Source: Schizochytrium sp. TIO01 (taxonomy: Eukaryota; Protista; Bigyra: Labyrinthulomycetes). From it: 64,000 nt of DNA. This document shows positions 1 to 64,000 of this stretch, piece by piece (positions within the stretch are counted from its first letter, which is position 1; the number at the start of each line of letters is the position of its first letter). Location: assembly GCA_004764695.1 (NCBI GenBank), contig SMSO01000007.1, positions 186,001 to 250,000 on the forward strand. The letters run 5' to 3'. The translations under genes and the position numbers were made by a program. The notes under the pieces are model-generated. The model saw only the letters and a list, made by a program, of their open reading frames with translations. It was not told where the DNA came from and did not search any database.

Positions 1-261
1 GCTGATAGAGCAGCGTTGAGCAACGTGCGTCACTTTCAAACACCGTGACAATATACTTGTACCAAGAGTTAGCTGCACAAGGCCCATAGAACGCGATGGA
101 TTTGCCATTAAAGAGATTTTCCATAGGTTTAAGGAACTCGAACGAGCGGTGGAAAATACTTGTTAACATTTATTTGATTTCAGAAAGCAAAAAGATTATG
201 GAACTCGTCAGTTGCGAGCATGCAAAATGACCTTGGTAGACCGGAAAGCAAGATTCAGGAT

Positions 262-3200
262 TTATCGCAGGTCATTAAGCTGAGAAGACTGCCGTTCGAT
301 AGCAGACATCATCTCCCCGAACTGATCGAGCATATTACCATGCACAGCAGCCATGCGCGACCCCCGCGCTGACTTGGGTGTGTCGCGGCGCCACCCTCGA
401 GAGGATTGGCTAGTCGGCGTCACAGGCCTTCGAGAGTTGCCGTTTGTAGAGTAAGATAAACCAGATCCCATTAGTGTCGCCGATGCAAGCCCAGACCCAG
501 CAGGAGTAGACTCCAAAAAGCGGCGATGCAGCGTCTCCATATCATCTCCGAGACGTTGGAGCTCTTGGGCAAGACGGTGATTTGCATGCAAGAGATCTCG
601 CACCTCATAAGAAGAAGAGCCGTGCCGAGATAGCAGAACCTGAGTTTTTTCAACAAGAGTCGATACGCCCCGAAGAAGAGATGCAAAAGCCTCCTCGCCG
701 AGGCGTAAAGCTTGGACGTCCCCGTCTCGCAAGCCACCCTCGGCCATTATATTGCTTGACATTTGACTTCGATGCTGAGAAGCTGAGTTTGATGAACGAA
801 TAGCACGCTCAGTATCTTCAACCTGGCGCCAAAGCGTCTGCTCAAAGTCATCATTTCCATTGCCTTCGCCCCGGCTAGATGAATGGCGAGTGCGAGAGTC
901 CTTTCCATTTCGGTATGACATACCTGAGCTTGCATTATTGCCATGCAAAGCACGATCTAGACGGGCCTTGGACTCGCGTAGTTGACTGTCCCGAGATTCT
1001 AACTTACGCAAAGTACTCTCAAGCTTACGTTCAAGCGTCGATACTGTCTGCTTCTTGGTATGCAGATCGTCTCGTAGGTTGCGCAACTGTTGTTTAAGTG
1101 CTGCTTGGGACTCGTTAAGATCCTGGATGCGCTGCCCTCGGTCTTCAAGTTCCAAAGAAAGTACACGATTGTTTTCCTTGAATTGACCAAGATCGCCATA
1201 AAGTTCTTCAAGACGAGAATCAATGCGTCCCTTTTCATCACGAAGTGCATCAAGCTCTGCGCGGACTTGTCGAACCTCTCCTTCTAGATGAGCGGAGCGC
1301 TCACGCGCAGAACTCAGCTGTTCGTGCAAACGCTCTTTTTCGTCTTGAGAACGTTGCACTCGTGCCTCGAGAATGCGAATACGGTCTTCATTTTGTTGGC
1401 GCTCCTGTCGCAGGTCACCCAAAAGTTCGTTATATCGCTTCTCCATTGACAAAGCCTGACCTTTAAGATGTACATTGCTATTTTTAGATAAGGTCTCCAT
1501 ACCATGCATGAAAGCAGCAAGTTTGCCTTCGGCATTGGAGAGTTGTACCTCGGTACGCTCAAGTTGTCCCACAATTTGTTTGAGCTTGTTTTGCCATTTT
1601 CGCTCCATCTCGATTCCGCTCTTTGCGAAAGCATTTTTGAGTTCTTGTAAATCTTCGAGGCGCATAAGGACCTCATTGGAGTTGTAATTACTCTGATTAT
1701 GGTTCTGTGCTCCGAATGAGCCACTCCGCGGCTGCCGCATGGAACCGGAGCGGCTTCGTGACTGTCCCATTTGTTGATTATGCTCTTGTTGCTGTTGATA
1801 TTGATGTTGGGGAATTACACTCGGATGTTGATGCGAAGAGAAGCTTGTGTCCAACATGCTTCGGTTGTTACTAACGTTCAAGTGGGGTCCATTAGTCTGG
1901 CCATTGCCACTGTGAAAGTTCTCATCAAGCCATCTGCGGGGCTCAGGTCGCTCAGCGGTAGGGCGCATTCCATGGCGTAAACGTGATGACGATGAATGCA
2001 TTCCTTCATTACCCACCTCCTCGATACCGACTTCATCCGCATAAGGTGAAGTAGACGAACTGTAGGAGGCTTGATCAGGAATTGCATTTGACAGCAGACT
2101 TTGGTGTTGTTGTAATTGTTGCTGATGCTGTAGACTCGAAGGCAGGAGATCATCCAGCTTTCCCATGATTTGTCCTTCCCATGAACGCATATGACGACGG
2201 AGCTCCTTTTCGCGTTCTACACTATTCGCCAAGGCCTCACGAAGTTGTGTCTCCTTCTCTTTGCGAGATTCGATCTCTGCAGCAAGCTTAGCCTGTGCCT
2301 CTTTGAGCTGCATATGGGTGGAGGAGTCTTCCTTCTGGAGCTGCGCCTCCATAGCCTCCAGCCGCTCACGATCTGTATCTGCGCGTTGATATGCTTCATC
2401 ACGTGCAAACTCTAAGGCAGATAATTTGCCACGAAGCTCTGCAAGTTCAGATTTGAGAGCAATCTCGCGCTCTGTGAGTTCACGGCGCATTTCTTGTTGC
2501 TTTAATTCCCCTTGCTGTCGAAGACTGTGCTCCTTTGTAGAGTAAGTGTCCCGCATGCGTTGATTTTCTCTCTCCAGGCGCTGTATTTTAGCCTGCATGT
2601 CTTCCTGTATACCATGAGACTCCTCGAGCTTCTTCTCCAGATCCTCAGCCTTGCGCTCTGCAATGGCTGCAGCTCTTTCGCTCTGGTCTCTTTCCTGCTC
2701 ACATTGTTTAAGTAATTGTGTGAGCTTAGTAACACGTCCTTCTTCCGTGCGAGCAGATTCTTGGAGCTTAGTCATAAGTTCTGCCTCGCGGCTGCGCTGA
2801 TCGCCTAGAGATCGAGCATTCTCAATAAGTTTTGCCCGTAAACTCTCAACTTCATGTGCAAGTTTGTTGTTTTCTGCGCGCGATTCCTCGAGTGCAGCTT
2901 CACGTTGCTTCAAAGTATTTCCCTTAATATCCAGGTCTTCACGCAGGTCAAGGTTCTCTTTGTCAAGCTTAACAGCCCGTTTCTTTTCAGACTCCAGCTC
3001 CCTGATCTGTTCGTTGAGTGTAAGAATATCCTCGAGTCTCTTGCGATCTCTTCCATCGAGCTCGCGAACCTTATGTTTAAGCGAGTCCACTTCGATTTCC
3101 CTTTCTCTGAGTGCCTCAACTGCAGCTTGATTATTGCGTGCTTCTTCAAGTTCTGCTCTGCACAGCGCAAGGTCTGTATGGAGTCCCTCGATGGCATTTC

Positions 3201-3468
3201 GAGCCTTCACCAGAAGTAAATTCCTCTCATCTAGTTCTTGTTGCTTTTCCTCAAGCAATACCTTGTGCTCCAGGATCTCTTGCTCTAAGGATTCATCGCT
3301 TTCTCCCCCGTTGCGAAGTTTTGCAACTCTTTCTTCAAGATAGAAAATCCGCAGTTTCAGGTTAAAGTTCTCTTTGCTCAGCTTTTCTACCTCGCCTCTA
3401 GGTGCTCCATGACCACCGCTCCCGCCAGGACCGGGGCCAAACCCACTGTTTTGGGAGCGAAGATCCAT
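262..3468 (-). CDS. Long coiled-coil protein with N-terminal CM1/Cnn_1N (centrosomin motif 1, gamma-tubulin complex binding); CDK5RAP2/Mto1/myomegalin-like MTOC protein
   Basis: N-terminal VEKLSKENFNLKLRIFYLEER matches the CM1 consensus (LxKENFxLKLRIxFLEE). Two long heptad-rich regions are separated by a Q/S/N-rich linker. First in-frame ATG is at 3468 (the ORF track starts at an upstream TTG, 3513). Confidence 0.8.
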   Translation of the reverse strand: MDLRSQNSGFGPGPGGSGGHGAPRGEVEKLSKENFNLKLRIFYLEERVAKLRNGGESDESLEQEILEHKVLLEEKQQELDERNLLLVKARNAIEGLHTDLALCRAELEEARNNQAAVEALREREIEVDSLKHKVRELDGRDRKRLEDILTLNEQIRELESEKKRAVKLDKENLDLREDLDIKGNTLKQREAALEESRAENNKLAHEVESLRAKLIENARSLGDQRSREAELMTKLQESARTEEGRVTKLTQLLKQCEQERDQSERAAAIAERKAEDLEKKLEESHGIQEDMQAKIQRLERENQRMRDTYSTKEHSLRQQGELKQQEMRRELTEREIALKSELAELRGKLSALEFARDEAYQRADTDRERLEAMEAQLQKEDSSTHMQLKEAQAKLAAEIESRKEKETQLREALANSVEREKELRRHMRSWEGQIMGKLDDLLPSSLQHQQQLQQHQSLLSNAIPDQASYSSSTSPYADEVGIEEVGNEGMHSSSSRLRHGMRPTAERPEPRRWLDENFHSGNGQTNGPHLNVSNNRSMLDTSFSSHQHPSVIPQHQYQQQQEHNQQMGQSRSRSGSMRQPRSGSFGAQNHNQSNYNSNEVLMRLEDLQELKNAFAKSGIEMERKWQNKLKQIVGQLERTEVQLSNAEGKLAAFMHGMETLSKNSNVHLKGQALSMEKRYNELLGDLRQERQQNEDRIRILEARVQRSQDEKERLHEQLSSARERSAHLEGEVRQVRAELDALRDEKGRIDSRLEELYGDLGQFKENNRVLSLELEDRGQRIQDLNESQAALKQQLRNLRDDLHTKKQTVSTLERKLESTLRKLESRDSQLRESKARLDRALHGNNASSGMSYRNGKDSRTRHSSSRGEGNGNDDFEQTLWRQVEDTERAIRSSNSASQHRSQMSSNIMAEGGLRDGDVQALRLGEEAFASLLRGVSTLVEKTQVLLSRHGSSSYEVRDLLHANHRLAQELQRLGDDMETLHRRFLESTPAGSGLASATLMGSGLSYSTNGNSRRPVTPTSQSSRGWRRDTPKSARGSRMAAVHGNMLDQFGEMMSAIERQSSQLNDLR

Positions 3469-5956
3469 GCCGCGAGGTCTTCTAGCCAACCTCGCCAAGC
3501 ACTTGCCTCGCAAGGCCGCAGCGGCGCTGGCCGAGCAGACCTCGAGTAAACGAGCTCAAGTTCTGCTCAACGGGACTCAAGTCCCGTTCACTTCGCATTA
3601 TCGACTTGTCTCTAGTCTTTACTATCGGTTATAAACCTTCACAGTGGGGTTTTCTCCATTCTGCACTTTATACCCCTATAGGCTATACTGTTTGCTCTAC
3701 TGTACAGGTCTGCACAAGTCAATCAATCAATCCTTCATCTTCTTCGTGATTTGCGACCGGAATGCTTCAAGGGCTGCGTAGAAAGCCTCAAGGATGACGT
3801 CCTGAGGCCACCTTCGAGTCTTGGGCTGCGGGCCACGGCGACATGGACGTGCAAGAGCACAGGTTTTCTATAGGGAGGACTTGTCGTCAAAATTAAATAG
3901 AAGTACATCAGAAATGTAGTACTAGATAGGTAAGCTTAGGTATTGCAAAGTATCATCCGACGGTTTTTTCTGGGGAAGGACTATTTATTATGGAGTATGC
4001 TATATATGTACTCTATTCACGGGCGACTACAATCAGTGAACTCAAGAGCAACACAGAAGAAGTCCATGAAGGCCAGGGCGTCAATCTGAGCAAGCTTTTA
4101 GCGTAGTATAATTATAAACCACTGATACGACGCAGTTGGGCCATTGGCCATGCTGAGGCTGCTATGATAACCTCGTAGATTACACTTTGCATGGAAATGG
4201 CCAAATAAATATCAAGGCCCACGGTGACTTAGTGCGGCTTAAGCAGGAAACAGTGAGTTGCTTATAGTGCTCAAAGCTTTATGTTTATGAATGAATGTCT
4301 CACTGTCGAGATTCCTTACTCGCAAAAATCTCGCATGGTGGTTTTTTGTCAGCGTTACGCCGTACATTTTCATAGTATACCAGGACCTATCCTGCATGAT
4401 AATGTAACTTGCTCGTGCTGTCACTACGTTCGTTCGATCGTCATAGTTATCATCGCTGCTCTATGTCAGATGATAGAGCATGCCTTTCGACTTTTGCCTC
4501 TTCACTCAGTACTATTATTCGTTTTGTACAACTGCCGTAGTGCTAAATTGCAGCGTGCAAAGGCTCTGTTAGTAGTTAAATATCACATGCTAACACTGCT
4601 CGCTTCCATTGGACACAGAAGATGGTACACACTGTCTCTGTTGACCCAAGCTCTGACCCTTGCGTTGCCGCCAGATGCTTTACCCTTCGAAAACGCAAAG
4701 CCACTCATGTCTGGCCATGCCATTGTTGGCTTGGCGGCTTTGAGCTCGTGAGGAAATACTAGCGAGGACCCCAGCTATTGTCACGTTGGGAACTAGAGTC
4801 TGCTGGTTCCTTGCTTTTCCCAGTTTAGTAGGGAGGGAAGCAAGGAAGGACACAAGGAACTTACTTGAACTATGGATGAGGTTGGACAAACTCTGCACAA
4901 CCCATTTCCAACAACCCATTGTGCGCTTGCTTTCTCTCAGGATTTCATTGATGCTTTGCCGCTCATTTAATTATAAATGCTCATTGAGTCTGTCGAAGTG
5001 AAGGCAATTATTGCACCTTACATTTACAACTCGCCAAATTAATGATTGAACAGTCAAATAGTATCAACTTGCAAAAGACGAAATACAAGACACCCTTGCA
5101 AACGGAATATTTATAGAACAAAACTTCAAATTAACTTTAGGTATTGATACCACATGGATGTAGTTAAAGAAATAAATTTTAAAACAGAGACGATGGGACA
5201 GGCCTTGCATTCAAGATTTTGAGAATCAAGCCTTCGCTTACTTTTATCATTCAATGATGCAACCTATTGCTCAGTATGAGCTCGTATTTAGACCGTCGAA
5301 TCAAGAAATCCAAGTGCATATGAACTCAAAACAGCCTTGACTAGGACTTCTGTGAGATTTAATTATCAAAGGTGAATGAGAGGGCCCCCAAATCCTCTCA
5401 CTCACTGGATTAAAGCATGACCCGAGTTGACAGTAGTCGCTTTGATAGAAGACACCACCATTCTCAGCATCTGGCTGGCTGCTCACCTTCGCGTGCGAGC
5501 ACTTGAGTTCATTGCCCTTGATCCCTTTTACTATCTCAGTATAGTGTCAATCAACCTTACCAGTTACTATGGTGTATGAACTCCAGCGCTTGCAAATCCT
5601 CCATACCATACTACTCCTCAGGCCTGTAGGCAGGCACCTACCTACTATGGCTCAGGTGTGCGAAATCGTTGAGAGGTCATTGCTTCTACCTAACCTTCAA
5701 GCTCAAGACGATCCCGTTTCCAGAGATCTTCCGTGCCTTCACCTGCACAGGCACGATAACGACCACCGCACTGATTCCCTCCGTCTTCGTCGCATTTGTC
5801 CATTCATTCCTCATCTCTTCAACTCGCGCCATTTCCTTTCCTCGCTAATTCTTCGTCGCAGTTTCTGTCCCTCATTATCCCTCTCTCCATAAGTCCCTCA
5901 ATCTCTTCTTCTTAGCAGCTCTTCATTCTTCTCCTATCAATCTTACATATCTTTCC

Positions 5957-6087
5957 ATTGTTATATTTACTTTTACTTATTCCCTTTACATTATTGTTAT
6001 ATTTACTTATTCTCTTTACATTATTGTTATATTCACTTATCCCTTTACATTATTGTTATACTTATTTATTCCCTTTATATTATTATA
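5957..6087. repeat. AT-rich minisatellite, ~30-bp unit (TTATTCCCTTTACATTATTGTTATATTTAC) x ~4
   Basis: Slightly diverged tandem copies read directly, ~300 bp upstream of the RPS8 start. Confidence 0.85.
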
Positions 6088-6390
6088 GGCGCTCTTCCAG
6101 CCGCCACCACTCTCGCGGGTTCACCGTCGACACCCTGGCGGGGGTCCCTGTCCCATATTTGAGTACCGCATTGGGTGGAGGAGAGTGCGCGGTTAGGGTA
6201 GGCAAAACTTCGGCGCAAGTGGTAGGTGTGCGGGTATATGGTTACTAGTGGTAATGGAGGGAACAAGAGGCAAACTTGGGCGCGCACGGGTGGTGGTGGC
6301 AGAGTGGAGAGGCGAGGAGAGCAGCAGAGGCAATCAATCGAGAATCGACTAGACGCAGCGGAGCGGGAGTCGAGCGTACGGGCAGGCAGG

Positions 6391-7619
6391 ATGGGTCTCT
6401 CTCGCGATGGCATGCACAAGCGCCGCCACACCGGTGGCAAGCGCGCCCTTGGCAACAAGAAGAGGAAGTACCTCAACTCGCGCCCGGCCGCCATGACCAA
6501 GCTTGGCGCCAAGCGCATCCACCTCGTGCGCTGCCGTGGTGGCAACCTCAAGCACCGCGCTATGAGGCTCGATACCGGCAACTTCTCCTGGGCCACTGAG
6601 GGCATCACCCGCAAGGCTCGTATCCTTGACGTGACGTAAGTACTTTCACGAGGCACCGTCGCCAAGACGGTTTTCAAATCCGGGCTCCACCTTTTCATGT
6701 TCTTCAACTATATATAACTTCTCTGTAGCTATTCTTCGGGATTCAATTGTTCTCGTGGCTTCTTTTTGCGATCGTGCAATCTAATTTCTGTAGACTTTCG
6801 TGGACGTCTGAGCATTTTCACAATCTCAGAGGAGGGCCTGATGATGGAGGTTTCAACTTTCTTTGTTACTCCTGTGCATATTATGCATTTTGAATAATGA
6901 AGGGCTTTGGGATAATCGTTGCTCGTCAATGAATTCGAAGGAAATTGTATGCAATTGTCTATTTGTGGAGGATACGATGGCTGATCTCGCGGTGACCGAC
7001 TGTGAAGATTAGAGAGTGATATTATTTTTGAAGAACTCAGACTTGGTGGATTTTAGGGCTCTGAGGATTTGACTGCAAAGGAGCACGTCTACACTATTTC
7101 AATCAATCGCTACGCTTTTGTATTGGCAATGACGTGAAACTTAGCAGGGGAATTGTCAAATATGATGATGGAACTGTGACAACTAACTAACATTGGGTAT
7201 TGTTTGAACCTTTTGACTTCATTTACAGCTACAACGCCACCAACAACGAGCTTCTCCGCACCAAGACCCTTGTGAAGAACTGTATCGTCCAGATCGATGC
7301 TTCCGCCTTCCGTCAGGCTTACGAGAAGCACTACGGTGTTGAGGTCGGCACCAAGCGCCCCGCCAAGAAGAAGGACGAGGCCGAGGCTGAGGAGGACAAG
7401 CCCAAGTCCCAGAAGGCCCTCGACCGCCTTGCTGAGCGCCAGAAGACCCGCGAGCTTGACTCTGCCCTCGAGGACCAGTTCAACTCTGGCCGTCTCTACG
7501 CCTGTGTTAGCTCCCGCCCCGGCCAGAGTGGCCGCTGCGATGGCTACATCCTCGAAGGTGAGGAGCTCAAATTCTACAAGCGTATGATGGACAAGAAGAA
7601 GGGCAAGAAGAAGGAGTAA
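6391..7619 (+). CDS. RPS8: 40S ribosomal protein S8 (eS8), two exons: join(6391..6635,7229..7619)
   Basis: [18 protein letters not shown]...[21 protein letters not shown] and [23 protein letters not shown] are diagnostic eS8 motifs. Splicing AC^C restores [13 protein letters not shown]. Strong codon bias. Confidence 0.98.
6636..7228 (+). other. Spliceosomal intron of RPS8 (593 nt, phase 2)
   Basis: Donor GTAAGT at 6636, branch-point-like CTAAC (aactaactaac) at ~7181-7191, acceptor TTTACAG ending 7228; reading frame restored on splicing. Confidence 0.95.
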
Positions 7620-10600
7620 ATCTGTTCTACTGCCTGATCGACTACTATCACTACATCTTCCCCTTTATTCTACAAGTACTCAACCCCTCTTATTGCGACT
7701 TGTTCTTTTATTCTGATATGTTGCTCTTGCTTCCATCCTCGCATCTTGACTTGGTTTTCATTACCCCTTGCTGATTTTGCAAGACTTCCGGTTGATGAGC
7801 AATTTCAATTCTAGCCTTGCATTAAATAATCTCTTGTCATCTCCTGTCGTGTCTTTCCTACTTCCCAGGAGGCGCATGGATGACAGTGGTAGTTAAGCAA
7901 GGAATAAGTTAAGGAATGCCGATTCGGCCGAGAATGGAAGAAGGAAGCTCAGTAGTTCTAAATCAATAAGTACCTTTACAATCCTGTGGTTAGATGAAGA
8001 TTTATGTCTCTACTTATTAGTATTAAGGTTCAATAGTAAAAGCCTATGAATGGGTTTTGTAGACGCATAGCAATGCAGTAATGCTGGCCTTGCAAGCTTA
8101 CTAAGTTGAACAGGTTAGACCAAAATGCAAACAATGGGTTTATTTGATAGAGGTACAGAGAAATGACGATTTCGACCCTCAGTTGCATGCCTGGGTTTGA
8201 AGTATCACGCTTCAGAATGAGATTGGGCCTACTTGATAGAAGAACAGCAAAAGCGCTTCATTAAACAAACTCTGATGGAGTTCTAGCTTGCCATCTCCAA
8301 AATAAGATCTACTTGGGGTTGCTTACTCTTGAATTGTTGTGTGGACTGAAGTGAACTTTGAAACCACACATACCGACTGTATCATGAGGTGTTTTGTGTC
8401 ATACGTGGTGTCCCCTCAACGCTCGAGGCTTCCTTCGCTTGAGACATCAGTTACTTCTTTCCAAACACTTATAAACTTTAAGAAAAACCTTCTTTCTTAT
8501 ATGCATTGCTACATGTTTTGAGACCTCAAGTGATTACGAATGTTTCTCTCTAAAAATACGAATATAAAGCTTACCTGGACAGTGACAAGGACAGATACGA
8601 TTGTTCAACCCTAAAACCGATGTACTATGAATACATCCAATGCTTTCACAGCATAACATTTCATTAGTAGTAGCCCTACCTCAATATCGGTCTGGAAACT
8701 TTTCTTTCTTTACAAACGAAACTTGACCATTCACGCAGGTTGTAGCAAACTGCATGCTCTCCTTTAGAAATCAGGTAGCATTCTTTCATCCCAAAGCATC
8801 TGTAAGAATATTTGTCTCTTCGTTAGGACGCGGCCAAAACATTCTATCCCTGTCAATTCTACCAATGCTGTTTTAATATACACTTTAGCACAGTTCAACA
8901 ATGTGGATCTCTTGCCTTCCTCTGCTGCTACTACTGCTGCTACTGCATCCTGGTTTTCAAATTAATGAGAATATTATTGTCACTCGTTCGACCCAAGCTA
9001 CAAACCGTTCTTGTTTCCTAGTACTTGCTTTAAACTCCAATCGAGTCGCCACACAAGAAATGTATGTGTCTACGCCTTGTTTAGGATGCGCAAGATCTTT
9101 AAAAATGACAATGACAGTAGATAGCACACACCGAATACCTGCTCAATATCTTGTAGCTGCCCTTCGAGTTTGCGTCGCTTTCGTTCCCATCGTTCTTCAC
9201 CTCAACCCAGCTAAATGAGTTCCCACGACATTCAGGTTCTTTCGTGTCCACTCACTTACTTTCTCAGCCAAACTTTTCCCAATGCTGATTCATTAATTTC
9301 TCGACCCGAATTCAAGTCTCTTAGTCTTGAACTCCACGCTATCATTAGCTCCTTTGCCAGATTTATAACTCGCAAAATACATTGCTGCTTTGTCTCTAAT
9401 CATTTCGTCTCCAGTTGGATTCATAAATCAGCATCTATGCTTTTGTTGTTTCTTCTCATTCAATCCAGTCAGCAATGTCCAGCTACAATGTCCTAAAATT
9501 GAGGCCTATTCAAGGCCATATATGCGCCTGTACTATGTCCTAAAATGTGAGCGTATTATATTTGCATCACACCAGCACTACTAGTGTTCACTATTGCTTC
9601 TTGTACCAAGACTGCATCGCCGTCATTTAGGATTGCCTCAACGGAAGGACTTCAGGTCTGAAGAAGTCAGGGAAAAGGCATCTTAAGACGAGGTAGCTCA
9701 CTCAACTTTGGAGATTTTTCTTGCAACATGATAGAAGGGGGAGCTAGAAAGACGACAATGAAGACTGATGAGACTTTCTGAAGTGGAACGAGCCCTTAGC
9801 TTAGGAATCCTTAGAACCGATGGCTGTTAGCTCCTTGGTAGGACCCTCTTAATGGTTCATTTTTTTTATTTTCACTTGGAGGCATGGATGGGACACCTCT
9901 CTACTGTGGCATATTACCTTTCTATAATGAATCAAAGTACTCAACAATTTTGTACGGTACGAGCAGCTTCCTCCTTTCTCAAGAGGTGTCTCTCTCTCGA
10001 ACGAGGCCTGTCATTGGCACAATCAGCGGTGCTTAGGCCTTGCGTGGAGCTCACACCTTGCACCATTATTATAAACCCAAGGCCGAGCGTATTCGAGCAT
10101 CCACGTTTCCACTTCCCCCGCTGTCGTGAGAGCGCGAAGTGATCGCAACGATCATCACCAAATAATTAATTATGCTTTGTTTGTTTGTTTCATTATTTTC
10201 TTTCTTTCTTCTTCCTTTCAATTGTTCAAGTTGACAATAAAATAAAAAGAAGTGTTGATCTCAAGTTAAATACTAGCGCCCTCCTATGCCTAACTCTATG
10301 GTGGCAAATCAATGAAAGAAGGAAATGAAAGGAAACGAAAGGGATAGAATAGAATTAGTCATTGACTTATTTATTATGTACGCTAGAATCATTGAATAAG
10401 TTTTATACTTACTCATTCAAGCTTTATCATTTGCTTCTGCTGCGTCTTCATCTTCTTCTCCGTAATCCTAGTTTCCATCTGCGGCGGGAGCGCTCTCTGC
10501 TCAGGTGCCGCGCCAGGTGCAGCGCAGCCCCCCAGCGGAAGGTCCAAGAGGCACTCCAGGCAACCAGCTTTGCGCCGGCCTCTGGACATCCAAGTCTGGA

Positions 10601-11386
10601 GCAGGCTGCGTCATTGGCAATTCGGAGCGAGCCTTTGAAACTTTCCACAGCAGCGGGAAAGACAAGCGCACCAGCCAGCGAGACGGCGAGACTTTCCTCA
10701 CGCGTGGAGCATACGTGGTCCAGGAAAGCTTTGCCAGTCGCCCCTGTACCAAGGCCACGGCTTTCACGCGGCGAGTGACTCAAGCGCCTTATTAAGAAGG
10801 TCGAAAGAAAAAAAAGAAGAAAAACCAACAAACAAACAAACAAAGCAAATAATCGTCCGGATAGGTCGCCAGAACCCCAAAGCCGCAGAGGACATCCTTT
10901 TCGCTGGCAGGAAAGGGAGAAGTACATACTTAGTTTTGCTTGGTGTGTTATTTCAAGAATACTTGAATACAGGTCTCGATAATCGCCGAGTTCTTTGAAG
11001 AAAGTCTCCAAGTAAGGCGCTCTCGGAGCTCTTTGTTTTTAATAGGTGGTGGAACCTCCGGTGAAGTAGGTATTTGTTGTGACGACTGTGTAGAGAGCCT
11101 TGAAGTGGATTGGTGGGTACGCTGCACTTCAGTAGGAGTTTAGATCACGTGGCCGGCTAGGTTTGTCTGTAGTTTTCTATTTCCAGCCGTCTTTGATTGG
11201 CAAGATTAGGTTTGTGGCCTGGTTGGCCATTTTGCTGTTGACCTGAAAACTCAGAACTTCAGTTTCAAGCGCTAGGACCAATATTTCTGTGCCTTAAAAG
11301 AGTACGATATAGTTGGTTCACTTGCTGTTCTTAAAGGCACTTCCGGGTTGGGCTTGTGGTGGACTTCGTTTTAAAACGCCAGGACC

Positions 11387-12934
11387 ATGTCAGGAGCGAA
11401 AATAGAGGAGTTGGAGAAATCCCTCCTTAGGCTGAAGGTTGTCGACTTAAAGTTGCTACTGAAGAAGTATGGTCTGCCTAGATCTGGCAACAAGTCTTCA
11501 CTTATGCTGAGGCTAGTCGAATACGCTGACCGGTTTGGTCAAGTGGATGAAATTCAGGAGGCCGCGAAAAACCCTCATGACAACGGCGATGAGATCAACT
11601 TGAGTTATAACAGCGCTTTTTTACGCCAGGCTTTGCATTCTCTGGACAGCAGCAGCACCAACCCCCAAAGTCTTGCTATGGACCAAGAAATAGCCCTGGG
11701 AAAGCTTAGAAAAGTTGCTGAGAGCGATCCTTTTGCGAGGCTCGAAAGTGTAGTTCACGAGATGAGCTTGCTTAATAGTAGCACAATGCCAACAGATATT
11801 TACGTTAATACCGCACAGATTCCACGTGAAACGCTTTTGCGCCCAAATACCCAACTATTGGTATATTGTGTACAGATTGCCAAGGGCAGAAAACAAATTG
11901 ATGAGGAGAAGAAGGCCGCGAAAAATGGTCGACCGGTTAAGGTCGAGGATTTCACTGTTCGCTGGCCGCCAGCTGTGACTGTCAATGTGAACAATAGCCC
12001 AGTGAAAGTTTTACAGCAAGCACCAGATGGCCGTTTGAGGATAAAGGCAGTTCGAGAACGTCCAGCAGATATTACCCAATTTGTCACATCTAGCCATAAT
12101 CCAAGCGTCAATTTGCAGATCATAGCTCCATACTGTGACCAACATGATGAAGGTGCGCGTTTTGCAGTCTCTGTAGTACTTTCCAAAAAACTTACTACTG
12201 ATGTGCTTATGGGAGCAATACCTGACTGTCCACGGGAGCGAACCCAAGAACTTGTGCGCATGGTCTTTGGTGATGGCGAAATTGAAATGAGCCCAATCTA
12301 CCTTGGCCTTAAAGACCAGGTTACGTTGATGATGATTGAGGAACCAGTGCGTGGACTCTCTTGTAACCACGTTCAATGTTTCGACGCGCGTTCCTATTTG
12401 AGCTTTCAGAGTTCTGTGAGAAACGCTAATTTTCGCTGCCCTGTGTGCGATAAGCATCCTGTTCTCCCAAATCAATTAGTCAAAGATCCGTGGTTTGCTG
12501 AGATCCTGCAGGAAATCGAAAAGTCAGGGAATGACGTGGAAAAGGTTGAACTATTCGAAGATATGACTTGGAGACCCTATGTGGAAGGGAAGACGCCGCA
12601 TATTACCAATTCTTCATCTTCGTCTTCGTCTTCCTCTGCCCCAATTGACAAGGATTCTGGTCATAGTCTTAGTATTGATAGCAACAGTAATGATGCAAGC
12701 GACGAGAACCTTGCCGATAAACAGGGTCTGGAAGGATCAATTGCGCTTGACAGAAGTACAGAGATAATGGAGGACCCTTTGACCCAGCTCCTCCACGGAA
12801 AATCCTCTTTGAAGCGTCCGCCATCTCCCATGTTCTCAGATCGTAGACCCGAACCTCCAAGATCACCTCCCCCTTTGCCTAGCAAACAGAGCGATGATGT
12901 TATCGAACTTCTTGATTCTGATGATGAGGATTAA
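11387..12934 (+). CDS. SIZ1: SIZ/PIAS-family SUMO E3 ligase (SAP domain, PINIT-like region, SP-RING/MIZ zinc finger, C-terminal SIM)
   Basis: SAP: LLRLKVVDLKLLLKKYGLPRSGNKSSLMLRL. SP-RING: PVRGLSCNHVQCFD...FRCPVCDK...LVKDPWFAEIL. PINIT-like WPPAVTVNVN...RPADIT. Terminal SIM plus acidic tail DDVIELLDSDDED. Confidence 0.9.
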   Translation: MSGAKIEELEKSLLRLKVVDLKLLLKKYGLPRSGNKSSLMLRLVEYADRFGQVDEIQEAAKNPHDNGDEINLSYNSAFLRQALHSLDSSSTNPQSLAMDQEIALGKLRKVAESDPFARLESVVHEMSLLNSSTMPTDIYVNTAQIPRETLLRPNTQLLVYCVQIAKGRKQIDEEKKAAKNGRPVKVEDFTVRWPPAVTVNVNNSPVKVLQQAPDGRLRIKAVRERPADITQFVTSSHNPSVNLQIIAPYCDQHDEGARFAVSVVLSKKLTTDVLMGAIPDCPRERTQELVRMVFGDGEIEMSPIYLGLKDQVTLMMIEEPVRGLSCNHVQCFDARSYLSFQSSVRNANFRCPVCDKHPVLPNQLVKDPWFAEILQEIEKSGNDVEKVELFEDMTWRPYVEGKTPHITNSSSSSSSSSAPIDKDSGHSLSIDSNSNDASDENLADKQGLEGSIALDRSTEIMEDPLTQLLHGKSSLKRPPSPMFSDRRPEPPRSPPPLPSKQSDDVIELLDSDDED

Positions 12935-15900
12935 ACGGTATCTCTTGCTATAAGACTTCGTTTCCGTTGCTATTGAACTACTTGCCCCAATGTCATACTT
13001 TTATTTCACATCTTTCTCATCGTTTATTCACCGATTCAGTCATTTGGTCATTCTTAAAACTTATGTTTGTTTGCCTCAATTATAGGTATTTTGTCCCCTT
13101 TTCCTTTTTCTTTGGGTTTTGGTAGAGCAGAAAGGCTTGCGCATTTTTTCCCCTCTCAGTCTTTGCTGACCTATTGTATCCACTACTGTTCGTTTCGTGG
13201 TGTCGGACTGGGACCGTCTCTAATGTGTTCTTAAATTTTGTATGCACATTACCAGCAGTGAAATTGCAGTTTTATCTACATATACTGAAAAGGTTCAAGT
13301 ATTGAAGAGGATACCCTCAAGTAGTTGATGATACAAATTAGAAGCTACGACACCTGGCTTATCGCGCGAAGGCAATAAGTAGCAAGATGAAAATCAATAT
13401 TACACAAGTCATTCTAATTTCACATGACACATTTATCTTCTCAACTTTCCTTCGAGGTTTCACAATTGATATTCTGCATATGTGCAGACTGATTGACTCC
13501 TTCATTGCCATCTGGTTCTCCAGGCCTATAAAGAAACACATTCAAAACTCTTAGAACTTCCCCTGGTTTGCTTAAACCTCTTTAGATCTCGTTCACGCGT
13601 ACTCCTGTATTTGATGATCTCAGCAGTGTGGGCGGTTCTTGTTTATAGAGTGGACAGGGGAGCTAAAGGAACGATAGTTTCGTGCCAATCTTTTTAATTA
13701 TTCAGGGTGGGGGTAAGGAGGGGCACTTGCCACACCTGCAAAAGGTACACGCTTCTCCATGCTCGGATATTTGTAGTGATAAGAGTACTACATGTACTGA
13801 GATCAACATCAAAATAAGCAATACAGAATGGTTCATTGACAACCCTCTGCAATCCCAAGAGCATATGAAAGGGGAATAGATGATGAACAATGGAAGTGAT
13901 TATGCAAGCCACGGTAAAGATCAAGATAAACTTTCTGACCCTAGCACCCTTAAGAACGTCTCTCAGGTGATGAACAATCACAACAATTATGGTTTCGACC
14001 TCCACTGCACTCCTAGATTTGAGACAATTCGTTTGAGTAGTCATAGTGGAGCTGCTGAAAATGCATCTGGCAGTAGTGAGGCTATAACAGTCAATCAAAG
14101 TACCTCATTTGTACCAAGATAGACTTCCGCTCTACTGAGGGTGGTACAGTTCTTGTTCGTTATCTATCACCATTAAATGTCATCAGCTCCTCAGGGGAAT
14201 CTGAAGCAGCAGCAGATGCAAAAGTCTCTCAGAAACGAATTGTTGATAATGAAAACCGTTCTTATATTTAGATAAAACTTTGATCTGGTAGACTTTGGAA
14301 AAAGAAGGATAAAGTGTGAGAATAGCTGAATGAAAGGTACTTAAAAAGAGGGGTGTAAGTTCGCCGATGTCTAAAATAGCAAAAAAAAGAAAATCTCTAA
14401 TGACCCTGTTATTCAGCCTAGACCAGATACGTAATTTGCGCATTACTGTCAACTTGGTTTGCAAAAAAAAGCAAATTTTGAAGCTGTGTGTTGCAATGCA
14501 ATTGAAATACTCCCTCAATATAGCTGTTCAGGTGTTTGCTCAGACGATTGCCCTGCTAGAAATGATGCGGCAATAAGTCTATACGCACAGCCATTACAGG
14601 AGGATAGCTACATGATTTGAGCAGATACCACAGATTTTAAACCTGTTGATGTAAACCTCAATAACTCAACAAGAAAAGCGGGAGCAACACCGGAATTGTA
14701 AGTGTGAATCAACCCGCACCTGTATTTAGCGATATATATGCGAGTAACTTGGAGGTAGATACGAAATTAATGAAGGCCCGCATCAAACTGTATGCCAGTG
14801 GCCTATGAAAACAAAAGCCTTTTTCTTTCACCTATCTACGAAGTAAAGCATAGAAGGTTCAATACGCTAAAAAGAGACGCATATTTATATTTTAGCAATC
14901 TCATAGAAGCCCTTCAGGAGTGTGTGGTCATGTTGCTCAACTAACCTCCTAGGTTTGTACAAGCAAAATCTGAAGATGTAGCGTCGACCGAGCATACCAG
15001 CAAACCAGAAGGTAGGCCTCTAACCGACCAAGTTCCTTTAACAAAAGTCAGCGGCGCGATGAAACCTGTGAAAGATATAGCAACCTCTTGGACAGAGATA
15101 GTTTAGAAAGTGAATCGTATGTCTTGGGTGCTTTGTTTTGCACCAAGTACTACTATAGCCACAATGGAACATCTTTCTGAAAAAAATTCTTTTAACAGAT
15201 GCATCTGGGAGTAATACGCTCTATATTCAATGTATACTTTATCATCACACATGGATACTGTCCTCTAAGCTCATCGCTTATTAGTCGGGAATGAGGATGC
15301 TAAAGGCTGGATTTATTTCACTACCGTTCTCAAGAAGATATACCATACGCTCGACCACCCTCCTACGTCTGTTATATCTGATCAGCAAAATTACATTTCG
15401 AAAGTGTTAATGAATTACCATCCAACCATGCTGGTATCGATTCTGACAGCAAAAGTAATATCCTTTTTGGATCAATTTCCTTGTCCCTGCGATCAAGTAT
15501 TTCGTAAAACCTCACAATTGGTGTATCAAATGCTGGTCGCTGTACCCTCGAAGCCCGGACAACCACAGAATAAATGTATTCAAAGCTCATAGCTAGACGA
15601 CACAAAAAGGCGGCCAGCCGGTCATTCATGCAGTGTTGCCTGGTGGAGGGCGTGGAGGCCCAGGCTATTGAGAAAACCAGTTTTCCAAATCTATCTGTAC
15701 AAAGGTGCTGCAGTCTCTCGAGGTTTAAGGCAATGAAGACTATTTCGGAATTTATTTTCATAATTTCAAGGAGGAATGGTAGGAGCCAACAATTTTTGTT
15801 TGGACTTCACCATAAGAAGTACTGGTTTACATTGCCTCAGGCTGAAAAAAGGCCCTTCATTTTTGATGAGCTATTTAGTCTCGTTTTGGTCCTACGACGG

Positions 15901-17713
15901 ATGAAAATAGCGCTTTTGTTTTGGTTGACGGGTGGTTGTAGGTCCGCATTCGCTCTGTATTACATTTCAAAGTTCACGCTTTCTGTGCAGGGCATGTACA
16001 TCTTCCATGCTGACGTGAGCTCATCAACAAAAAAAACTCGTGGAAAGGAATGAAGGAGAAGTCCGAAAATCCTCCTTCTATAAGTATGGAGCTAGGCAGG
16101 CAGAAATTCGGGGCGAAGATCTACTTCTTCTTACAAATTGTTGTGATGGCGAGTTTTCTGATATGCGTTTTATAAGACATCTGGCCCATTCTGTGGAGTA
16201 CGAGGAGACATTTCGCTTTTAATTTACAACTCTTTCTGAGTTTTGTCACCAAATTTGACAAGAACACATACCAATGACTCTCCTCTGCTACCGCTGGGAA
16301 TGTTTACGTGTACAATCACCGTATCTCCTCACAAGACATATACAATGTGATTTTATAATGAATAGAAATAGAGCTATAGTCACTTATTTACAAGCACGTT
16401 TTCAGATATTGGCTTAAAGACTTAGGTACCTCATAAAGGAATAAATTAATCATGGAAAGCAAGCAAGCAGTTTTGAGCTACCTCTCAGAAGTTTGAGTTG
16501 CTCGATAATAACTAGAAGTACAGAACATTTACACCTTTTCTAACCAACCGAATGAAAAGGACGATTCGAAGTTCTTGTTCTGGAACTTTTATCCGAAGTA
16601 TTTTGATAAAGGGACACCCCCCAAAACACCATTTCACTATAAGTTGTAAGGTGATTGAAAGCATCTTTTGCATTGAAGTTGATATGAATATGATGTAGTC
16701 TCAGCCTCCCTTTAAGCTTTATCTGCAATCCGAGTAAAATGATATATACTGAGGCTCGTATGTATCGTTCTTGTGAGTATTTTGAAGTCGCTAGATTAGC
16801 TGCGAGCGAATCATATAGAGGAAAATTTTCGAGGCCTATATTGATAGGCTTTCGTCGTGGATCTGATAATTGAATATCAACTGCAGCGTCTAGGAAGACC
16901 ACAATTTGAAAAGTGCTAATATTTTGTATGTGAGTTCCACGTAGCAAATCTTCAGCATATGATGTAAATTTCGATGGAAATCGACGGCTTTGTTAGAGCA
17001 CCGCATGCCGGAGTAAACTACCCAGGGATTAAGAGGTCAGAATGCCAAGTTGAAATGCTTGCAGGAATTACATCTTTGGTTTGAATAGAACAATGTTCTA
17101 GAACACTCCATCAACCCTCCGTACTAAATCAGAGTCGTTCTGTGGGCGACTTTTTTTGTTTTCACCTCCAATCTACTATGGACTACTTTTAAAACATGTA
17201 GCCGTGGTCCGGTAATGGAAACAATACTATAACGAATATCTTGACTCAGTTCACTATGCTACAAGACATCGTGCAGCAACATCACGTTCGGAAGTGAAAA
17301 GATTTGTCAATTGAAGAAGCACACTGCTAATAGTCAATTATGTCAAACTACAACTACCAGGGCAGAGAACTAATGGCATATATATATATACTTCTACTAG
17401 CTGTTGCTTTTCATCATAGATTCCCCGTGTTTCCTTGAGGCGTCTGCCCCCACCATTAGCTAACCGACTCATTAGATACATTTAAATTCATAAAAACAAA
17501 GTGTTGTAATGCTTTTGACTAAGCAATATATAACTTCAACTTTGTTTTATATTTGAGAGAAAATTAATGGATTTGGTTCCCTACTAACCTACCTACCTAC
17601 CTACCTACCTACATGAACCTATCATATGATGCGCAAAATTCTTTCTTAATCAAAAGAAAGGCTGAGAGGGCACGAGAGTTCTTTCGTTCAGTGTCCGAAT
17701 CGCTCTCAAAGAT

Positions 17714-17820
17714 CAAGTAACACTTTTCTTTTCTATTCTTAAGGACTTTTGAGAGCACATGGAAAGCTCAAGTTACACTTTTCTTTTCTATTCTTGAGGA
17801 CTTTTGAGAGCACATAGAAA
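17714..17820. repeat. Local tandem duplication, ~55-bp unit x2
   Basis: CAAGT[A/T]ACACTTTTCTTTTCTATTCTT[A/G]AGGACTTTTGAGAGCACAT[G/A]GAAA occurs twice in tandem. Confidence 0.85.
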
Positions 17821-18569
17821 ATGCTACTTCCTTAATTTAAAGTGTTTTTTAATTTCGACTTGGAAGAGCGACGTGATGAATAAGAGGCAAATATTAAGAC
17901 TCTACGTAGACATGGGCATCCTTACAATCTGATGATCGGAGCGAAAGTCCGAATCTATAGCAATAGAGGCATATCTCAGCACAGCCTCAGAGATGATTAG
18001 TGGTCGCCCGCTCTACTGTAGTTTGACAGGCACCTAATACAATTCTCTCTGTAGTTCTGTTTGCAGCCGCTCTCACTACTGAGTTAATTTTTTTTCACAT
18101 GGCAGATAGAGATTTTTAAAATACTACTATTGGAAGAAGTGGCCCTTTAGAGTGGAACTGTTTGGTTCATGTTTTTTAGAAGGTAGTGGAATAGGGAAAT
18201 CATCATCAGAAGTATCAAAGTAGCTCAATCGTACTCAAAACTAGTATGGTGATTTTGAGAAGAAGAGCCAAAACAACCAATGTTAACAATAAGAGATTCA
18301 AGTTCTAGATAGAACATTACAATTCGTTTTTTTAATAACTCGAAAAAGGTTTTTAAAACGAAAAATCACATAATCTGAATAATTTGAGAGCTTTTGGTAT
18401 TTAGTTTAGAGAGGGAAGGCCCATATTAAAACCCGTTTGTAACTCCTTGAGAGCTTCTTCGTCACCAACTTTAATGAAAATATGAAAGCCAATGCAAAAC
18501 CAAAACCAACACCAGAACCAGATTGGGCATGGAAAGACAGACCACGAGCATCACGGTTGCCGAGGAACC

Positions 18570-20372
18570 ATGAGTAGCGAAGGAGCAGGGAGCTCGAGCA
18601 ACAACAAGGCGAAGTCCAAACCATTCGTCGATTTGTGCCACTTTGATGATAGCGATAGCGATAGCGATAGCGATAGCGATGACGACCACGACCAGGGCAA
18701 CACGGAATCCCACGACTCCTCTGACCCGCTAAAACATGAGCAAGACGAACCTGGACCATCTTTGCAGCGTACAGGAGCGTCGAGCTCGTGTACTCAAGCT
18801 CAAGGTGCAGAGTCTGAGTCTGAATCTGCAGAAGAAAAGCACAACCATGAAGAAATACTGAACAACTGCTTTGATAATGAAGCAGATAGCAGCGGGCCAG
18901 CGGATGAAGCAGATGGCAGCGGGCCAGCGGATGAAACAGATAACGGCACAGTGGGGAACGACGCAGCTCGAAGAGAGACTGCTGTCCCAAGTAACACAGC
19001 AAAGATAACTAAAGGTCCCCAAGCTCAACGTCGAATTTCTAAATCGCCCAATTCTCCCGATTTGGTGAAAAAGACCAGAACTCTGCTTATGAAAATCGTC
19101 GACTATTTTCTTGATGAGTCGGACTCTCCTCTGGATGTAAAGGTTGATTTTTACCAGATAGACAACGGCACAAAACTAAAGCTGAACAATGATGAGGTCT
19201 CTGCAAGAGATGTCGGACTGACACCTGGGCTTCTGTGGAGAAGTCTCAATACCCTTGCTCTTAACATGAACGTTGATGAAGATAAAAGAACAGAAGCACT
19301 CAACGAAGTCCTTGCCATGGACAATCAGGGGTTCAAAATCGAGAAGTTTGAGGCATGTGAAGGAAGGGAGGACAATCTGATTGGGTCGTTTAAGATTCAC
19401 TTAAATGAAGGAAAGGCTTCCGGAAAACCACGCGTGGCTGGTACTAAACATGCTCAGAGCGAATCGGATAAAAACGAAGGAAAGGCTTCGGATGATGAGG
19501 ACTCAAATGAGGATCAGGATTCGCTCCGCCGCTCAAGCCGTCGCCAGACAAAAACCTCATTTTATCATAACACTGAGCACTGTCGCGGTTCTAAACGCAA
19601 ACAAGAAACAGATGAGGACGCAGATGATGCAACGGATCGAACTTCGCGCCGCCGTTCAAGCCGAAAGGCTTCGGATGATAAGGACTCAAATGAGGATCGA
19701 ACTTCGCGCCGCCGTTCAAGCCGTCCCCAGTTGCAAACCTCATTTCGTCATAACACTGAACATTGTCACGGTTCTCAACGCGAACAAGAAACGGATGCTG
19801 AAGCAGACACTTTGTCCAAGAAGGCTCAAACCCAATTCGTCAGTAGCAGTAGCTGCAATGTTAAGAACTCCGCGACCACTAGTCGTAGTGATGATGATAG
19901 CATCAGTAACCAGAGTAATAGCGATGATGAGGTCATCAGTCATAGTGGGGGAAGCAACACAAGCAGCACCAACCAAAGTGATACAGCTTCCATCAATACG
20001 TCTACGTCTGGCACACCCTCAATCGAAACTGCTCAAAACAATATTGCAAACGAAGCTGTTGCTTGGAGAAGATTCAACATGTTGTATTCGGCGATTTCCC
20101 AATATAAAAAGCCTCGGCACTTAAAAGAGATGCTTTTAGAATTAAAGAGCGAAGATGATGTTAGGAAAACACTCGAATTGTGGTTCAGAAACAATTCCAG
20201 TGATACAATGATTCAGCTCGTACACGAGCTTCTTATAGAAGAAGGTGAAGAAGACAATTCTAGGATAATACAATTGTTTTATGAAATGGCTCCTCGTGTT
20301 TTAAAACATTCGTTCGAAAACCTCATGAAAAAGGAATTCGCAGACGCCTTAAGGTTACCCAGATTAGCATGA
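18570..20372 (+). CDS. Uncharacterised acidic/low-complexity protein, array copy A (SIM-like PFVDLC + DS run, central globular domain, RRSSR repeats, C-terminal helical domain)
   Basis: Intact ~600-codon ORF with two paralogues in the array. The ATG at 18570 is positionally conserved with those at 23047 and 28405; an upstream in-frame ATG at 18492 is possible. Confidence 0.8.
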   Translation: MSSEGAGSSSNNKAKSKPFVDLCHFDDSDSDSDSDSDDDHDQGNTESHDSSDPLKHEQDEPGPSLQRTGASSSCTQAQGAESESESAEEKHNHEEILNNCFDNEADSSGPADEADGSGPADETDNGTVGNDAARRETAVPSNTAKITKGPQAQRRISKSPNSPDLVKKTRTLLMKIVDYFLDESDSPLDVKVDFYQIDNGTKLKLNNDEVSARDVGLTPGLLWRSLNTLALNMNVDEDKRTEALNEVLAMDNQGFKIEKFEACEGREDNLIGSFKIHLNEGKASGKPRVAGTKHAQSESDKNEGKASDDEDSNEDQDSLRRSSRRQTKTSFYHNTEHCRGSKRKQETDEDADDATDRTSRRRSSRKASDDKDSNEDRTSRRRSSRPQLQTSFRHNTEHCHGSQREQETDAEADTLSKKAQTQFVSSSSCNVKNSATTSRSDDDSISNQSNSDDEVISHSGGSNTSSTNQSDTASINTSTSGTPSIETAQNNIANEAVAWRRFNMLYSAISQYKKPRHLKEMLLELKSEDDVRKTLELWFRNNSSDTMIQLVHELLIEEGEEDNSRIIQLFYEMAPRVLKHSFENLMKKEFADALRLPRLA

Positions 20373-20872
20373 TGTTGGGAATAGCAACAATCTAACTGCA
20401 TAAATAGGCTATAACTTCTTTCGAATGATATCGTTTTCATTAATTATGTTATCGAAGTATATATATCAAATCAGCCAGTTACCTTTTCCATAGCTTACCA
20501 TTTGTACATCACGCAAAGTCATAGGACATAGAGGTCATTAGACTCAAGCTTGATTATAATGAATCACACAGTGCTGAGATCTCCAGGCGAACGAACTAGT
20601 GGACAAGACATTGCTAGGGCTTACAATAGAGCAAGAGGAGGCAGCCAGATTCATGTGGCTGCCAGAGTCAAGAATCAAAGTGCGACTACATATTACCTAG
20701 ATCCAAGTATAGTGTTATTGGAATCGATAGCTGAAGAGGTTGAATTAACCTAAACCTATCAATCTCGAACACTGTTCAAGAGTATCTAGCTTCCTCAATT
20801 ACTACATGAATTCATCTGACCTGGAATTCATTCACCAGGACAGAAGTTTGCTAACTCTTGAATCAACCTTCA

Positions 20873-21090
20873 TATTGCAGAGTAGCTTGTGCTGTGAAGC
20901 GTGCAGAAGTAGTCTGACAAGAATGGCGAGCTCAGGAGAAAGAGAAAGAGGATGATATATGAGTTATTGGGGTTTGGGGTCTGGTTGCAGGCAGGGATGA
21001 ATGTATGATGTCAGTCCAACGGATAGGAGAACTAGGATAGGATAGGTTTGGTTAGGTTAGGTTAGGCAGTAGCTGTATATTACTTCAATA
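20873..21090 (-). mobile_element. Solo LTR (218 bp) of the Ty1/copia family seen at 47 kb
   Basis: Homologous to 46356-46563 and 47057-47253. Termini TATTG...CAATA, flanked by a perfect 5-bp TSD CTTCA (20868-20872 and 21091-21095). Confidence 0.92.
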
Positions 21091-21779
21091 CTTCATAAAG
21101 CATTCATCAAGACTCTTGCCTTCATCTTTACAGTCAACTTCAAGCTGACCAGAATCAATTTTCAGCGCAGAGCCCTTGTTACATGTGACTATCTGCTATG
21201 AGACATCCACTTCAACCGGATCGAATCGATCCAAGCAACATACTGAAAATAGTATTCATAACAGCTTGAAGTTGAAAGAGAGAATTGATGTACGATAAAC
21301 TTAGAATCATTCATCTTCTTGAACATCTGGATTATTGACCTCCCAATTCAAAAGTCTTGAAGCCTTATCCTCGCGCCTACTTTAGTCTTCAGATGGATCA
21401 ATGATACTGGCTAGATTATTTGATTCTCGAATGGAGGCAAACATTCGAGGAGTAGTTTGCTCAGAAGGCATGGTTACTGGTTTCCTTGCATTATTTGGGT
21501 TAGCAGGCTGGATGTGAGAAAATGAGTAAGCTTTTTGGAGTTCTTCAAACGGCGCACGTGCTCTCCCAAATGCTTGCTGCCCGGAATGCAGCCAGATTTC
21601 ACCAAGTATATGAGCAAACGGTGTCTCAATTGCAAGTTTTTGCGTATTGTAGTAGGGAAGCGATGCCGGGTATTCTCAAGGCACTGTTTGAGAAACTCGG
21701 AAATGGTGTTGCGTATAGTTTTGATACAGCCTTTATTTCTGTAAGTATATTTACGCCCTATAAAAAGCCAAGTGCGATC

Positions 21780-22250
21780 AAATGTGATAATTTTACGAGC
21801 GTCTTTCACAGGACCCATCGACCTTTTTCGTGAGAGATTGCATGGCCGCAATACGGACAGAATACCCGGCTTGTATCTTTTGAAACATCTTGCTTGGGTA
21901 CCAAGCCCCGGCTGCTCTTGCATAGAAGGTCTCTGTTGAGCTCCCAGCCTCACACTTTGGCCACCATAACTAATGATCAGACATGACATACGCATCTTTA
22001 ACAGTCATATGCATGACCTTTTCAGTCACTTCCTTGAGAATTCCATTTCAAATGAGTGATAATCTTCTTTCGCTCTTCCTTGTTTTCCTGATTTTCGTCT
22101 ACTACGCTCTCCTCATCGACAACGCAATCTTGCTCATGACCGGTTTTATCCTCGACAAACTCAGAAGGCTTGTTCGTATCATCTGCTTTTGTTCCATCTT
22201 CTTCTTCTTCTTCCAGCTCGAGCATCTGCCTCTGTTTCCACTCCAGCATC
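21780..22250 (-). pseudogene. Possible decayed fragment of a NOB1-like gene (acidic linker + Zn ribbon)
   Basis: Minus-strand frames give an acidic stretch (LELEEEEEDG...VVDEESVVDENQENKEE), then EKVMHMT and VSKDTSRVFCPYCGHA, resembling the NOB1 motifs ACMT and TxDxSRVFCPxCGx. Several stops and frameshifts. Confidence 0.35.
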
Positions 22251-23046
22251 AGCTATGCTTGCCTTACACAATTGCTAGGTTCGAAACCACCTAACCATCT
22301 GAATCTGCAAACCAATTCAAGAGCTTAGGATGCAGGACCAAATAAACAATACCTGACTCCCGAAACATGGCACCAACCACAACCAATTAATTCATGTGCG
22401 AAGCTCACCATGTGACAGGAATGCGAAATGTACAACCCTTTTCACCATCCTCTCCAGTGTTGTTGTGCCGAAGTTTTATATGACAACACTGTTATCCTAG
22501 TGAGGAGAACGATGAAATTTTTTTCAGAGGTCCTCTCAATATATTAACAACGAAAGCTTCCACTTGAATATGTTACACTCTGTTACTGCAGAAGCGGTGG
22601 CGTGGAGAGGAAGATACTAATTTTGTGATGAAACTCATCACAAGATCAACTATGTGTCCCACTTTGAATTTGACCCTCACATGGAAACATGCTATTCACC
22701 TCTCGAGACAATACCTTAAAGTTGATAAATGCATGAAGTACAGTACAGTCAATAAAGAAAACAAGACTATATTTCAACCAAAGTCATATATGTTTGGTCA
22801 CTTTTTAGTCTCTTAGCACCACCAGCTATAGCCACCTTACCTTAAAGTTAATATTCTCTGTTTCCCATATTCCCCGTGTTCCCATGTTACAAGAACAGGC
22901 CTATCCTCGCAAACTCTTTATGTACGGAGGCCCCCCCAAAAGTAAAAAATTCTTTGTCACAAAAGTAAGAATTCCAAGCACAAGCAGAGCAGAATCAGAT
23001 TGAGGGTGGAAAGACAGTGCATGAGCATCGCGGTTACCGAGAAATC

Positions 23047-25152
23047 ATGAGCAGCGGAGAAGCAGAAATTCCGAGCAATGACAGTGCGAAGTCCAAGGGG
23101 CTCTTGAAATGGCGCGAAATAAGCGATGACGAGAGTGACTCAGGTTCGTTGTCAGACGATGAGCAGGAAGAGCCGGGACCAAATCTACAGCTCACAGGAG
23201 CGTCGAGCTCGTGTACTCAAGCCCAAGAAGATGACAGCGAAGATAAAAGGGTTCCACAAGTTGCAGAGTCTAAGTCCGAATCTGCAAAAGAAAAGCACAA
23301 TCATGGAGAAATACCGTACAATGGCTGTGACAACCAAGCAGATAGCAGCGGCCCTGCAGATGAAGCTGGTGACGGCAAGGTGGGGAACAACGCAGCTGAG
23401 AGAGAGACTCCTGGCCCAAGCAACATAGCAAAGATGGCTGAGGGTCCCCAAGATCAACGTGAATTGCCCAAATTGGTGAAGAATGCAAAATCTATGCTTA
23501 AGATAATTACCCAGTATATGTCTGATAAGTATCGTAAGCCAGACCCTCCTTTGGTTATAAAAGTCGATTTTTTCGAGACTCGCAACGGGCAAAGGGGCAC
23601 GAGACTAGAACTGAATGATGAACCTGTCTCGAAAGAAAACATCAGACATGGACCTGGACAAATCTGGAGTAGTATCAAGGCCCTCGTTTCTGGAATGAAC
23701 GTTGACGAAGATACAAGAATAGAAGCACTCAACGAAGTCCTTGCCGCGGACGACTGGAAGTTTAAAATCGAGAACTTTAGGGAATGTGAAGGGAGAGAAG
23801 ACCATCTGATTGCGTCGTTTGAGATTCACTCAACTGACCAAGCATCTTACAGAAAACGGCACTTGCTTGATACTAAACATGCTCAGAACGAATCGAATGA
23901 AAACGAAGGAGAGGCTTCAGATTGTGAGGACGCAGAACATACGGCCTTGGATGATGAGGTCTCAGATGAGGCTTCGGATAGTGATGATGGGGCTTCGAAT
24001 GATGAGGACTCAGATGATGCAAAGGATCGAAATTCGCGTCGCCGCTCAACCCGTCTTCAGAAACAAACCTCAATTAGTCATAACAATGAGCGCTGTCGCA
24101 GTTCTAAACGCAAACAGGAAGCAGATGAGGACGCAGATGATCAGGACGCAGATGATCAGGGATCAGATGATCGGGACACAGATGATGGAAATACAGATGA
24201 TGAGGACTCAAATGATGCAAATGATCAAGATGCGCCCCTCCGCTCAACCCATCTTCAGAAACGAACCTCAATCAATCATAACAATGAGCACTGTCGTGGT
24301 TCTAAACTCAACCGAGGAACAGGTGCCGATGTAGACGATGCAAAGGATCGAAATTCGCGCCGCCGCTCAGCCCGTCTTCAGAAACAAACCTCAATTAATC
24401 ATAACACTGAGCACTGTCGCGGTTCTAAACGCAAACAGAAAGCAGATGAGGACTCAAATGAGGATCAGGATTCGCTCCGCCGCTCAAGCCGTCGCCAGAC
24501 GCAAACCTCATTTTATCATAACACTGAGCATTGTCACGGTTCTCAACACAAACGAAAAACGGATGCTGAAATCGGCACTTTGTCCAAGAAGGCTCAAACC
24601 CAATTCGTCAATAGCAGTAGCTGCAGCGTTGAGAACTCCGCGAGCACTAGTCGTAATGGTAGTGATTGTCCGAACATCAGCAACCAGAGTAATAGCAATG
24701 GCGAGAGCAACAGTTGTAGTATGGGTAGCAACGCAAGCAACTCGAACCAACGTGATACAACTGCTATAAATACAACTACGTCTGACACACCCTCAATCGA
24801 AGCTGCTCAAAACAATACTGCAAACGGAGATACTGATTGGAGAAAATTCAAAATGGTCTACAAATCGTTTCCTAAAGATGCGAAGCTTCAGTCAGCAAAA
24901 GAAATGCTCAGAAAAGTAAAACACGAAGATGTTGTTAGGAAAATACTACGATTGTTGATAGAAGACGAAGATCGTGAGTATTTAATGTCTCAGCTGATAA
25001 AGGAGCTTTTCGTAGAAATAGGTGGAGAAGATATTGTCGAGAAAATACTCGGATTGTTGAACGAGATGGATTACGGTGATAAAAAACGTTTCGAGCACAA
25101 GCTCATAATGAATGCCTTCATGGACTATCAAAACACTATATGCACCAACTGA
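23047..25152 (+). CDS. Uncharacterised acidic/low-complexity protein, array copy B (four RRSxRL/HNxEHC repeats)
   Basis: Intact ~700-codon ORF, paralogous to copies A and C; indels among copies preserve the frame. Confidence 0.8.
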   Translation: MSSGEAEIPSNDSAKSKGLLKWREISDDESDSGSLSDDEQEEPGPNLQLTGASSSCTQAQEDDSEDKRVPQVAESKSESAKEKHNHGEIPYNGCDNQADSSGPADEAGDGKVGNNAAERETPGPSNIAKMAEGPQDQRELPKLVKNAKSMLKIITQYMSDKYRKPDPPLVIKVDFFETRNGQRGTRLELNDEPVSKENIRHGPGQIWSSIKALVSGMNVDEDTRIEALNEVLAADDWKFKIENFRECEGREDHLIASFEIHSTDQASYRKRHLLDTKHAQNESNENEGEASDCEDAEHTALDDEVSDEASDSDDGASNDEDSDDAKDRNSRRRSTRLQKQTSISHNNERCRSSKRKQEADEDADDQDADDQGSDDRDTDDGNTDDEDSNDANDQDAPLRSTHLQKRTSINHNNEHCRGSKLNRGTGADVDDAKDRNSRRRSARLQKQTSINHNTEHCRGSKRKQKADEDSNEDQDSLRRSSRRQTQTSFYHNTEHCHGSQHKRKTDAEIGTLSKKAQTQFVNSSSCSVENSASTSRNGSDCPNISNQSNSNGESNSCSMGSNASNSNQRDTTAINTTTSDTPSIEAAQNNTANGDTDWRKFKMVYKSFPKDAKLQSAKEMLRKVKHEDVVRKILRLLIEDEDREYLMSQLIKELFVEIGGEDIVEKILGLLNEMDYGDKKRFEHKLIMNAFMDYQNTICTN

Positions 25153-28100
25153 CCTTGGAAATAGCTACAAATGACAACAAACTAAAAGCATAAATAGGCT
25201 ATATCTTCTTCAACAGAAGTACATTATTTTCATTAATTATGTTATCGATGGATTTTCTCATTTTTACTTTTTGAACTTTGTTGAAACCTTTGAAAATGAG
25301 CAAAAAGGAAAATACCAAACTAGCCAGCCAGCCTTTCTACAGCTCACCATTAGTACATCACGCAAAGTCATGGAACATAGAAGTCATTAGACTCAAGCTT
25401 CATTATACTCAATCACACAGCCCTTGATGCATGCGACTATCTGCTATGAGGCATTCATTTCAACCGGATTGAATCGATCCAATCAGCACACTGAAAATCA
25501 AATTCAGAACAGTTTGAAGTTGAAAGAAAGATTCGATGTACGATCAACTTAGAATCATTCATCTTCATGATCATTTGAATTAGGAGATGGTGAAAGTGAG
25601 ACTTGAAAGCTATAGGAGCCTGTTCATCTGAGAACCGAAATTTAGACTGCAAGAATTCTTGCTCTCTGGTAACTATAAGTTTATTTATTGATAGCACAAC
25701 ATGGAGTTGGATAGATATCCGTAACGGGGGCGACCAATTTCGAGTCTGATAGTTTTGATCTATCAATTTCTATATCTTGTATCGATAAACTTCAATGGCA
25801 TGGTATGGCATGGCATGGCATGATATATTTTTTGAAAGTTGGACATCACCCAAAAGACTCTAGTAGATATTCAATGACTAGATTACTATTGTACACACTA
25901 GTCTCGATCTATCGCCCTCGACTTGCTGGACTACTCGAAAATAAATGTTTCCAGTTAGACAGAACCTTTGAACTGGAATTTAAAGATAGTATTGCCTCGG
26001 GTTAGGATGAGTTTGTTGGCATGAAATAAGTTCTTGACTTGTGGTAGTATCATTAAGTTTTGTAAGCTGTGGCGCATCGAAAATTCAGCTACTGCGATTG
26101 AAATGGGGCTTATGTAGGATTAGGATTTGATATAATAAAGAGGCATCCTGACTTCAAGGAATGCACTTAACCTATACTAAATATGTATGTATAGATTGTC
26201 CGAAATAGTGTGATGTAAAAAAAGTGAATGATAGGGAGTTTGGATAGAAAAGTATTTTTTGGTTTCAGTTATTGGCTTGAAAACTTAGTTACTTCATAAG
26301 GGAATAATCAATTAAGGAAAACAAGCAATCTTGAGTAAGCTCTCAAAATGTTTGGGACGAAGTAGAAGAGATGGCGTCAAGTTTTAAGTTGCTCGATAAT
26401 AAATAGAAACACAGAACATCTACATTTTACCTATCGAAGCGAGTTAATAAAAAAAGACGATTTAAAGAACTCACTTTAGAACCTATATCCGAAGTATTTT
26501 AATAAAGGGGTATACCCCTCAAATACGGATTCTACTATAAATCGAGAGGTGATTCAAACGAGCTTCTGAAATTCAGTTGATAATATAGTCCCAGCCTCCC
26601 TTTGAGCTTTATCTACAATCTGAGTAAGATGATATGAACTGAGCCTCGTCTGCATCGTTCTTGTGGATAGTTTGGAGTCGATACACTACTAGCTGCGCGT
26701 GAATCATATAGAGGGAAAGTTAGGAGGCCTCTCTTTATAGGCTTTCCTTCTGAGTTTGTTGACGTATATTAACCGCAGAGTCTAAAACAACGCAGTTTGA
26801 GAGGTGCTATTATTTTGTTTGTGAGGTCCGGATCGTAAATTCTCAGTAGCGTGAAGTAGATTTCGATGGAGATGAATGGCTTTGTGAGCACATCGCACGT
26901 TGGAGTAGACCAAGTAGGGGTTAAGGGGTCAACAAATGAATTTGAAATTCCATGTTTCGTTCTAGGACCCTCCATCCACCCTCCGTACTAACTCAGAGTA
27001 CTTCTATGGGCAGTTTTTTTTTTTTTTTTCCCACTTGCTGTCTACTATGGACTGCTTAAAAGCAATGTAGCCGTGGTCCGGTAATTGTTGCAACGCTCCA
27101 ACGAGAATTTTGACCGAATTTGTTATGACGTCATGTGTTGGGGTTAAAACGTTTTCCGATTAAAGGACAATTGAAAAATAAATATGTGCAGTTTTTGACT
27201 ACGCAGGCCAAATTGCAACCACCAGGGCGGGCGGAAAAGTGGTAGTGATGCGACATCGATTTGAACATTTTATTGTATACCCCTGTTAGTCAGTTCCCCG
27301 TGTTCCTGCAGGGTGTCTGCCCACTGACCGACTCAGTAAGTGCATTTTATGTATAAAAAGGAACGTCGCAATGATTTCGACTATCCGATATACGAACCTC
27401 TATTTTGTTTTATATTTGAGAGGAAATTCCCCTCTGACCTCCTACCTGCCCTACCCACCTACGTACGTACCTCCATAAACCTATGCGCAAAACTCTTAAA
27501 GGAAGTGTTCCACTGAGAGGGCTCGAGAGTTCTTCAGTTCAGAGTCGCTCTCAGAAATATCCAGTTACTCTTCTTTTTAAAAGTGTTTTTTTAATCTTGA
27601 GAGCAGGGTAGAAAATGCTAACTGGAAGCTTGTTTTTTCTTTTTTTAATTAAAAACCTTGACCGGAGAATGATGAATACGAGGGAAACATTACTAAGACT
27701 CTACGTCCTCCACAATACGAAAAGATGGACGTCCTTACAGTCATTTGATTGTTCCGAAAGTCTGAACCTATAGCAACAGGAGCATATCTCGGCACAGTCT
27801 CAGAGATGAATAGTGGTCGACCTCTCTACTGTAGTTTGGCAGACACCTCATGCCATCCCCTATATAACTAAGTTCTGTTCGCAATACATACGCACCATCT
27901 TATAGATAAGAGATTTAATACAGTGTCGTGCTATTATCAGAAGACGTTGCGCTTTAAAGTGGAACTGTTTGGATCATGCCGTATAAGCTTTAGGAGGGAA
28001 AATCGCCATCAGAAGTATCAAAATAGATCAATCATACTCAAAACTGGTAAGGTGTTTTTGAGTACTTAAAAAGGAAGAGCCAGAGCAAACCAATTTTGCC

Positions 28101-28404
28101 AATTAGATATTTGAGTACTAGGTAAAACATAATAATTCGATTTTTTACTTGAAAAAGATTTTAAAAACGAAGAATCACAGTTTTGAGGGCTTTTAGTTTG
28201 GAAGTTTGGGGAAGAGTATTTTAAGATTAATATTTAATTGAGAGAGGGAAACCCAATTTGAAACTGATTTTTTAAACCTTTCGTCGCACAGTGTAAACAA
28301 CATGTAAAGAAAAGTATATAAGCCAAGCGAAACCAGAGCAGAACCAAAGCAGAACCAGATTGAGCTTGGGAAGACAGAGCATAAGCATCACGGTTACCGA
28401 GAGC

Positions 28405-30255
28405 ATGGAAAAAGCAGGAGGTTCAAGCAACAACAAGGAGAAGTCCAAACCATTCGTCGATTTGTGCTACCTAAGCGACAGCGATAGCGATGACGACCAC
28501 GACGAGGGTAACACGGAATTCCACGACTCCTCTGACCCGCTAAAACATGAGCAAGACGAACCGGGACCATCTTTGCAGCGTACAGGAGCGTCGAGCTCAT
28601 GTAATCAAGCCCAAGAAGATGACAGCGAAGATAAAAGGGTTCCACAAGTTGCAGAGTCTAGGTCCGAATCTGCAAAAGAAAAGCACAACCATGGAGAAAC
28701 ACCATACAATGGCTGTGACAACGAAGCAGATAGCAGCGGCCCTGCAGATGAAGCTGGTGACGGCAAGGTGGGGAACAACGCAGCTGAGAGAGAGACTCCT
28801 GGCCCAAGCAACATAGCAAAGATGGCTGAGGGTCCCCAAGATCAACGTGAATTGCCCAAATTGGTGAAAAATGCAAAATCTATGCTTAAGATAATTACCC
28901 AGTATATGTCTGATAAGTATCGTAAGCCAGACCCTCCTTTGGTTATAAAAGTCGATTTTTTCGAGACTCGCAACGGGCAAAGGGGCACGAGACTAGAACT
29001 GGATAATAAACATGTCTCGAAACTAAACATCGGACATGGACCTGGACAAATCTGGAGTAGTATCAAGGCCCTCGTTTCTGGAATGAACGTTGACGAAGAT
29101 ACAAGAATAGAAGCACTCAACGAAGTCCTTGCCGCGGACGACTGGAAGTTTAAAATCGAGAACTTTAGGGAATGTGAAGGGAGAGAAGACCATCTGATTG
29201 CATCGTTTGAGATTCACTCAACTGAACAAGCATCTTACAGAAAACGGCACTTGCTTGATACTAAACATGCTCAGAACGAATCGAATGAAAACGAAGGAGA
29301 GGCTTCAGATTGTGGGGACGCAGAACATACGGCCTTAGATGATGAGGTCTCAGATGAGGCTTCGGATAGTGATGATGGGGCTTCGGATTATGAGGATTCA
29401 GATGATGGGGCTTCGAATGATGAGGACTCAGATGATGCAAAGGATCGAAATTCGCGCCGCCGCTCAGCCCGTCTTCAGAAACAAACCTCAATTAATCATA
29501 ACAATGAGCACTGTCGCGGTTCTAAACGCAAACAGAAAGCAGATGAGGATGAAGATGATGCAAAGGATCGAAATTTGCGCCCCCGCTCAACCCGTCTCCA
29601 GACGCAAACCTCAATTGATCATAACACTGAGCACTGTCACAGTTCTCAACACAAACGAAAAACGGATGCTGGTATCGGCACTTTGTCCAAGAAGGCTCAA
29701 ACCCAATTCGTCAATAGCAGTAGCTGCAGCGTTGAGAACTCCGCGAGCACTAGTCGTAATGGTAGTGATTGTCCGAACATCAGCAACCAGAGTAATAGCA
29801 ATGGCGAGAGCAACAGTTGTAGTATGGGTAGCAACGCAAGCAACTCGAACCAACGTGATACAACTGCTATAAATACAACTACGTCTGACACACCCTCAAT
29901 CGAAGCTGCTCAAAACAATACTGCAAACGGAGATACTGATTGGAGAAAATTCAAAATGGTCTACAAATCGTTTCCTAAAGATGCGAAGCTTCAGTCAGCA
30001 AAAGAAATGCTCAGAAAAGTAAAACACGAAGATGTTGTTAGGAAAATACTACGATTGTTGATAGAAGACGAAGATCGTGAGTATTTAATGTCTCAGCTGA
30101 TAAAGGAGCTTTTCGTAGAAATAGGTGGAGAAGATATTGTCGAGAAAATACTCGGATTGTTGAACGAGATGGATTACGGTGATAAAAAACGTTTCGAGCA
30201 CAAGCTCATAATGAATGCCTTCATGGACTATCAAAACACTATATGCACCAACTGA
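28405..30255 (+). CDS. Uncharacterised acidic/low-complexity protein, array copy C (A-like N-terminus, B-like remainder, two repeats)
   Basis: Intact ~616-codon ORF. C-terminal ~190 aa read identical to copy B. TATA-like TATATAAG lies ~85 nt upstream of the ATG. Confidence 0.8.
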   Translation: MEKAGGSSNNKEKSKPFVDLCYLSDSDSDDDHDEGNTEFHDSSDPLKHEQDEPGPSLQRTGASSSCNQAQEDDSEDKRVPQVAESRSESAKEKHNHGETPYNGCDNEADSSGPADEAGDGKVGNNAAERETPGPSNIAKMAEGPQDQRELPKLVKNAKSMLKIITQYMSDKYRKPDPPLVIKVDFFETRNGQRGTRLELDNKHVSKLNIGHGPGQIWSSIKALVSGMNVDEDTRIEALNEVLAADDWKFKIENFRECEGREDHLIASFEIHSTEQASYRKRHLLDTKHAQNESNENEGEASDCGDAEHTALDDEVSDEASDSDDGASDYEDSDDGASNDEDSDDAKDRNSRRRSARLQKQTSINHNNEHCRGSKRKQKADEDEDDAKDRNLRPRSTRLQTQTSIDHNTEHCHSSQHKRKTDAGIGTLSKKAQTQFVNSSSCSVENSASTSRNGSDCPNISNQSNSNGESNSCSMGSNASNSNQRDTTAINTTTSDTPSIEAAQNNTANGDTDWRKFKMVYKSFPKDAKLQSAKEMLRKVKHEDVVRKILRLLIEDEDREYLMSQLIKELFVEIGGEDIVEKILGLLNEMDYGDKKRFEHKLIMNAFMDYQNTICTN

Positions 30256-31583
30256 CCTTGGAAATAGCTACAAATGACAACAAACTAAAAGCATAAATAG
30301 GCTATATCTTCTTCAACAGAAGTACATTATTTTCATTAATTATGTTATCGATGGATTTTCTCATTTTTACTTTTTGAACTTTGTTGAAACCTTTGAAAAT
30401 GAGCAAAAAGGAAAATACCAAACTAGCCAGCCAGCCTTTCTACAGCTCACCATTAGTACATCACGCAAAGTCATGGAACATAGAAGTCATTAGACTCAAG
30501 CTTCATTATACTCAATCACACAGCCCTTGATGCATGCGACTATCTGCTATGAGGCATTCATTTCAACCGGATTGAATCGATCCAATCAGCACACTGAAAA
30601 TCAAATTCAGAACAGTTTGAAGTTGAAAGAAAGATTCGATGTACGATCAACTTAGAATCATTCATCTTCATGATCATTTGAATTAGGAGATGGTGAAAGT
30701 GAGACTTGAAAGCTATAGGAGCCTGTTCATCTGAGAACCGAAATTTAGACTGCAAGAATTCTTGCTCTCTGGTAACTATAAGTTTATTTATTGATAGCAC
30801 AACATGGAGTTGGATAGATATCCGTAACGGGGGCGACCAATTTCGAGTCTGATAGTTTTGATCTATCAATTTCTATATCTTGTATCGATAAACTTCAATG
30901 GCATGGTATGGCATGGCATGGCATGATATATTTTTTGAAAGTTGGACATCACCCAAAAGACTCTAGTAGATATTCAATGACTAGATTACTATTGTACACA
31001 CTAGTCTCGATCTATCGCCCTCGACTTGCTGGACTACTCGAAAATAAATGTTTCCAGTTAGACAGAACCTTTGAACTGGAATTTAAAGATAGTATTGCCT
31101 CGGGCTAGGATGAGTTTGTTGGCATGAAATAAGTTCTTGACTTGTGGTAGTATCATTAAGTTTTGTAAGCTGTGGCGCATCGAAAATTCGGCTACTGCGA
31201 TTGAAATGGGGCTTATGTAGGATCAGGATCTGGTATTATAAAGAGGCATCCTGACTTCAAGGAATGCACTTAACCTATACTAAATATGTATGTATAGATT
31301 GTCCGAAATAGTGTGATGCAAAAGAAGTGAATGATAGGGAGTTTGGATAGAAAAGTATTTTTTGGTTTCAGTTATTGGCTTGAAAACTTAGTTACTTCAT
31401 AAGGGAATAATCAATTAAGGAAAACAAGCAATCTTGAGTAAGCTCTCAAAATGTTTGGGGCGAAGTAGAAGAGATGGCGTCAAGTTTTAAGTTGCTCGAT
31501 AATAAATAGAAGTACAGAACATCTACATCTTTCCTGGTCAACCGAATCAAAAAAGACAATTTGAAGTTCTTGATCTGGAACAT

Positions 31584-32030
31584 TTATCCGATGTATCTTG
31601 ATAAAGGGACACCCCCAAAAATAACGATTATACTATAAATTGTGAGGTGATTCAAAGCATGTTTTGAATTGAAGTTGATACAAATATGATGTAGTTCCAG
31701 CCTCCCTTTGAGCTTTATCTGGAATCCGAGTAAGATGATATGAACTGAGCTTCGTCTGCCTCGTTCTTGTGGATAATTTGGAGTCGATACACTACTAGCT
31801 GCGCGTGAATCATATCGAGGGAAAGTTAGGAGGCCTCTCTTAATAGGCTTTCCTTCTGAGTTTGTTGACGTATACCAACCGCAGAGTCTAAAACAACACA
31901 GTTTGAGAGGTACTATTATTTTGTTTGTGAGTTCCGCATCGTAAATCCTCAGTAGCGTGAAGTAAATTTCGATGGAGATGAATGGCTTTGTGAGCACATC
32001 GCACGTTGGAGTAAACTAAGTAGGGATTAA
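31584..32030 (-). pseudogene. Decayed minus-strand ORF carried in the repeat unit (homologues at ~16540-17040 and ~26500-26975); product unknown
   Basis: Similar peptides (…IILLG[FL]QIKLKGRL…, LTKPFISIEIYFTLLRIYD…) in three copies, each broken by different stops or frameshifts. Coding origin uncertain. Confidence 0.3.
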
Positions 32031-32316
32031 GGGGTCAACAAATGAATTTGAAATTCCATGTTTCGTTCTAGGACCCTCCATCTACCCTCCGTACTGAGAA
32101 GTGATACAGATACGTCTTTATGATGTCGAGGCAGTTCAATAATATTCTCTTCTTGAGCAGTCAGGCTAAGAACAGAGTATGATGATTCATGAAGGAGAGG
32201 TTCAGCGTACCTATACACGCATATTTTTCTCCAGGTGCATATTGATATGTAACAAAACCAATGAGAACAAACGTGTTTTTAGGATAATTTAAGGAAACAT
32301 CCAATGACCTGTTGAA

Positions 32317-32509
32317 GTATATTAAAGTTACAAAGTGCTCCACCCTGTTCTTTTGACAATTAGAGTAAAGTGCAAATTACTACTTCCTTCAGCAGTGAAA
32401 GCGCACTTCAGAGCAACATCCAATAATATGTCCTAGTATATTAAAGTTACAAAGTACACCACCCTGTTCTTTTGACAATTAGAGTGAAGCCCAAATTATT
32501 ACTTCCTTC
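32317..32509. repeat. Direct repeat, ~74 bp x2 (period ~119 bp)
   Basis: GTATATTAAAGTTACAAAGT...CACCCTGTTCTTTTGACAATTAGAGT...ACTTCCTTC at 32317 and 32436. Confidence 0.85.
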
Positions 32510-33616
32510 TAGCTAGTTCAACTAAACTTTGAGAGTTGCCCTTCCATAAAGGTTTTTTCTCTAACAGCGAAGCGCTAAGTATAGCTACAGAACCTCTTTA
32601 CGACATGACTGTGCAAGGCTAAAAGGAATACCTCTTTGGACACCATAGCTCGATGGCGACACGATGGCATGGCGGTGACGTGTGTGGCGCTGCTCGAGAT
32701 GCCACCACGGAGCGGAGGGAACAAGGCAAAGCATCGAGGGGCGTTTGCAAAGCTACCGGGACAGCAGGCCCCATATTCAACAAGTAAGACAGACAACCCT
32801 TATCTCAATACTCAATACTCAGTTTTTAATTTTTTATTTTTTATTTTTTAAATTAAAATTAAATTAAATTAGTTTTAACTTACTTTAAAGAAAAGTTGGA
32901 AACTACGTCTACTAACAGTTCTTTAGGCAGTTCTATGATTTATTTTTTTCCATGGAAAAACAGAGAAATAAGTGGTCTAAGCCTCTTACAAGTGCTTCCG
33001 ACCAGCATTTTTACCTAGTCCGGTAAGAAAAAAAGTATACGACAAGGTGTATGAATCTATCTCTAACAAGTGTTGTAACGAGGTTAGTCGATCTTAGAGA
33101 CTACTGGACCACGTGTAAGCGATATTCTTAAGAGGTCTCGCGCTCTCAATAGAACAGACCTACCCGAGGTGACATTAGCCGATCAGACTTGCGCAATATA
33201 AACTATTGCTCCGGCGAAGACGCAGACCACCGCGACAGCGACTAGACAAACAAAGCTCACGCCGCTCGCGATCAGCTCGGCGCCGAACGGAGAGACCCAC
33301 CCTTCTCCGCTCTATCCTTGCGCGATCCGCTCTTGGGCGAGTGAAAGCAGGACCTTCACTCATTGGCCGAGACTTAAAAGAATTTGCGCAGGGCCGTCTG
33401 CGAATTAACTCGCACGCTCCCAGGCGCGATAGCTCGCACGCTCACAAGCGCGGCAGCTCGCAGAGTCACACACGCGGCAGCTTGCACGGCCATAAGCCAC
33501 ATTAGCTCGCACGCTCCCAGGCCCAAGCGCTCACTCCCTGGGCTAGAAAAAGCAAGCCTTTTATTTTCTTTAACCTTTGTTTGTCTTTCCGTTTCATACT
33601 AAGCGGTCTTATCAAA

Positions 33617-36600
33617 ATGCAGCAGCAACAGCAGCAGCAGAACCAGCAGCAGGACCAGCAGCAGCAGAATCAGCAGCAGCAGCGGCAGCAAGAACAACAA
33701 TTATTTGATAACGGAGAACAATATAATGACGCTGTGCGGTATCAACAGTTTGGGATGAATTTAAGACAGGCCCCGACCCATGCCTTAGCTGATGGGTCGC
33801 TGGACACGACGATGCTCGACACAGGGCACAATTACGACTTGGGCTTTGCAGGGCCAGGAGCAATTCAATACGAGATAGTTGATGATGATTTACTTGGTGC
33901 CTCAAATGTAGGCACCGAGCCTGGAGCCGAGGTTGAAAGCTCGATTGAAGGTGAAACCACAGAGCCCCAAATACCAGGCAATTCGGAAACACAAGAACAG
34001 GAAAGTCGAGATGTCGAAGTTTCTGAAGAGTTACTTGAATTATCTGAAAACGAAGAAGGTCGTTCAAATATTATAGATAACCGCATGGAGCAGGTCAAAT
34101 CTCTATTGTTGAGATGCAAGAATATGAAAGTACAACATAATTGTCTCGTTTGTCTTCGCAGGCTCTGCGAGACCATTCATGGGAGGTACGGGGTGATTAA
34201 CCAAAGTGTAGTTCACATCATACTTGCTATTCTAAAGAAGTCCATCGAAGACGAAGAGTTAATCAGTCAACGAGAGTGCCTTCATATCATAAGAGGCCTC
34301 TCACTGATTGAAAACGGCCGGGCAGAATTAGGCACACATGATATTGTCGAAATCCTCGTGAGATTGATAGCTTCCGAAGATGAAGAGGTACGCTGCAGTG
34401 CACTGCGTGCTACGTTCAACCTTTCAGTTGTGGATGCTGCAACCCGAAAGTCAATTGTGGACTGTGGTGCGCTGCCCCATCTTATTGAAGCCTCCCAACA
34501 CCCTTCTGATGGACAATGTGCTGCCGTGGGAACTCTGGCCAATCTTGCAACTGAAACTGAGATAAAACGTGCGATTGTGTGCGAGCACAATGGCCTCAAA
34601 CCTCTGCTGGAGTTGTTGCGGTCCAACGATACATCCATTCTCACTCATGCCTGTCGTGCTCTCTTTGCGATTGCTGCAAATGACGAAAATAAACTCGCTA
34701 TCACTGATGCGAACGGTTTGCCATTGCTAGTTAATTGTATGGTATCAGTATGTGATGCCGTTCGCATGAATGCGACGGGTGCAATCGCAAACCTAGCCAT
34801 TCATCCCGTCAACAAACGCAAACTTGTGGAGGGGGGAGTACTTCCTCACTTACGCAATCTGGCTTTCTTCCCTAATGCCAAGATCCAGCGTCAGGTGGCC
34901 CGCTGCCTCTTTGCCCTCGCTGCGCATAGTGAAAACCGCAAGGCAATTCTTGAAGAGCGCTGTCTGGAGGCTCTGGTTGTCCTCCTCAATTCTTCGAGCA
35001 CCGATGTGCAAGTCAATGCAGCTGGAGCTATCGGTAACATTGCCATGACCGACGAATTCAAGCGTCGTGTCGTAAGCTCTGGAGCTCTTCTGCGCCTCAT
35101 TGATCTTGCAGCATCAACTGATGTTCGCGTGCAACGTCAAGCTGCACGAGCTATCTTTACGCTGACAGCTAAGGAGTTCTCGAAGAAAAAGTTAGCCTGC
35201 CATCCAGAAGGGCTTCACAATTTAATTAATCTTACTAAATCTACCAATGAGGAAATCCAGCGAGATGCCGCTGGTGCCTTGGCTAATATGGCCATTGGAA
35301 GTGAAAACAAGGACCGAATTGTGGAGCTAGGAGGTCTTCTGCCGTTAATTGAATTGCTGAAGTCCAAGATCGTTGCTGTCCAACGCCAATCTGCGCGAGC
35401 TATCTTTGCTCTTGCGGGCAATGCAAGCAACCAGTTGTCTATTCTCAATGCGAACGGTTTGAAACCTTTGATTGATCTGCTTGGTTCTAAGAACGACGAA
35501 GTCCAAAAACATGCTGCAGGAGCTATTGCGAACATGGCTAACCGGCACCCCGCTGAAGTCGTTAAGTTCGAGGCGCTCCCCAAATTAGTCGAAATAGTAC
35601 TGACGCATCGCTCGCTCGAAGTACGACGCCAAGCCGCACGAGCAGTTTTTAACTTGACCCCTCAATGTAATCGCCGGGGTCAAATGGTTCTTACGTCTTA
35701 TGCTGGTATTGAAGGCGAACAACAGCGTGTGCGTCACGAGATGCGTTCTCTGTTTGAGAATGTACTCTCGTTGAATGTGCATAACAAATTGTATGAATTA
35801 CCTGTCCAAACGCGGTACCGTGTTTCGCCTAACGGCAAGATGCGTAAATGCGGTCCTGCTACCAAGAGTCTCAAGAGGCCAACCTTTGATTCAGAGTCTC
35901 TTGAGAATCGTGGCCAGAAGAGGTCCATCGATGGTTCCTTGACCAACGCCCTCGAAGATAAGAACGCAAGCTTTTCTTCCCGCTCAACTAAGAAGAACTC
36001 AGTTCTGTCTCATGATTTGATCGTTTCAGTTCCTATCAGTGATTCAGGCGTTTCTCTTGAAAATGAAAATGGAGAGCGTTCCTCTGTCAAATACATGGAC
36101 TTTTCTGGCCATGCTGCTATTCTCTCGGCAAGATGCGAGCACATCGCAGTAGAAGTAGAGAAAAAAATTAGTGAAATGAGCCGTGGGGTACAGAAGCGGC
36201 GCAAATCTGATGCGGAGGTGTCCATGATGGACATTGAAGAGGGAGGCGAGAGCAATGAGCTCCAGCAGAAATTACACATAGTTCTTGATGCCAAATATGC
36301 TACATCTAGAAACGTTTGGCTCGCCTTCATGGAGTATCTTTATACTGACTCAGTTCGTAAACATGCTCAAGTCCTTCGAACCGACATGTTGGTCGCTGAG
36401 AAACTAGGCACGCTTTCAAGGTTGATGGACCTACCCCGCTTGTGTTGCTTTTGTATGGAGCTTGCTCCTAAAATTAGTTCCAGGAACCCCACCTTTCGTC
36501 AGTTTACTCGTGATGACAAGGCCCGGGAGTCTACCTGGGTTAGGGACATGAGCAAGCTTCTTCCTGATTTTTCTGGGCATAAAAAGATGACCTCCAGCGG

Positions 36601-37501
36601 ATCTCTCCCCGATTTTACAGATATTGACATTTATGAGAGTGAAGTGACGTCACTTGATCTAACTCTCAAAAATTGCGGAGTCAATTTCGTGGATACGAAT
36701 AAGATGAGACCTTCCCAGGACCCTCTTTCGCGTCTTCAGCACGTTGATGAAATGTCATCATCACCGAAGCGTTTTAAAATCAACGACAGTCTTCACCAGC
36801 CAATCAATGCTAGTTCATCGCCTTCGAGGCCTCGATTTCCTGCACATAAGGTGATTCTCGCCTCCCGCTGCGCATACTTCAAGGCGCTGTTTGGAGGTAA
36901 CGCAAACTGGAAAGATTCTGCAACTGAATCTGTAAAGTTTTGTGCATCCCCTAAAGCTCTGAAGATTTTCCTGCGCTACCTATACTGTGGCCTTGACGGC
37001 GAGGTAGTAGCTGCTCTATCTGAAGATGCTTCCGTGACTTTGGAAGTCCTTGTTGTTGCGAACGAATACAATCTTGATGGCCTACAGCTGCTGTGCGAGA
37101 ATTCTTTGATTTCCCAATCTTGCATCAATGAGTCTACCATATCCGTTCTATTGCAAGAACTCGACCTCGTTCACGCACCACTTCTTCGTAGCATGTGTCT
37201 CCTACATTTTCTCGATATGTGGAAAAAATCGGAACTTTCTTTTGATGAATATATCAAGCACGGCCCTTTAAAATATGGCAATATTGTTCAGAATGATGAG
37301 AAGAAGAACATGCACTGCAGCACTGTGCGGAACAACGAGACTTTCATTAAGAATCTGAAGGAGGAGTTACTAGAGACTGGTAAGAAATGGGGCTACGTGG
37401 TGCCTAATCTGCCTACTGATCTGCCTACTGTTGGCAACACCAAACCTTATCACCCTGACGGTGAGGAACGCCACATGGAGGTTGAAATGAAGGAATACTG
37501 A
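33617..37501 (+). CDS. Armadillo-repeat + BTB/POZ domain protein (ARIA/ABAP1-like architecture) with N-terminal polyQ
   Basis: About 11-12 ARM repeats (e.g. DVQVNAAGAIGNIA, EIQRDAAGALANMA, EVQKHAAGAIANMA). BTB motifs FSGHAAILSARCEH...FMEYLYTD and FPAHKVILASRCAYFKALF...FLRYLYCG...ANEYNLDGLQLLCE. First ATG at 33617. Confidence 0.9.
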   Translation: MQQQQQQQNQQQDQQQQNQQQQRQQEQQLFDNGEQYNDAVRYQQFGMNLRQAPTHALADGSLDTTMLDTGHNYDLGFAGPGAIQYEIVDDDLLGASNVGTEPGAEVESSIEGETTEPQIPGNSETQEQESRDVEVSEELLELSENEEGRSNIIDNRMEQVKSLLLRCKNMKVQHNCLVCLRRLCETIHGRYGVINQSVVHIILAILKKSIEDEELISQRECLHIIRGLSLIENGRAELGTHDIVEILVRLIASEDEEVRCSALRATFNLSVVDAATRKSIVDCGALPHLIEASQHPSDGQCAAVGTLANLATETEIKRAIVCEHNGLKPLLELLRSNDTSILTHACRALFAIAANDENKLAITDANGLPLLVNCMVSVCDAVRMNATGAIANLAIHPVNKRKLVEGGVLPHLRNLAFFPNAKIQRQVARCLFALAAHSENRKAILEERCLEALVVLLNSSSTDVQVNAAGAIGNIAMTDEFKRRVVSSGALLRLIDLAASTDVRVQRQAARAIFTLTAKEFSKKKLACHPEGLHNLINLTKSTNEEIQRDAAGALANMAIGSENKDRIVELGGLLPLIELLKSKIVAVQRQSARAIFALAGNASNQLSILNANGLKPLIDLLGSKNDEVQKHAAGAIANMANRHPAEVVKFEALPKLVEIVLTHRSLEVRRQAARAVFNLTPQCNRRGQMVLTSYAGIEGEQQRVRHEMRSLFENVLSLNVHNKLYELPVQTRYRVSPNGKMRKCGPATKSLKRPTFDSESLENRGQKRSIDGSLTNALEDKNASFSSRSTKKNSVLSHDLIVSVPISDSGVSLENENGERSSVKYMDFSGHAAILSARCEHIAVEVEKKISEMSRGVQKRRKSDAEVSMMDIEEGGESNELQQKLHIVLDAKYATSRNVWLAFMEYLYTDSVRKHAQVLRTDMLVAEKLGTLSRLMDLPRLCCFCMELAPKISSRNPTFRQFTRDDKARESTWVRDMSKLLPDFSGHKKMTSSGSLPDFTDIDIYESEVTSLDLTLKNCGVNFVDTNKMRPSQDPLSRLQHVDEMSSSPKRFKINDSLHQPINASSSPSRPRFPAHKVILASRCAYFKALFGGNANWKDSATESVKFCASPKALKIFLRYLYCGLDGEVVAALSEDASVTLEVLVVANEYNLDGLQLLCENSLISQSCINESTISVLLQELDLVHAPLLRSMCLLHFLDMWKKSELSFDEYIKHGPLKYGNIVQNDEKKNMHCSTVRNNETFIKNLKEELLETGKKWGYVVPNLPTDLPTVGNTKPYHPDGEERHMEVEMKEY

Positions 37502-37581
37502 GGAGATTCAAACTGTCATCGTTATACCTGACTTAGTAGTAGAACTCAGCACTCTAATCAAATCAGCTAGTTGTATCTGTC

Positions 37582-37812
37582 TCATCTGAGACAGATAACC
37601 CACCCCCCCCACCCCCCCTCCCGGGGGCCCTTGATGTCTCTTCTGGGTGAGTTTCAACATAAACTGAAGTTTTACCTTCGAAGGTATCTTACAGATAGTT
37701 GAAAGTGCATCATCTGAGACAGATAATCCATTTCCCCCCTCCCTTAATGTCTCTTCTGGGTGAGCTTCAACATAAACTGATGCTTTACCTTCGAAGGTAT
37801 CTTACAGACAGA
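37582..37812. repeat. Tandem duplication (~128-bp period, x2) downstream of the ARM-BTB stop, containing palindromes
   Basis: TCATCTGAGACAGATAA...TGTCTCTTCTGGGTGAG...TACCTTCGAAGGTATCTTACAGA occurs at 37582 and 37710. Confidence 0.85.
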
Positions 37813-38726
37813 TCTTTCAAAGTGCGCACCAAATCATGATGAAATGAAGATGTAGTTAGCCAAAACTCTTTCCGTCTTTTAAAATGTGATTAGGATCAAA
37901 TATTTAGTGGTATGTATCACATTTTAAAACCATGGAAATCTTTTGGTAGACATGTCTTCATTCCAGAGAATTCTCTTTGCTCGGTAGGCGTATTTATCCA
38001 AAGCCAAAAAAAGAAAATGGAAAAGATACTGGCGCACGGAATTGCGCAAGAGTGCATAAGGATTTCAATTAAAAGAAAAACGATTTTCATGTTAGTAGTA
38101 TGTGGTCTTCCTAGATATTAAAGAAATTAAGGTTTAGATAATTACAAAACATGCGCTTGAAATTCCCCCACCCAAAGCAATTTTTAGCAAAAAGGCTCAT
38201 TAAGTGTCCGATGCAAATCGATTATCGTCGAAAATTCGATAGTAATTAAAGAAGCATCTATCTAGGTCAATTCTGTACTTTCCTCTCTAGGATGATAGAG
38301 TGTATTTGGTGGAATCCTCTATCATTAATTTAATACTTGTAATTTTTTACGTTTAATTCCCGTTCAATAGACTTTTGCCCTTATAGGTAAGAAAAGAAGG
38401 CACAAGGAACTCGATTGTATATTTCTTTATAGTAGCTTACATCTCATACGATTGGTGAGAGCATGGCATCTAGACACAATTACTGCACTCAAAACAAAGT
38501 AGTAATAGTTCGTCTGCTCGGCATCTTCCCTCGTGTGCAAACCAGGAAAAGCTATTTCTATCAGCAAATAGCAATTGAAATATTAGTAAATAGAATATTT
38601 TTCATCATGGTTGCAAAATCGTAGAAGATTATGGCAATGCGCGGTTTCCCTGTGTCACTCTCTTGAGGAGAATGAGCTAGCTGAGATTGGCGAATTCGCC
38701 AAATGAAGTGCCTTCTAATCATTTGT

Positions 38727-40031
38727 TCATGCTTGTTTAGGGCGCTTGCTCTGTGCTGTAAGTGGGCAAGGTTTTCGTGTAGCAAGTCTCAATAACAAAA
38801 CAAGATGAGTTGCCTGCAAGATAGCACTCGATTCTGCTGTTGAAGGATACACGTTAAAGCATACTTCTAGAGAAACGCAAATAAGAAGAGACAACGCGAA
38901 GTTTCCACCACTGGCGTACACTAAGAATGAGACAGTGTGAAAGTACCAAGTGTAGAATTGGTAATGGATGCTTCGCGCAAAAACGATGCCAATAAAGTTG
39001 CTTGTGAATAGGAGCGTCAAAACGTGAAGTTTCCAGTCATGCATTTGGACGGTTGAAATTGTGTCTTCAAGCGGAGCTTTCAGTGGTCGAACAATGCTCG
39101 TGTACACAAGGCCGCGAAGGCCACCTGTGTGAGAGGAAGCAAAATGGCGAGACCCAAAGCCGACCCATGTAAGTAAAGTGGCAGACAGCAGGCCTTGGGC
39201 AAGTGCCTTACTCACAAAAGCTTCAGGGCTGAGAAACTTGAAGTTTACTGTCCACTTGTACGTAAAGACACGACCTAGCTCAAAAGCCCGATTTAGATAC
39301 CCTGCTGCATTGACTTGGAGGAACGGCAAAGCTAAGGCAATCTGTGATGCTACGCAGATCACTGCCTGCAGTATGCTCGACGCCAAACCCGTAGCCTCGA
39401 GCATCAACACGGCTAATCCTGGCGCAAATAGGAGTATATTCATTTTCACGCTAAGTGCTGCGCTGAAGAAAGCCGTACCTAGCGTCCAACGCCTCCGCAC
39501 ATACATATATACTGCTGCATACATAAACACCATAGCAATGCCGTCGTTGAAGAGCCTCAGAACAAAGATTGAATGCACACGTCTCGATAATACTGCTAGA
39601 GGTCCTACCCAGAACGGCACTCTGCGAGGATCTTTTGATGCATCTGGCTGGTAGTATATGGATCCAAGTACAAGGTAAACAAGAATTGCATGCAGACTTG
39701 CAAAAAGTATCTGGCCTCGCCACAGGTTTGTGCCGTCTTCAGTGAGCCAGCGGATGCCCATATAAATATACACAAAACCAGCAGGATAAACCAGCGGGCC
39801 TGTGTCGCCCCTGAGTTTTGTATAGTCCCATTCATCATGCAGTAGGGGGCCTTCAACCTCTTGCATGTACGCTTTAAAGTCGATCTCCGTATAAGGCACG
39901 AGTTTCACAATAAGCAGGCTAAGTGCCAAGTCTGCCGTGGCTGCCATGGCCCACCACCACCACTGAGTGCTTGCATTGTCGAGGGCCCCTCGAAGACGTA
40001 CGAGGGCATCCTTACTCGCACGGAAAGACAT
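38727..40031 (-). CDS. ALG3: Dol-P-Man:Man5GlcNAc2-PP-Dol alpha-1,3-mannosyltransferase
   Basis: VPYTEIDFKAYMQEV, GDTGPLVYPAGFVYIY, RVHSIFVLRLFND, SVKMNILLFAPG, RVFTYKWTVNFKF and ARSIHYQFYTWY are ALG3 signature blocks; multi-TM. First ATG at 40031. Confidence 0.96.
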   Translation of the reverse strand: MSFRASKDALVRLRGALDNASTQWWWWAMAATADLALSLLIVKLVPYTEIDFKAYMQEVEGPLLHDEWDYTKLRGDTGPLVYPAGFVYIYMGIRWLTEDGTNLWRGQILFASLHAILVYLVLGSIYYQPDASKDPRRVPFWVGPLAVLSRRVHSIFVLRLFNDGIAMVFMYAAVYMYVRRRWTLGTAFFSAALSVKMNILLFAPGLAVLMLEATGLASSILQAVICVASQIALALPFLQVNAAGYLNRAFELGRVFTYKWTVNFKFLSPEAFVSKALAQGLLSATLLTWVGFGSRHFASSHTGGLRGLVYTSIVRPLKAPLEDTISTVQMHDWKLHVLTLLFTSNFIGIVFARSIHYQFYTWYFHTVSFLVYASGGNFALSLLICVSLEVCFNVYPSTAESSAILQATHLVLLLRLATRKPCPLTAQSKRPKQA

Positions 40032-41588
40032 CCTCAGCCCTGGCAAGCCGTCTAGTGCTCCTTGGTGAAGGAGTACAAATTGCAGAATTGACGACGTGCC
40101 AAGCTGTACTCCTCTAGAGATACTAGAACCGCCCTACAAAAAGCTGCAAAAATACCATCATTCCTGTTTTCGGATTTCACAAAACAGCTTGAATGCAATT
40201 TATGAACTTTTCCACAGATGATCAATACTTCAACTCACAAATGGTTAGCTTTGGCGCAGCAGTCTCTCAAAACCCACATTACTCATGAGCAAGTGTCTTG
40301 AAAGTAGGTGCAGTCTCTTCGCTTGGTAGACGACTCATTCCCATTCCGAGTGAAGGGACAATTCCAACCTGCAATAGAGAGATCAGGCAAACTGTCATAT
40401 GGATGTTAACAATATCATCCTAACCTATTGTCAACACAATAAGTGTCTTCAATTTTTTAAAGTTAAAAGTGCAGAGGTTATCTTTATCCCTATAGAAGTA
40501 GTAGTAACAAAGAAAAGAAAAAAACAAAAACAAAAACGATCATAGTATTCAGTTAAGCTAGATATAGAAGCCTCTGTGTTTCTATTGATGTTTAAAAAAG
40601 AAAAAAGGAAAAGTAACAAAGTAACGAATCCCTTCTTATTCTTTAAAAACCCTAGCTAGGCTTAATTACTTTCTATATTCTATATACGGACCTAGTAATA
40701 AATAATCCTAGAGCAGTATAGGCACATCTGCCATGGTGAGTGAGCTCAAAAAAAAAAAAAAAATCGCGGGGGAGAGGGAACATAGGAGAGAACAGGCGAA
40801 AATATGGGGGTAAATTATATTTCTCCTCACAAAAGCATTGTATTGGCGAGTTTTCTGATATGCATGTTATAAGATAAATGGTTTTTACTGGGGGGCATGA
40901 CATAACGTTTAGCTTTAAATCTAAAAGTGTTTATGGGCTTTGTTAATGGTTTAAGCAAGAACACACAGTGGTAACTCTCCTCTGAAAACAATTAAGTCTA
41001 CCGCCACTGGGTCTCCTCACAAGGTATACACAATAGAGCTTATGGTTGCACCATAATTATGTTTGTATTTGTATATAAGTTACACAGAAGCTAATACCAG
41101 ACTATTCTCAACAATTTGCGAACCTTGGCAAAGCGACCCAGGTTTCTGCGCTTGGACAATCTAAATGACGCGATACTAGACAAGTGAATGAAAGGAATTT
41201 TGGATAGAGAAGTATATTTCCTGGTTTTGATATAATTATTTCACAAAGTGGGAAGGTAACTTGGTGTAAGCCTAAAGAGGGATAGAAGAGAATACGAAAC
41301 TTAATCTAAAAGTACGAATGGTTGATGTAGTTTGCTTATAAAATTTGATGTAAAACCAGGGTATAAGATGTAGTGGGAGGGTTGCAATTAGTTTTTAAGG
41401 TAAGGCCAGCAAAAGTATTCGTTTCTTGCAAAGTCGATACAGGTGAAATTAGACCAATAACAGTAGCGATAGCGGTAGCGAAAAATATTTGCAGCAGCAT
41501 TGGTAGGAGGTAGCTTCCTGATCATAAGACGACGTATGAATCCATTTAATGAGCTTAGCTTACTAGTGACCTGTGTATCTACTGCTGC

Positions 41589-42707
41589 TTATTCGCTCTT
41601 GTCACCCGTGACGAGAAGCTTAGCAATGTCTGAGACGCTGACTACGCCGAGCGGTGTGCGGCTTTCGTCGCAGATGAAGGCGCGGTGCTTCTTTGTAAGC
41701 GCCAACTTGGCGATAATTTTACGGATAGGGGTATCCACATGCACAATGACAGCAGGAGCACGGGTGCTACCTTCTTTGTTGGTTGCAGTGAGCTCGACCA
41801 TGGACACAAAGTCGCCGCAGTTGAGGTCCATGAGAGCAAGAGACTCACGGCCGCCAGCCCTGACCTTCGCAGCCTCGTCGGTGATACTGACTTGCTGCTC
41901 GCCGTCAGTACGCTTAGTCTGTTCAGCGTTAAGACGTTGAAGAGCAGCCTCCTCCATGCTGCCAAAAAGGCGGATATCCTTGGTGGTGATAGAACTGAGC
42001 AGCTTACCCTCCTCGTCAAGCACACCAATCGCACTCACGCCATTCTCGATGATGAGGCGAAAGGCATCCTTGGCTTGCTGCGCCTCTGAGTCAACTGTCA
42101 GTACTTGACGAAGACCAAACCCACCAGAGTTTTTAGGAGTCCGCGAGAAGACCTCGGGGAGAGCTTGCTTTTTGCCCTCCATCTCCTTAAGGAGACCGTC
42201 CAAAACGTGTGTAACGTGAGACTGAGAAATAATCTTCTTGACTCGACCGTCAGGACCGATGACAGGAACCCTGCGAGTGGAGGTAGCAAGCAATGTCATG
42301 ACCTCCTTCATTTGAGTATCCTCGGTGACAGGGTGCCAAGCAGCGCCAGCCTCAACTCGGTCCTGATCCTCTTCCTCATTTTCGAAGATGCTGGCGACAA
42401 GAAGCTCTGTGCAGTCGGGGCAGGCAGACCCGGAGGTGGCGAGACGCAACGCGGTGGACTTCTTGAGCATGGAGTCGGGAATTGCGGAGATGAGCAAATC
42501 GACGCTGTAAATGAGAGCAAGGGCATCTGTAATGTCGAAGAATCCGAGGTACTTTTTCTGAGATGGGTCCCAGACGGGAGCCGAAAGAACCTTGTGCTTG
42601 ACGAGTTGGCGAAAAGCAGCATCAACAGTGTCTGTCTTCTTCACCTCAACAATGTCGCGTGCAGCGAACGGAAAGTCCGCGACCTTCTTAGTGGAGAAAA
42701 GATCCAT
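41589..42707 (-). CDS. CBS-domain (Bateman) protein, AMPK/SNF4-gamma- or SDS23-like
   Basis: Four CBS-like units: KVLSAPVWD...YLGFFDITD; TRRVPVIG...KIISQSHV; GVSAIGVLDEEGKLLSSITTKDI; KHRAFICD...PLGVVSVSDI. ATG in CCACCATGG context at 42707. Confidence 0.88.
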   Translation of the reverse strand: MDLFSTKKVADFPFAARDIVEVKKTDTVDAAFRQLVKHKVLSAPVWDPSQKKYLGFFDITDALALIYSVDLLISAIPDSMLKKSTALRLATSGSACPDCTELLVASIFENEEEDQDRVEAGAAWHPVTEDTQMKEVMTLLATSTRRVPVIGPDGRVKKIISQSHVTHVLDGLLKEMEGKKQALPEVFSRTPKNSGGFGLRQVLTVDSEAQQAKDAFRLIIENGVSAIGVLDEEGKLLSSITTKDIRLFGSMEEAALQRLNAEQTKRTDGEQQVSITDEAAKVRAGGRESLALMDLNCGDFVSMVELTATNKEGSTRAPAVIVHVDTPIRKIIAKLALTKKHRAFICDESRTPLGVVSVSDIAKLLVTGDKSE

Positions 42708-42730
42708 GGTGGAATGCTTTTTCAAATAGT

Positions 42731-43386
42731 CTGTCTGTGCGCGATTTATATGTATATATAGGTACGAAGAATGTCAGAATTGAAAGACGCGAGCAACCTT
42801 CGGAAGATATCACGTCAGGTAATATTCTCTGGCTCAAGCAGAAAGCTTCTTTTCCACGTGCAGGAGGTGATCACTCCAGCACAGGCCCTGAGGGTACTGC
42901 TGCTGCTTGCTGTACGGAGACGGGTAATCTAAAGCTCTCTTTACGTCTGTCTGCCCAGCTAGCTAGCTACCTAGCTACCTGTCTCTCAGTCTGGGTCAGA
43001 CCGAGGAAGATCAAGGCTGGTGTGAGGAAAAGATGCGCAGAGTGGAGATTGAAGAAGAGAGGGGGCGGTGTTGGCGAGAGCGCCTGAGGCGACTGAGTCC
43101 GCGGCGCTGTGCTGTGGCGGCTGCGAAACAGGATTTACCAGCTTTCTCCTCCTTCTCCTTCTTTCCACTGTTCTTCCTTTTGTTCTGCGCGACTGTTTCA
43201 TTCACCTCTTTCCTCCTAATATTATGGCAGTTCTTCCTTCCTTCCTCTTACATATATATATCTACCCATACATATATTATATTATATATATATATATATC
43301 TTTGCTTTTATTCAATTGTTTATATAAAATAAATATGTATCTTTGCTTTTATTCGGTTAGATTCGTATAAAATAAATAGAGCGTAC
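42731..43386 (-). other. Probable 5'-UTR intron of the CBS-domain gene
   Basis: Minus-strand donor AAG|GTACGC at 43386, CTGAC branch-like site near 42775, acceptor ACAG ending 42731, 24 nt before the ATG. No transcript evidence. Confidence 0.45.
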
Positions 43387-45376
43387 CTTACTTATTATGG
43401 GCACTTATTTCACTCTCGTGGAAAGCAGTTTCTTTATCTGTCATATCTGTCATGTCTAATAGATCATATCTGTCTGTCTGTCTATCCATCCGTTCATCCA
43501 CCCATCCGTTCGCTCGCTCGCTCTGTGAGGGAAGAGCAGCGCCGCAGAGCTCTTCAGGCCCCAAAGCGTCTGCAGCGCCACGCTCTCTGGTGCTCCATCG
43601 AGGTAGGCCGCTTGGATTCTTTGGAGGAGTCTGGATGAGGGAGCGAGCGACCATGAGGCAAAGGAAGGGCCTCATGGGATTTTGTATTGGAATTATAGGG
43701 GGGAAACGGGATGTCATCGACGGCAAGATCCGACTGCTGGGCTTTCTTTCTTCATTCTCTCCTTCATTCTCTCATTCTCTCGTCCTTTTGCGAAGCGGTC
43801 GAATAAAGGCGATGAGGCGGTAGAGCTGGGCCGATGGAGGTCTGAGGGGAGAATGGCGCGAAGGCAGGGAGCGATTCTGTCTTCCGCGCATTGTCCTTTT
43901 GGGGTTCGTTCGATCGTTCGTTGTTTCGTTCGTTCACGTTCATTTCGATTCGGGAGAGAAAAGTTTGTTTATTGTTTGTTATTTATTTATTTACTGTTGT
44001 GGGAAAGAGGAGAAAGAAAGAGTTTTGTTGATTGGTTTACAGATAGATAGATAGATATAGATAGATATAGATCTAATCTTCTTCTTCAAGTGGCGCTGCG
44101 AATGTGCGGAAATGGGCGACGGAGAGGGCGAAGGCGGCAGGAAGTCGTCGAGAGAACGCGGGAAACGATACGCTGATTGATCCATCGAAGACTGCATTTG
44201 TTTGCTCAAGTTTACCATCACCAATCTGCGAAAATTAACGGAGATTTTAGAGGTGAACTTAGTTTGGTTTCAGATTCTCTGGAGAGAGAATTATTTATTT
44301 ATTTTATTTTTTAATTAGAAAAGTTTAAAAAAAAAATAAAAAAATTGAAGGAAAAAGAAAGAAACAAGAGGAGGTCCAGGGGCGGGCGGAGCTGGTAGGA
44401 GTCGCTTAGCGGTCAGGATAGGACCTGTTCTGTTTGAGAAGGATGGTACGTTCTTGTAGATGCTGTGGACAGGGACGCAGGGAAGCAGTAGCAGCGGCAG
44501 TAGGAGCGGTAAGAGAGAGGTGAGAGATCCGGCAAGCGTGAAACTGGAGCAGATGCAGTGCGCAGGAGCTCGCGTTTGGCTACGCTGGGTCTGAAAAGGC
44601 CTCCATGAGGGAGCATTTGTGGAGCTCAGAGCGTGGAGAACGTACGCTGCGGCGCTGAACGCTGGGGAAAGCGGCGTGGTCTTGCGAGCTTTGGGTTTCG
44701 ACGGCACGGATTAAGTTCAAGAGGGCGTTCTTGCGATTTAAAGTTTCTACAAGTTTGGGGGGACAGCTGAAGGGCCTTCCTACTGTGCACTTTGTGATTG
44801 ACTTAGGGTTAAGAGAGGAAGGAGAGAGAAAGCGTCCGTCCTTAAAAGTGCAGGGGTTCCCGTGCCGCAGAGGTGGGGGCATCCAAGAAGTGGTTGAGGG
44901 GGCAGAGAAGGAGCATGCAAGAAGTGTCGGCGCGCAAGCCCTTTTTCACGCCTGGACGGCTCAGAGTACAGATCCTTGAGGTGCGAATGGGACGCGTAAT
45001 ATACCCCCACTAGGGCACTTGGTTTCAGCTACAGACGTCTTCTGAAACCCCGGTTGAACTCCCTCAGTTATGGAGCATCGTATCTAATGAGGGCACAAAA
45101 GGAGTCTTCTGGGAAGTGCGAGAGGTAAGTATAGGGGGTAGGGAGTGAGTCTGTGGGCAGCTGGAAGAATCCACTTTGAAATGAGCAACAAGGAACTTGT
45201 GAACCTGAACTCTCAAAGACGGGAGAATAATAATCAATCAGTGGAGACGGGCAGCGATGGGGAAAGGATGCCGTGGCTGATGAAATATGGTCTGAGAAAG
45301 AATGTTAATGATATTTATGTATGGAAATATGGAAAGTGCTGTAAAAGGCGTTGGAGAAAATGAAGAGTTGATGTTG

Positions 45377-45444
45377 TGTTCCTGGCATTGTCCCTTAGTT
45401 TTGGCACTGGTGTTCCTGGCATTGTCCATTAGTTTTGGCACTGG
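45377..45444. repeat. 34-bp tandem duplication
   Basis: TGTTCCTGGCATTGTCC[C/A]TTAGTTTTGGCACTGG x2. Confidence 0.9.
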
Positions 45445-45786
45445 TCAATTGTGACGGTCATGACCACGATCGCTCAAGGTTTCTGGTTTTTGTTGTGTTT
45501 TATAGATCCATGCAGGAGTTGATCCGATTGGCTTGCTAAGTTGATATTATGAGTCTGATGGTGATTCCTATATAATAGCACCAATATAGCTTCAGATCCT
45601 GTAATCTCGATCTTTCTTCAGGCCACAATGAATAAGCCTTCTTGAGATACCCCTATGGTTTTCATTAATAGAGTATTAGTCGAATCACTAAGAACCTGGA
45701 GATAAATGCTCAAGTATGCCAGTCACTTGAAAAATCACCGTATGAAGCTGTTTCCGACTTCGTTAAATTTCAGATAAGCTTGTTCA

Positions 45787-46193
45787 GAATTGTTTAATTC
45801 AACAGTTTTAAGCAAAGAGATTGCACGCATATTTGATTTGGAAGAATGGTCAAGATGTAGTTGAGGCAAAGTGTAAACCTGAGAGCGCCTTGGAATGGTT
45901 GCATTTGCACATAACTACATTTGTGTGGAATTAGTTAAGTCAACAATTTTAAGCAAAGAGATTGCACTTGTATTTGATCTGGAAAAATGGTCAAGATGTA
46001 GCTGAGGCAAAGTGTAAACTTGAGAGCACCTTGCAATGGTTGCATTTGCTACATTTGTGTAGAATTAATTAAGTCAACAATTTAAAGCAAAGAGATTACA
46101 CTCATATTTGATTTGGAAGAATGGTCAAGATGTAGCTGAGGCAAAGTGTTCACTTGAGAGCGCCTTGCAATGTTTGCATTTGCACATAACTAC
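45787..46193. repeat. Tandem repeat, ~134-141-bp unit x3
   Basis: Unit contains AAGCAAAGAGATT[G/A]CAC...AATGGTCAAGATGTAG[T/C]TGAGGCAAAGTGT...TGCATTTGC; three diverged copies start near 45787, 45928 and 46062. Confidence 0.9.
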
Positions 46194-46355
46194 AACTCAA
46201 GAATAAGCTGAACTACAAGATGACGGGTATGATGAATTTGGCAACCTTGTCTGGACCATAGCATCTCCCTCATACAATTGTCAACTCTCATAGTCTTCCT
46301 GTTCTTATCAGGCGATCGTACTTGGTAGAGAAATATATACGTTGGTTTTCATTAC

Positions 46356-46563
46356 TAATGCAGAGTAGCTTGTGCTGTGAAGCGTGCAGAGGTAGTCTGA
46401 CAAGGATGGCGAATTCAGGAGAAAGAGAAAGAGGCTGATATATGATTTATTGGGGTTTCGGGTTTGGATACAGGCAGGGATGAATGTATGACGTCAGTCC
46501 AATGGACAGGAGAGCTAGGTTAAGTTAGGCGAGGTTAGCCAGTAGCTATATATTACTTCGATA
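46356..46563 (-). mobile_element. Solo LTR of the same copia family (more diverged)
   Basis: Homologous to the other two LTRs. Ends TAATG...CGATA (one mismatch each); flanks ATTAC/ATTAT give a 4/5 TSD. Confidence 0.85.
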
Positions 46564-47056
46564 ATTATATTTAAATACCATTAAACTGTTCACATTTTAG
46601 TATGCAAGTGGGCCACATTTAAATTATTTGAAAGAAGAAAATAATCACTTTGTGGGGTATTGCAGAACATGTAAATCAGAATTATGGGCATGAAATCAAC
46701 CCTTAATGGAAAATCACATTTTAATGTTGCACATGAATGTCAACCAGATATAAATGTTTAGCTCTTATAGTACCAAACCGAGAAAGCAGAATGTAAACAC
46801 ACACATGTCAACTCCTATCTTTCGCTTCTATATGCATGACAGCTACCCATAAATTTAGATTCATCTTTCATCTTTATCAAGCATCCAATCCTGATGCTCT
46901 AGAATTTCATGATATAAAGTGAGACGCTCACATAGAAGAACAGAAACTTGTTCACGAGCATTGAATTGCGTCAAGTGCTCAGGTAACTAAAATGTCACGG
47001 TGCCTGTTTTTATATTTTTAACAACTAAGGACCTCCACCACTATTGGTTTATTGCT

Positions 47057-48545
47057 TATTGCAGAGTAGCCTGTGCTGTGAAGCGTGGAGAGGTAGTCTG
47101 ACAAGGATGACGAACTCAGGAGATAGAGAAAGAGGATGGTATATGAGTTATCGGGGTTTCAGGTCTGCATACAGGCAGGTTAATGTGTGGACAGGAGAGC
47201 TTGGTTAGGTTAGGCTAGGTTAGGTTAGACAGTAGCTGTATATTACTTCAATACTCCTCCGCAAATCACACGTCAGGACCTGAAGCATCAAGTAAGCGAC
47301 TAGCGTGTTTCCAATGAGATGGTGCTGCAAGTGGTTTGGTGAGTAAATCAGCTACATTTTCTGTGCCTTTAACATGGTGTACCTTGAGTAATTGGTTTTG
47401 TCTTCGATGAATCAGTACTCCAAGTTGTACTGCGAGATAACCATTTGTACCATTAACTTCTTCCTTTTTGATTGTGTTTACTAATGCTTGACAATCTATA
47501 TATAACTGTATTTCATTGATGTAAATGTTCATGTCTGCTAAAAGTTGTCGAATGGATTCTGCTGTGAGAACTCCTGCAACTGCAGCAATTAGTTCAGCTT
47601 CGTGAGTATTTCTTGCAACTGTAGACTGTTTGGTTGTTTTCCATACAACAGGACTATCATTTATCATAACAATATGTGTAATTGTTTATTATCTGTGTTC
47701 GTTTTAACAAGAAAAGCAAAAAGTTCCCGTTCCTGCGGATATATCGTAGAAATGATTAGGTCATGTGAGGTCTCCTCTTTTGATAGAGAATTAATTTCCG
47801 AGAAATCTAACTCTGTATTCGTCATATTACGTTTTCGTTTCAGACGATTAGTATAGTATCGGTATTTATTTGCAGCGCCTTTGGCACTGGGACCAACATT
47901 TAGTGGTACATGAGGTTTGGGAGTCCTTTTGGATCTCCGATGACTATCGTGTGCATGGACTGAACTATGTTCTAGTTCCATGTCTTCACGAGCATGTTCA
48001 CTATTGGATTCACGGTCATCATTATTTACCTCAGAATGACTAACGTGTTCACTATTGGATTCACGGTCATTATGATTGAGTTCCGGATGACTAACGTGTT
48101 CACTACTTGATTCACGGTCGTTATGATTTGCCTCCCGACGACTAGCGTGTTCACTACTGGATTCACGGTCGTCATTGTTTACCTCCGGACGACTAGCGTG
48201 TTCACTATTAGATTCACGGTCATCATTATATAGTGGGGTATTAGGAGTGATAAAAGATTTAGTGTTATTAACTGCGGAGGGTAAAGCAGGTAGTTTCTGA
48301 TACAGTTTTTCGTCAATCAGTTTATTTGATTCTTCACGTGTCCAATGAGTAATTAGATCAGGTGTCAGAGCGGTTTCTATCGACATTGCACGCTGACGAG
48401 TTTGTTCAGTGAATGCTTGAACGAAAATCTTGACTTCACGTGTTTGAAGGATGCTGGATTTGTCTCTGGGTAAGACATGTTCAGTTCCATGAGTGTAACC
48501 ATTAGCATATCCAAGGAAAACGCCTAGTCCACGACTACCTTTTGA
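47057..48545 (-). mobile_element. Truncated, internally deleted Ty1/copia retrotransposon: integrase C-terminus/linker fused to partial RNase H, then PPT and 3' LTR (47057-47253)
   Basis: RNase H motifs VVWKTTKQSTVARNTHEAELIA, LYIDCQA, HVKGTENVADLLTKPL (47266-47667). Integrase C-terminal GVFLGY and TREVKIF, linker RRSKRTPKP (47664-48545). PPT TTTGCGGAGGAG (47265-47254) abuts the LTR. No RT motifs and no 5' LTR seen. Confidence 0.92.
47985..48230 (-). repeat. 51-bp (17-aa) coding tandem repeat x~5 in the copia integrase-RT linker
   Basis: NxDRES[NS]SEH[AV]S[RH]xEx repeated in ORF 47664..48575. Confidence 0.9.
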
Positions 48546-49074
48546 AAAGAGGAATGAGAATCCTTGCTGAGTCATAAGAGACGTTGACAGTAATGTGTGT
48601 GCTCAACAAACTATATCAAATTGAAAACTTGTTGAAATTACTGTCTCCCCAGTTTACATCCGACACCTAACCTGTAGCGGGAGTATAAAACAAGATGAGG
48701 TTCCTTACTAAAGATAAACCCACAAAGCATGGCATTCTAGAGATTTCAAGTGCATGCTTGGTAAAGAACGATTGCATTAAATGAATCGACTATCGCCCTA
48801 AATAACTCCTTACTATAGTGCTATAACTACTGCAAACATTAGTAGTGTATATTGTGTCTAAAAAGGTGGTGTCTAAAAATCAAATAAGACGCTTATTTTA
48901 ATCGTGGGGACGGGGGCGGTGGAGAAGAGCAATTCTGCAACCAAAGACTTCGGTAAAGGCGGGACTGGCAGCGCAGGCAGTATAAATAGCGGGTTCGCTC
49001 ACAAAAACCCAAGGGTAGGTATCCTCCTTACCTGTGGTGCTTGTAATTGGATCGCAGCTAGCTCCCAGCCCACC

Positions 49075-50085
49075 ATGGCAGCCACACGAGAGGCCAAAAA
49101 CATCCCAAAGACGCACAATAAACGCAGCAAAGGTGGTCTTCAAAGCGTCGGCAAAAGTGGAAACAAACGTAGATTCGAAGCTGGCGAGTCAGATGGTATT
49201 GGGAGCATGAAGTCCACCAAGAATATCAAGGGTGACCACAAGAACAGAAATAGTCGTCCTACAAGTGGCAAGCGGAGTCGTGAACATCAACACGGTGATA
49301 TGAAAAATGAAACGAAATCGAAGCGAAGCAAAAAAGCTGCAGGGGCGAGTATTTCGCAGGCAGAGCATGATGCAGTTTTAGCAGAGCTGAAGAAAGTGGA
49401 ATGGGGAGATGTAGTTAATACATCTCGCAAGAATGTGATTCCAGAGGATGCTCCCAAGTGCAAACGCGGCAAACCTTTCTGCATGTCATTTATTTTAGGG
49501 CCTAATATGAAAGACCCAGAGCGAAAGCCAAGCTTCTGGACAGAGCAAAACCCAGAGCTGTTCAGGCTACTCTGCGAGCTGATGCGCAAGTATGATCCTT
49601 CTCATAAGTTTACAAATATTACGATCAACAAGAACCTAAAATGCAAAGCACACAGAGATCGTGGCAACAACGGAATGTCATATATCATTGGATTTGGTGA
49701 CTACGAGGGTGGAGAGCTGATAGTTGGGCCTAGAACAGCCAAGCCACCAGCCGACACCGTGCTCGAAGCCAAGATTGGCCGCGGCTTTGTCAGCCACTCT
49801 ATTCGCAAGCGATGGCTGTCCTTCTATGGTGGTGAAGAGACCCACTACACCGCTCCGTTCACTGGGGATCGATACACGTGTGTGTTTTACAACTTTCCTG
49901 AAGTCCATGTCAAAGCTCAGCGTGTTAAGTCTTCACATGATGACGATGATGACAATTCTGAAGAGGACACAAAGGCAGACTCCAAGCGAGGTGTGAAGAA
50001 ACCTATTGACAATATCGATAAAGGTTCCGCTGCTCTGCGAAGCAAGTTAGAAGCTTACAAGGCTAAACTCAAGAAGAAGAAATAA
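49075..50085 (+). CDS. 2-oxoglutarate/Fe(II) dioxygenase of the TET/JBP-like type with basic disordered termini
   Basis: FTNITINKN-x5-HRDRGN (HxD at 49651-49659), GDYEGGEL, distal His (ETHYT, 49843) and GDRYTCVFY (Arg at 49870). K/R-rich N- and C-termini. ATG in CCACCATGG context at 49075. Confidence 0.75.
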   Translation: MAATREAKNIPKTHNKRSKGGLQSVGKSGNKRRFEAGESDGIGSMKSTKNIKGDHKNRNSRPTSGKRSREHQHGDMKNETKSKRSKKAAGASISQAEHDAVLAELKKVEWGDVVNTSRKNVIPEDAPKCKRGKPFCMSFILGPNMKDPERKPSFWTEQNPELFRLLCELMRKYDPSHKFTNITINKNLKCKAHRDRGNNGMSYIIGFGDYEGGELIVGPRTAKPPADTVLEAKIGRGFVSHSIRKRWLSFYGGEETHYTAPFTGDRYTCVFYNFPEVHVKAQRVKSSHDDDDDNSEEDTKADSKRGVKKPIDNIDKGSAALRSKLEAYKAKLKKKK

Positions 50086-50743
50086 TATGATTCCAAATAT
50101 GTGTTTTTATGTCAGACAGATCCTTGTAAACAGCCTATGCTAAACTCCATTTGTTTCCGGATTGTAGAGAGTCTCTTCAGAAATGAATACGCTTCCCAGA
50201 GCTACCAGCTCAATAGAAGTTCCATAGATAAATCGAAGTCCCAGCTACCTCTATAACTTAATTGATTCACCTTTTAACCCTAGCTAAGCCGCCTGAACAA
50301 CTGGGATCAAAAGGTTGGGCATGAAGAATGAAGAATGAAGAACAAAGCAAATAGAATATATACTCTAGAGTTAGAAAAATAGAATGTGAGGGGCATCATC
50401 ATATTTTAATAAGAATATACTTCTTTTGAGACATAAATAGCTCCTCTACCTAGCTCTCCTGGTGCTTACATTTAGAAGAACAGGCTTTGGTGATACAAAC
50501 ATGAAGCCCATACTAGGCAACACTTTTCCCACCATTCTTTTGTTTGTATAGCTGTGCGCTTACTATCGAACTGACTTTTGCCACTACAAGGCTGAATTAG
50601 AGAAAGCTTCTCCCCCTCTTGCGTTCCAGATCCCTGAGTCCCTCTCTGCAAGCTGGAAGGCACTGAGTACCCCTGGGCCAGCAAATTTTCTTGTAGTGCA
50701 ACTACAGCATTGGAAAAAGTATGCAGACCCTAAGGTGATATAT

Positions 50744-52225
50744 CTACTTGCTATTTGCATTTTCAATGTTCTCCACGGCTTGGAGAATCTCCTTGGCAAT
50801 CTCAACGCTCTGCTCGAGAGGGCCCTCGCCATGATAATACATGCTAGCAATGTTGCGGTACGCGTCTAGTGAACCAAGGCTCGCAGCAAGCTCGTAGGCG
50901 CGGTAGGCCTCAAGATCGTTCTTGGGAGTACCAAGACCATTGTAATGCATAGCGCCAGCACTCAAAGCAGCTTCCGCATTACCTTCCATCGCCGCACGCT
51001 CAAAGTAGCGCAGAGCTCTGGGGTAATCCACGGTAGGGTTGCCAAGGAAGCTGCCCTCTTCTTGCATGCAAAGTGAACCACAAAAGAAAAGTGCTTCGTC
51101 ATCATCCTGCTCGACAGCCGCCGAAAGGTAGGTTTTCGCAGCATCTTCCATCTCCGGGTCTTCGCAAAGAAATTGGCAAGCGTAAAGTTGTGCCTTGGGA
51201 TGGCCCTGCTCCGCCGAGCGAGCAATGTAATCCCAGCCACGTTCAATATCACCGTTAAAATCGGGATCTACACGAGGGTCGCCACCCATGAGATACTGGC
51301 CCACCCAGAACTGCGCAACTGCGTCATCGCACACATCAGCAGCCTTGGTAAATAACTCAAGCGCCTTCTTGCCGTCAGCCTCGATGAGCTCTGGCACACC
51401 ATCATAGTACATGGTGCCCAGGTTATACAATGCATCTGGGTGCGGTGGGTCATTGTTTGCAGCTTCGCGAAAGAACTCGAGAGCATCCTGAGCCGTCATT
51501 TTCAGGCCACGCTGCATAGCAGTGCGGTGCGAGTCGTTCTCAAACCATGCGTTACCAAGGATGACCATGGCATCTGTGTTTCCATTTCCAGCAGCTGTAA
51601 TGAGCCACTGGAGTGCCTCGAGGCGTTTCTCCGCTGGCGAAACCTTTTCAACGTTCTTCCGATTTGTGTTTCTGATCCTGAGAATTTCGAGCTTCGTCTC
51701 AGATGCATTGCGAGCTCCCCCAGTAGGGTTTCCTCTGGCATCAAGCGTAGGGACCAGCTCTTGGAGTACGCCGTCCGTTCGAGCATCTGCCTTTGTGGCG
51801 TCAGAGGTCTGCTGCTCTTCCTCCTCGGCACTATCCTGCAGCAAATTCTGGCCGAGGACCCTTTGAGCATCCACAATACCAGCCTCAGCAGCAGTACGAA
51901 GTTTCTGCAAGGCCACACGACGTCGCTTACCGGACTCCAGCAGCTTGACGCCCTCCGCGAAAACCTCCTCCGCAGACTTTGTCTCTGTGCTCGACCCAGG
52001 CGAAGGTGGCACACGTGAGCAGAACGAAGACGTCAAGGTTAAGTTGTGTGACGTCCCACTCAACCGTGAGCTGTTTGAACCCACAAGAGGATTCGCGGTA
52101 ACCTCATCGCGAGCGAGGCCCGAGACCATGACTGACAAGGGCCTTCCAGCAGAATGTCTTGAGACAGCCACAAGCTGAAGGGTGGCTGCCCAAGCACGCT
52201 GCGTGCGGAGCAACGCTGGCAACAT
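50744..52225 (-). CDS. Sel1-like repeat (SLR) protein, probably mitochondrion-targeted
   Basis: Repeats such as DALYNLGTMYYDG...KALELFTKAA, EAALSAGAMHYNGLGTPKNDLEAYRAYELAASLG and AYRNIASMYYHGEG. R/S/L-rich, acid-poor N-terminus from the ATG at 52225. Confidence 0.88.
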   Translation of the reverse strand: MLPALLRTQRAWAATLQLVAVSRHSAGRPLSVMVSGLARDEVTANPLVGSNSSRLSGTSHNLTLTSSFCSRVPPSPGSSTETKSAEEVFAEGVKLLESGKRRRVALQKLRTAAEAGIVDAQRVLGQNLLQDSAEEEEQQTSDATKADARTDGVLQELVPTLDARGNPTGGARNASETKLEILRIRNTNRKNVEKVSPAEKRLEALQWLITAAGNGNTDAMVILGNAWFENDSHRTAMQRGLKMTAQDALEFFREAANNDPPHPDALYNLGTMYYDGVPELIEADGKKALELFTKAADVCDDAVAQFWVGQYLMGGDPRVDPDFNGDIERGWDYIARSAEQGHPKAQLYACQFLCEDPEMEDAAKTYLSAAVEQDDDEALFFCGSLCMQEEGSFLGNPTVDYPRALRYFERAAMEGNAEAALSAGAMHYNGLGTPKNDLEAYRAYELAASLGSLDAYRNIASMYYHGEGPLEQSVEIAKEILQAVENIENANSK

Positions 52226-53737
52226 TGAAGGTAACACAACACAAATACGCGTCAGAAAGGTTGCTTCGATGAAGGGTTCACCGAACGAAGCTGGAGGAGT
52301 TTTGCGGCGGAGCAAAAGCAGCAAAATTGCATTTGATTAATCCCTCTTTTTCTTTTCTTTTTTCTTGTTTCTTGTGCTTGGCTCTCTTTGTTTTGGGGAG
52401 ACAGCGCTGTTGAAGCCATGAAAGTGAAGTTGTAGAACAAATAAAACTCAGCCTTAGACGCTGCGCAAGGTAGAAGAAGGACGCAAGGTAGGAGAAAGAC
52501 AATGTCCCAAAAGTAGAATACCTAATTACGGGGGAAGATGCTATCAAGCTGGAATAGACAAATTGAGTGTTGCGAATGCAAGGGAATTGAGCTACTTGTG
52601 ATAATAACAGCTGGAAAGAGATCTGAGAGTGGAAATCTAACGAATTAACTTGCTCTGTAGGAATTCATTGCGCTATACGTGTAAGGGGTGTATTTAACAT
52701 TGATATATGAACAGGATGAACTATTCTGGGAATATTGAAGACAGGTCAAGGAGTTTAGAAGCATGCCAGCAAATGAAAGAAACCTCGGGGCGTCATAGAG
52801 ATGTTGTTAACTTTATTTACAATGTGTGTGGAGTATCCTTCCAGGTTCTCAACATGGTTTGAAAATCTGCAATAACTTGATACAACATTGACATACATAC
52901 CTTGGCCTAAGCATCTTACGAAATGAGTTTTAGCTCAAAAATACTCTAATTAAGCTGCAAAGCACGGATGGTCAGGTTTCAGTGTTGCTGAAGGCCGGGG
53001 AATAGCCACAATTGCAGGACGCTGCTTAATATATGCAACATATATGCTTATAAAGGAGCAATGCTTCATTTAAAAACAGACAGAAATTTGAAGATTAAAG
53101 AAATAAAAAATTAACAAGGATAGAGCAAACTATGACGAGTGAATTAGGACTTCACAGATCAACTATTCGGATCCTGTGTCGTTCTGCTCACATCTTCAGG
53201 TAATTATCAATGCCATGGAGCCGAGTAAAGATACATCAAGATCTGTAGGTTTCGGTTAAAAGGTTCTATGAGACAAGGAAACATCCACCTTTAAAAGAAG
53301 GAAATAGAGACCTATGTGCAGCAAAATGGATCTTCCACAGTATTGATTAGCTTTTACTTAGACTTAAACTGAAGGGCATATAAACTTGTAAATGTGCGTT
53401 TATGATTGAAACCAGGCAAGAGTGCAATGCTATGATGGTTTCTATACATCAAATCTTAATTTATGTACTACGACCATGGTTTGAATTTTAAAAACGTAGA
53501 ATGCGTTATCTTAAGCGTGAGTGGTTTTGTGGTAACATATTTGATTGCTGCTCAGTTGCTCCACATCCGCATTTCTTATGAAGAGCTTTCCAATGGGGGC
53601 TATCACGATGATAGAGATGGTGAAGACGATGAATGGAATGTCGATACTAAAGAATGGAGTTATTGACTAATGGTTGAAATAAGGACTACTAACGGTATGT
53701 TTTAGAAATAATTAGGCAAAGTACTCAATAGCACCGG

Positions 53738-53815
53738 TGGATGTTTCATTTTATCTTTATACATGGATGTTTCATTTTATCTTTATACATGGATGTTTCA
53801 TTTTATCTTAGTACA
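53738..53815. repeat. 26-bp minisatellite x3 (TGGATGTTTCATTTTATCTTTATACA)
   Basis: Two exact copies and one near-exact copy in tandem. Confidence 0.9.
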
Positions 53816-55167
53816 TATGTGTATACTCATCTTATTTAGTTACAAACATGAATTAGAATCTGCAGAATCTCTGCAGATTCTGAATATACTGCTGCTTGAG
53901 AGGCCGAGTTAGTCTGCATCACAACAGTATCTATGGTTTGTGACAAGTAACTGAGTGTTATTAAATCGAGAAGAAGCTCAGGAACCCTTGGAAGTGATCA
54001 AGTGGGAGTAGCTTTGAGCCCTGTTTGTGCTTTGCAAACTCGGTCGTTACTCTCTTTTTACATTAAGTGTTGAATTGATTTTCACAGAGTCAGAAGATAG
54101 TTCTCAAGATTAAAGTAAACTGCTTCTTGACGTTTACCTGGTCTTGAGTTACTTGCTGGATTGTAGATCCCATTTCTATTCCTTATGGTTGATGCCATGT
54201 CTGCTAACTTTACAGAGTATAACTCAAGAAAGTCGGCCCACGCTGTAGCTTTGTATATCGCATGCGTGCTAAACTTCGATGGTTACGTCACCTTCTCTGT
54301 GAGTCGAAACAAAGCCGTCTTCAGCTAAAGAATCTCGTCGACAGCGAAACTTTTTCATATTCTCACACTGCGCGTGCTCTTCATCTGTAGGCGAGTCATG
54401 TCATTGCCAGCTCAGCAGGTCTATCTTGGCCATGGGCCTATTCAATCCTCACTTTGAAGACTAGCGCAGTGCCCGCTCTCTTCCTTTACTGGATTGCTGT
54501 ATGTGATGACTCAGGAATGTGGCTCTATGCCTTGCGAGATTTGTCAGTGTGCGTGCAGTGAGCTTTATGGTGCGTCGACCATAGAAGTTTTAGTTCCATT
54601 TAACAAAAAACATGTTTTAAAATATTTTTTTAATTTTAATTTTCACCTTCTCCCTGAGCGCCGGCCATCTTTGGCCTCCTATGTGCATTTGAGGACTACT
54701 CAAAACCATCCCATCGATGATCTTACAACAGATAAACTAGTTATCCCAAGACCTGCCGAAGAGGCTTAATTGATTCATAGATAGACTTGATCCCTCGCTT
54801 TTGATAAGGTCACGTTTGACTGTTCGAATACACACCTTCAGAAAGGGCGGATTTCCAGTTGGTCCTTACGTTTTGCGAGATTAACCTGAACCATGTAGTG
54901 TCAACATAAATATTGACTTTCGGGCGCCTGTGCTGCTTTTTAAGCCACCGCATAGGGCTATCCCAGAGCCTGGGCCTTTAAAGAAATAGCGAGGGGCTGC
55001 GAAAAGATTGTTCAAAGACTATTTAAGATTTATAGATTGACGGCACGTGCCTTTTTTTCATTTTCTTTTACCTTCTTTTATCTCAATTTATTGTGTTGCC
55101 ACTTTCGAGGTACAGCAGACCACCAACAGGCAAAGTGACGTACGGAGAGAGGTTCTCGTCAGAAGCT

Positions 55168-56025
55168 ATGTTTGTTGTTCAACAATTAGCTCTTGTTGTC
55201 CTGGTGGAGCTGGTCACGCTAGGGAGTGCCCTTCCAGCGGATGCGAGTTTACGGATGGCGGGTTCTGAGCCAGTAGAGTCTGCGCTGGCCCCTTCTGGCA
55301 GTTTTGTGGGCGCAGCTCGCCTCCTTGTAGCTAACGGGCGAACGATACGAGGGCTTTCTGGGGTTGAAGCACACCCAGTAGTTGCAGTGGATGATCATGT
55401 ACTTCAGATTGTGCGCTATGTGCATATGGCGGCAATGCTGATCTCGTTTGCAATTCTTGTACCAGTAGGGATCTCTTACGGGTTTCTGAAGATTCGGTAC
55501 TCCTATTCAACTGTATCCAACGAAGTTGCTCTACAATCACCCACAGATTACCCAATGCGTTCGATGAGCTTACTTGTAAACCCTCGCGAAGGCGTCATGT
55601 TCAAACGACATCGCAACTTCCTCATGGCTGCGTTCGCCTTGCAAGTTTTGGGAATTCTGCTTATTGCACTCTTCAAAAGGAACCACTTCGATTCGCTTCA
55701 CGCACAAGTTGGTGCTGCTGTCTTTGGAGCGATGGTTGTGCAGTCTTTACTAGGGGTTTTCAGACCAAACAAATTTTCTCGAGGCATACTCTGGACTATA
55801 CTTCATCGTCGGCTTTTGCCAACTTTAGTTATGGGAGGAGGTCTCGCATCGATTATTCTTGGTGCTGTGCAATTACTAGACCTAAATGGTACACCCATCA
55901 GCACGCAAGGTGGTGTAGCTCAACCTCCATTTTTAGTTGCTGTGATAGTGTCTGCGCTAGCTTTCATTGGTGTTGTTAGCGCATTTTTCGCTTTTAAAGT
56001 CACTATGGCAACGAACAAAGATTAG
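55168..56025 (+). CDS. Cytochrome b561-domain membrane protein (CYBDOM-type b561 module, no DOMON domain evident)
   Basis: Four His at b561-like positions in TM context: VHMAAMLISFAILVPVG, FKRHRNFL, HFDSLHAQVG, WTILHRRL. About five TM helices plus a hydrophobic N-terminus from the ATG at 55168. Confidence 0.78.
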   Translation: MFVVQQLALVVLVELVTLGSALPADASLRMAGSEPVESALAPSGSFVGAARLLVANGRTIRGLSGVEAHPVVAVDDHVLQIVRYVHMAAMLISFAILVPVGISYGFLKIRYSYSTVSNEVALQSPTDYPMRSMSLLVNPREGVMFKRHRNFLMAAFALQVLGILLIALFKRNHFDSLHAQVGAAVFGAMVVQSLLGVFRPNKFSRGILWTILHRRLLPTLVMGGGLASIILGAVQLLDLNGTPISTQGGVAQPPFLVAVIVSALAFIGVVSAFFAFKVTMATNKD

Positions 56026-58202
56026 ATGTTGCATTTACCTATCAGGCCTGGCATACCATTCTTGGAATGTGTTCGCTGTACTGTTTCGTGTAGTACTGTT
56101 GTTTGTCTTCCAACTATCCATTGATTTCATATATTCATTTTCTAAACTTTAAGATCCAAGCCTACCTTTTTACAATGGAGTTTCCTACGACCTTCAGTCG
56201 TCGAAGATGCTCAGATTCCATCTTCTCTCGTTAAAGCCCAAACGCTCGATTTGCAGCTCGCTCAGGTTCCAATTGCAAGTCTACCTTAAAGACCTATACC
56301 TAGTACATTGTGTCGCAACGAAAGTCAAAATTCAGGTCAGAAATTACTATCAACTTTTTGTCAACTCATTGCATTAATCAAATATATTCTTAGCTCAAGA
56401 TACGAAAAAGAGATCTATCAAAATTCATTCGTGCGCCAATTGAGACTTCACAGGTCCATTATTTAAGTATCTCTTAGTAAGGAGGAATAAGTTGCTAGGT
56501 GCTGAATTGCAAACAACCCTCAAACTAGAGAATTTGTTTCCCCTATTCAGAAGAGACTACATAAATTTATTATTTTTGTTGTAACTTCTTGCGAAGTGAT
56601 TTCATCTGTTCTACCTGATTAAGTCAAGCTTCTACGAGGGTATCACCAATCCTGCTGCTCAGTCAATGTGAGTTCCTCTCAGAGAGTATATATCCTCGCT
56701 TTTTGTATGGACATCGCTTTGTATCAAATCTCAAGTAGCCACAACATCTATTAAATATACATGCAAACATCAGAATTTCAGAAATTCTTTCGATTCTTCT
56801 GCTCTGTATTGTCTATTATGCCTTGCAGACAAAGTTGCGGTCCGACCAGTTTTGACTTTCAGCAAGCAAAAGCACACGCCCAAGATAAATAGGAAGGTCC
56901 CTGAGGTCAATGTAGATGAAGATCGGGACGCCGCGTTCAAAGTTCTCAATGCAAGGTGCCAACTATACTATATTCATAAACTAGATCATTCCCATCTCAC
57001 TTGGAATAGACGTTAGGGCAAAGGCGCCGATTACATCCAGAGGTGATTCAGATAAAACAGGTTGCATCGAACTCATCGACAAATATAGGTAAGGCCTTAA
57101 CGAAAACGACTATGTATGCAACTTCTCCGGACTTTTCCCCCAAATGATCTCTGTCGCCGAGTAACATGCAATCGCAAAGAACAATAATCCCAATTTCATC
57201 AAGCCAGACCTTGTTATTTCAGCAACTAGCTGCACGCACTAGCTTAGTTAATTTGATTGATCACCAAGCAAGGACTTTCGCCATCTAGATACATCCCTAC
57301 ACCTCTCTACTACAAAACCCCAAACAATTGCTCAACCGTACGTACAACGCTCCCACTCGAATTCGAAATCCACAACAAAGTCGACTCCGATGTCATTAGA
57401 ACCAAAACATCAATTGGCATTCCTTGAGTGATTTAATACAGACTAAGTACGTCTTCTCCAATCTCAGCGCATGAATTGAGATCAGATTCCACTCGCTTCC
57501 AGTTTCTTCGTGCCCGCATCTCATCCGCATTCCACTTGGCCTCAAACGGTTAATTAGTAGAAACTATAGCACCTATAGTAGGACCGCAGCAAATATGGAC
57601 AATTGCGGCAGTCAGCAGACCTCTAACTCGCTGCTGCTAACTACGCTCTAACCACCTCAGCAGCGCTCTCGTCCGGTTCACGCGAGGTCCACAGCGCTGC
57701 GAGACGGGAGGCGACTGGAGCTCAGCCCGGAGAGCCCTCGCAGGCTGCTGCTTGGGCGCTGAGGCGAGCTCGCTCTGGCGGTGGTTCGTCTATCAAGCAG
57801 CAGCAACCCTGGTGGTTTAATAGGCGCTAATAGGGGCAGCTGCGGAAATTCACTGCGAAGCGGTAGGATTTGCCACGAAGCGAAGCTTGTTAAGGGGAAT
57901 CAAACCTGCAAGCGGTAGGAGGACTGAGAAATTCTTGTTTGGTTAAAAAGTGGGCTTGGAGCAGAAATCTACAGTCTACAAGCCATAGACCAACTGCCAG
58001 ACACTGAAACCAAACTTGAGCCCAAGATCGCATATTCGCGGCTTCTGAGGGCCTACAAGCCATCTCCACGACTTTCCTATTGAATAGTGAAGCCAGCGCA
58101 TTGTTTATTGGCGGTTTCACTGCTGTGCACGGAGCAGACGCACACAAAGAGTGCTGGATAGATATTCCAAGGTGATTTCCTGGACTTCTACCGACTATCA
58201 CG

Positions 58203-61004
58203 ATGGCTGTTGAGAGCAATGCGTATCGCGTGGGTGCTGACGGCAAACGCTACCCGAGGTATTATCGTGGAGAAGCGGCACTAAGCCGTGAAGACTCTGT
58301 CACAAGCGCTGAGGTTGGAGTGAATGGAGGTGAGCCGTCGGATACTTTAAAAGCTGAAAATGTGGCTGGAGCTGGAAATGAAAGCACACCGTCGAGACCT
58401 AAGCGGCATCGCCTGAGACCACAAAACTTTATCCACTATCGTCAGGAGGATGAAGTTGGTACACCGGGTGCTCCGTTGCCGCGTATGGATGATGAAGAAA
58501 TTGACCCATACGAAGACCTCATATTTTGGACCAAATGCCATAACCACCCGTACTGGCCATCTGTCAAGTGCACTGAAGAGGAAGTCGAAGTCATGAAAGT
58601 CCGCGATGGAATCAATATTGAAAAGGAAACTGAGAAGGCAGGCACACCAGTGACTGTTGTGAATTTCCTTGGCAGCAACAACATAGGTATTGTCAAGACT
58701 TCTGAGATCTTGTCGTATAGTAAACACTTCGATTATCACTCACGCAGAAAGAATGGATTGCAGTTTCGTATGGGTCTCGAAAAGGCAGATGAGCTTGTGC
58801 TTCAGGCTCGTGCCTTGAAGGACCCGTCCACAGCATGCACAGTTTGCACAAAGAACGTTGTTCATACAGATACAGAGAACGTTGAGGCTGGCTCGGACGA
58901 TGGAATTCGCTGCGCGCGCTGCCTAGCTCATGCCCATGCACGCTGTACTGAGCGCTCTGGGACCATGGCCAACCCATTCGGAAACGAGTTCCCCCCTGTT
59001 TGGTTTTGCAGCACTTGCACGAAGCACGCACCAGTGACCTTGCGGGCTCGCACTGACCAGGAAGCCAAAGCATTGAAGCGTGAACTTAAGCGAAAGACTC
59101 AGAAGGCCGATTCTGCCCGTAAGCCTAAACTCTCTGCAGCGCAAAGTGAAAAGCGAAATGGGAGCTCTGATCAGTCATCTGTCACCGACATTACCCGCAC
59201 CCCTACCAAAGATCGTTCCGGTAGCACAAACGGCATGTCTCTTGGGACTCCAGTCAAAGAAACTAGCAGTGCTTCAGTCAAAGACAATGCCAGCGTAACG
59301 AACACTGTTTCGCATACAAATAATACAGGCAAGCGCAAGGATGTGGACTCCCAAGATACGCACGAGGATATTTGTTTCATATGTAACGATGGTGGCGTGC
59401 TACTCATGTGCGACTATCCAGGTTGTCCCAAATCGTACCACCAGCAGTGTCTTCGAGGCTTCGAAGGCGCTTCTGATGATGATGAAGAAGATGACGAAAA
59501 AGAATGGTATTGCCCATGGCACACTTGTGCCGTTTGTGGTGCCAATGAAGGCCACAACACAGTTGCTCCTACCCCTTCGAAAAAAGGCCGAGGCAATGCA
59601 GCTGGAACCAATAGTGCCTCAAACAGCTCCAATAGTGGGAATGGAAACGGCTCTGGTGGTTCCCAGAATATTGGCCGAAAGCGTACGAGCCTCCCGGCTC
59701 CTCCAACGTTGGTATCCATCAAAGCTCCACAGGTGATGGATGCTGACCCGAAGCCTAGCACGCCAGCCAAATTAGAAAGGACCGGTTCCGACATCATAGA
59801 CGGGTTTATTCGATGCGCTACCTGCCCTACGAGCTTATGTATGAAGCACATGCGTGCTACGCGTCCTGTATTTGATGGCTCACATCACTTCGTACCGCCT
59901 GCGATTTCCCGTCCTGCTAAACGAGGATACTTTAAGTGCATGCACTGTTTTGGGGGAGCTTGTGATGGTTCTCCACATAACATCTCACCAATTGTCCAGC
60001 TTGCTCTCTTGTTGCACCGTGTTTGGTCTCGTGTAGTGAACTCGCATGATCGTATGTGCAAGATCTTTCTTGAGGACATTGACGAAACACGCATATCAGC
60101 CAAGGGGCGCCGCGCCTTGGAGGCTGCGCGCAAGAGTGGTGCTGTTCGTGGTCTTTTCGATGTTCGCAATAAGGTGTGGCGTCTCGAATACCATACCTGG
60201 GCTGCATTTGAAAACGATGTCAACACTGTATCAAATTTTGTTCTTGCAGTGTACGGTGGCGCGAGTTCACTAATTCGAGAGACCTGCAAGACTCTTCCTA
60301 TCTTGCTTACTCAGGCACTCAATGCGTTCGCTCAACCAATCACTGATACAGAAGAACGTATTCGAGAACTTGGTGATTTGCCAGAACCTGTCTCGGAGCA
60401 AGATGCTTTCCATTCTGGCTGTTTGTTTCCCAGCGTTGTTCTCAGTGATACACATAGTACCGAGCCTCGCACAGTAGCTAAACGCCGTTCGTTTGACGAG
60501 TGGGAGCAATACCTAGAGAACTCCTCATTCCTCGCCTCAAAGAAACTGAAGGATCCTGGTGCACATCCGGCCCGCGAAGAAGCACGGGGTATTGCTGCAG
60601 CTCTTTTGGCAGCTGCGGAGTCAGCAGGTGGCTTTAATGATCATCTGCCTCCCTCTCGACAGTCTTTGGATGAAATGTTGGAGAATCAAAGTATGGTGCT
60701 TCGTTCTGCGCTTCGTAGTACTGCTATACTGCGTGATGCTGTGTCAAAAACTCTTGAAGGCTTTCACTCTGACGAGCTTTCATCAGATGGCGTGGTAACT
60801 CTTGGAGAGATGCGCCTTGCTGCCGAATATCGCATGGTGAATCGTAATCTGCGAGCTAAGAACGAAAACCTTCTAAATCTTCTCAATCTTGAGCGCGCGG
60901 CGCGTGAGCAACTAGAGTTTCGTGTGAAGGAGCTTGAAGAACAACTTGGACGAAAGTCTAAATTCTCGAGTTCCGGGCCTCCTGCAAAGCGATCCAAGCG
61001 GTAA
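58203..61004 (+). CDS. Chromatin reader: PWWP + PHD + NSD-type PHD/C5HCH + degenerate bromodomain-like region + C-terminal coiled coil
   Basis: PWWP: FWTKCHNHPYWPS...VNFLGS. PHD: CTVC...IRCARC..HAHARC...WFCSTC. NSD-like: HEDICFICNDGGVLLMCDYPGCPKSYHQQCL...WYCPWHTCAVC...CATCPTSLCMKH. Bromo-like: LFDVRNKVWRLEYHTWAAFENDV. Confidence 0.85.
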   Translation: MAVESNAYRVGADGKRYPRYYRGEAALSREDSVTSAEVGVNGGEPSDTLKAENVAGAGNESTPSRPKRHRLRPQNFIHYRQEDEVGTPGAPLPRMDDEEIDPYEDLIFWTKCHNHPYWPSVKCTEEEVEVMKVRDGINIEKETEKAGTPVTVVNFLGSNNIGIVKTSEILSYSKHFDYHSRRKNGLQFRMGLEKADELVLQARALKDPSTACTVCTKNVVHTDTENVEAGSDDGIRCARCLAHAHARCTERSGTMANPFGNEFPPVWFCSTCTKHAPVTLRARTDQEAKALKRELKRKTQKADSARKPKLSAAQSEKRNGSSDQSSVTDITRTPTKDRSGSTNGMSLGTPVKETSSASVKDNASVTNTVSHTNNTGKRKDVDSQDTHEDICFICNDGGVLLMCDYPGCPKSYHQQCLRGFEGASDDDEEDDEKEWYCPWHTCAVCGANEGHNTVAPTPSKKGRGNAAGTNSASNSSNSGNGNGSGGSQNIGRKRTSLPAPPTLVSIKAPQVMDADPKPSTPAKLERTGSDIIDGFIRCATCPTSLCMKHMRATRPVFDGSHHFVPPAISRPAKRGYFKCMHCFGGACDGSPHNISPIVQLALLLHRVWSRVVNSHDRMCKIFLEDIDETRISAKGRRALEAARKSGAVRGLFDVRNKVWRLEYHTWAAFENDVNTVSNFVLAVYGGASSLIRETCKTLPILLTQALNAFAQPITDTEERIRELGDLPEPVSEQDAFHSGCLFPSVVLSDTHSTEPRTVAKRRSFDEWEQYLENSSFLASKKLKDPGAHPAREEARGIAAALLAAAESAGGFNDHLPPSRQSLDEMLENQSMVLRSALRSTAILRDAVSKTLEGFHSDELSSDGVVTLGEMRLAAEYRMVNRNLRAKNENLLNLLNLERAAREQLEFRVKELEEQLGRKSKFSSSGPPAKRSKR

Positions 61005-62917
61005 GTAGAAACTTTTTACCTTCTTGACTTTTGAAAATTTGCCGCAACTACTTCGTGACAATGTGTCTTGCTTGGCCCTTCGCAATTCTTCGCCGGCTGT
61101 ATTTGCCAAAAGATGAAACCAAAAACAACAAAACCTTGTCTCCTACTATTTCAGTAAATAAACACATTACAAAGTCTACATCTTTCATCTCGAATTCCAA
61201 AACTCTTATTGATAGAGCTGTTTATCATTATTGTCTGTCTACATTATCCGTTGATTCATTGGAAAACTTGCTCACTAGTTCGAAACCAAAATTCACATAC
61301 TGGATTCACAAAATTTATTGGCGTCTGTCTACCTATCGCTACACAAGGTTAAGCTTGAATGTTCGAGTATTAGTTAAACACCACCTCTAGGTTATTGTAA
61401 GCTCTTGAGGTTGTATTTGAAAGGCTAAAGAGATTATGGCTAGACAAGTAGACAAACAATTTCAGAACTACAACAAGAAAATCTTATTTTAAAGTCAAAT
61501 ATATAAATGCACTTGCTGTTTATCACGAGTAATATTACAGCTTCAGTGTTGAATATTAAGGGCGGATCCCGATATGCAGTTTAGGAACAGTACATACGTC
61601 ACTTCATTGCAGCGGTTGTCTACAAAGAATGTGCAGAAGAGACATAAGTCTTCAAACGTATTTCAGTGTTATGGTGGGATCTGAATACTATTAAACCATT
61701 TTTGTCGGTGATGACTTTGAAGCTTTTTGACAGTCTCAAATTCTTAAATAATGAAGGATTTCCTCAGAAGATACCGGGGTGCTGAGTGCTCAGCTGTTGT
61801 ACAAAAGTCACACTCATCCTGAATGTCTGAGAAAATGATGGTGCTTAAATTAGTTAGACTTTATCCTGTTGTAAGGCATACTAAAAAGTAATTTGGTTTA
61901 GTCATCATGTACGGAGCTTCTTTGGAAAAAAAAAAAAAGTCTTTCAAGAATGTGCGTAGTTGCGACTGTAAGGAAAAAGAACTAATAGGTTCTACCATGG
62001 CAGGTGGCTTTTGCTCCTGCAAATGTAAAAATGCAATGAAAAGCTAAGCAGAGAAATTATCAGCAAGGTTAAATGATTTGAAAGCTTTCGAATAATATTC
62101 TGGTCAAGATGTGGACTATTTCTACAAATGTTCTGAACAACAAGCTTTCACATATTCCAACATTGTAGAATAAAAGGATAGCTTTGTGTAAGGATAGCGC
62201 TCGCCCAAAGTTACCAGCCAAACCAAACGATGTCAAGTTGATGCCACAAATGTAGATTGGAGAGGTTATTCATACGTCCTTTGTATGTGTATATTTCGGA
62301 GGCAATGTCGCAGCCATCGAGCTTTGCATATGAATGCTCCATCTGCTCAAATCAATTATATATAGAATGTGAGTTCATTTCATGTGTCATGACCATAGTC
62401 TACCAGCATGCTGCTCATTGTGTCTCTAAATGTGTCTCTTAGATACCTAATGGCTTTTCATGCAGATTTTTACACTTAGAAACGGGTCAAACGAATCTTC
62501 AACTTTTGTCCAAGAGTGACTTGAAACGTCGACATCATGTTTCATGAAGTGAAATGTATTCATTTATAATTTATGTTGTTTCCAAAAACCCCTCTCATCC
62601 AACTTTCGCAAGACGTCTATGCTGCTGATACAATTATCTCTTCCGAAATCATTAAAATTCCGGTCTTAATTATCTCACCCAAGTCTCCCTCACATGCAGT
62701 ACGAAGAGGAAGATTCATAAGTTGATCAAACCTGTTATCATCCTTCACAAATTCATAATTTGAGATCTTTGCTTTGAAACATTTCGAGTTGCGTTGCCTA
62801 TGATCTGTGTACTTTAGCAATTGAAAAAGACTCTTTTCGGGTTTCTGAATCGAGTTAACACTTGGAGGATCTTATGCTCCACTTGGACAATTTAACTGAT
62901 GGTTTGTAGAGCTGAAA

Positions 62918-64000
62918 CTAGTAAAATATCGAGGTTGAATTTGGCTCAAACGAACAGGGCTCACAGGAACAGTTGTCAAATTTCCCGTCAAGCATGTCAT
63001 AGAGAGCACCTGCGGCGTTGATACGTTTCATCTGAGCAACAATACGTCGAACTCCAATGCGAGTTTGCAGAGAATCCATCAAGTTTGCAAACCCTCCAAA
63101 GAATATGAAAGCATACAACGTATAGAATGAATGCATGCGATATTGTAGAATACATTCATCGTACGAGGGAATTTGGTCAAGAGGGACTCCGTTACGGTGA
63201 AGTTCAGAAAGGTAATAGCGTAGAAGTTCTTCCTCGTCTTGGGCAAGGGCGTCCTCTGGATAGCTTGAGCCGAGAAAATATGTCACATCGCGCATAGGAT
63301 GCTCCTCACACTTCGTTTGGAAGTCAAAGGTACCCACAACACCAGTATGAGTGATGTAAAAATTGCCAATGTGCGGGTCTCCATGGCAGAGCGTCTTATT
63401 ACCTGGGCGAGACCAGAACTGGCGCAGCTTGGGCCAATGCCAAAGCGCTGTCAGGAAGACTCTTTGCATGTCAACATCAACAAGGTTGTGGGATGATGCT
63501 TGTTGAGCATTGTGCAGTGTGTACATCCCCATGAAAGCCGGCAAGTAAGGACGACGTTGGTCATTCCAGACACCAGAAGGAACGTGATTCCAGTACTTTG
63601 CATGGATTTTACTCAACGTGGAAAGTACACGTTTCGCGAGAGACTTAGAAATCTGTGTATCCCAAATGTTGGGGAACTCCACATCCTGGTATCTCAAATC
63701 ATCCATTGCTAAAACGAAGCGGCTCGGCGTCCATTGCGCAATGTGAATATGCGGAGTTAGTACAGGGAGGCGGAGGGCTGCATAGGTATGAAGCTCATTT
63801 CGGTAAACATCATAGGAAGACATGAGAACTCTCACAATCCATTTTCGAGCCTGAATTTTTGCAAAGATTGGTGTCGAGGTGCTTGCAACACCTTGCTGCT
63901 GAAAATTTGCTTCATCAGTATATGTGACCTTGAGCCAGGTCCTCTCTGTGCTATTTGCATGCTGTTCAAGTCGATCCGCAAATGAAACTTGGCTAACCGA
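62918..64000 (-). CDS. APH/choline/ecdysteroid-kinase-like (EcKinase/CHK) phosphotransferase; 5' end lies beyond the window
   Basis: Brenner-type motif TLCHGDPHIGNF, metal-binding FDFQ, HPMRDVTYFL, LLRYYLSEL. The frame stays open from 63835 to the window edge (SVSQVSF...IFAKIQARKW). Confidence 0.85.
   Translation of the reverse strand, partial: SVSQVSFADRLEQHANSTERTWLKVTYTDEANFQQQGVASTSTPIFAKIQARKWIVRVLMSSYDVYRNELHTYAALRLPVLTPHIHIAQWTPSRFVLAMDDLRYQDVEFPNIWDTQISKSLAKRVLSTLSKIHAKYWNHVPSGVWNDQRRPYLPAFMGMYTLHNAQQASSHNLVDVDMQRVFLTALWHWPKLRQFWSRPGNKTLCHGDPHIGNFYITHTGVVGTFDFQTKCEEHPMRDVTYFLGSSYPEDALAQDEEELLRYYLSELHRNGVPLDQIPSYDECILQYRMHSFYTLYAFIFFGGFANLMDSLQTRIGVRRIVAQMKRINAAGALYDMLDGKFDNCSCEPCSFEPNSTSIFY

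Follow-up and report, generated by a model that had tools for sequence, protein, structure and literature searches.

Proven nucleosome binders that carry a short arginine-rich element include the HMGN proteins (RRSARLSA), the tardigrade protein Dsup (RRSSRLTS) and the yeast protein Dot5 (RRSARIAT), and in these elements the arginines at positions 1, 2 and 5 are essential (PMC12487698, PMC13347269). Another short motif, the SUMO-interacting motif (SIM), is defined as a four-residue hydrophobic core with at least three V, L or I residues, adjacent to an acidic or phosphorylatable stretch, and a core followed by a Ser/Asp/Glu stretch is the arrangement of phospho-regulated SIMs (PMC12751080). In a stretch of 64,000 nucleotides from Schizochytrium sp. 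TIO01 (contig SMSO01000007.1, positions 186,001 to 250,000; referred to below as the window), sequences resembling both kinds of motif occur in proteins encoded by an array of paralogous genes. An initial annotation had described this array as an unrecognised, recombining family of putatively SUMO- and nucleosome-binding proteins directly downstream of a SIZ1-like SUMO ligase gene.

The gene array and its surroundings

The array consists of three intact open reading frames (ORFs), arranged head to tail on the + strand between 18.5 and 30.3 kb of the window. The genes and the features next to them are as follows.

11387..12934, + strand: Siz/PIAS-type SUMO E3 ligase gene with SAP, PINIT-like and SP-RING regions (context, outside the family)
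16400..17245, no strand assigned: fragment of a dispersed repeat, marking where unit A begins on its 5' side (self-blastn, 69-76% identity)
18492-20372, + strand: ORF of paralogue A, 626 aa
18570..20372, + strand: paralogue A as counted from the conserved Met of MSSEGAG (600 aa), with an in-frame ATG upstream at 18492
20572..21167, no strand assigned: 3'-flanking region of A interrupted by a nested insertion (two high-copy elements) that units B and C lack
23017-25152, + strand: ORF of paralogue B, 711 aa
23047..25152, + strand: paralogue B, 701 aa, counted from the conserved Met
28360-30255, + strand: ORF of paralogue C, 631 aa
28405..30255, + strand: paralogue C, 616 aa from MEKAGG; mosaic

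The true starts, judging from sequence conservation, are likely the MSSEGAG-type Met at 18570 (A) and 23047 (B) and the MEKAGG Met at 28405 (C), and the resulting lengths of 600, 701 and 616 aa agree with the three intact paralogues of 600-700 aa reported initially. Both B and C are 56-57% identical to A in full-length alignment. The units of about 5 kb that had been claimed are borne out by a 5.1-kb B-to-C repeat with a DNA identity of 95.8% (24333-26989 corresponding to 29430-32095); unit A, with about 70%, is an older one. Paralogue C is a mosaic in which the 5' ~250 nt are A-like (18663-18804 matches 28474-28615 at 94% in self-blastn) and the remainder is B-like; between B and C, dS falls from 0.27 in the N-terminus to 0 over the final 190 codons. 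The copies have been shuffled by unequal crossing-over and gene conversion. The repeat fragment of 16400-17245 recurs at 26263-27114 and 31366-32054, where unit C and the array have their edges, and at 65-85% identity at no fewer than 20 more loci genome-wide. The nested insertion, for which 434 genomic candidates were seen at first look and whose contig depth is very high, breaks the homology of 20463-20571 and 21168-21334 to 25312-25582.

The ligase gene has Pfam matches to zf-MIZ (5e-13, 49.1 bits) and SAP (2.2e-07, 30.8 bits), both above cut-offs, and to PINIT at 4.2e-05 and 24.4 bits, under the 27-bit cut-off. Its product ends in a SIM and acidic tail of its own (..DVIELLDSDDED, about 12890-12931), and it is the only zf-MIZ match detected in the genome. 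As had been noted, paralogue A is the first intact gene after the ligase: it is encoded on the same strand 5.6 kb further downstream, and the intervening DNA has no ORF of at least 160 aa and contains transposon debris. The other genes of the window (ALG3, CBS, Sel1, ARM-BTB and centrosomin-like) are unrelated to the family, and the G+C content of the family genes resembles that of the surrounding genes. The tandem array itself stood, as described above; its equation with the whole family did not, as five more paralogues (D0-D4) were found on another contig (C5), giving eight genes in all. The neighbours of the C5 cluster are genes for a protein kinase and a lysine methyltransferase, and it is without a SUMO ligase.

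Protein layout and short motifs

The shared layout reported for A, B and C was recovered in all three, viz. a SIM-like, acidic N-terminus, a domain of ~117-123 aa, an acidic tract, basic repeats, a Ser/Asn linker and a helical C-terminus of ~105 aa. The parts are located as follows.

18621..18686, + strand: SIM-like core PFVDLC of A, then an (Asp-Ser)n acidic tail
19059..19409, + strand: ~117-aa alpha/beta domain of A (alignment; AlphaFold2 model)
19503..19799, + strand: basic repeats of A, comprising two complete units of ~38 aa and a partial third
20028..20369, + strand: helical C-terminus of A, predicted to form six helices and containing a repeated motif of ~30 aa, RRF..L[FY]..P....LKE.L
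23098..23163, + strand: N-terminal motif position in B, hydrophobic core replaced (GLLKWREI), Ser/Asp/Glu tail retained
23470..23838, + strand: alpha/beta domain of B (alignment)
24016..24567, + strand: four basic repeats of B (RRSTRL, degenerate LRSTHL, RRSARL, RRSSRR)
24808..25149, + strand: C-terminal helical region of B, identical in C
28450..28497, + strand: SIM-like core PFVDLC of C with acidic/Ser tail
28858..29226, + strand: alpha/beta domain of C (alignment)
29434..29670, + strand: two basic repeats of C (RRSARL, RPRSTRL)

The proteins consist for the most part of low-complexity acidic, basic and Ser/Asn-rich sequence, with KRK-type basic clusters. A secreted or biosilica-type protein was considered and rejected, since no signal peptide or other N-terminal hydrophobic signal is present in A, B, C or the C5 sequences, which were read directly.

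At the N-terminus, a [V/I/F]-V-D-L-C core and the Ser/Asp tail behind it form a putative SUMO-interacting motif. When Cys is accepted in the core (at least three of four V/L/I/C), cores of this kind occur in six of the eight paralogues (A, C, D0, D1, D3 and D4), including two of the three in the window: VDLC after F in A and C, VVDL in D4, VVYI in D1, ILTI in D0 and LCHL in D3. B is doubtful (LLKW.EI), and D2 has no clear core. A stretch of the type SDSDSD.., SDNESNDE or EEDSEDE directly follows the core in all six, and the tail is retained in B too; core and tail keep a constant distance from the start even at dS 1.0-1.4. We take the serines of the tail to resemble CK2-type sites. The tail of A differs in length among strains, with a 6-nt deletion in a GATAGC repeat at 18644 in runs X1 and X16. 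The organism's own SUMO gene is intron-split (contig C32, locus L036), and complex prediction was carried out with a full-length relative (P0008, 76% identical over the longest exon) as proxy, together with residues 27-90 of A; the scores of 0.30 and 0.29 lie below the mark of 0.34 and are counted as evidence for neither side.

The claimed range of two to four Arg-rich repeats corresponds to two full and one partial repeat in A, four in B and two in C. Exact RRS[AST]R is found in three copies each in A and B and in one copy in C, at a constant position of the repeated unit in all seven cases, and two of the seven are exact at six of the eight HMGN consensus residues. Position 6 is Leu or Ile in two motifs of B and in the one of C; it is R, K or P in A and is likewise not Leu/Ile in the fourth repeat of B. 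In all five C5 paralogues exact RRSxR is absent and is represented by RRKSKRL, RPSSSRV, RPRSRRV or no such motif. In the window copies, the RRS[A/S/T]R(L) of each basic repeat would serve as an arginine anchor on the acidic patch of the nucleosome, by analogy with HMGN, Dsup and Dot5. AlphaFold 3 is reported to mis-model even the HMGN2 complex (PMC12487698). The basic repeats of A contain three RRSSR and two HNTEHC-GS[KQ]R motifs, and each repeat motif of B is followed by TS[FI].HN.E[HR]C. Because TS[FI].HN.EHC.GSKRK is the best-conserved part of the repeat, its HN.EHC.GSKRK portion being kept in 11 of 11 full repeats, nucleosome anchoring may not be the core function of the family. At the sequence level, the motifs behind the proposed SUMO and nucleosome binding are divided: the SIM-like motif is borne out in all paralogues except B and D2 and RRS[A/S/T]R in the window copies, and RRS[A/S/T]R is not borne out on C5; both motifs are short and lie in low-complexity sequence, where chance matches are common.

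Folded regions, distribution and evolution of the family

The ~117-aa domain occurs in 11 instances, one or two per protein, in the eight genes of the two clusters and is absent elsewhere in the genome. For the domain of A, AlphaFold2 gives a confident model (pLDDT 87, pTM 0.81), in which a helix, three strands, a short helix, two helices and two strands follow one another. Foldseek found no match at E 0.001 or better in the PDB and no significant match among the viral structures of BFVD. The best VIA-align match was 8dze_A, superposed over 101 residues at rmsd 3.8 with Z 6.3 (the tool gives its background as Z 7-8), followed by 1p9w, 2gza and 4ksr (Z 5.1-5.3). These place the N-terminal (PAS-like) domains of the GspE/PilB/PilT/VirB11 secretion ATPases as best structural neighbours, with a similar order of helices and strands; however, sequence identity to GspE/PilT-type N-domains is 7-16%, the family proteins are without an ATPase domain, and with Z 6.3 below background no assignment was made. 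As judged from the model, the likeness is a common alpha/beta arrangement and no sign of kinship. The C-terminal helical region of A (pLDDT 74) gave no Foldseek match in the PDB, and it was not assigned as MIF4G/HEAT/VHS-like, the VIA-align matches being of the generic helical-repeat kind at Z no higher than 7.9, below background. Both folded regions have thus kept their initial status as unrecognised.

The same holds for the family. Pfam contains no family matching A, B, C, D0, D1 or D4 at E up to 0.1; protein homologue searches with the domain of A and with the whole of C, ESM Atlas searches with both folded regions, PDB sequence searches with the domain profile and with B, and a JGI metagenome scan with a single-domain query all gave no match. 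A profile search of 1.84 billion proteins (representatives) yielded three matches only, of which P0002 matches D0 (100%), P0003 matches D2 (99.5%) and P0001 has ~80% identity to D1 and is a mosaic with D3. On these sequence searches the family is known from this species alone. The 117-aa domain combines a confidently predicted fold with the lack of relatives outside the family among 1.84 billion proteins and, whatever its function, offers structural study a clear-cut example of a domain that is either young or evolving very fast. No exon downstream of the C5 genes resembles the helical C-terminus of the window genes, and an intron extending their C-termini was rejected, as these genes stop at TAA directly after ..EKFG.

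All indels are multiples of three, as reported initially (14/14 between A and B, 13/13 between A and C and 4/4 between B and C; 31/31 together). When random substitution was simulated at half the A-B divergence, none of 20,000 ORFs stayed open (mean 10.6 stops); the open state of the ORFs far exceeds chance expectation and is maintained by selection, and neutral pseudogene decay was rejected. Whole-gene dN/dS is 0.56-0.81 and is lowest (0.42-0.53) in the N-terminus carrying the SIM-like motif. In the folded (type-1) domain it is 0.64-1.04, with one small-count value of 2.3, and for these values near 1 relaxed constraint fits as well as diversifying selection. The B-C comparison of this domain gives Sd 2 and Nd 8, and the B patch 23614-23646 differs from C by non-synonymous changes only. 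The picture of a recombining, fast-evolving family that is yet kept open is sustained by the mosaics C and P0001, the dN/dS values and the in-frame indels.

The genes are transcribed. Expression was read solely from assembled contigs, of runs presumed to be of RNA. Contigs from runs X6, X8 and X16 span the coding region of A from 18585 or 18770 to 20674, follow the genome without an intron over 18585-20674, and resume at the start of B (23086) in X8 and X16 only; none of these runs has contigs over the upstream interval 17400-17990 or the intergenic interval 22325-22915. In the longest contigs the order is that of the genome, and a single short skip, of 114 letters, lies in the 3' flank. For the C5 type, proteins P0001 and P0004 originate from MMETSP transcript assemblies.

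Possible functions and relation to known systems

The explanation to which we lean, while giving it somewhat under an even chance, is that these proteins are nuclear, multivalent chromatin adaptors situated beside the SIZ1-like gene most likely by coincidence; their fast-evolving folded domain may provide variable specificity. Its main rival, a real possibility that also falls short of even, is that of a fast-evolving orphan disordered family in which acidic/Ser and Arg/Ser low complexity gives rise to the SIM-like and RRSxR-like strings as by-products, the function residing in the unmatched domain and the HNxEHC-KRK repeat (e.g. RNA, nucleolar, metal or stress) and being unrelated to SUMO or nucleosomes. 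The absence of RRSxR from the C5 paralogues, the conserved repeat tail, the missing hydrophobic core of B and D2, and the lack of any known fold or family pointing to chromatin agree with this rival, whereas the low dN/dS of the N-terminus, the fixed spacing of core and tail, the recurrence of RRS[AST]R at one repeat position and the two close HMGN matches argue against it.

Compared with these, a linked SUMO-dependent silencing or defence unit formed by array and ligase is improbable. In its favour, PIAS ligases of other eukaryotes have known SIM-bearing partners, A follows the ligase on the same strand with no other intact gene between them, and the ligase itself ends in a SIM; against this, five of the eight family genes have no ligase nearby, the genome has one detected zf-MIZ gene, transposon debris separates ligase and array, the remaining window genes are unrelated, and gene adjacency carries little functional weight in eukaryotes. 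Because the five C5 paralogues are without a SUMO ligase, the SIZ1 linkage is not a family trait, contrary to the tie suggested initially, and this neighbourhood should not serve as functional evidence. Least probable of all, and by a long way from likely, is that a transposon or integrated virus brought the genes as cargo or left them as remnants: repeat fragments at the unit edges, the nested insertion and the absence of homologues outside the species would fit, but the domain is confined to its two clusters and never occurs at the 20 or more other repeat loci, BFVD gave no significant match, no TE or viral Pfam domain is present, and G+C is as in the surrounding genes. Dispersal as transposon cargo, which had been named as grounds for abandoning the original proposal, was not observed.

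A more far-reaching reading would make the family a protist analogue of the fast-evolving Sp100/PML-like nuclear factors of animals that act in restriction and silencing. In it, iterated HMGN-like arginine anchors would hold the acidic patches of nucleosomes, an N-terminal phospho-SIM would read SUMO, and the 117-aa domain of a recombining family would diversify so as to recognise transposons or viruses; we consider this speculative and unlikely. To our knowledge, chromatin-based defence is little explored in marine microbial eukaryotes, and if the motifs work as read, the family would be a recombining, rapidly changing chromatin protein family in such an organism.

With the SIM-bearing nuclear adaptors (Daxx, PML/Sp100, RNF4 and the PIAS SIMs) the family has no sequence or domain homology, and they carry clusters of SIMs whereas the family has a single putative N-terminal one; the V-x-L/V-V-D-L-type core followed by a Ser/Asp/Glu stretch is the same. 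Homology to HMGN is likewise not indicated (no Pfam match to HMG14_17). In contrast to HMGN, Dsup and Dot5, the motif occurs one to three times per protein inside a longer repeat with the conserved HN.EHC.GSKRK tail, is degenerate in the five C5 paralogues and is accompanied by folded domains. The paper on the Dsup/HMGN structure explicitly anticipates further proteins of this kind ("an untapped realm", PMC12487698). Like vertebrate HMGN1-5, tardigrade Dsup and yeast Dot5, the family proteins are disordered and highly charged, and the window copies contain an element of the R-R-S-[A/S]-R-[L/I] type, with Leu/Ile at position 6 in two motifs of B and one of C; RRSARL of B and C equals the first six residues of the HMGN consensus, RRSSR of A is as in Dsup, and lineage restriction is common to the family and Dsup. 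If the motifs work as read, the family would be a further lineage-restricted HMGN-type arginine-anchor protein after Dsup and Dot5, with the HMGN-type motif in several copies per protein.

Organization of the A–B–C array and the second cluster

The initial annotation described three intact paralogues of 600–700 aa with one common layout, and this observation is confirmed by the ORFs and their alignment. The genes A, B and C are arranged head to tail, and the proteins that they encode (600, 701 and 616 aa) can be aligned from end to end. Long uninterrupted ORFs are typical of this stretch of eukaryotic DNA (contig C6, 186001–250000, from the genome of 64 Mb in 37 contigs), and the likely start codons are those corresponding to a family-conserved Met, which opens the sequence MSSEGAG in A and D4, a variant of this sequence in B and D2, and MEKAGG in C.

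18492–20372, + strand: ORF A, likely true start at 18570 (600 aa)
23017–25152, + strand: ORF B, likely true start at 23047 (701 aa)
28360–30255, + strand: ORF C, likely true start at 28405 (616 aa)

In all three proteins, a short N-terminus consisting of a hydrophobic core and a Ser/Asp run is followed by a long acidic low-complexity stretch, a predicted folded region of ~117–123 aa (hereafter the domain) and an acidic tract. The C-terminal half is comprised of basic repeats of ~38–40 aa (two full and one partial in A, four in B and two in C), a Ser/Asn-rich linker and a helical C-terminus of ~105 aa.

Six-frame searches of the whole genome, with A as the first query and a domain profile as the next, revealed five further paralogues (D0–D4), which form another cluster on contig C5 (1,092,978–1,108,315). 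In total, 11 instances of the domain were found in eight genes forming these two clusters, and the same searches did not find it elsewhere in the genome. The C5 genes and those flanking them are as follows, with coordinates given within individual loci (L007–L016).

L015:928–2433: protein kinase gene flanking the cluster
L015:4979–6106, + strand: D0, 376 aa, one domain
L008:1378–3402, + strand: D1, two tandem domain copies of two sub-types (D1, D3 and D4 are of 586–675 aa)
L012:1057–2349, - strand: D2, 431 aa, oriented opposite to the other four
L007:1552–3309, + strand: D3, two tandem domain copies of two sub-types
L016:3339–5315, + strand: D4, two tandem domain copies of two sub-types
L016:8029–9339: lysine methyltransferase gene flanking the cluster

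Searches for relatives and predicted folds

The description of this family as unrecognised is borne out by database searches. Six family members had no match in Pfam, and when 1.84 billion cluster representatives were searched exhaustively with an HMMER profile, the only proteins recovered were three from the family itself, viz. P0002 (100% identical to D0), P0003 (99.5% identical to D2) and P0001, a D3/D1 mosaic from MMETSP. Word-indexed protein searches, the ESM Atlas, PDB sequences and a JGI metagenome scan gave no match. Judging from these sequence comparisons, the family appears to be confined, within the libraries searched, to the species of Schizochytrium sp. TIO01 or its closest kin.

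The two folded regions, neither of which had been recognised initially, were modelled with AlphaFold2 and likewise gave no match above background by Foldseek and VIA-align. The AlphaFold2 model of the domain, based upon an 11-row alignment, is confident (pLDDT 87, pTM 0.81) and predicts, in this order, one helix, three strands, a short helix, a further pair of helices and a final pair of strands; in B, the beta2–beta3 loop corresponds to 23614–23646. A Foldseek search of PDB and BFVD with this model gave no significant match. The best VIA-align rows were the N-terminal domains of GspE/PilB/VirB11/PilT ATPases, which were mutually consistent but scored lower (Z 6.3 to 4.1) than the background of Z 7–8 for this comparison; we read them as sharing a common alpha/beta arrangement, not as kin. 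The C-terminal region is predicted to form six helices (pLDDT 74), and its structural neighbours are generic helical repeats with Z of at most 7.9, versus a background of ~13 for helical models. Within this region a motif of ~30 aa is repeated; the C5 genes have a single copy of the motif, after which they end.

Selection, recombination and expression

At the DNA level, A and B differ by ~25% and B and C by 6%. The indels between the copies, earlier reported as in frame, are all in multiples of three (14/14 for A–B, 13/13 for A–C and 4/4 for B–C), and in simulations of random substitution at half of the A–B divergence, a mean of 10.6 stops arose and none of 20,000 trials stayed open. The whole-gene dN/dS (Nei-Gojobori, pairwise) is 0.56–0.81, and by region it is lowest (0.42–0.53) in the N-terminus bearing the SIM-like (SUMO-interacting) motif. 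For the type-1 domain it is 0.64–1.04, with 2.3 in one small-count comparison, and for the second type, from the C5 genes, it is 0.19 in D3–D4 versus 0.76 in D3–D1; these domain values are pairwise and confounded by recombination, and are compatible with either positive selection or relaxed constraint. Based upon the open frames, the in-frame indels and the dN/dS pattern, the genes of this family are functional and fast-evolving.

Self-comparison revealed a B-to-C repeat (5.1 kb, 95.8% identity, 24333–26989 corresponding to 29430–32095), with unit A being an older copy (~70% identity), and the 5′ end of C resembles A (18663–18804 and 28474–28615, 94%). The dS values are mosaic along B–C (0.27 versus 0.00) and D3–D1 (1.41, 0.02, 1.22), and P0001 and P0004, two MMETSP transcript-derived proteins, resemble D3 in their N-terminal part and D1 in their C-terminal part. 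Together, these results support the earlier proposal of a recombining array, and also the reading of C as a chimera. The gene represented by P0001/P0004 is expressed in the transcriptome of another strain as a D3-type N-terminus fused to a D1-type C-terminus, which suggests that the C5 cluster differs between strains by recombinants or copy number. Two kinds of repeats are associated with the units.

16400–17245, 26263–27114 and 31366–32054: dispersed repeat at the edges of duplicated units, shared with at least 20 further loci at 65–85% identity
20572–21167: nested insertion in the 3′ flank of A, two repeat families, high-copy, unit A only

The old dispersed repeat at the unit edges is a possible substrate for unequal crossing-over. 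The inner ~220-nt element of the nested insertion (about 20873–21092) is the high-copy part of 434 genomic candidates for the whole insertion; its contig depth is very high in the RNA-like runs, and the element could therefore be a transcribed LTR.

Expression is indicated by RNA-like contigs over A and the start of B, and also by the derivation of P0001 and P0004 from transcript assemblies. Contigs of the sequencing runs X6, X8 and X16, from three studies, cover the coding region of A from 18585 or 18770 to 20674, and those of X8 and X16 begin again at 23086–23194, where B starts and where X6 has no contig depth. No contigs from these runs lie in the upstream 17400–17990 or intergenic 22325–22915 stretches; over 17400–18581, X8 and X16 are wholly empty and X6 has one low-depth contig (18047–18234). 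The run type is guessed (RNA-sized) and contigs alone provide no expression levels, but as the genes are covered and the upstream and intergenic stretches are empty, the pattern fits RNA rather than DNA. Over A the longest contigs align colinearly with the genome, and hence its ORF is without an intron; the exception to colinearity is a 114-letter skip at 20617–20732, in the 3′ flank, in three runs. The assembly differs from runs X1 and X16 by 6 nt in a (GATAGC)n tract (18644–18680) encoding the Asp-Ser tail beside the SIM-like core. Run X1 also has a 15-nt insertion at 18382. The reading of these genes as an unrecognised, recombining, expressed and fast-evolving family is well supported.

Candidate SUMO- and nucleosome-related motifs and the SIZ1-like neighbour

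By its published definition, a SIM has a core of four residues, three or more of them V/L/I (with Cys allowed), beside an acidic or phosphorylatable stretch (PMC12751080). Candidate motifs of this description are present in A, C, D0, D1, D3 and D4; B retains the acidic/Ser tail only, and D2 has neither core nor tail. Binding to the nucleosome acidic patch involves arginines 1, 2 and 5 of HMGN RRSARLSA, Dsup RRSSRLTS and Dot5 RRSARIAT (PMC12487698, PMC13347269). HMGN-like motifs are found in A (RRSSR, three times), B (RRSTRL, RRSARL and RRSSRR) and C (RRSARL), and the C5 genes have only degenerate versions of RRSxR. The best-conserved part of the basic repeat is TS[FI].HN.EHC.GSKRK, a His/Cys cluster with an NLS-like KRK, in which the string HN.EHC[RH]G could offer up to four metal ligands within seven residues. 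All full basic repeats (11 instances in seven genes) carry this string and then SKRK, and it is more conserved than RRSxR.

19503–19799, 24016–24567 and 29434–29670: basic-repeat regions with HN.EHC[RH]G-SKRK

A complex prediction for residues 27–90 of A with the full-length SUMO relative P0008, a proxy for the organism's own SUMO, scored 0.30 (mark 0.34), a score that weighs neither for nor against binding. As for nucleosomes, AlphaFold 3 is reported to mis-model even HMGN2 (PMC12487698). The apparent SUMO gene (L036, contig C32, 393800–394600) is intron-split, with one exon encoding VRDQNGEE...TPADL, and the public gene calls P0006 and P0007 end at the boundary of this exon. SUMO and nucleosome binding by this family is a reasonable hypothesis at a purely motif level, weaker for the C5 half, and any part played in defence or silencing is speculative.

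The initial annotation also raised a possible link of the array with the adjacent SIZ1-like ligase, allowing that this could be coincidental; A is separated from the ligase gene by 5.6 kb containing no ORF of at least 160 aa.

262–3513, - strand: centrosomin-motif coiled-coil protein gene
11387–12934, + strand: SAP/PINIT-like/SP-RING (SIZ1-like) protein gene, upstream of A
33409–33488: 24-nt tandem repeat, just upstream of the ARM-BTB gene
33581–37501: ARM-repeat BTB protein gene, next downstream of the array
48904–50085: ORF with no Pfam family at E ≤0.001
58203–61004: PWWP-PHD chromatin reader gene

The genome-wide check of copy number and synteny extended the family to eight genes and did not uphold the linkage, as five of them lie away from the SIZ1-like gene, on C5, between the kinase and methyltransferase genes. 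As this gene is also the sole zf-MIZ (SP-RING) match in the genome, and the other genes around the array are ordinary (centrosomin-like, ALG3, CBS, Sel1, PWWP-PHD), we read the adjacency as coincidental. The C-terminus of the SIZ1-like protein (12890–12931) has a SIM and acidic tail of its own, DVIELLDSDDED, of the same core-plus-acidic design as the SIM-like motif of the family, and a C-terminal SIM with an acidic tail is likewise found in PIAS proteins.
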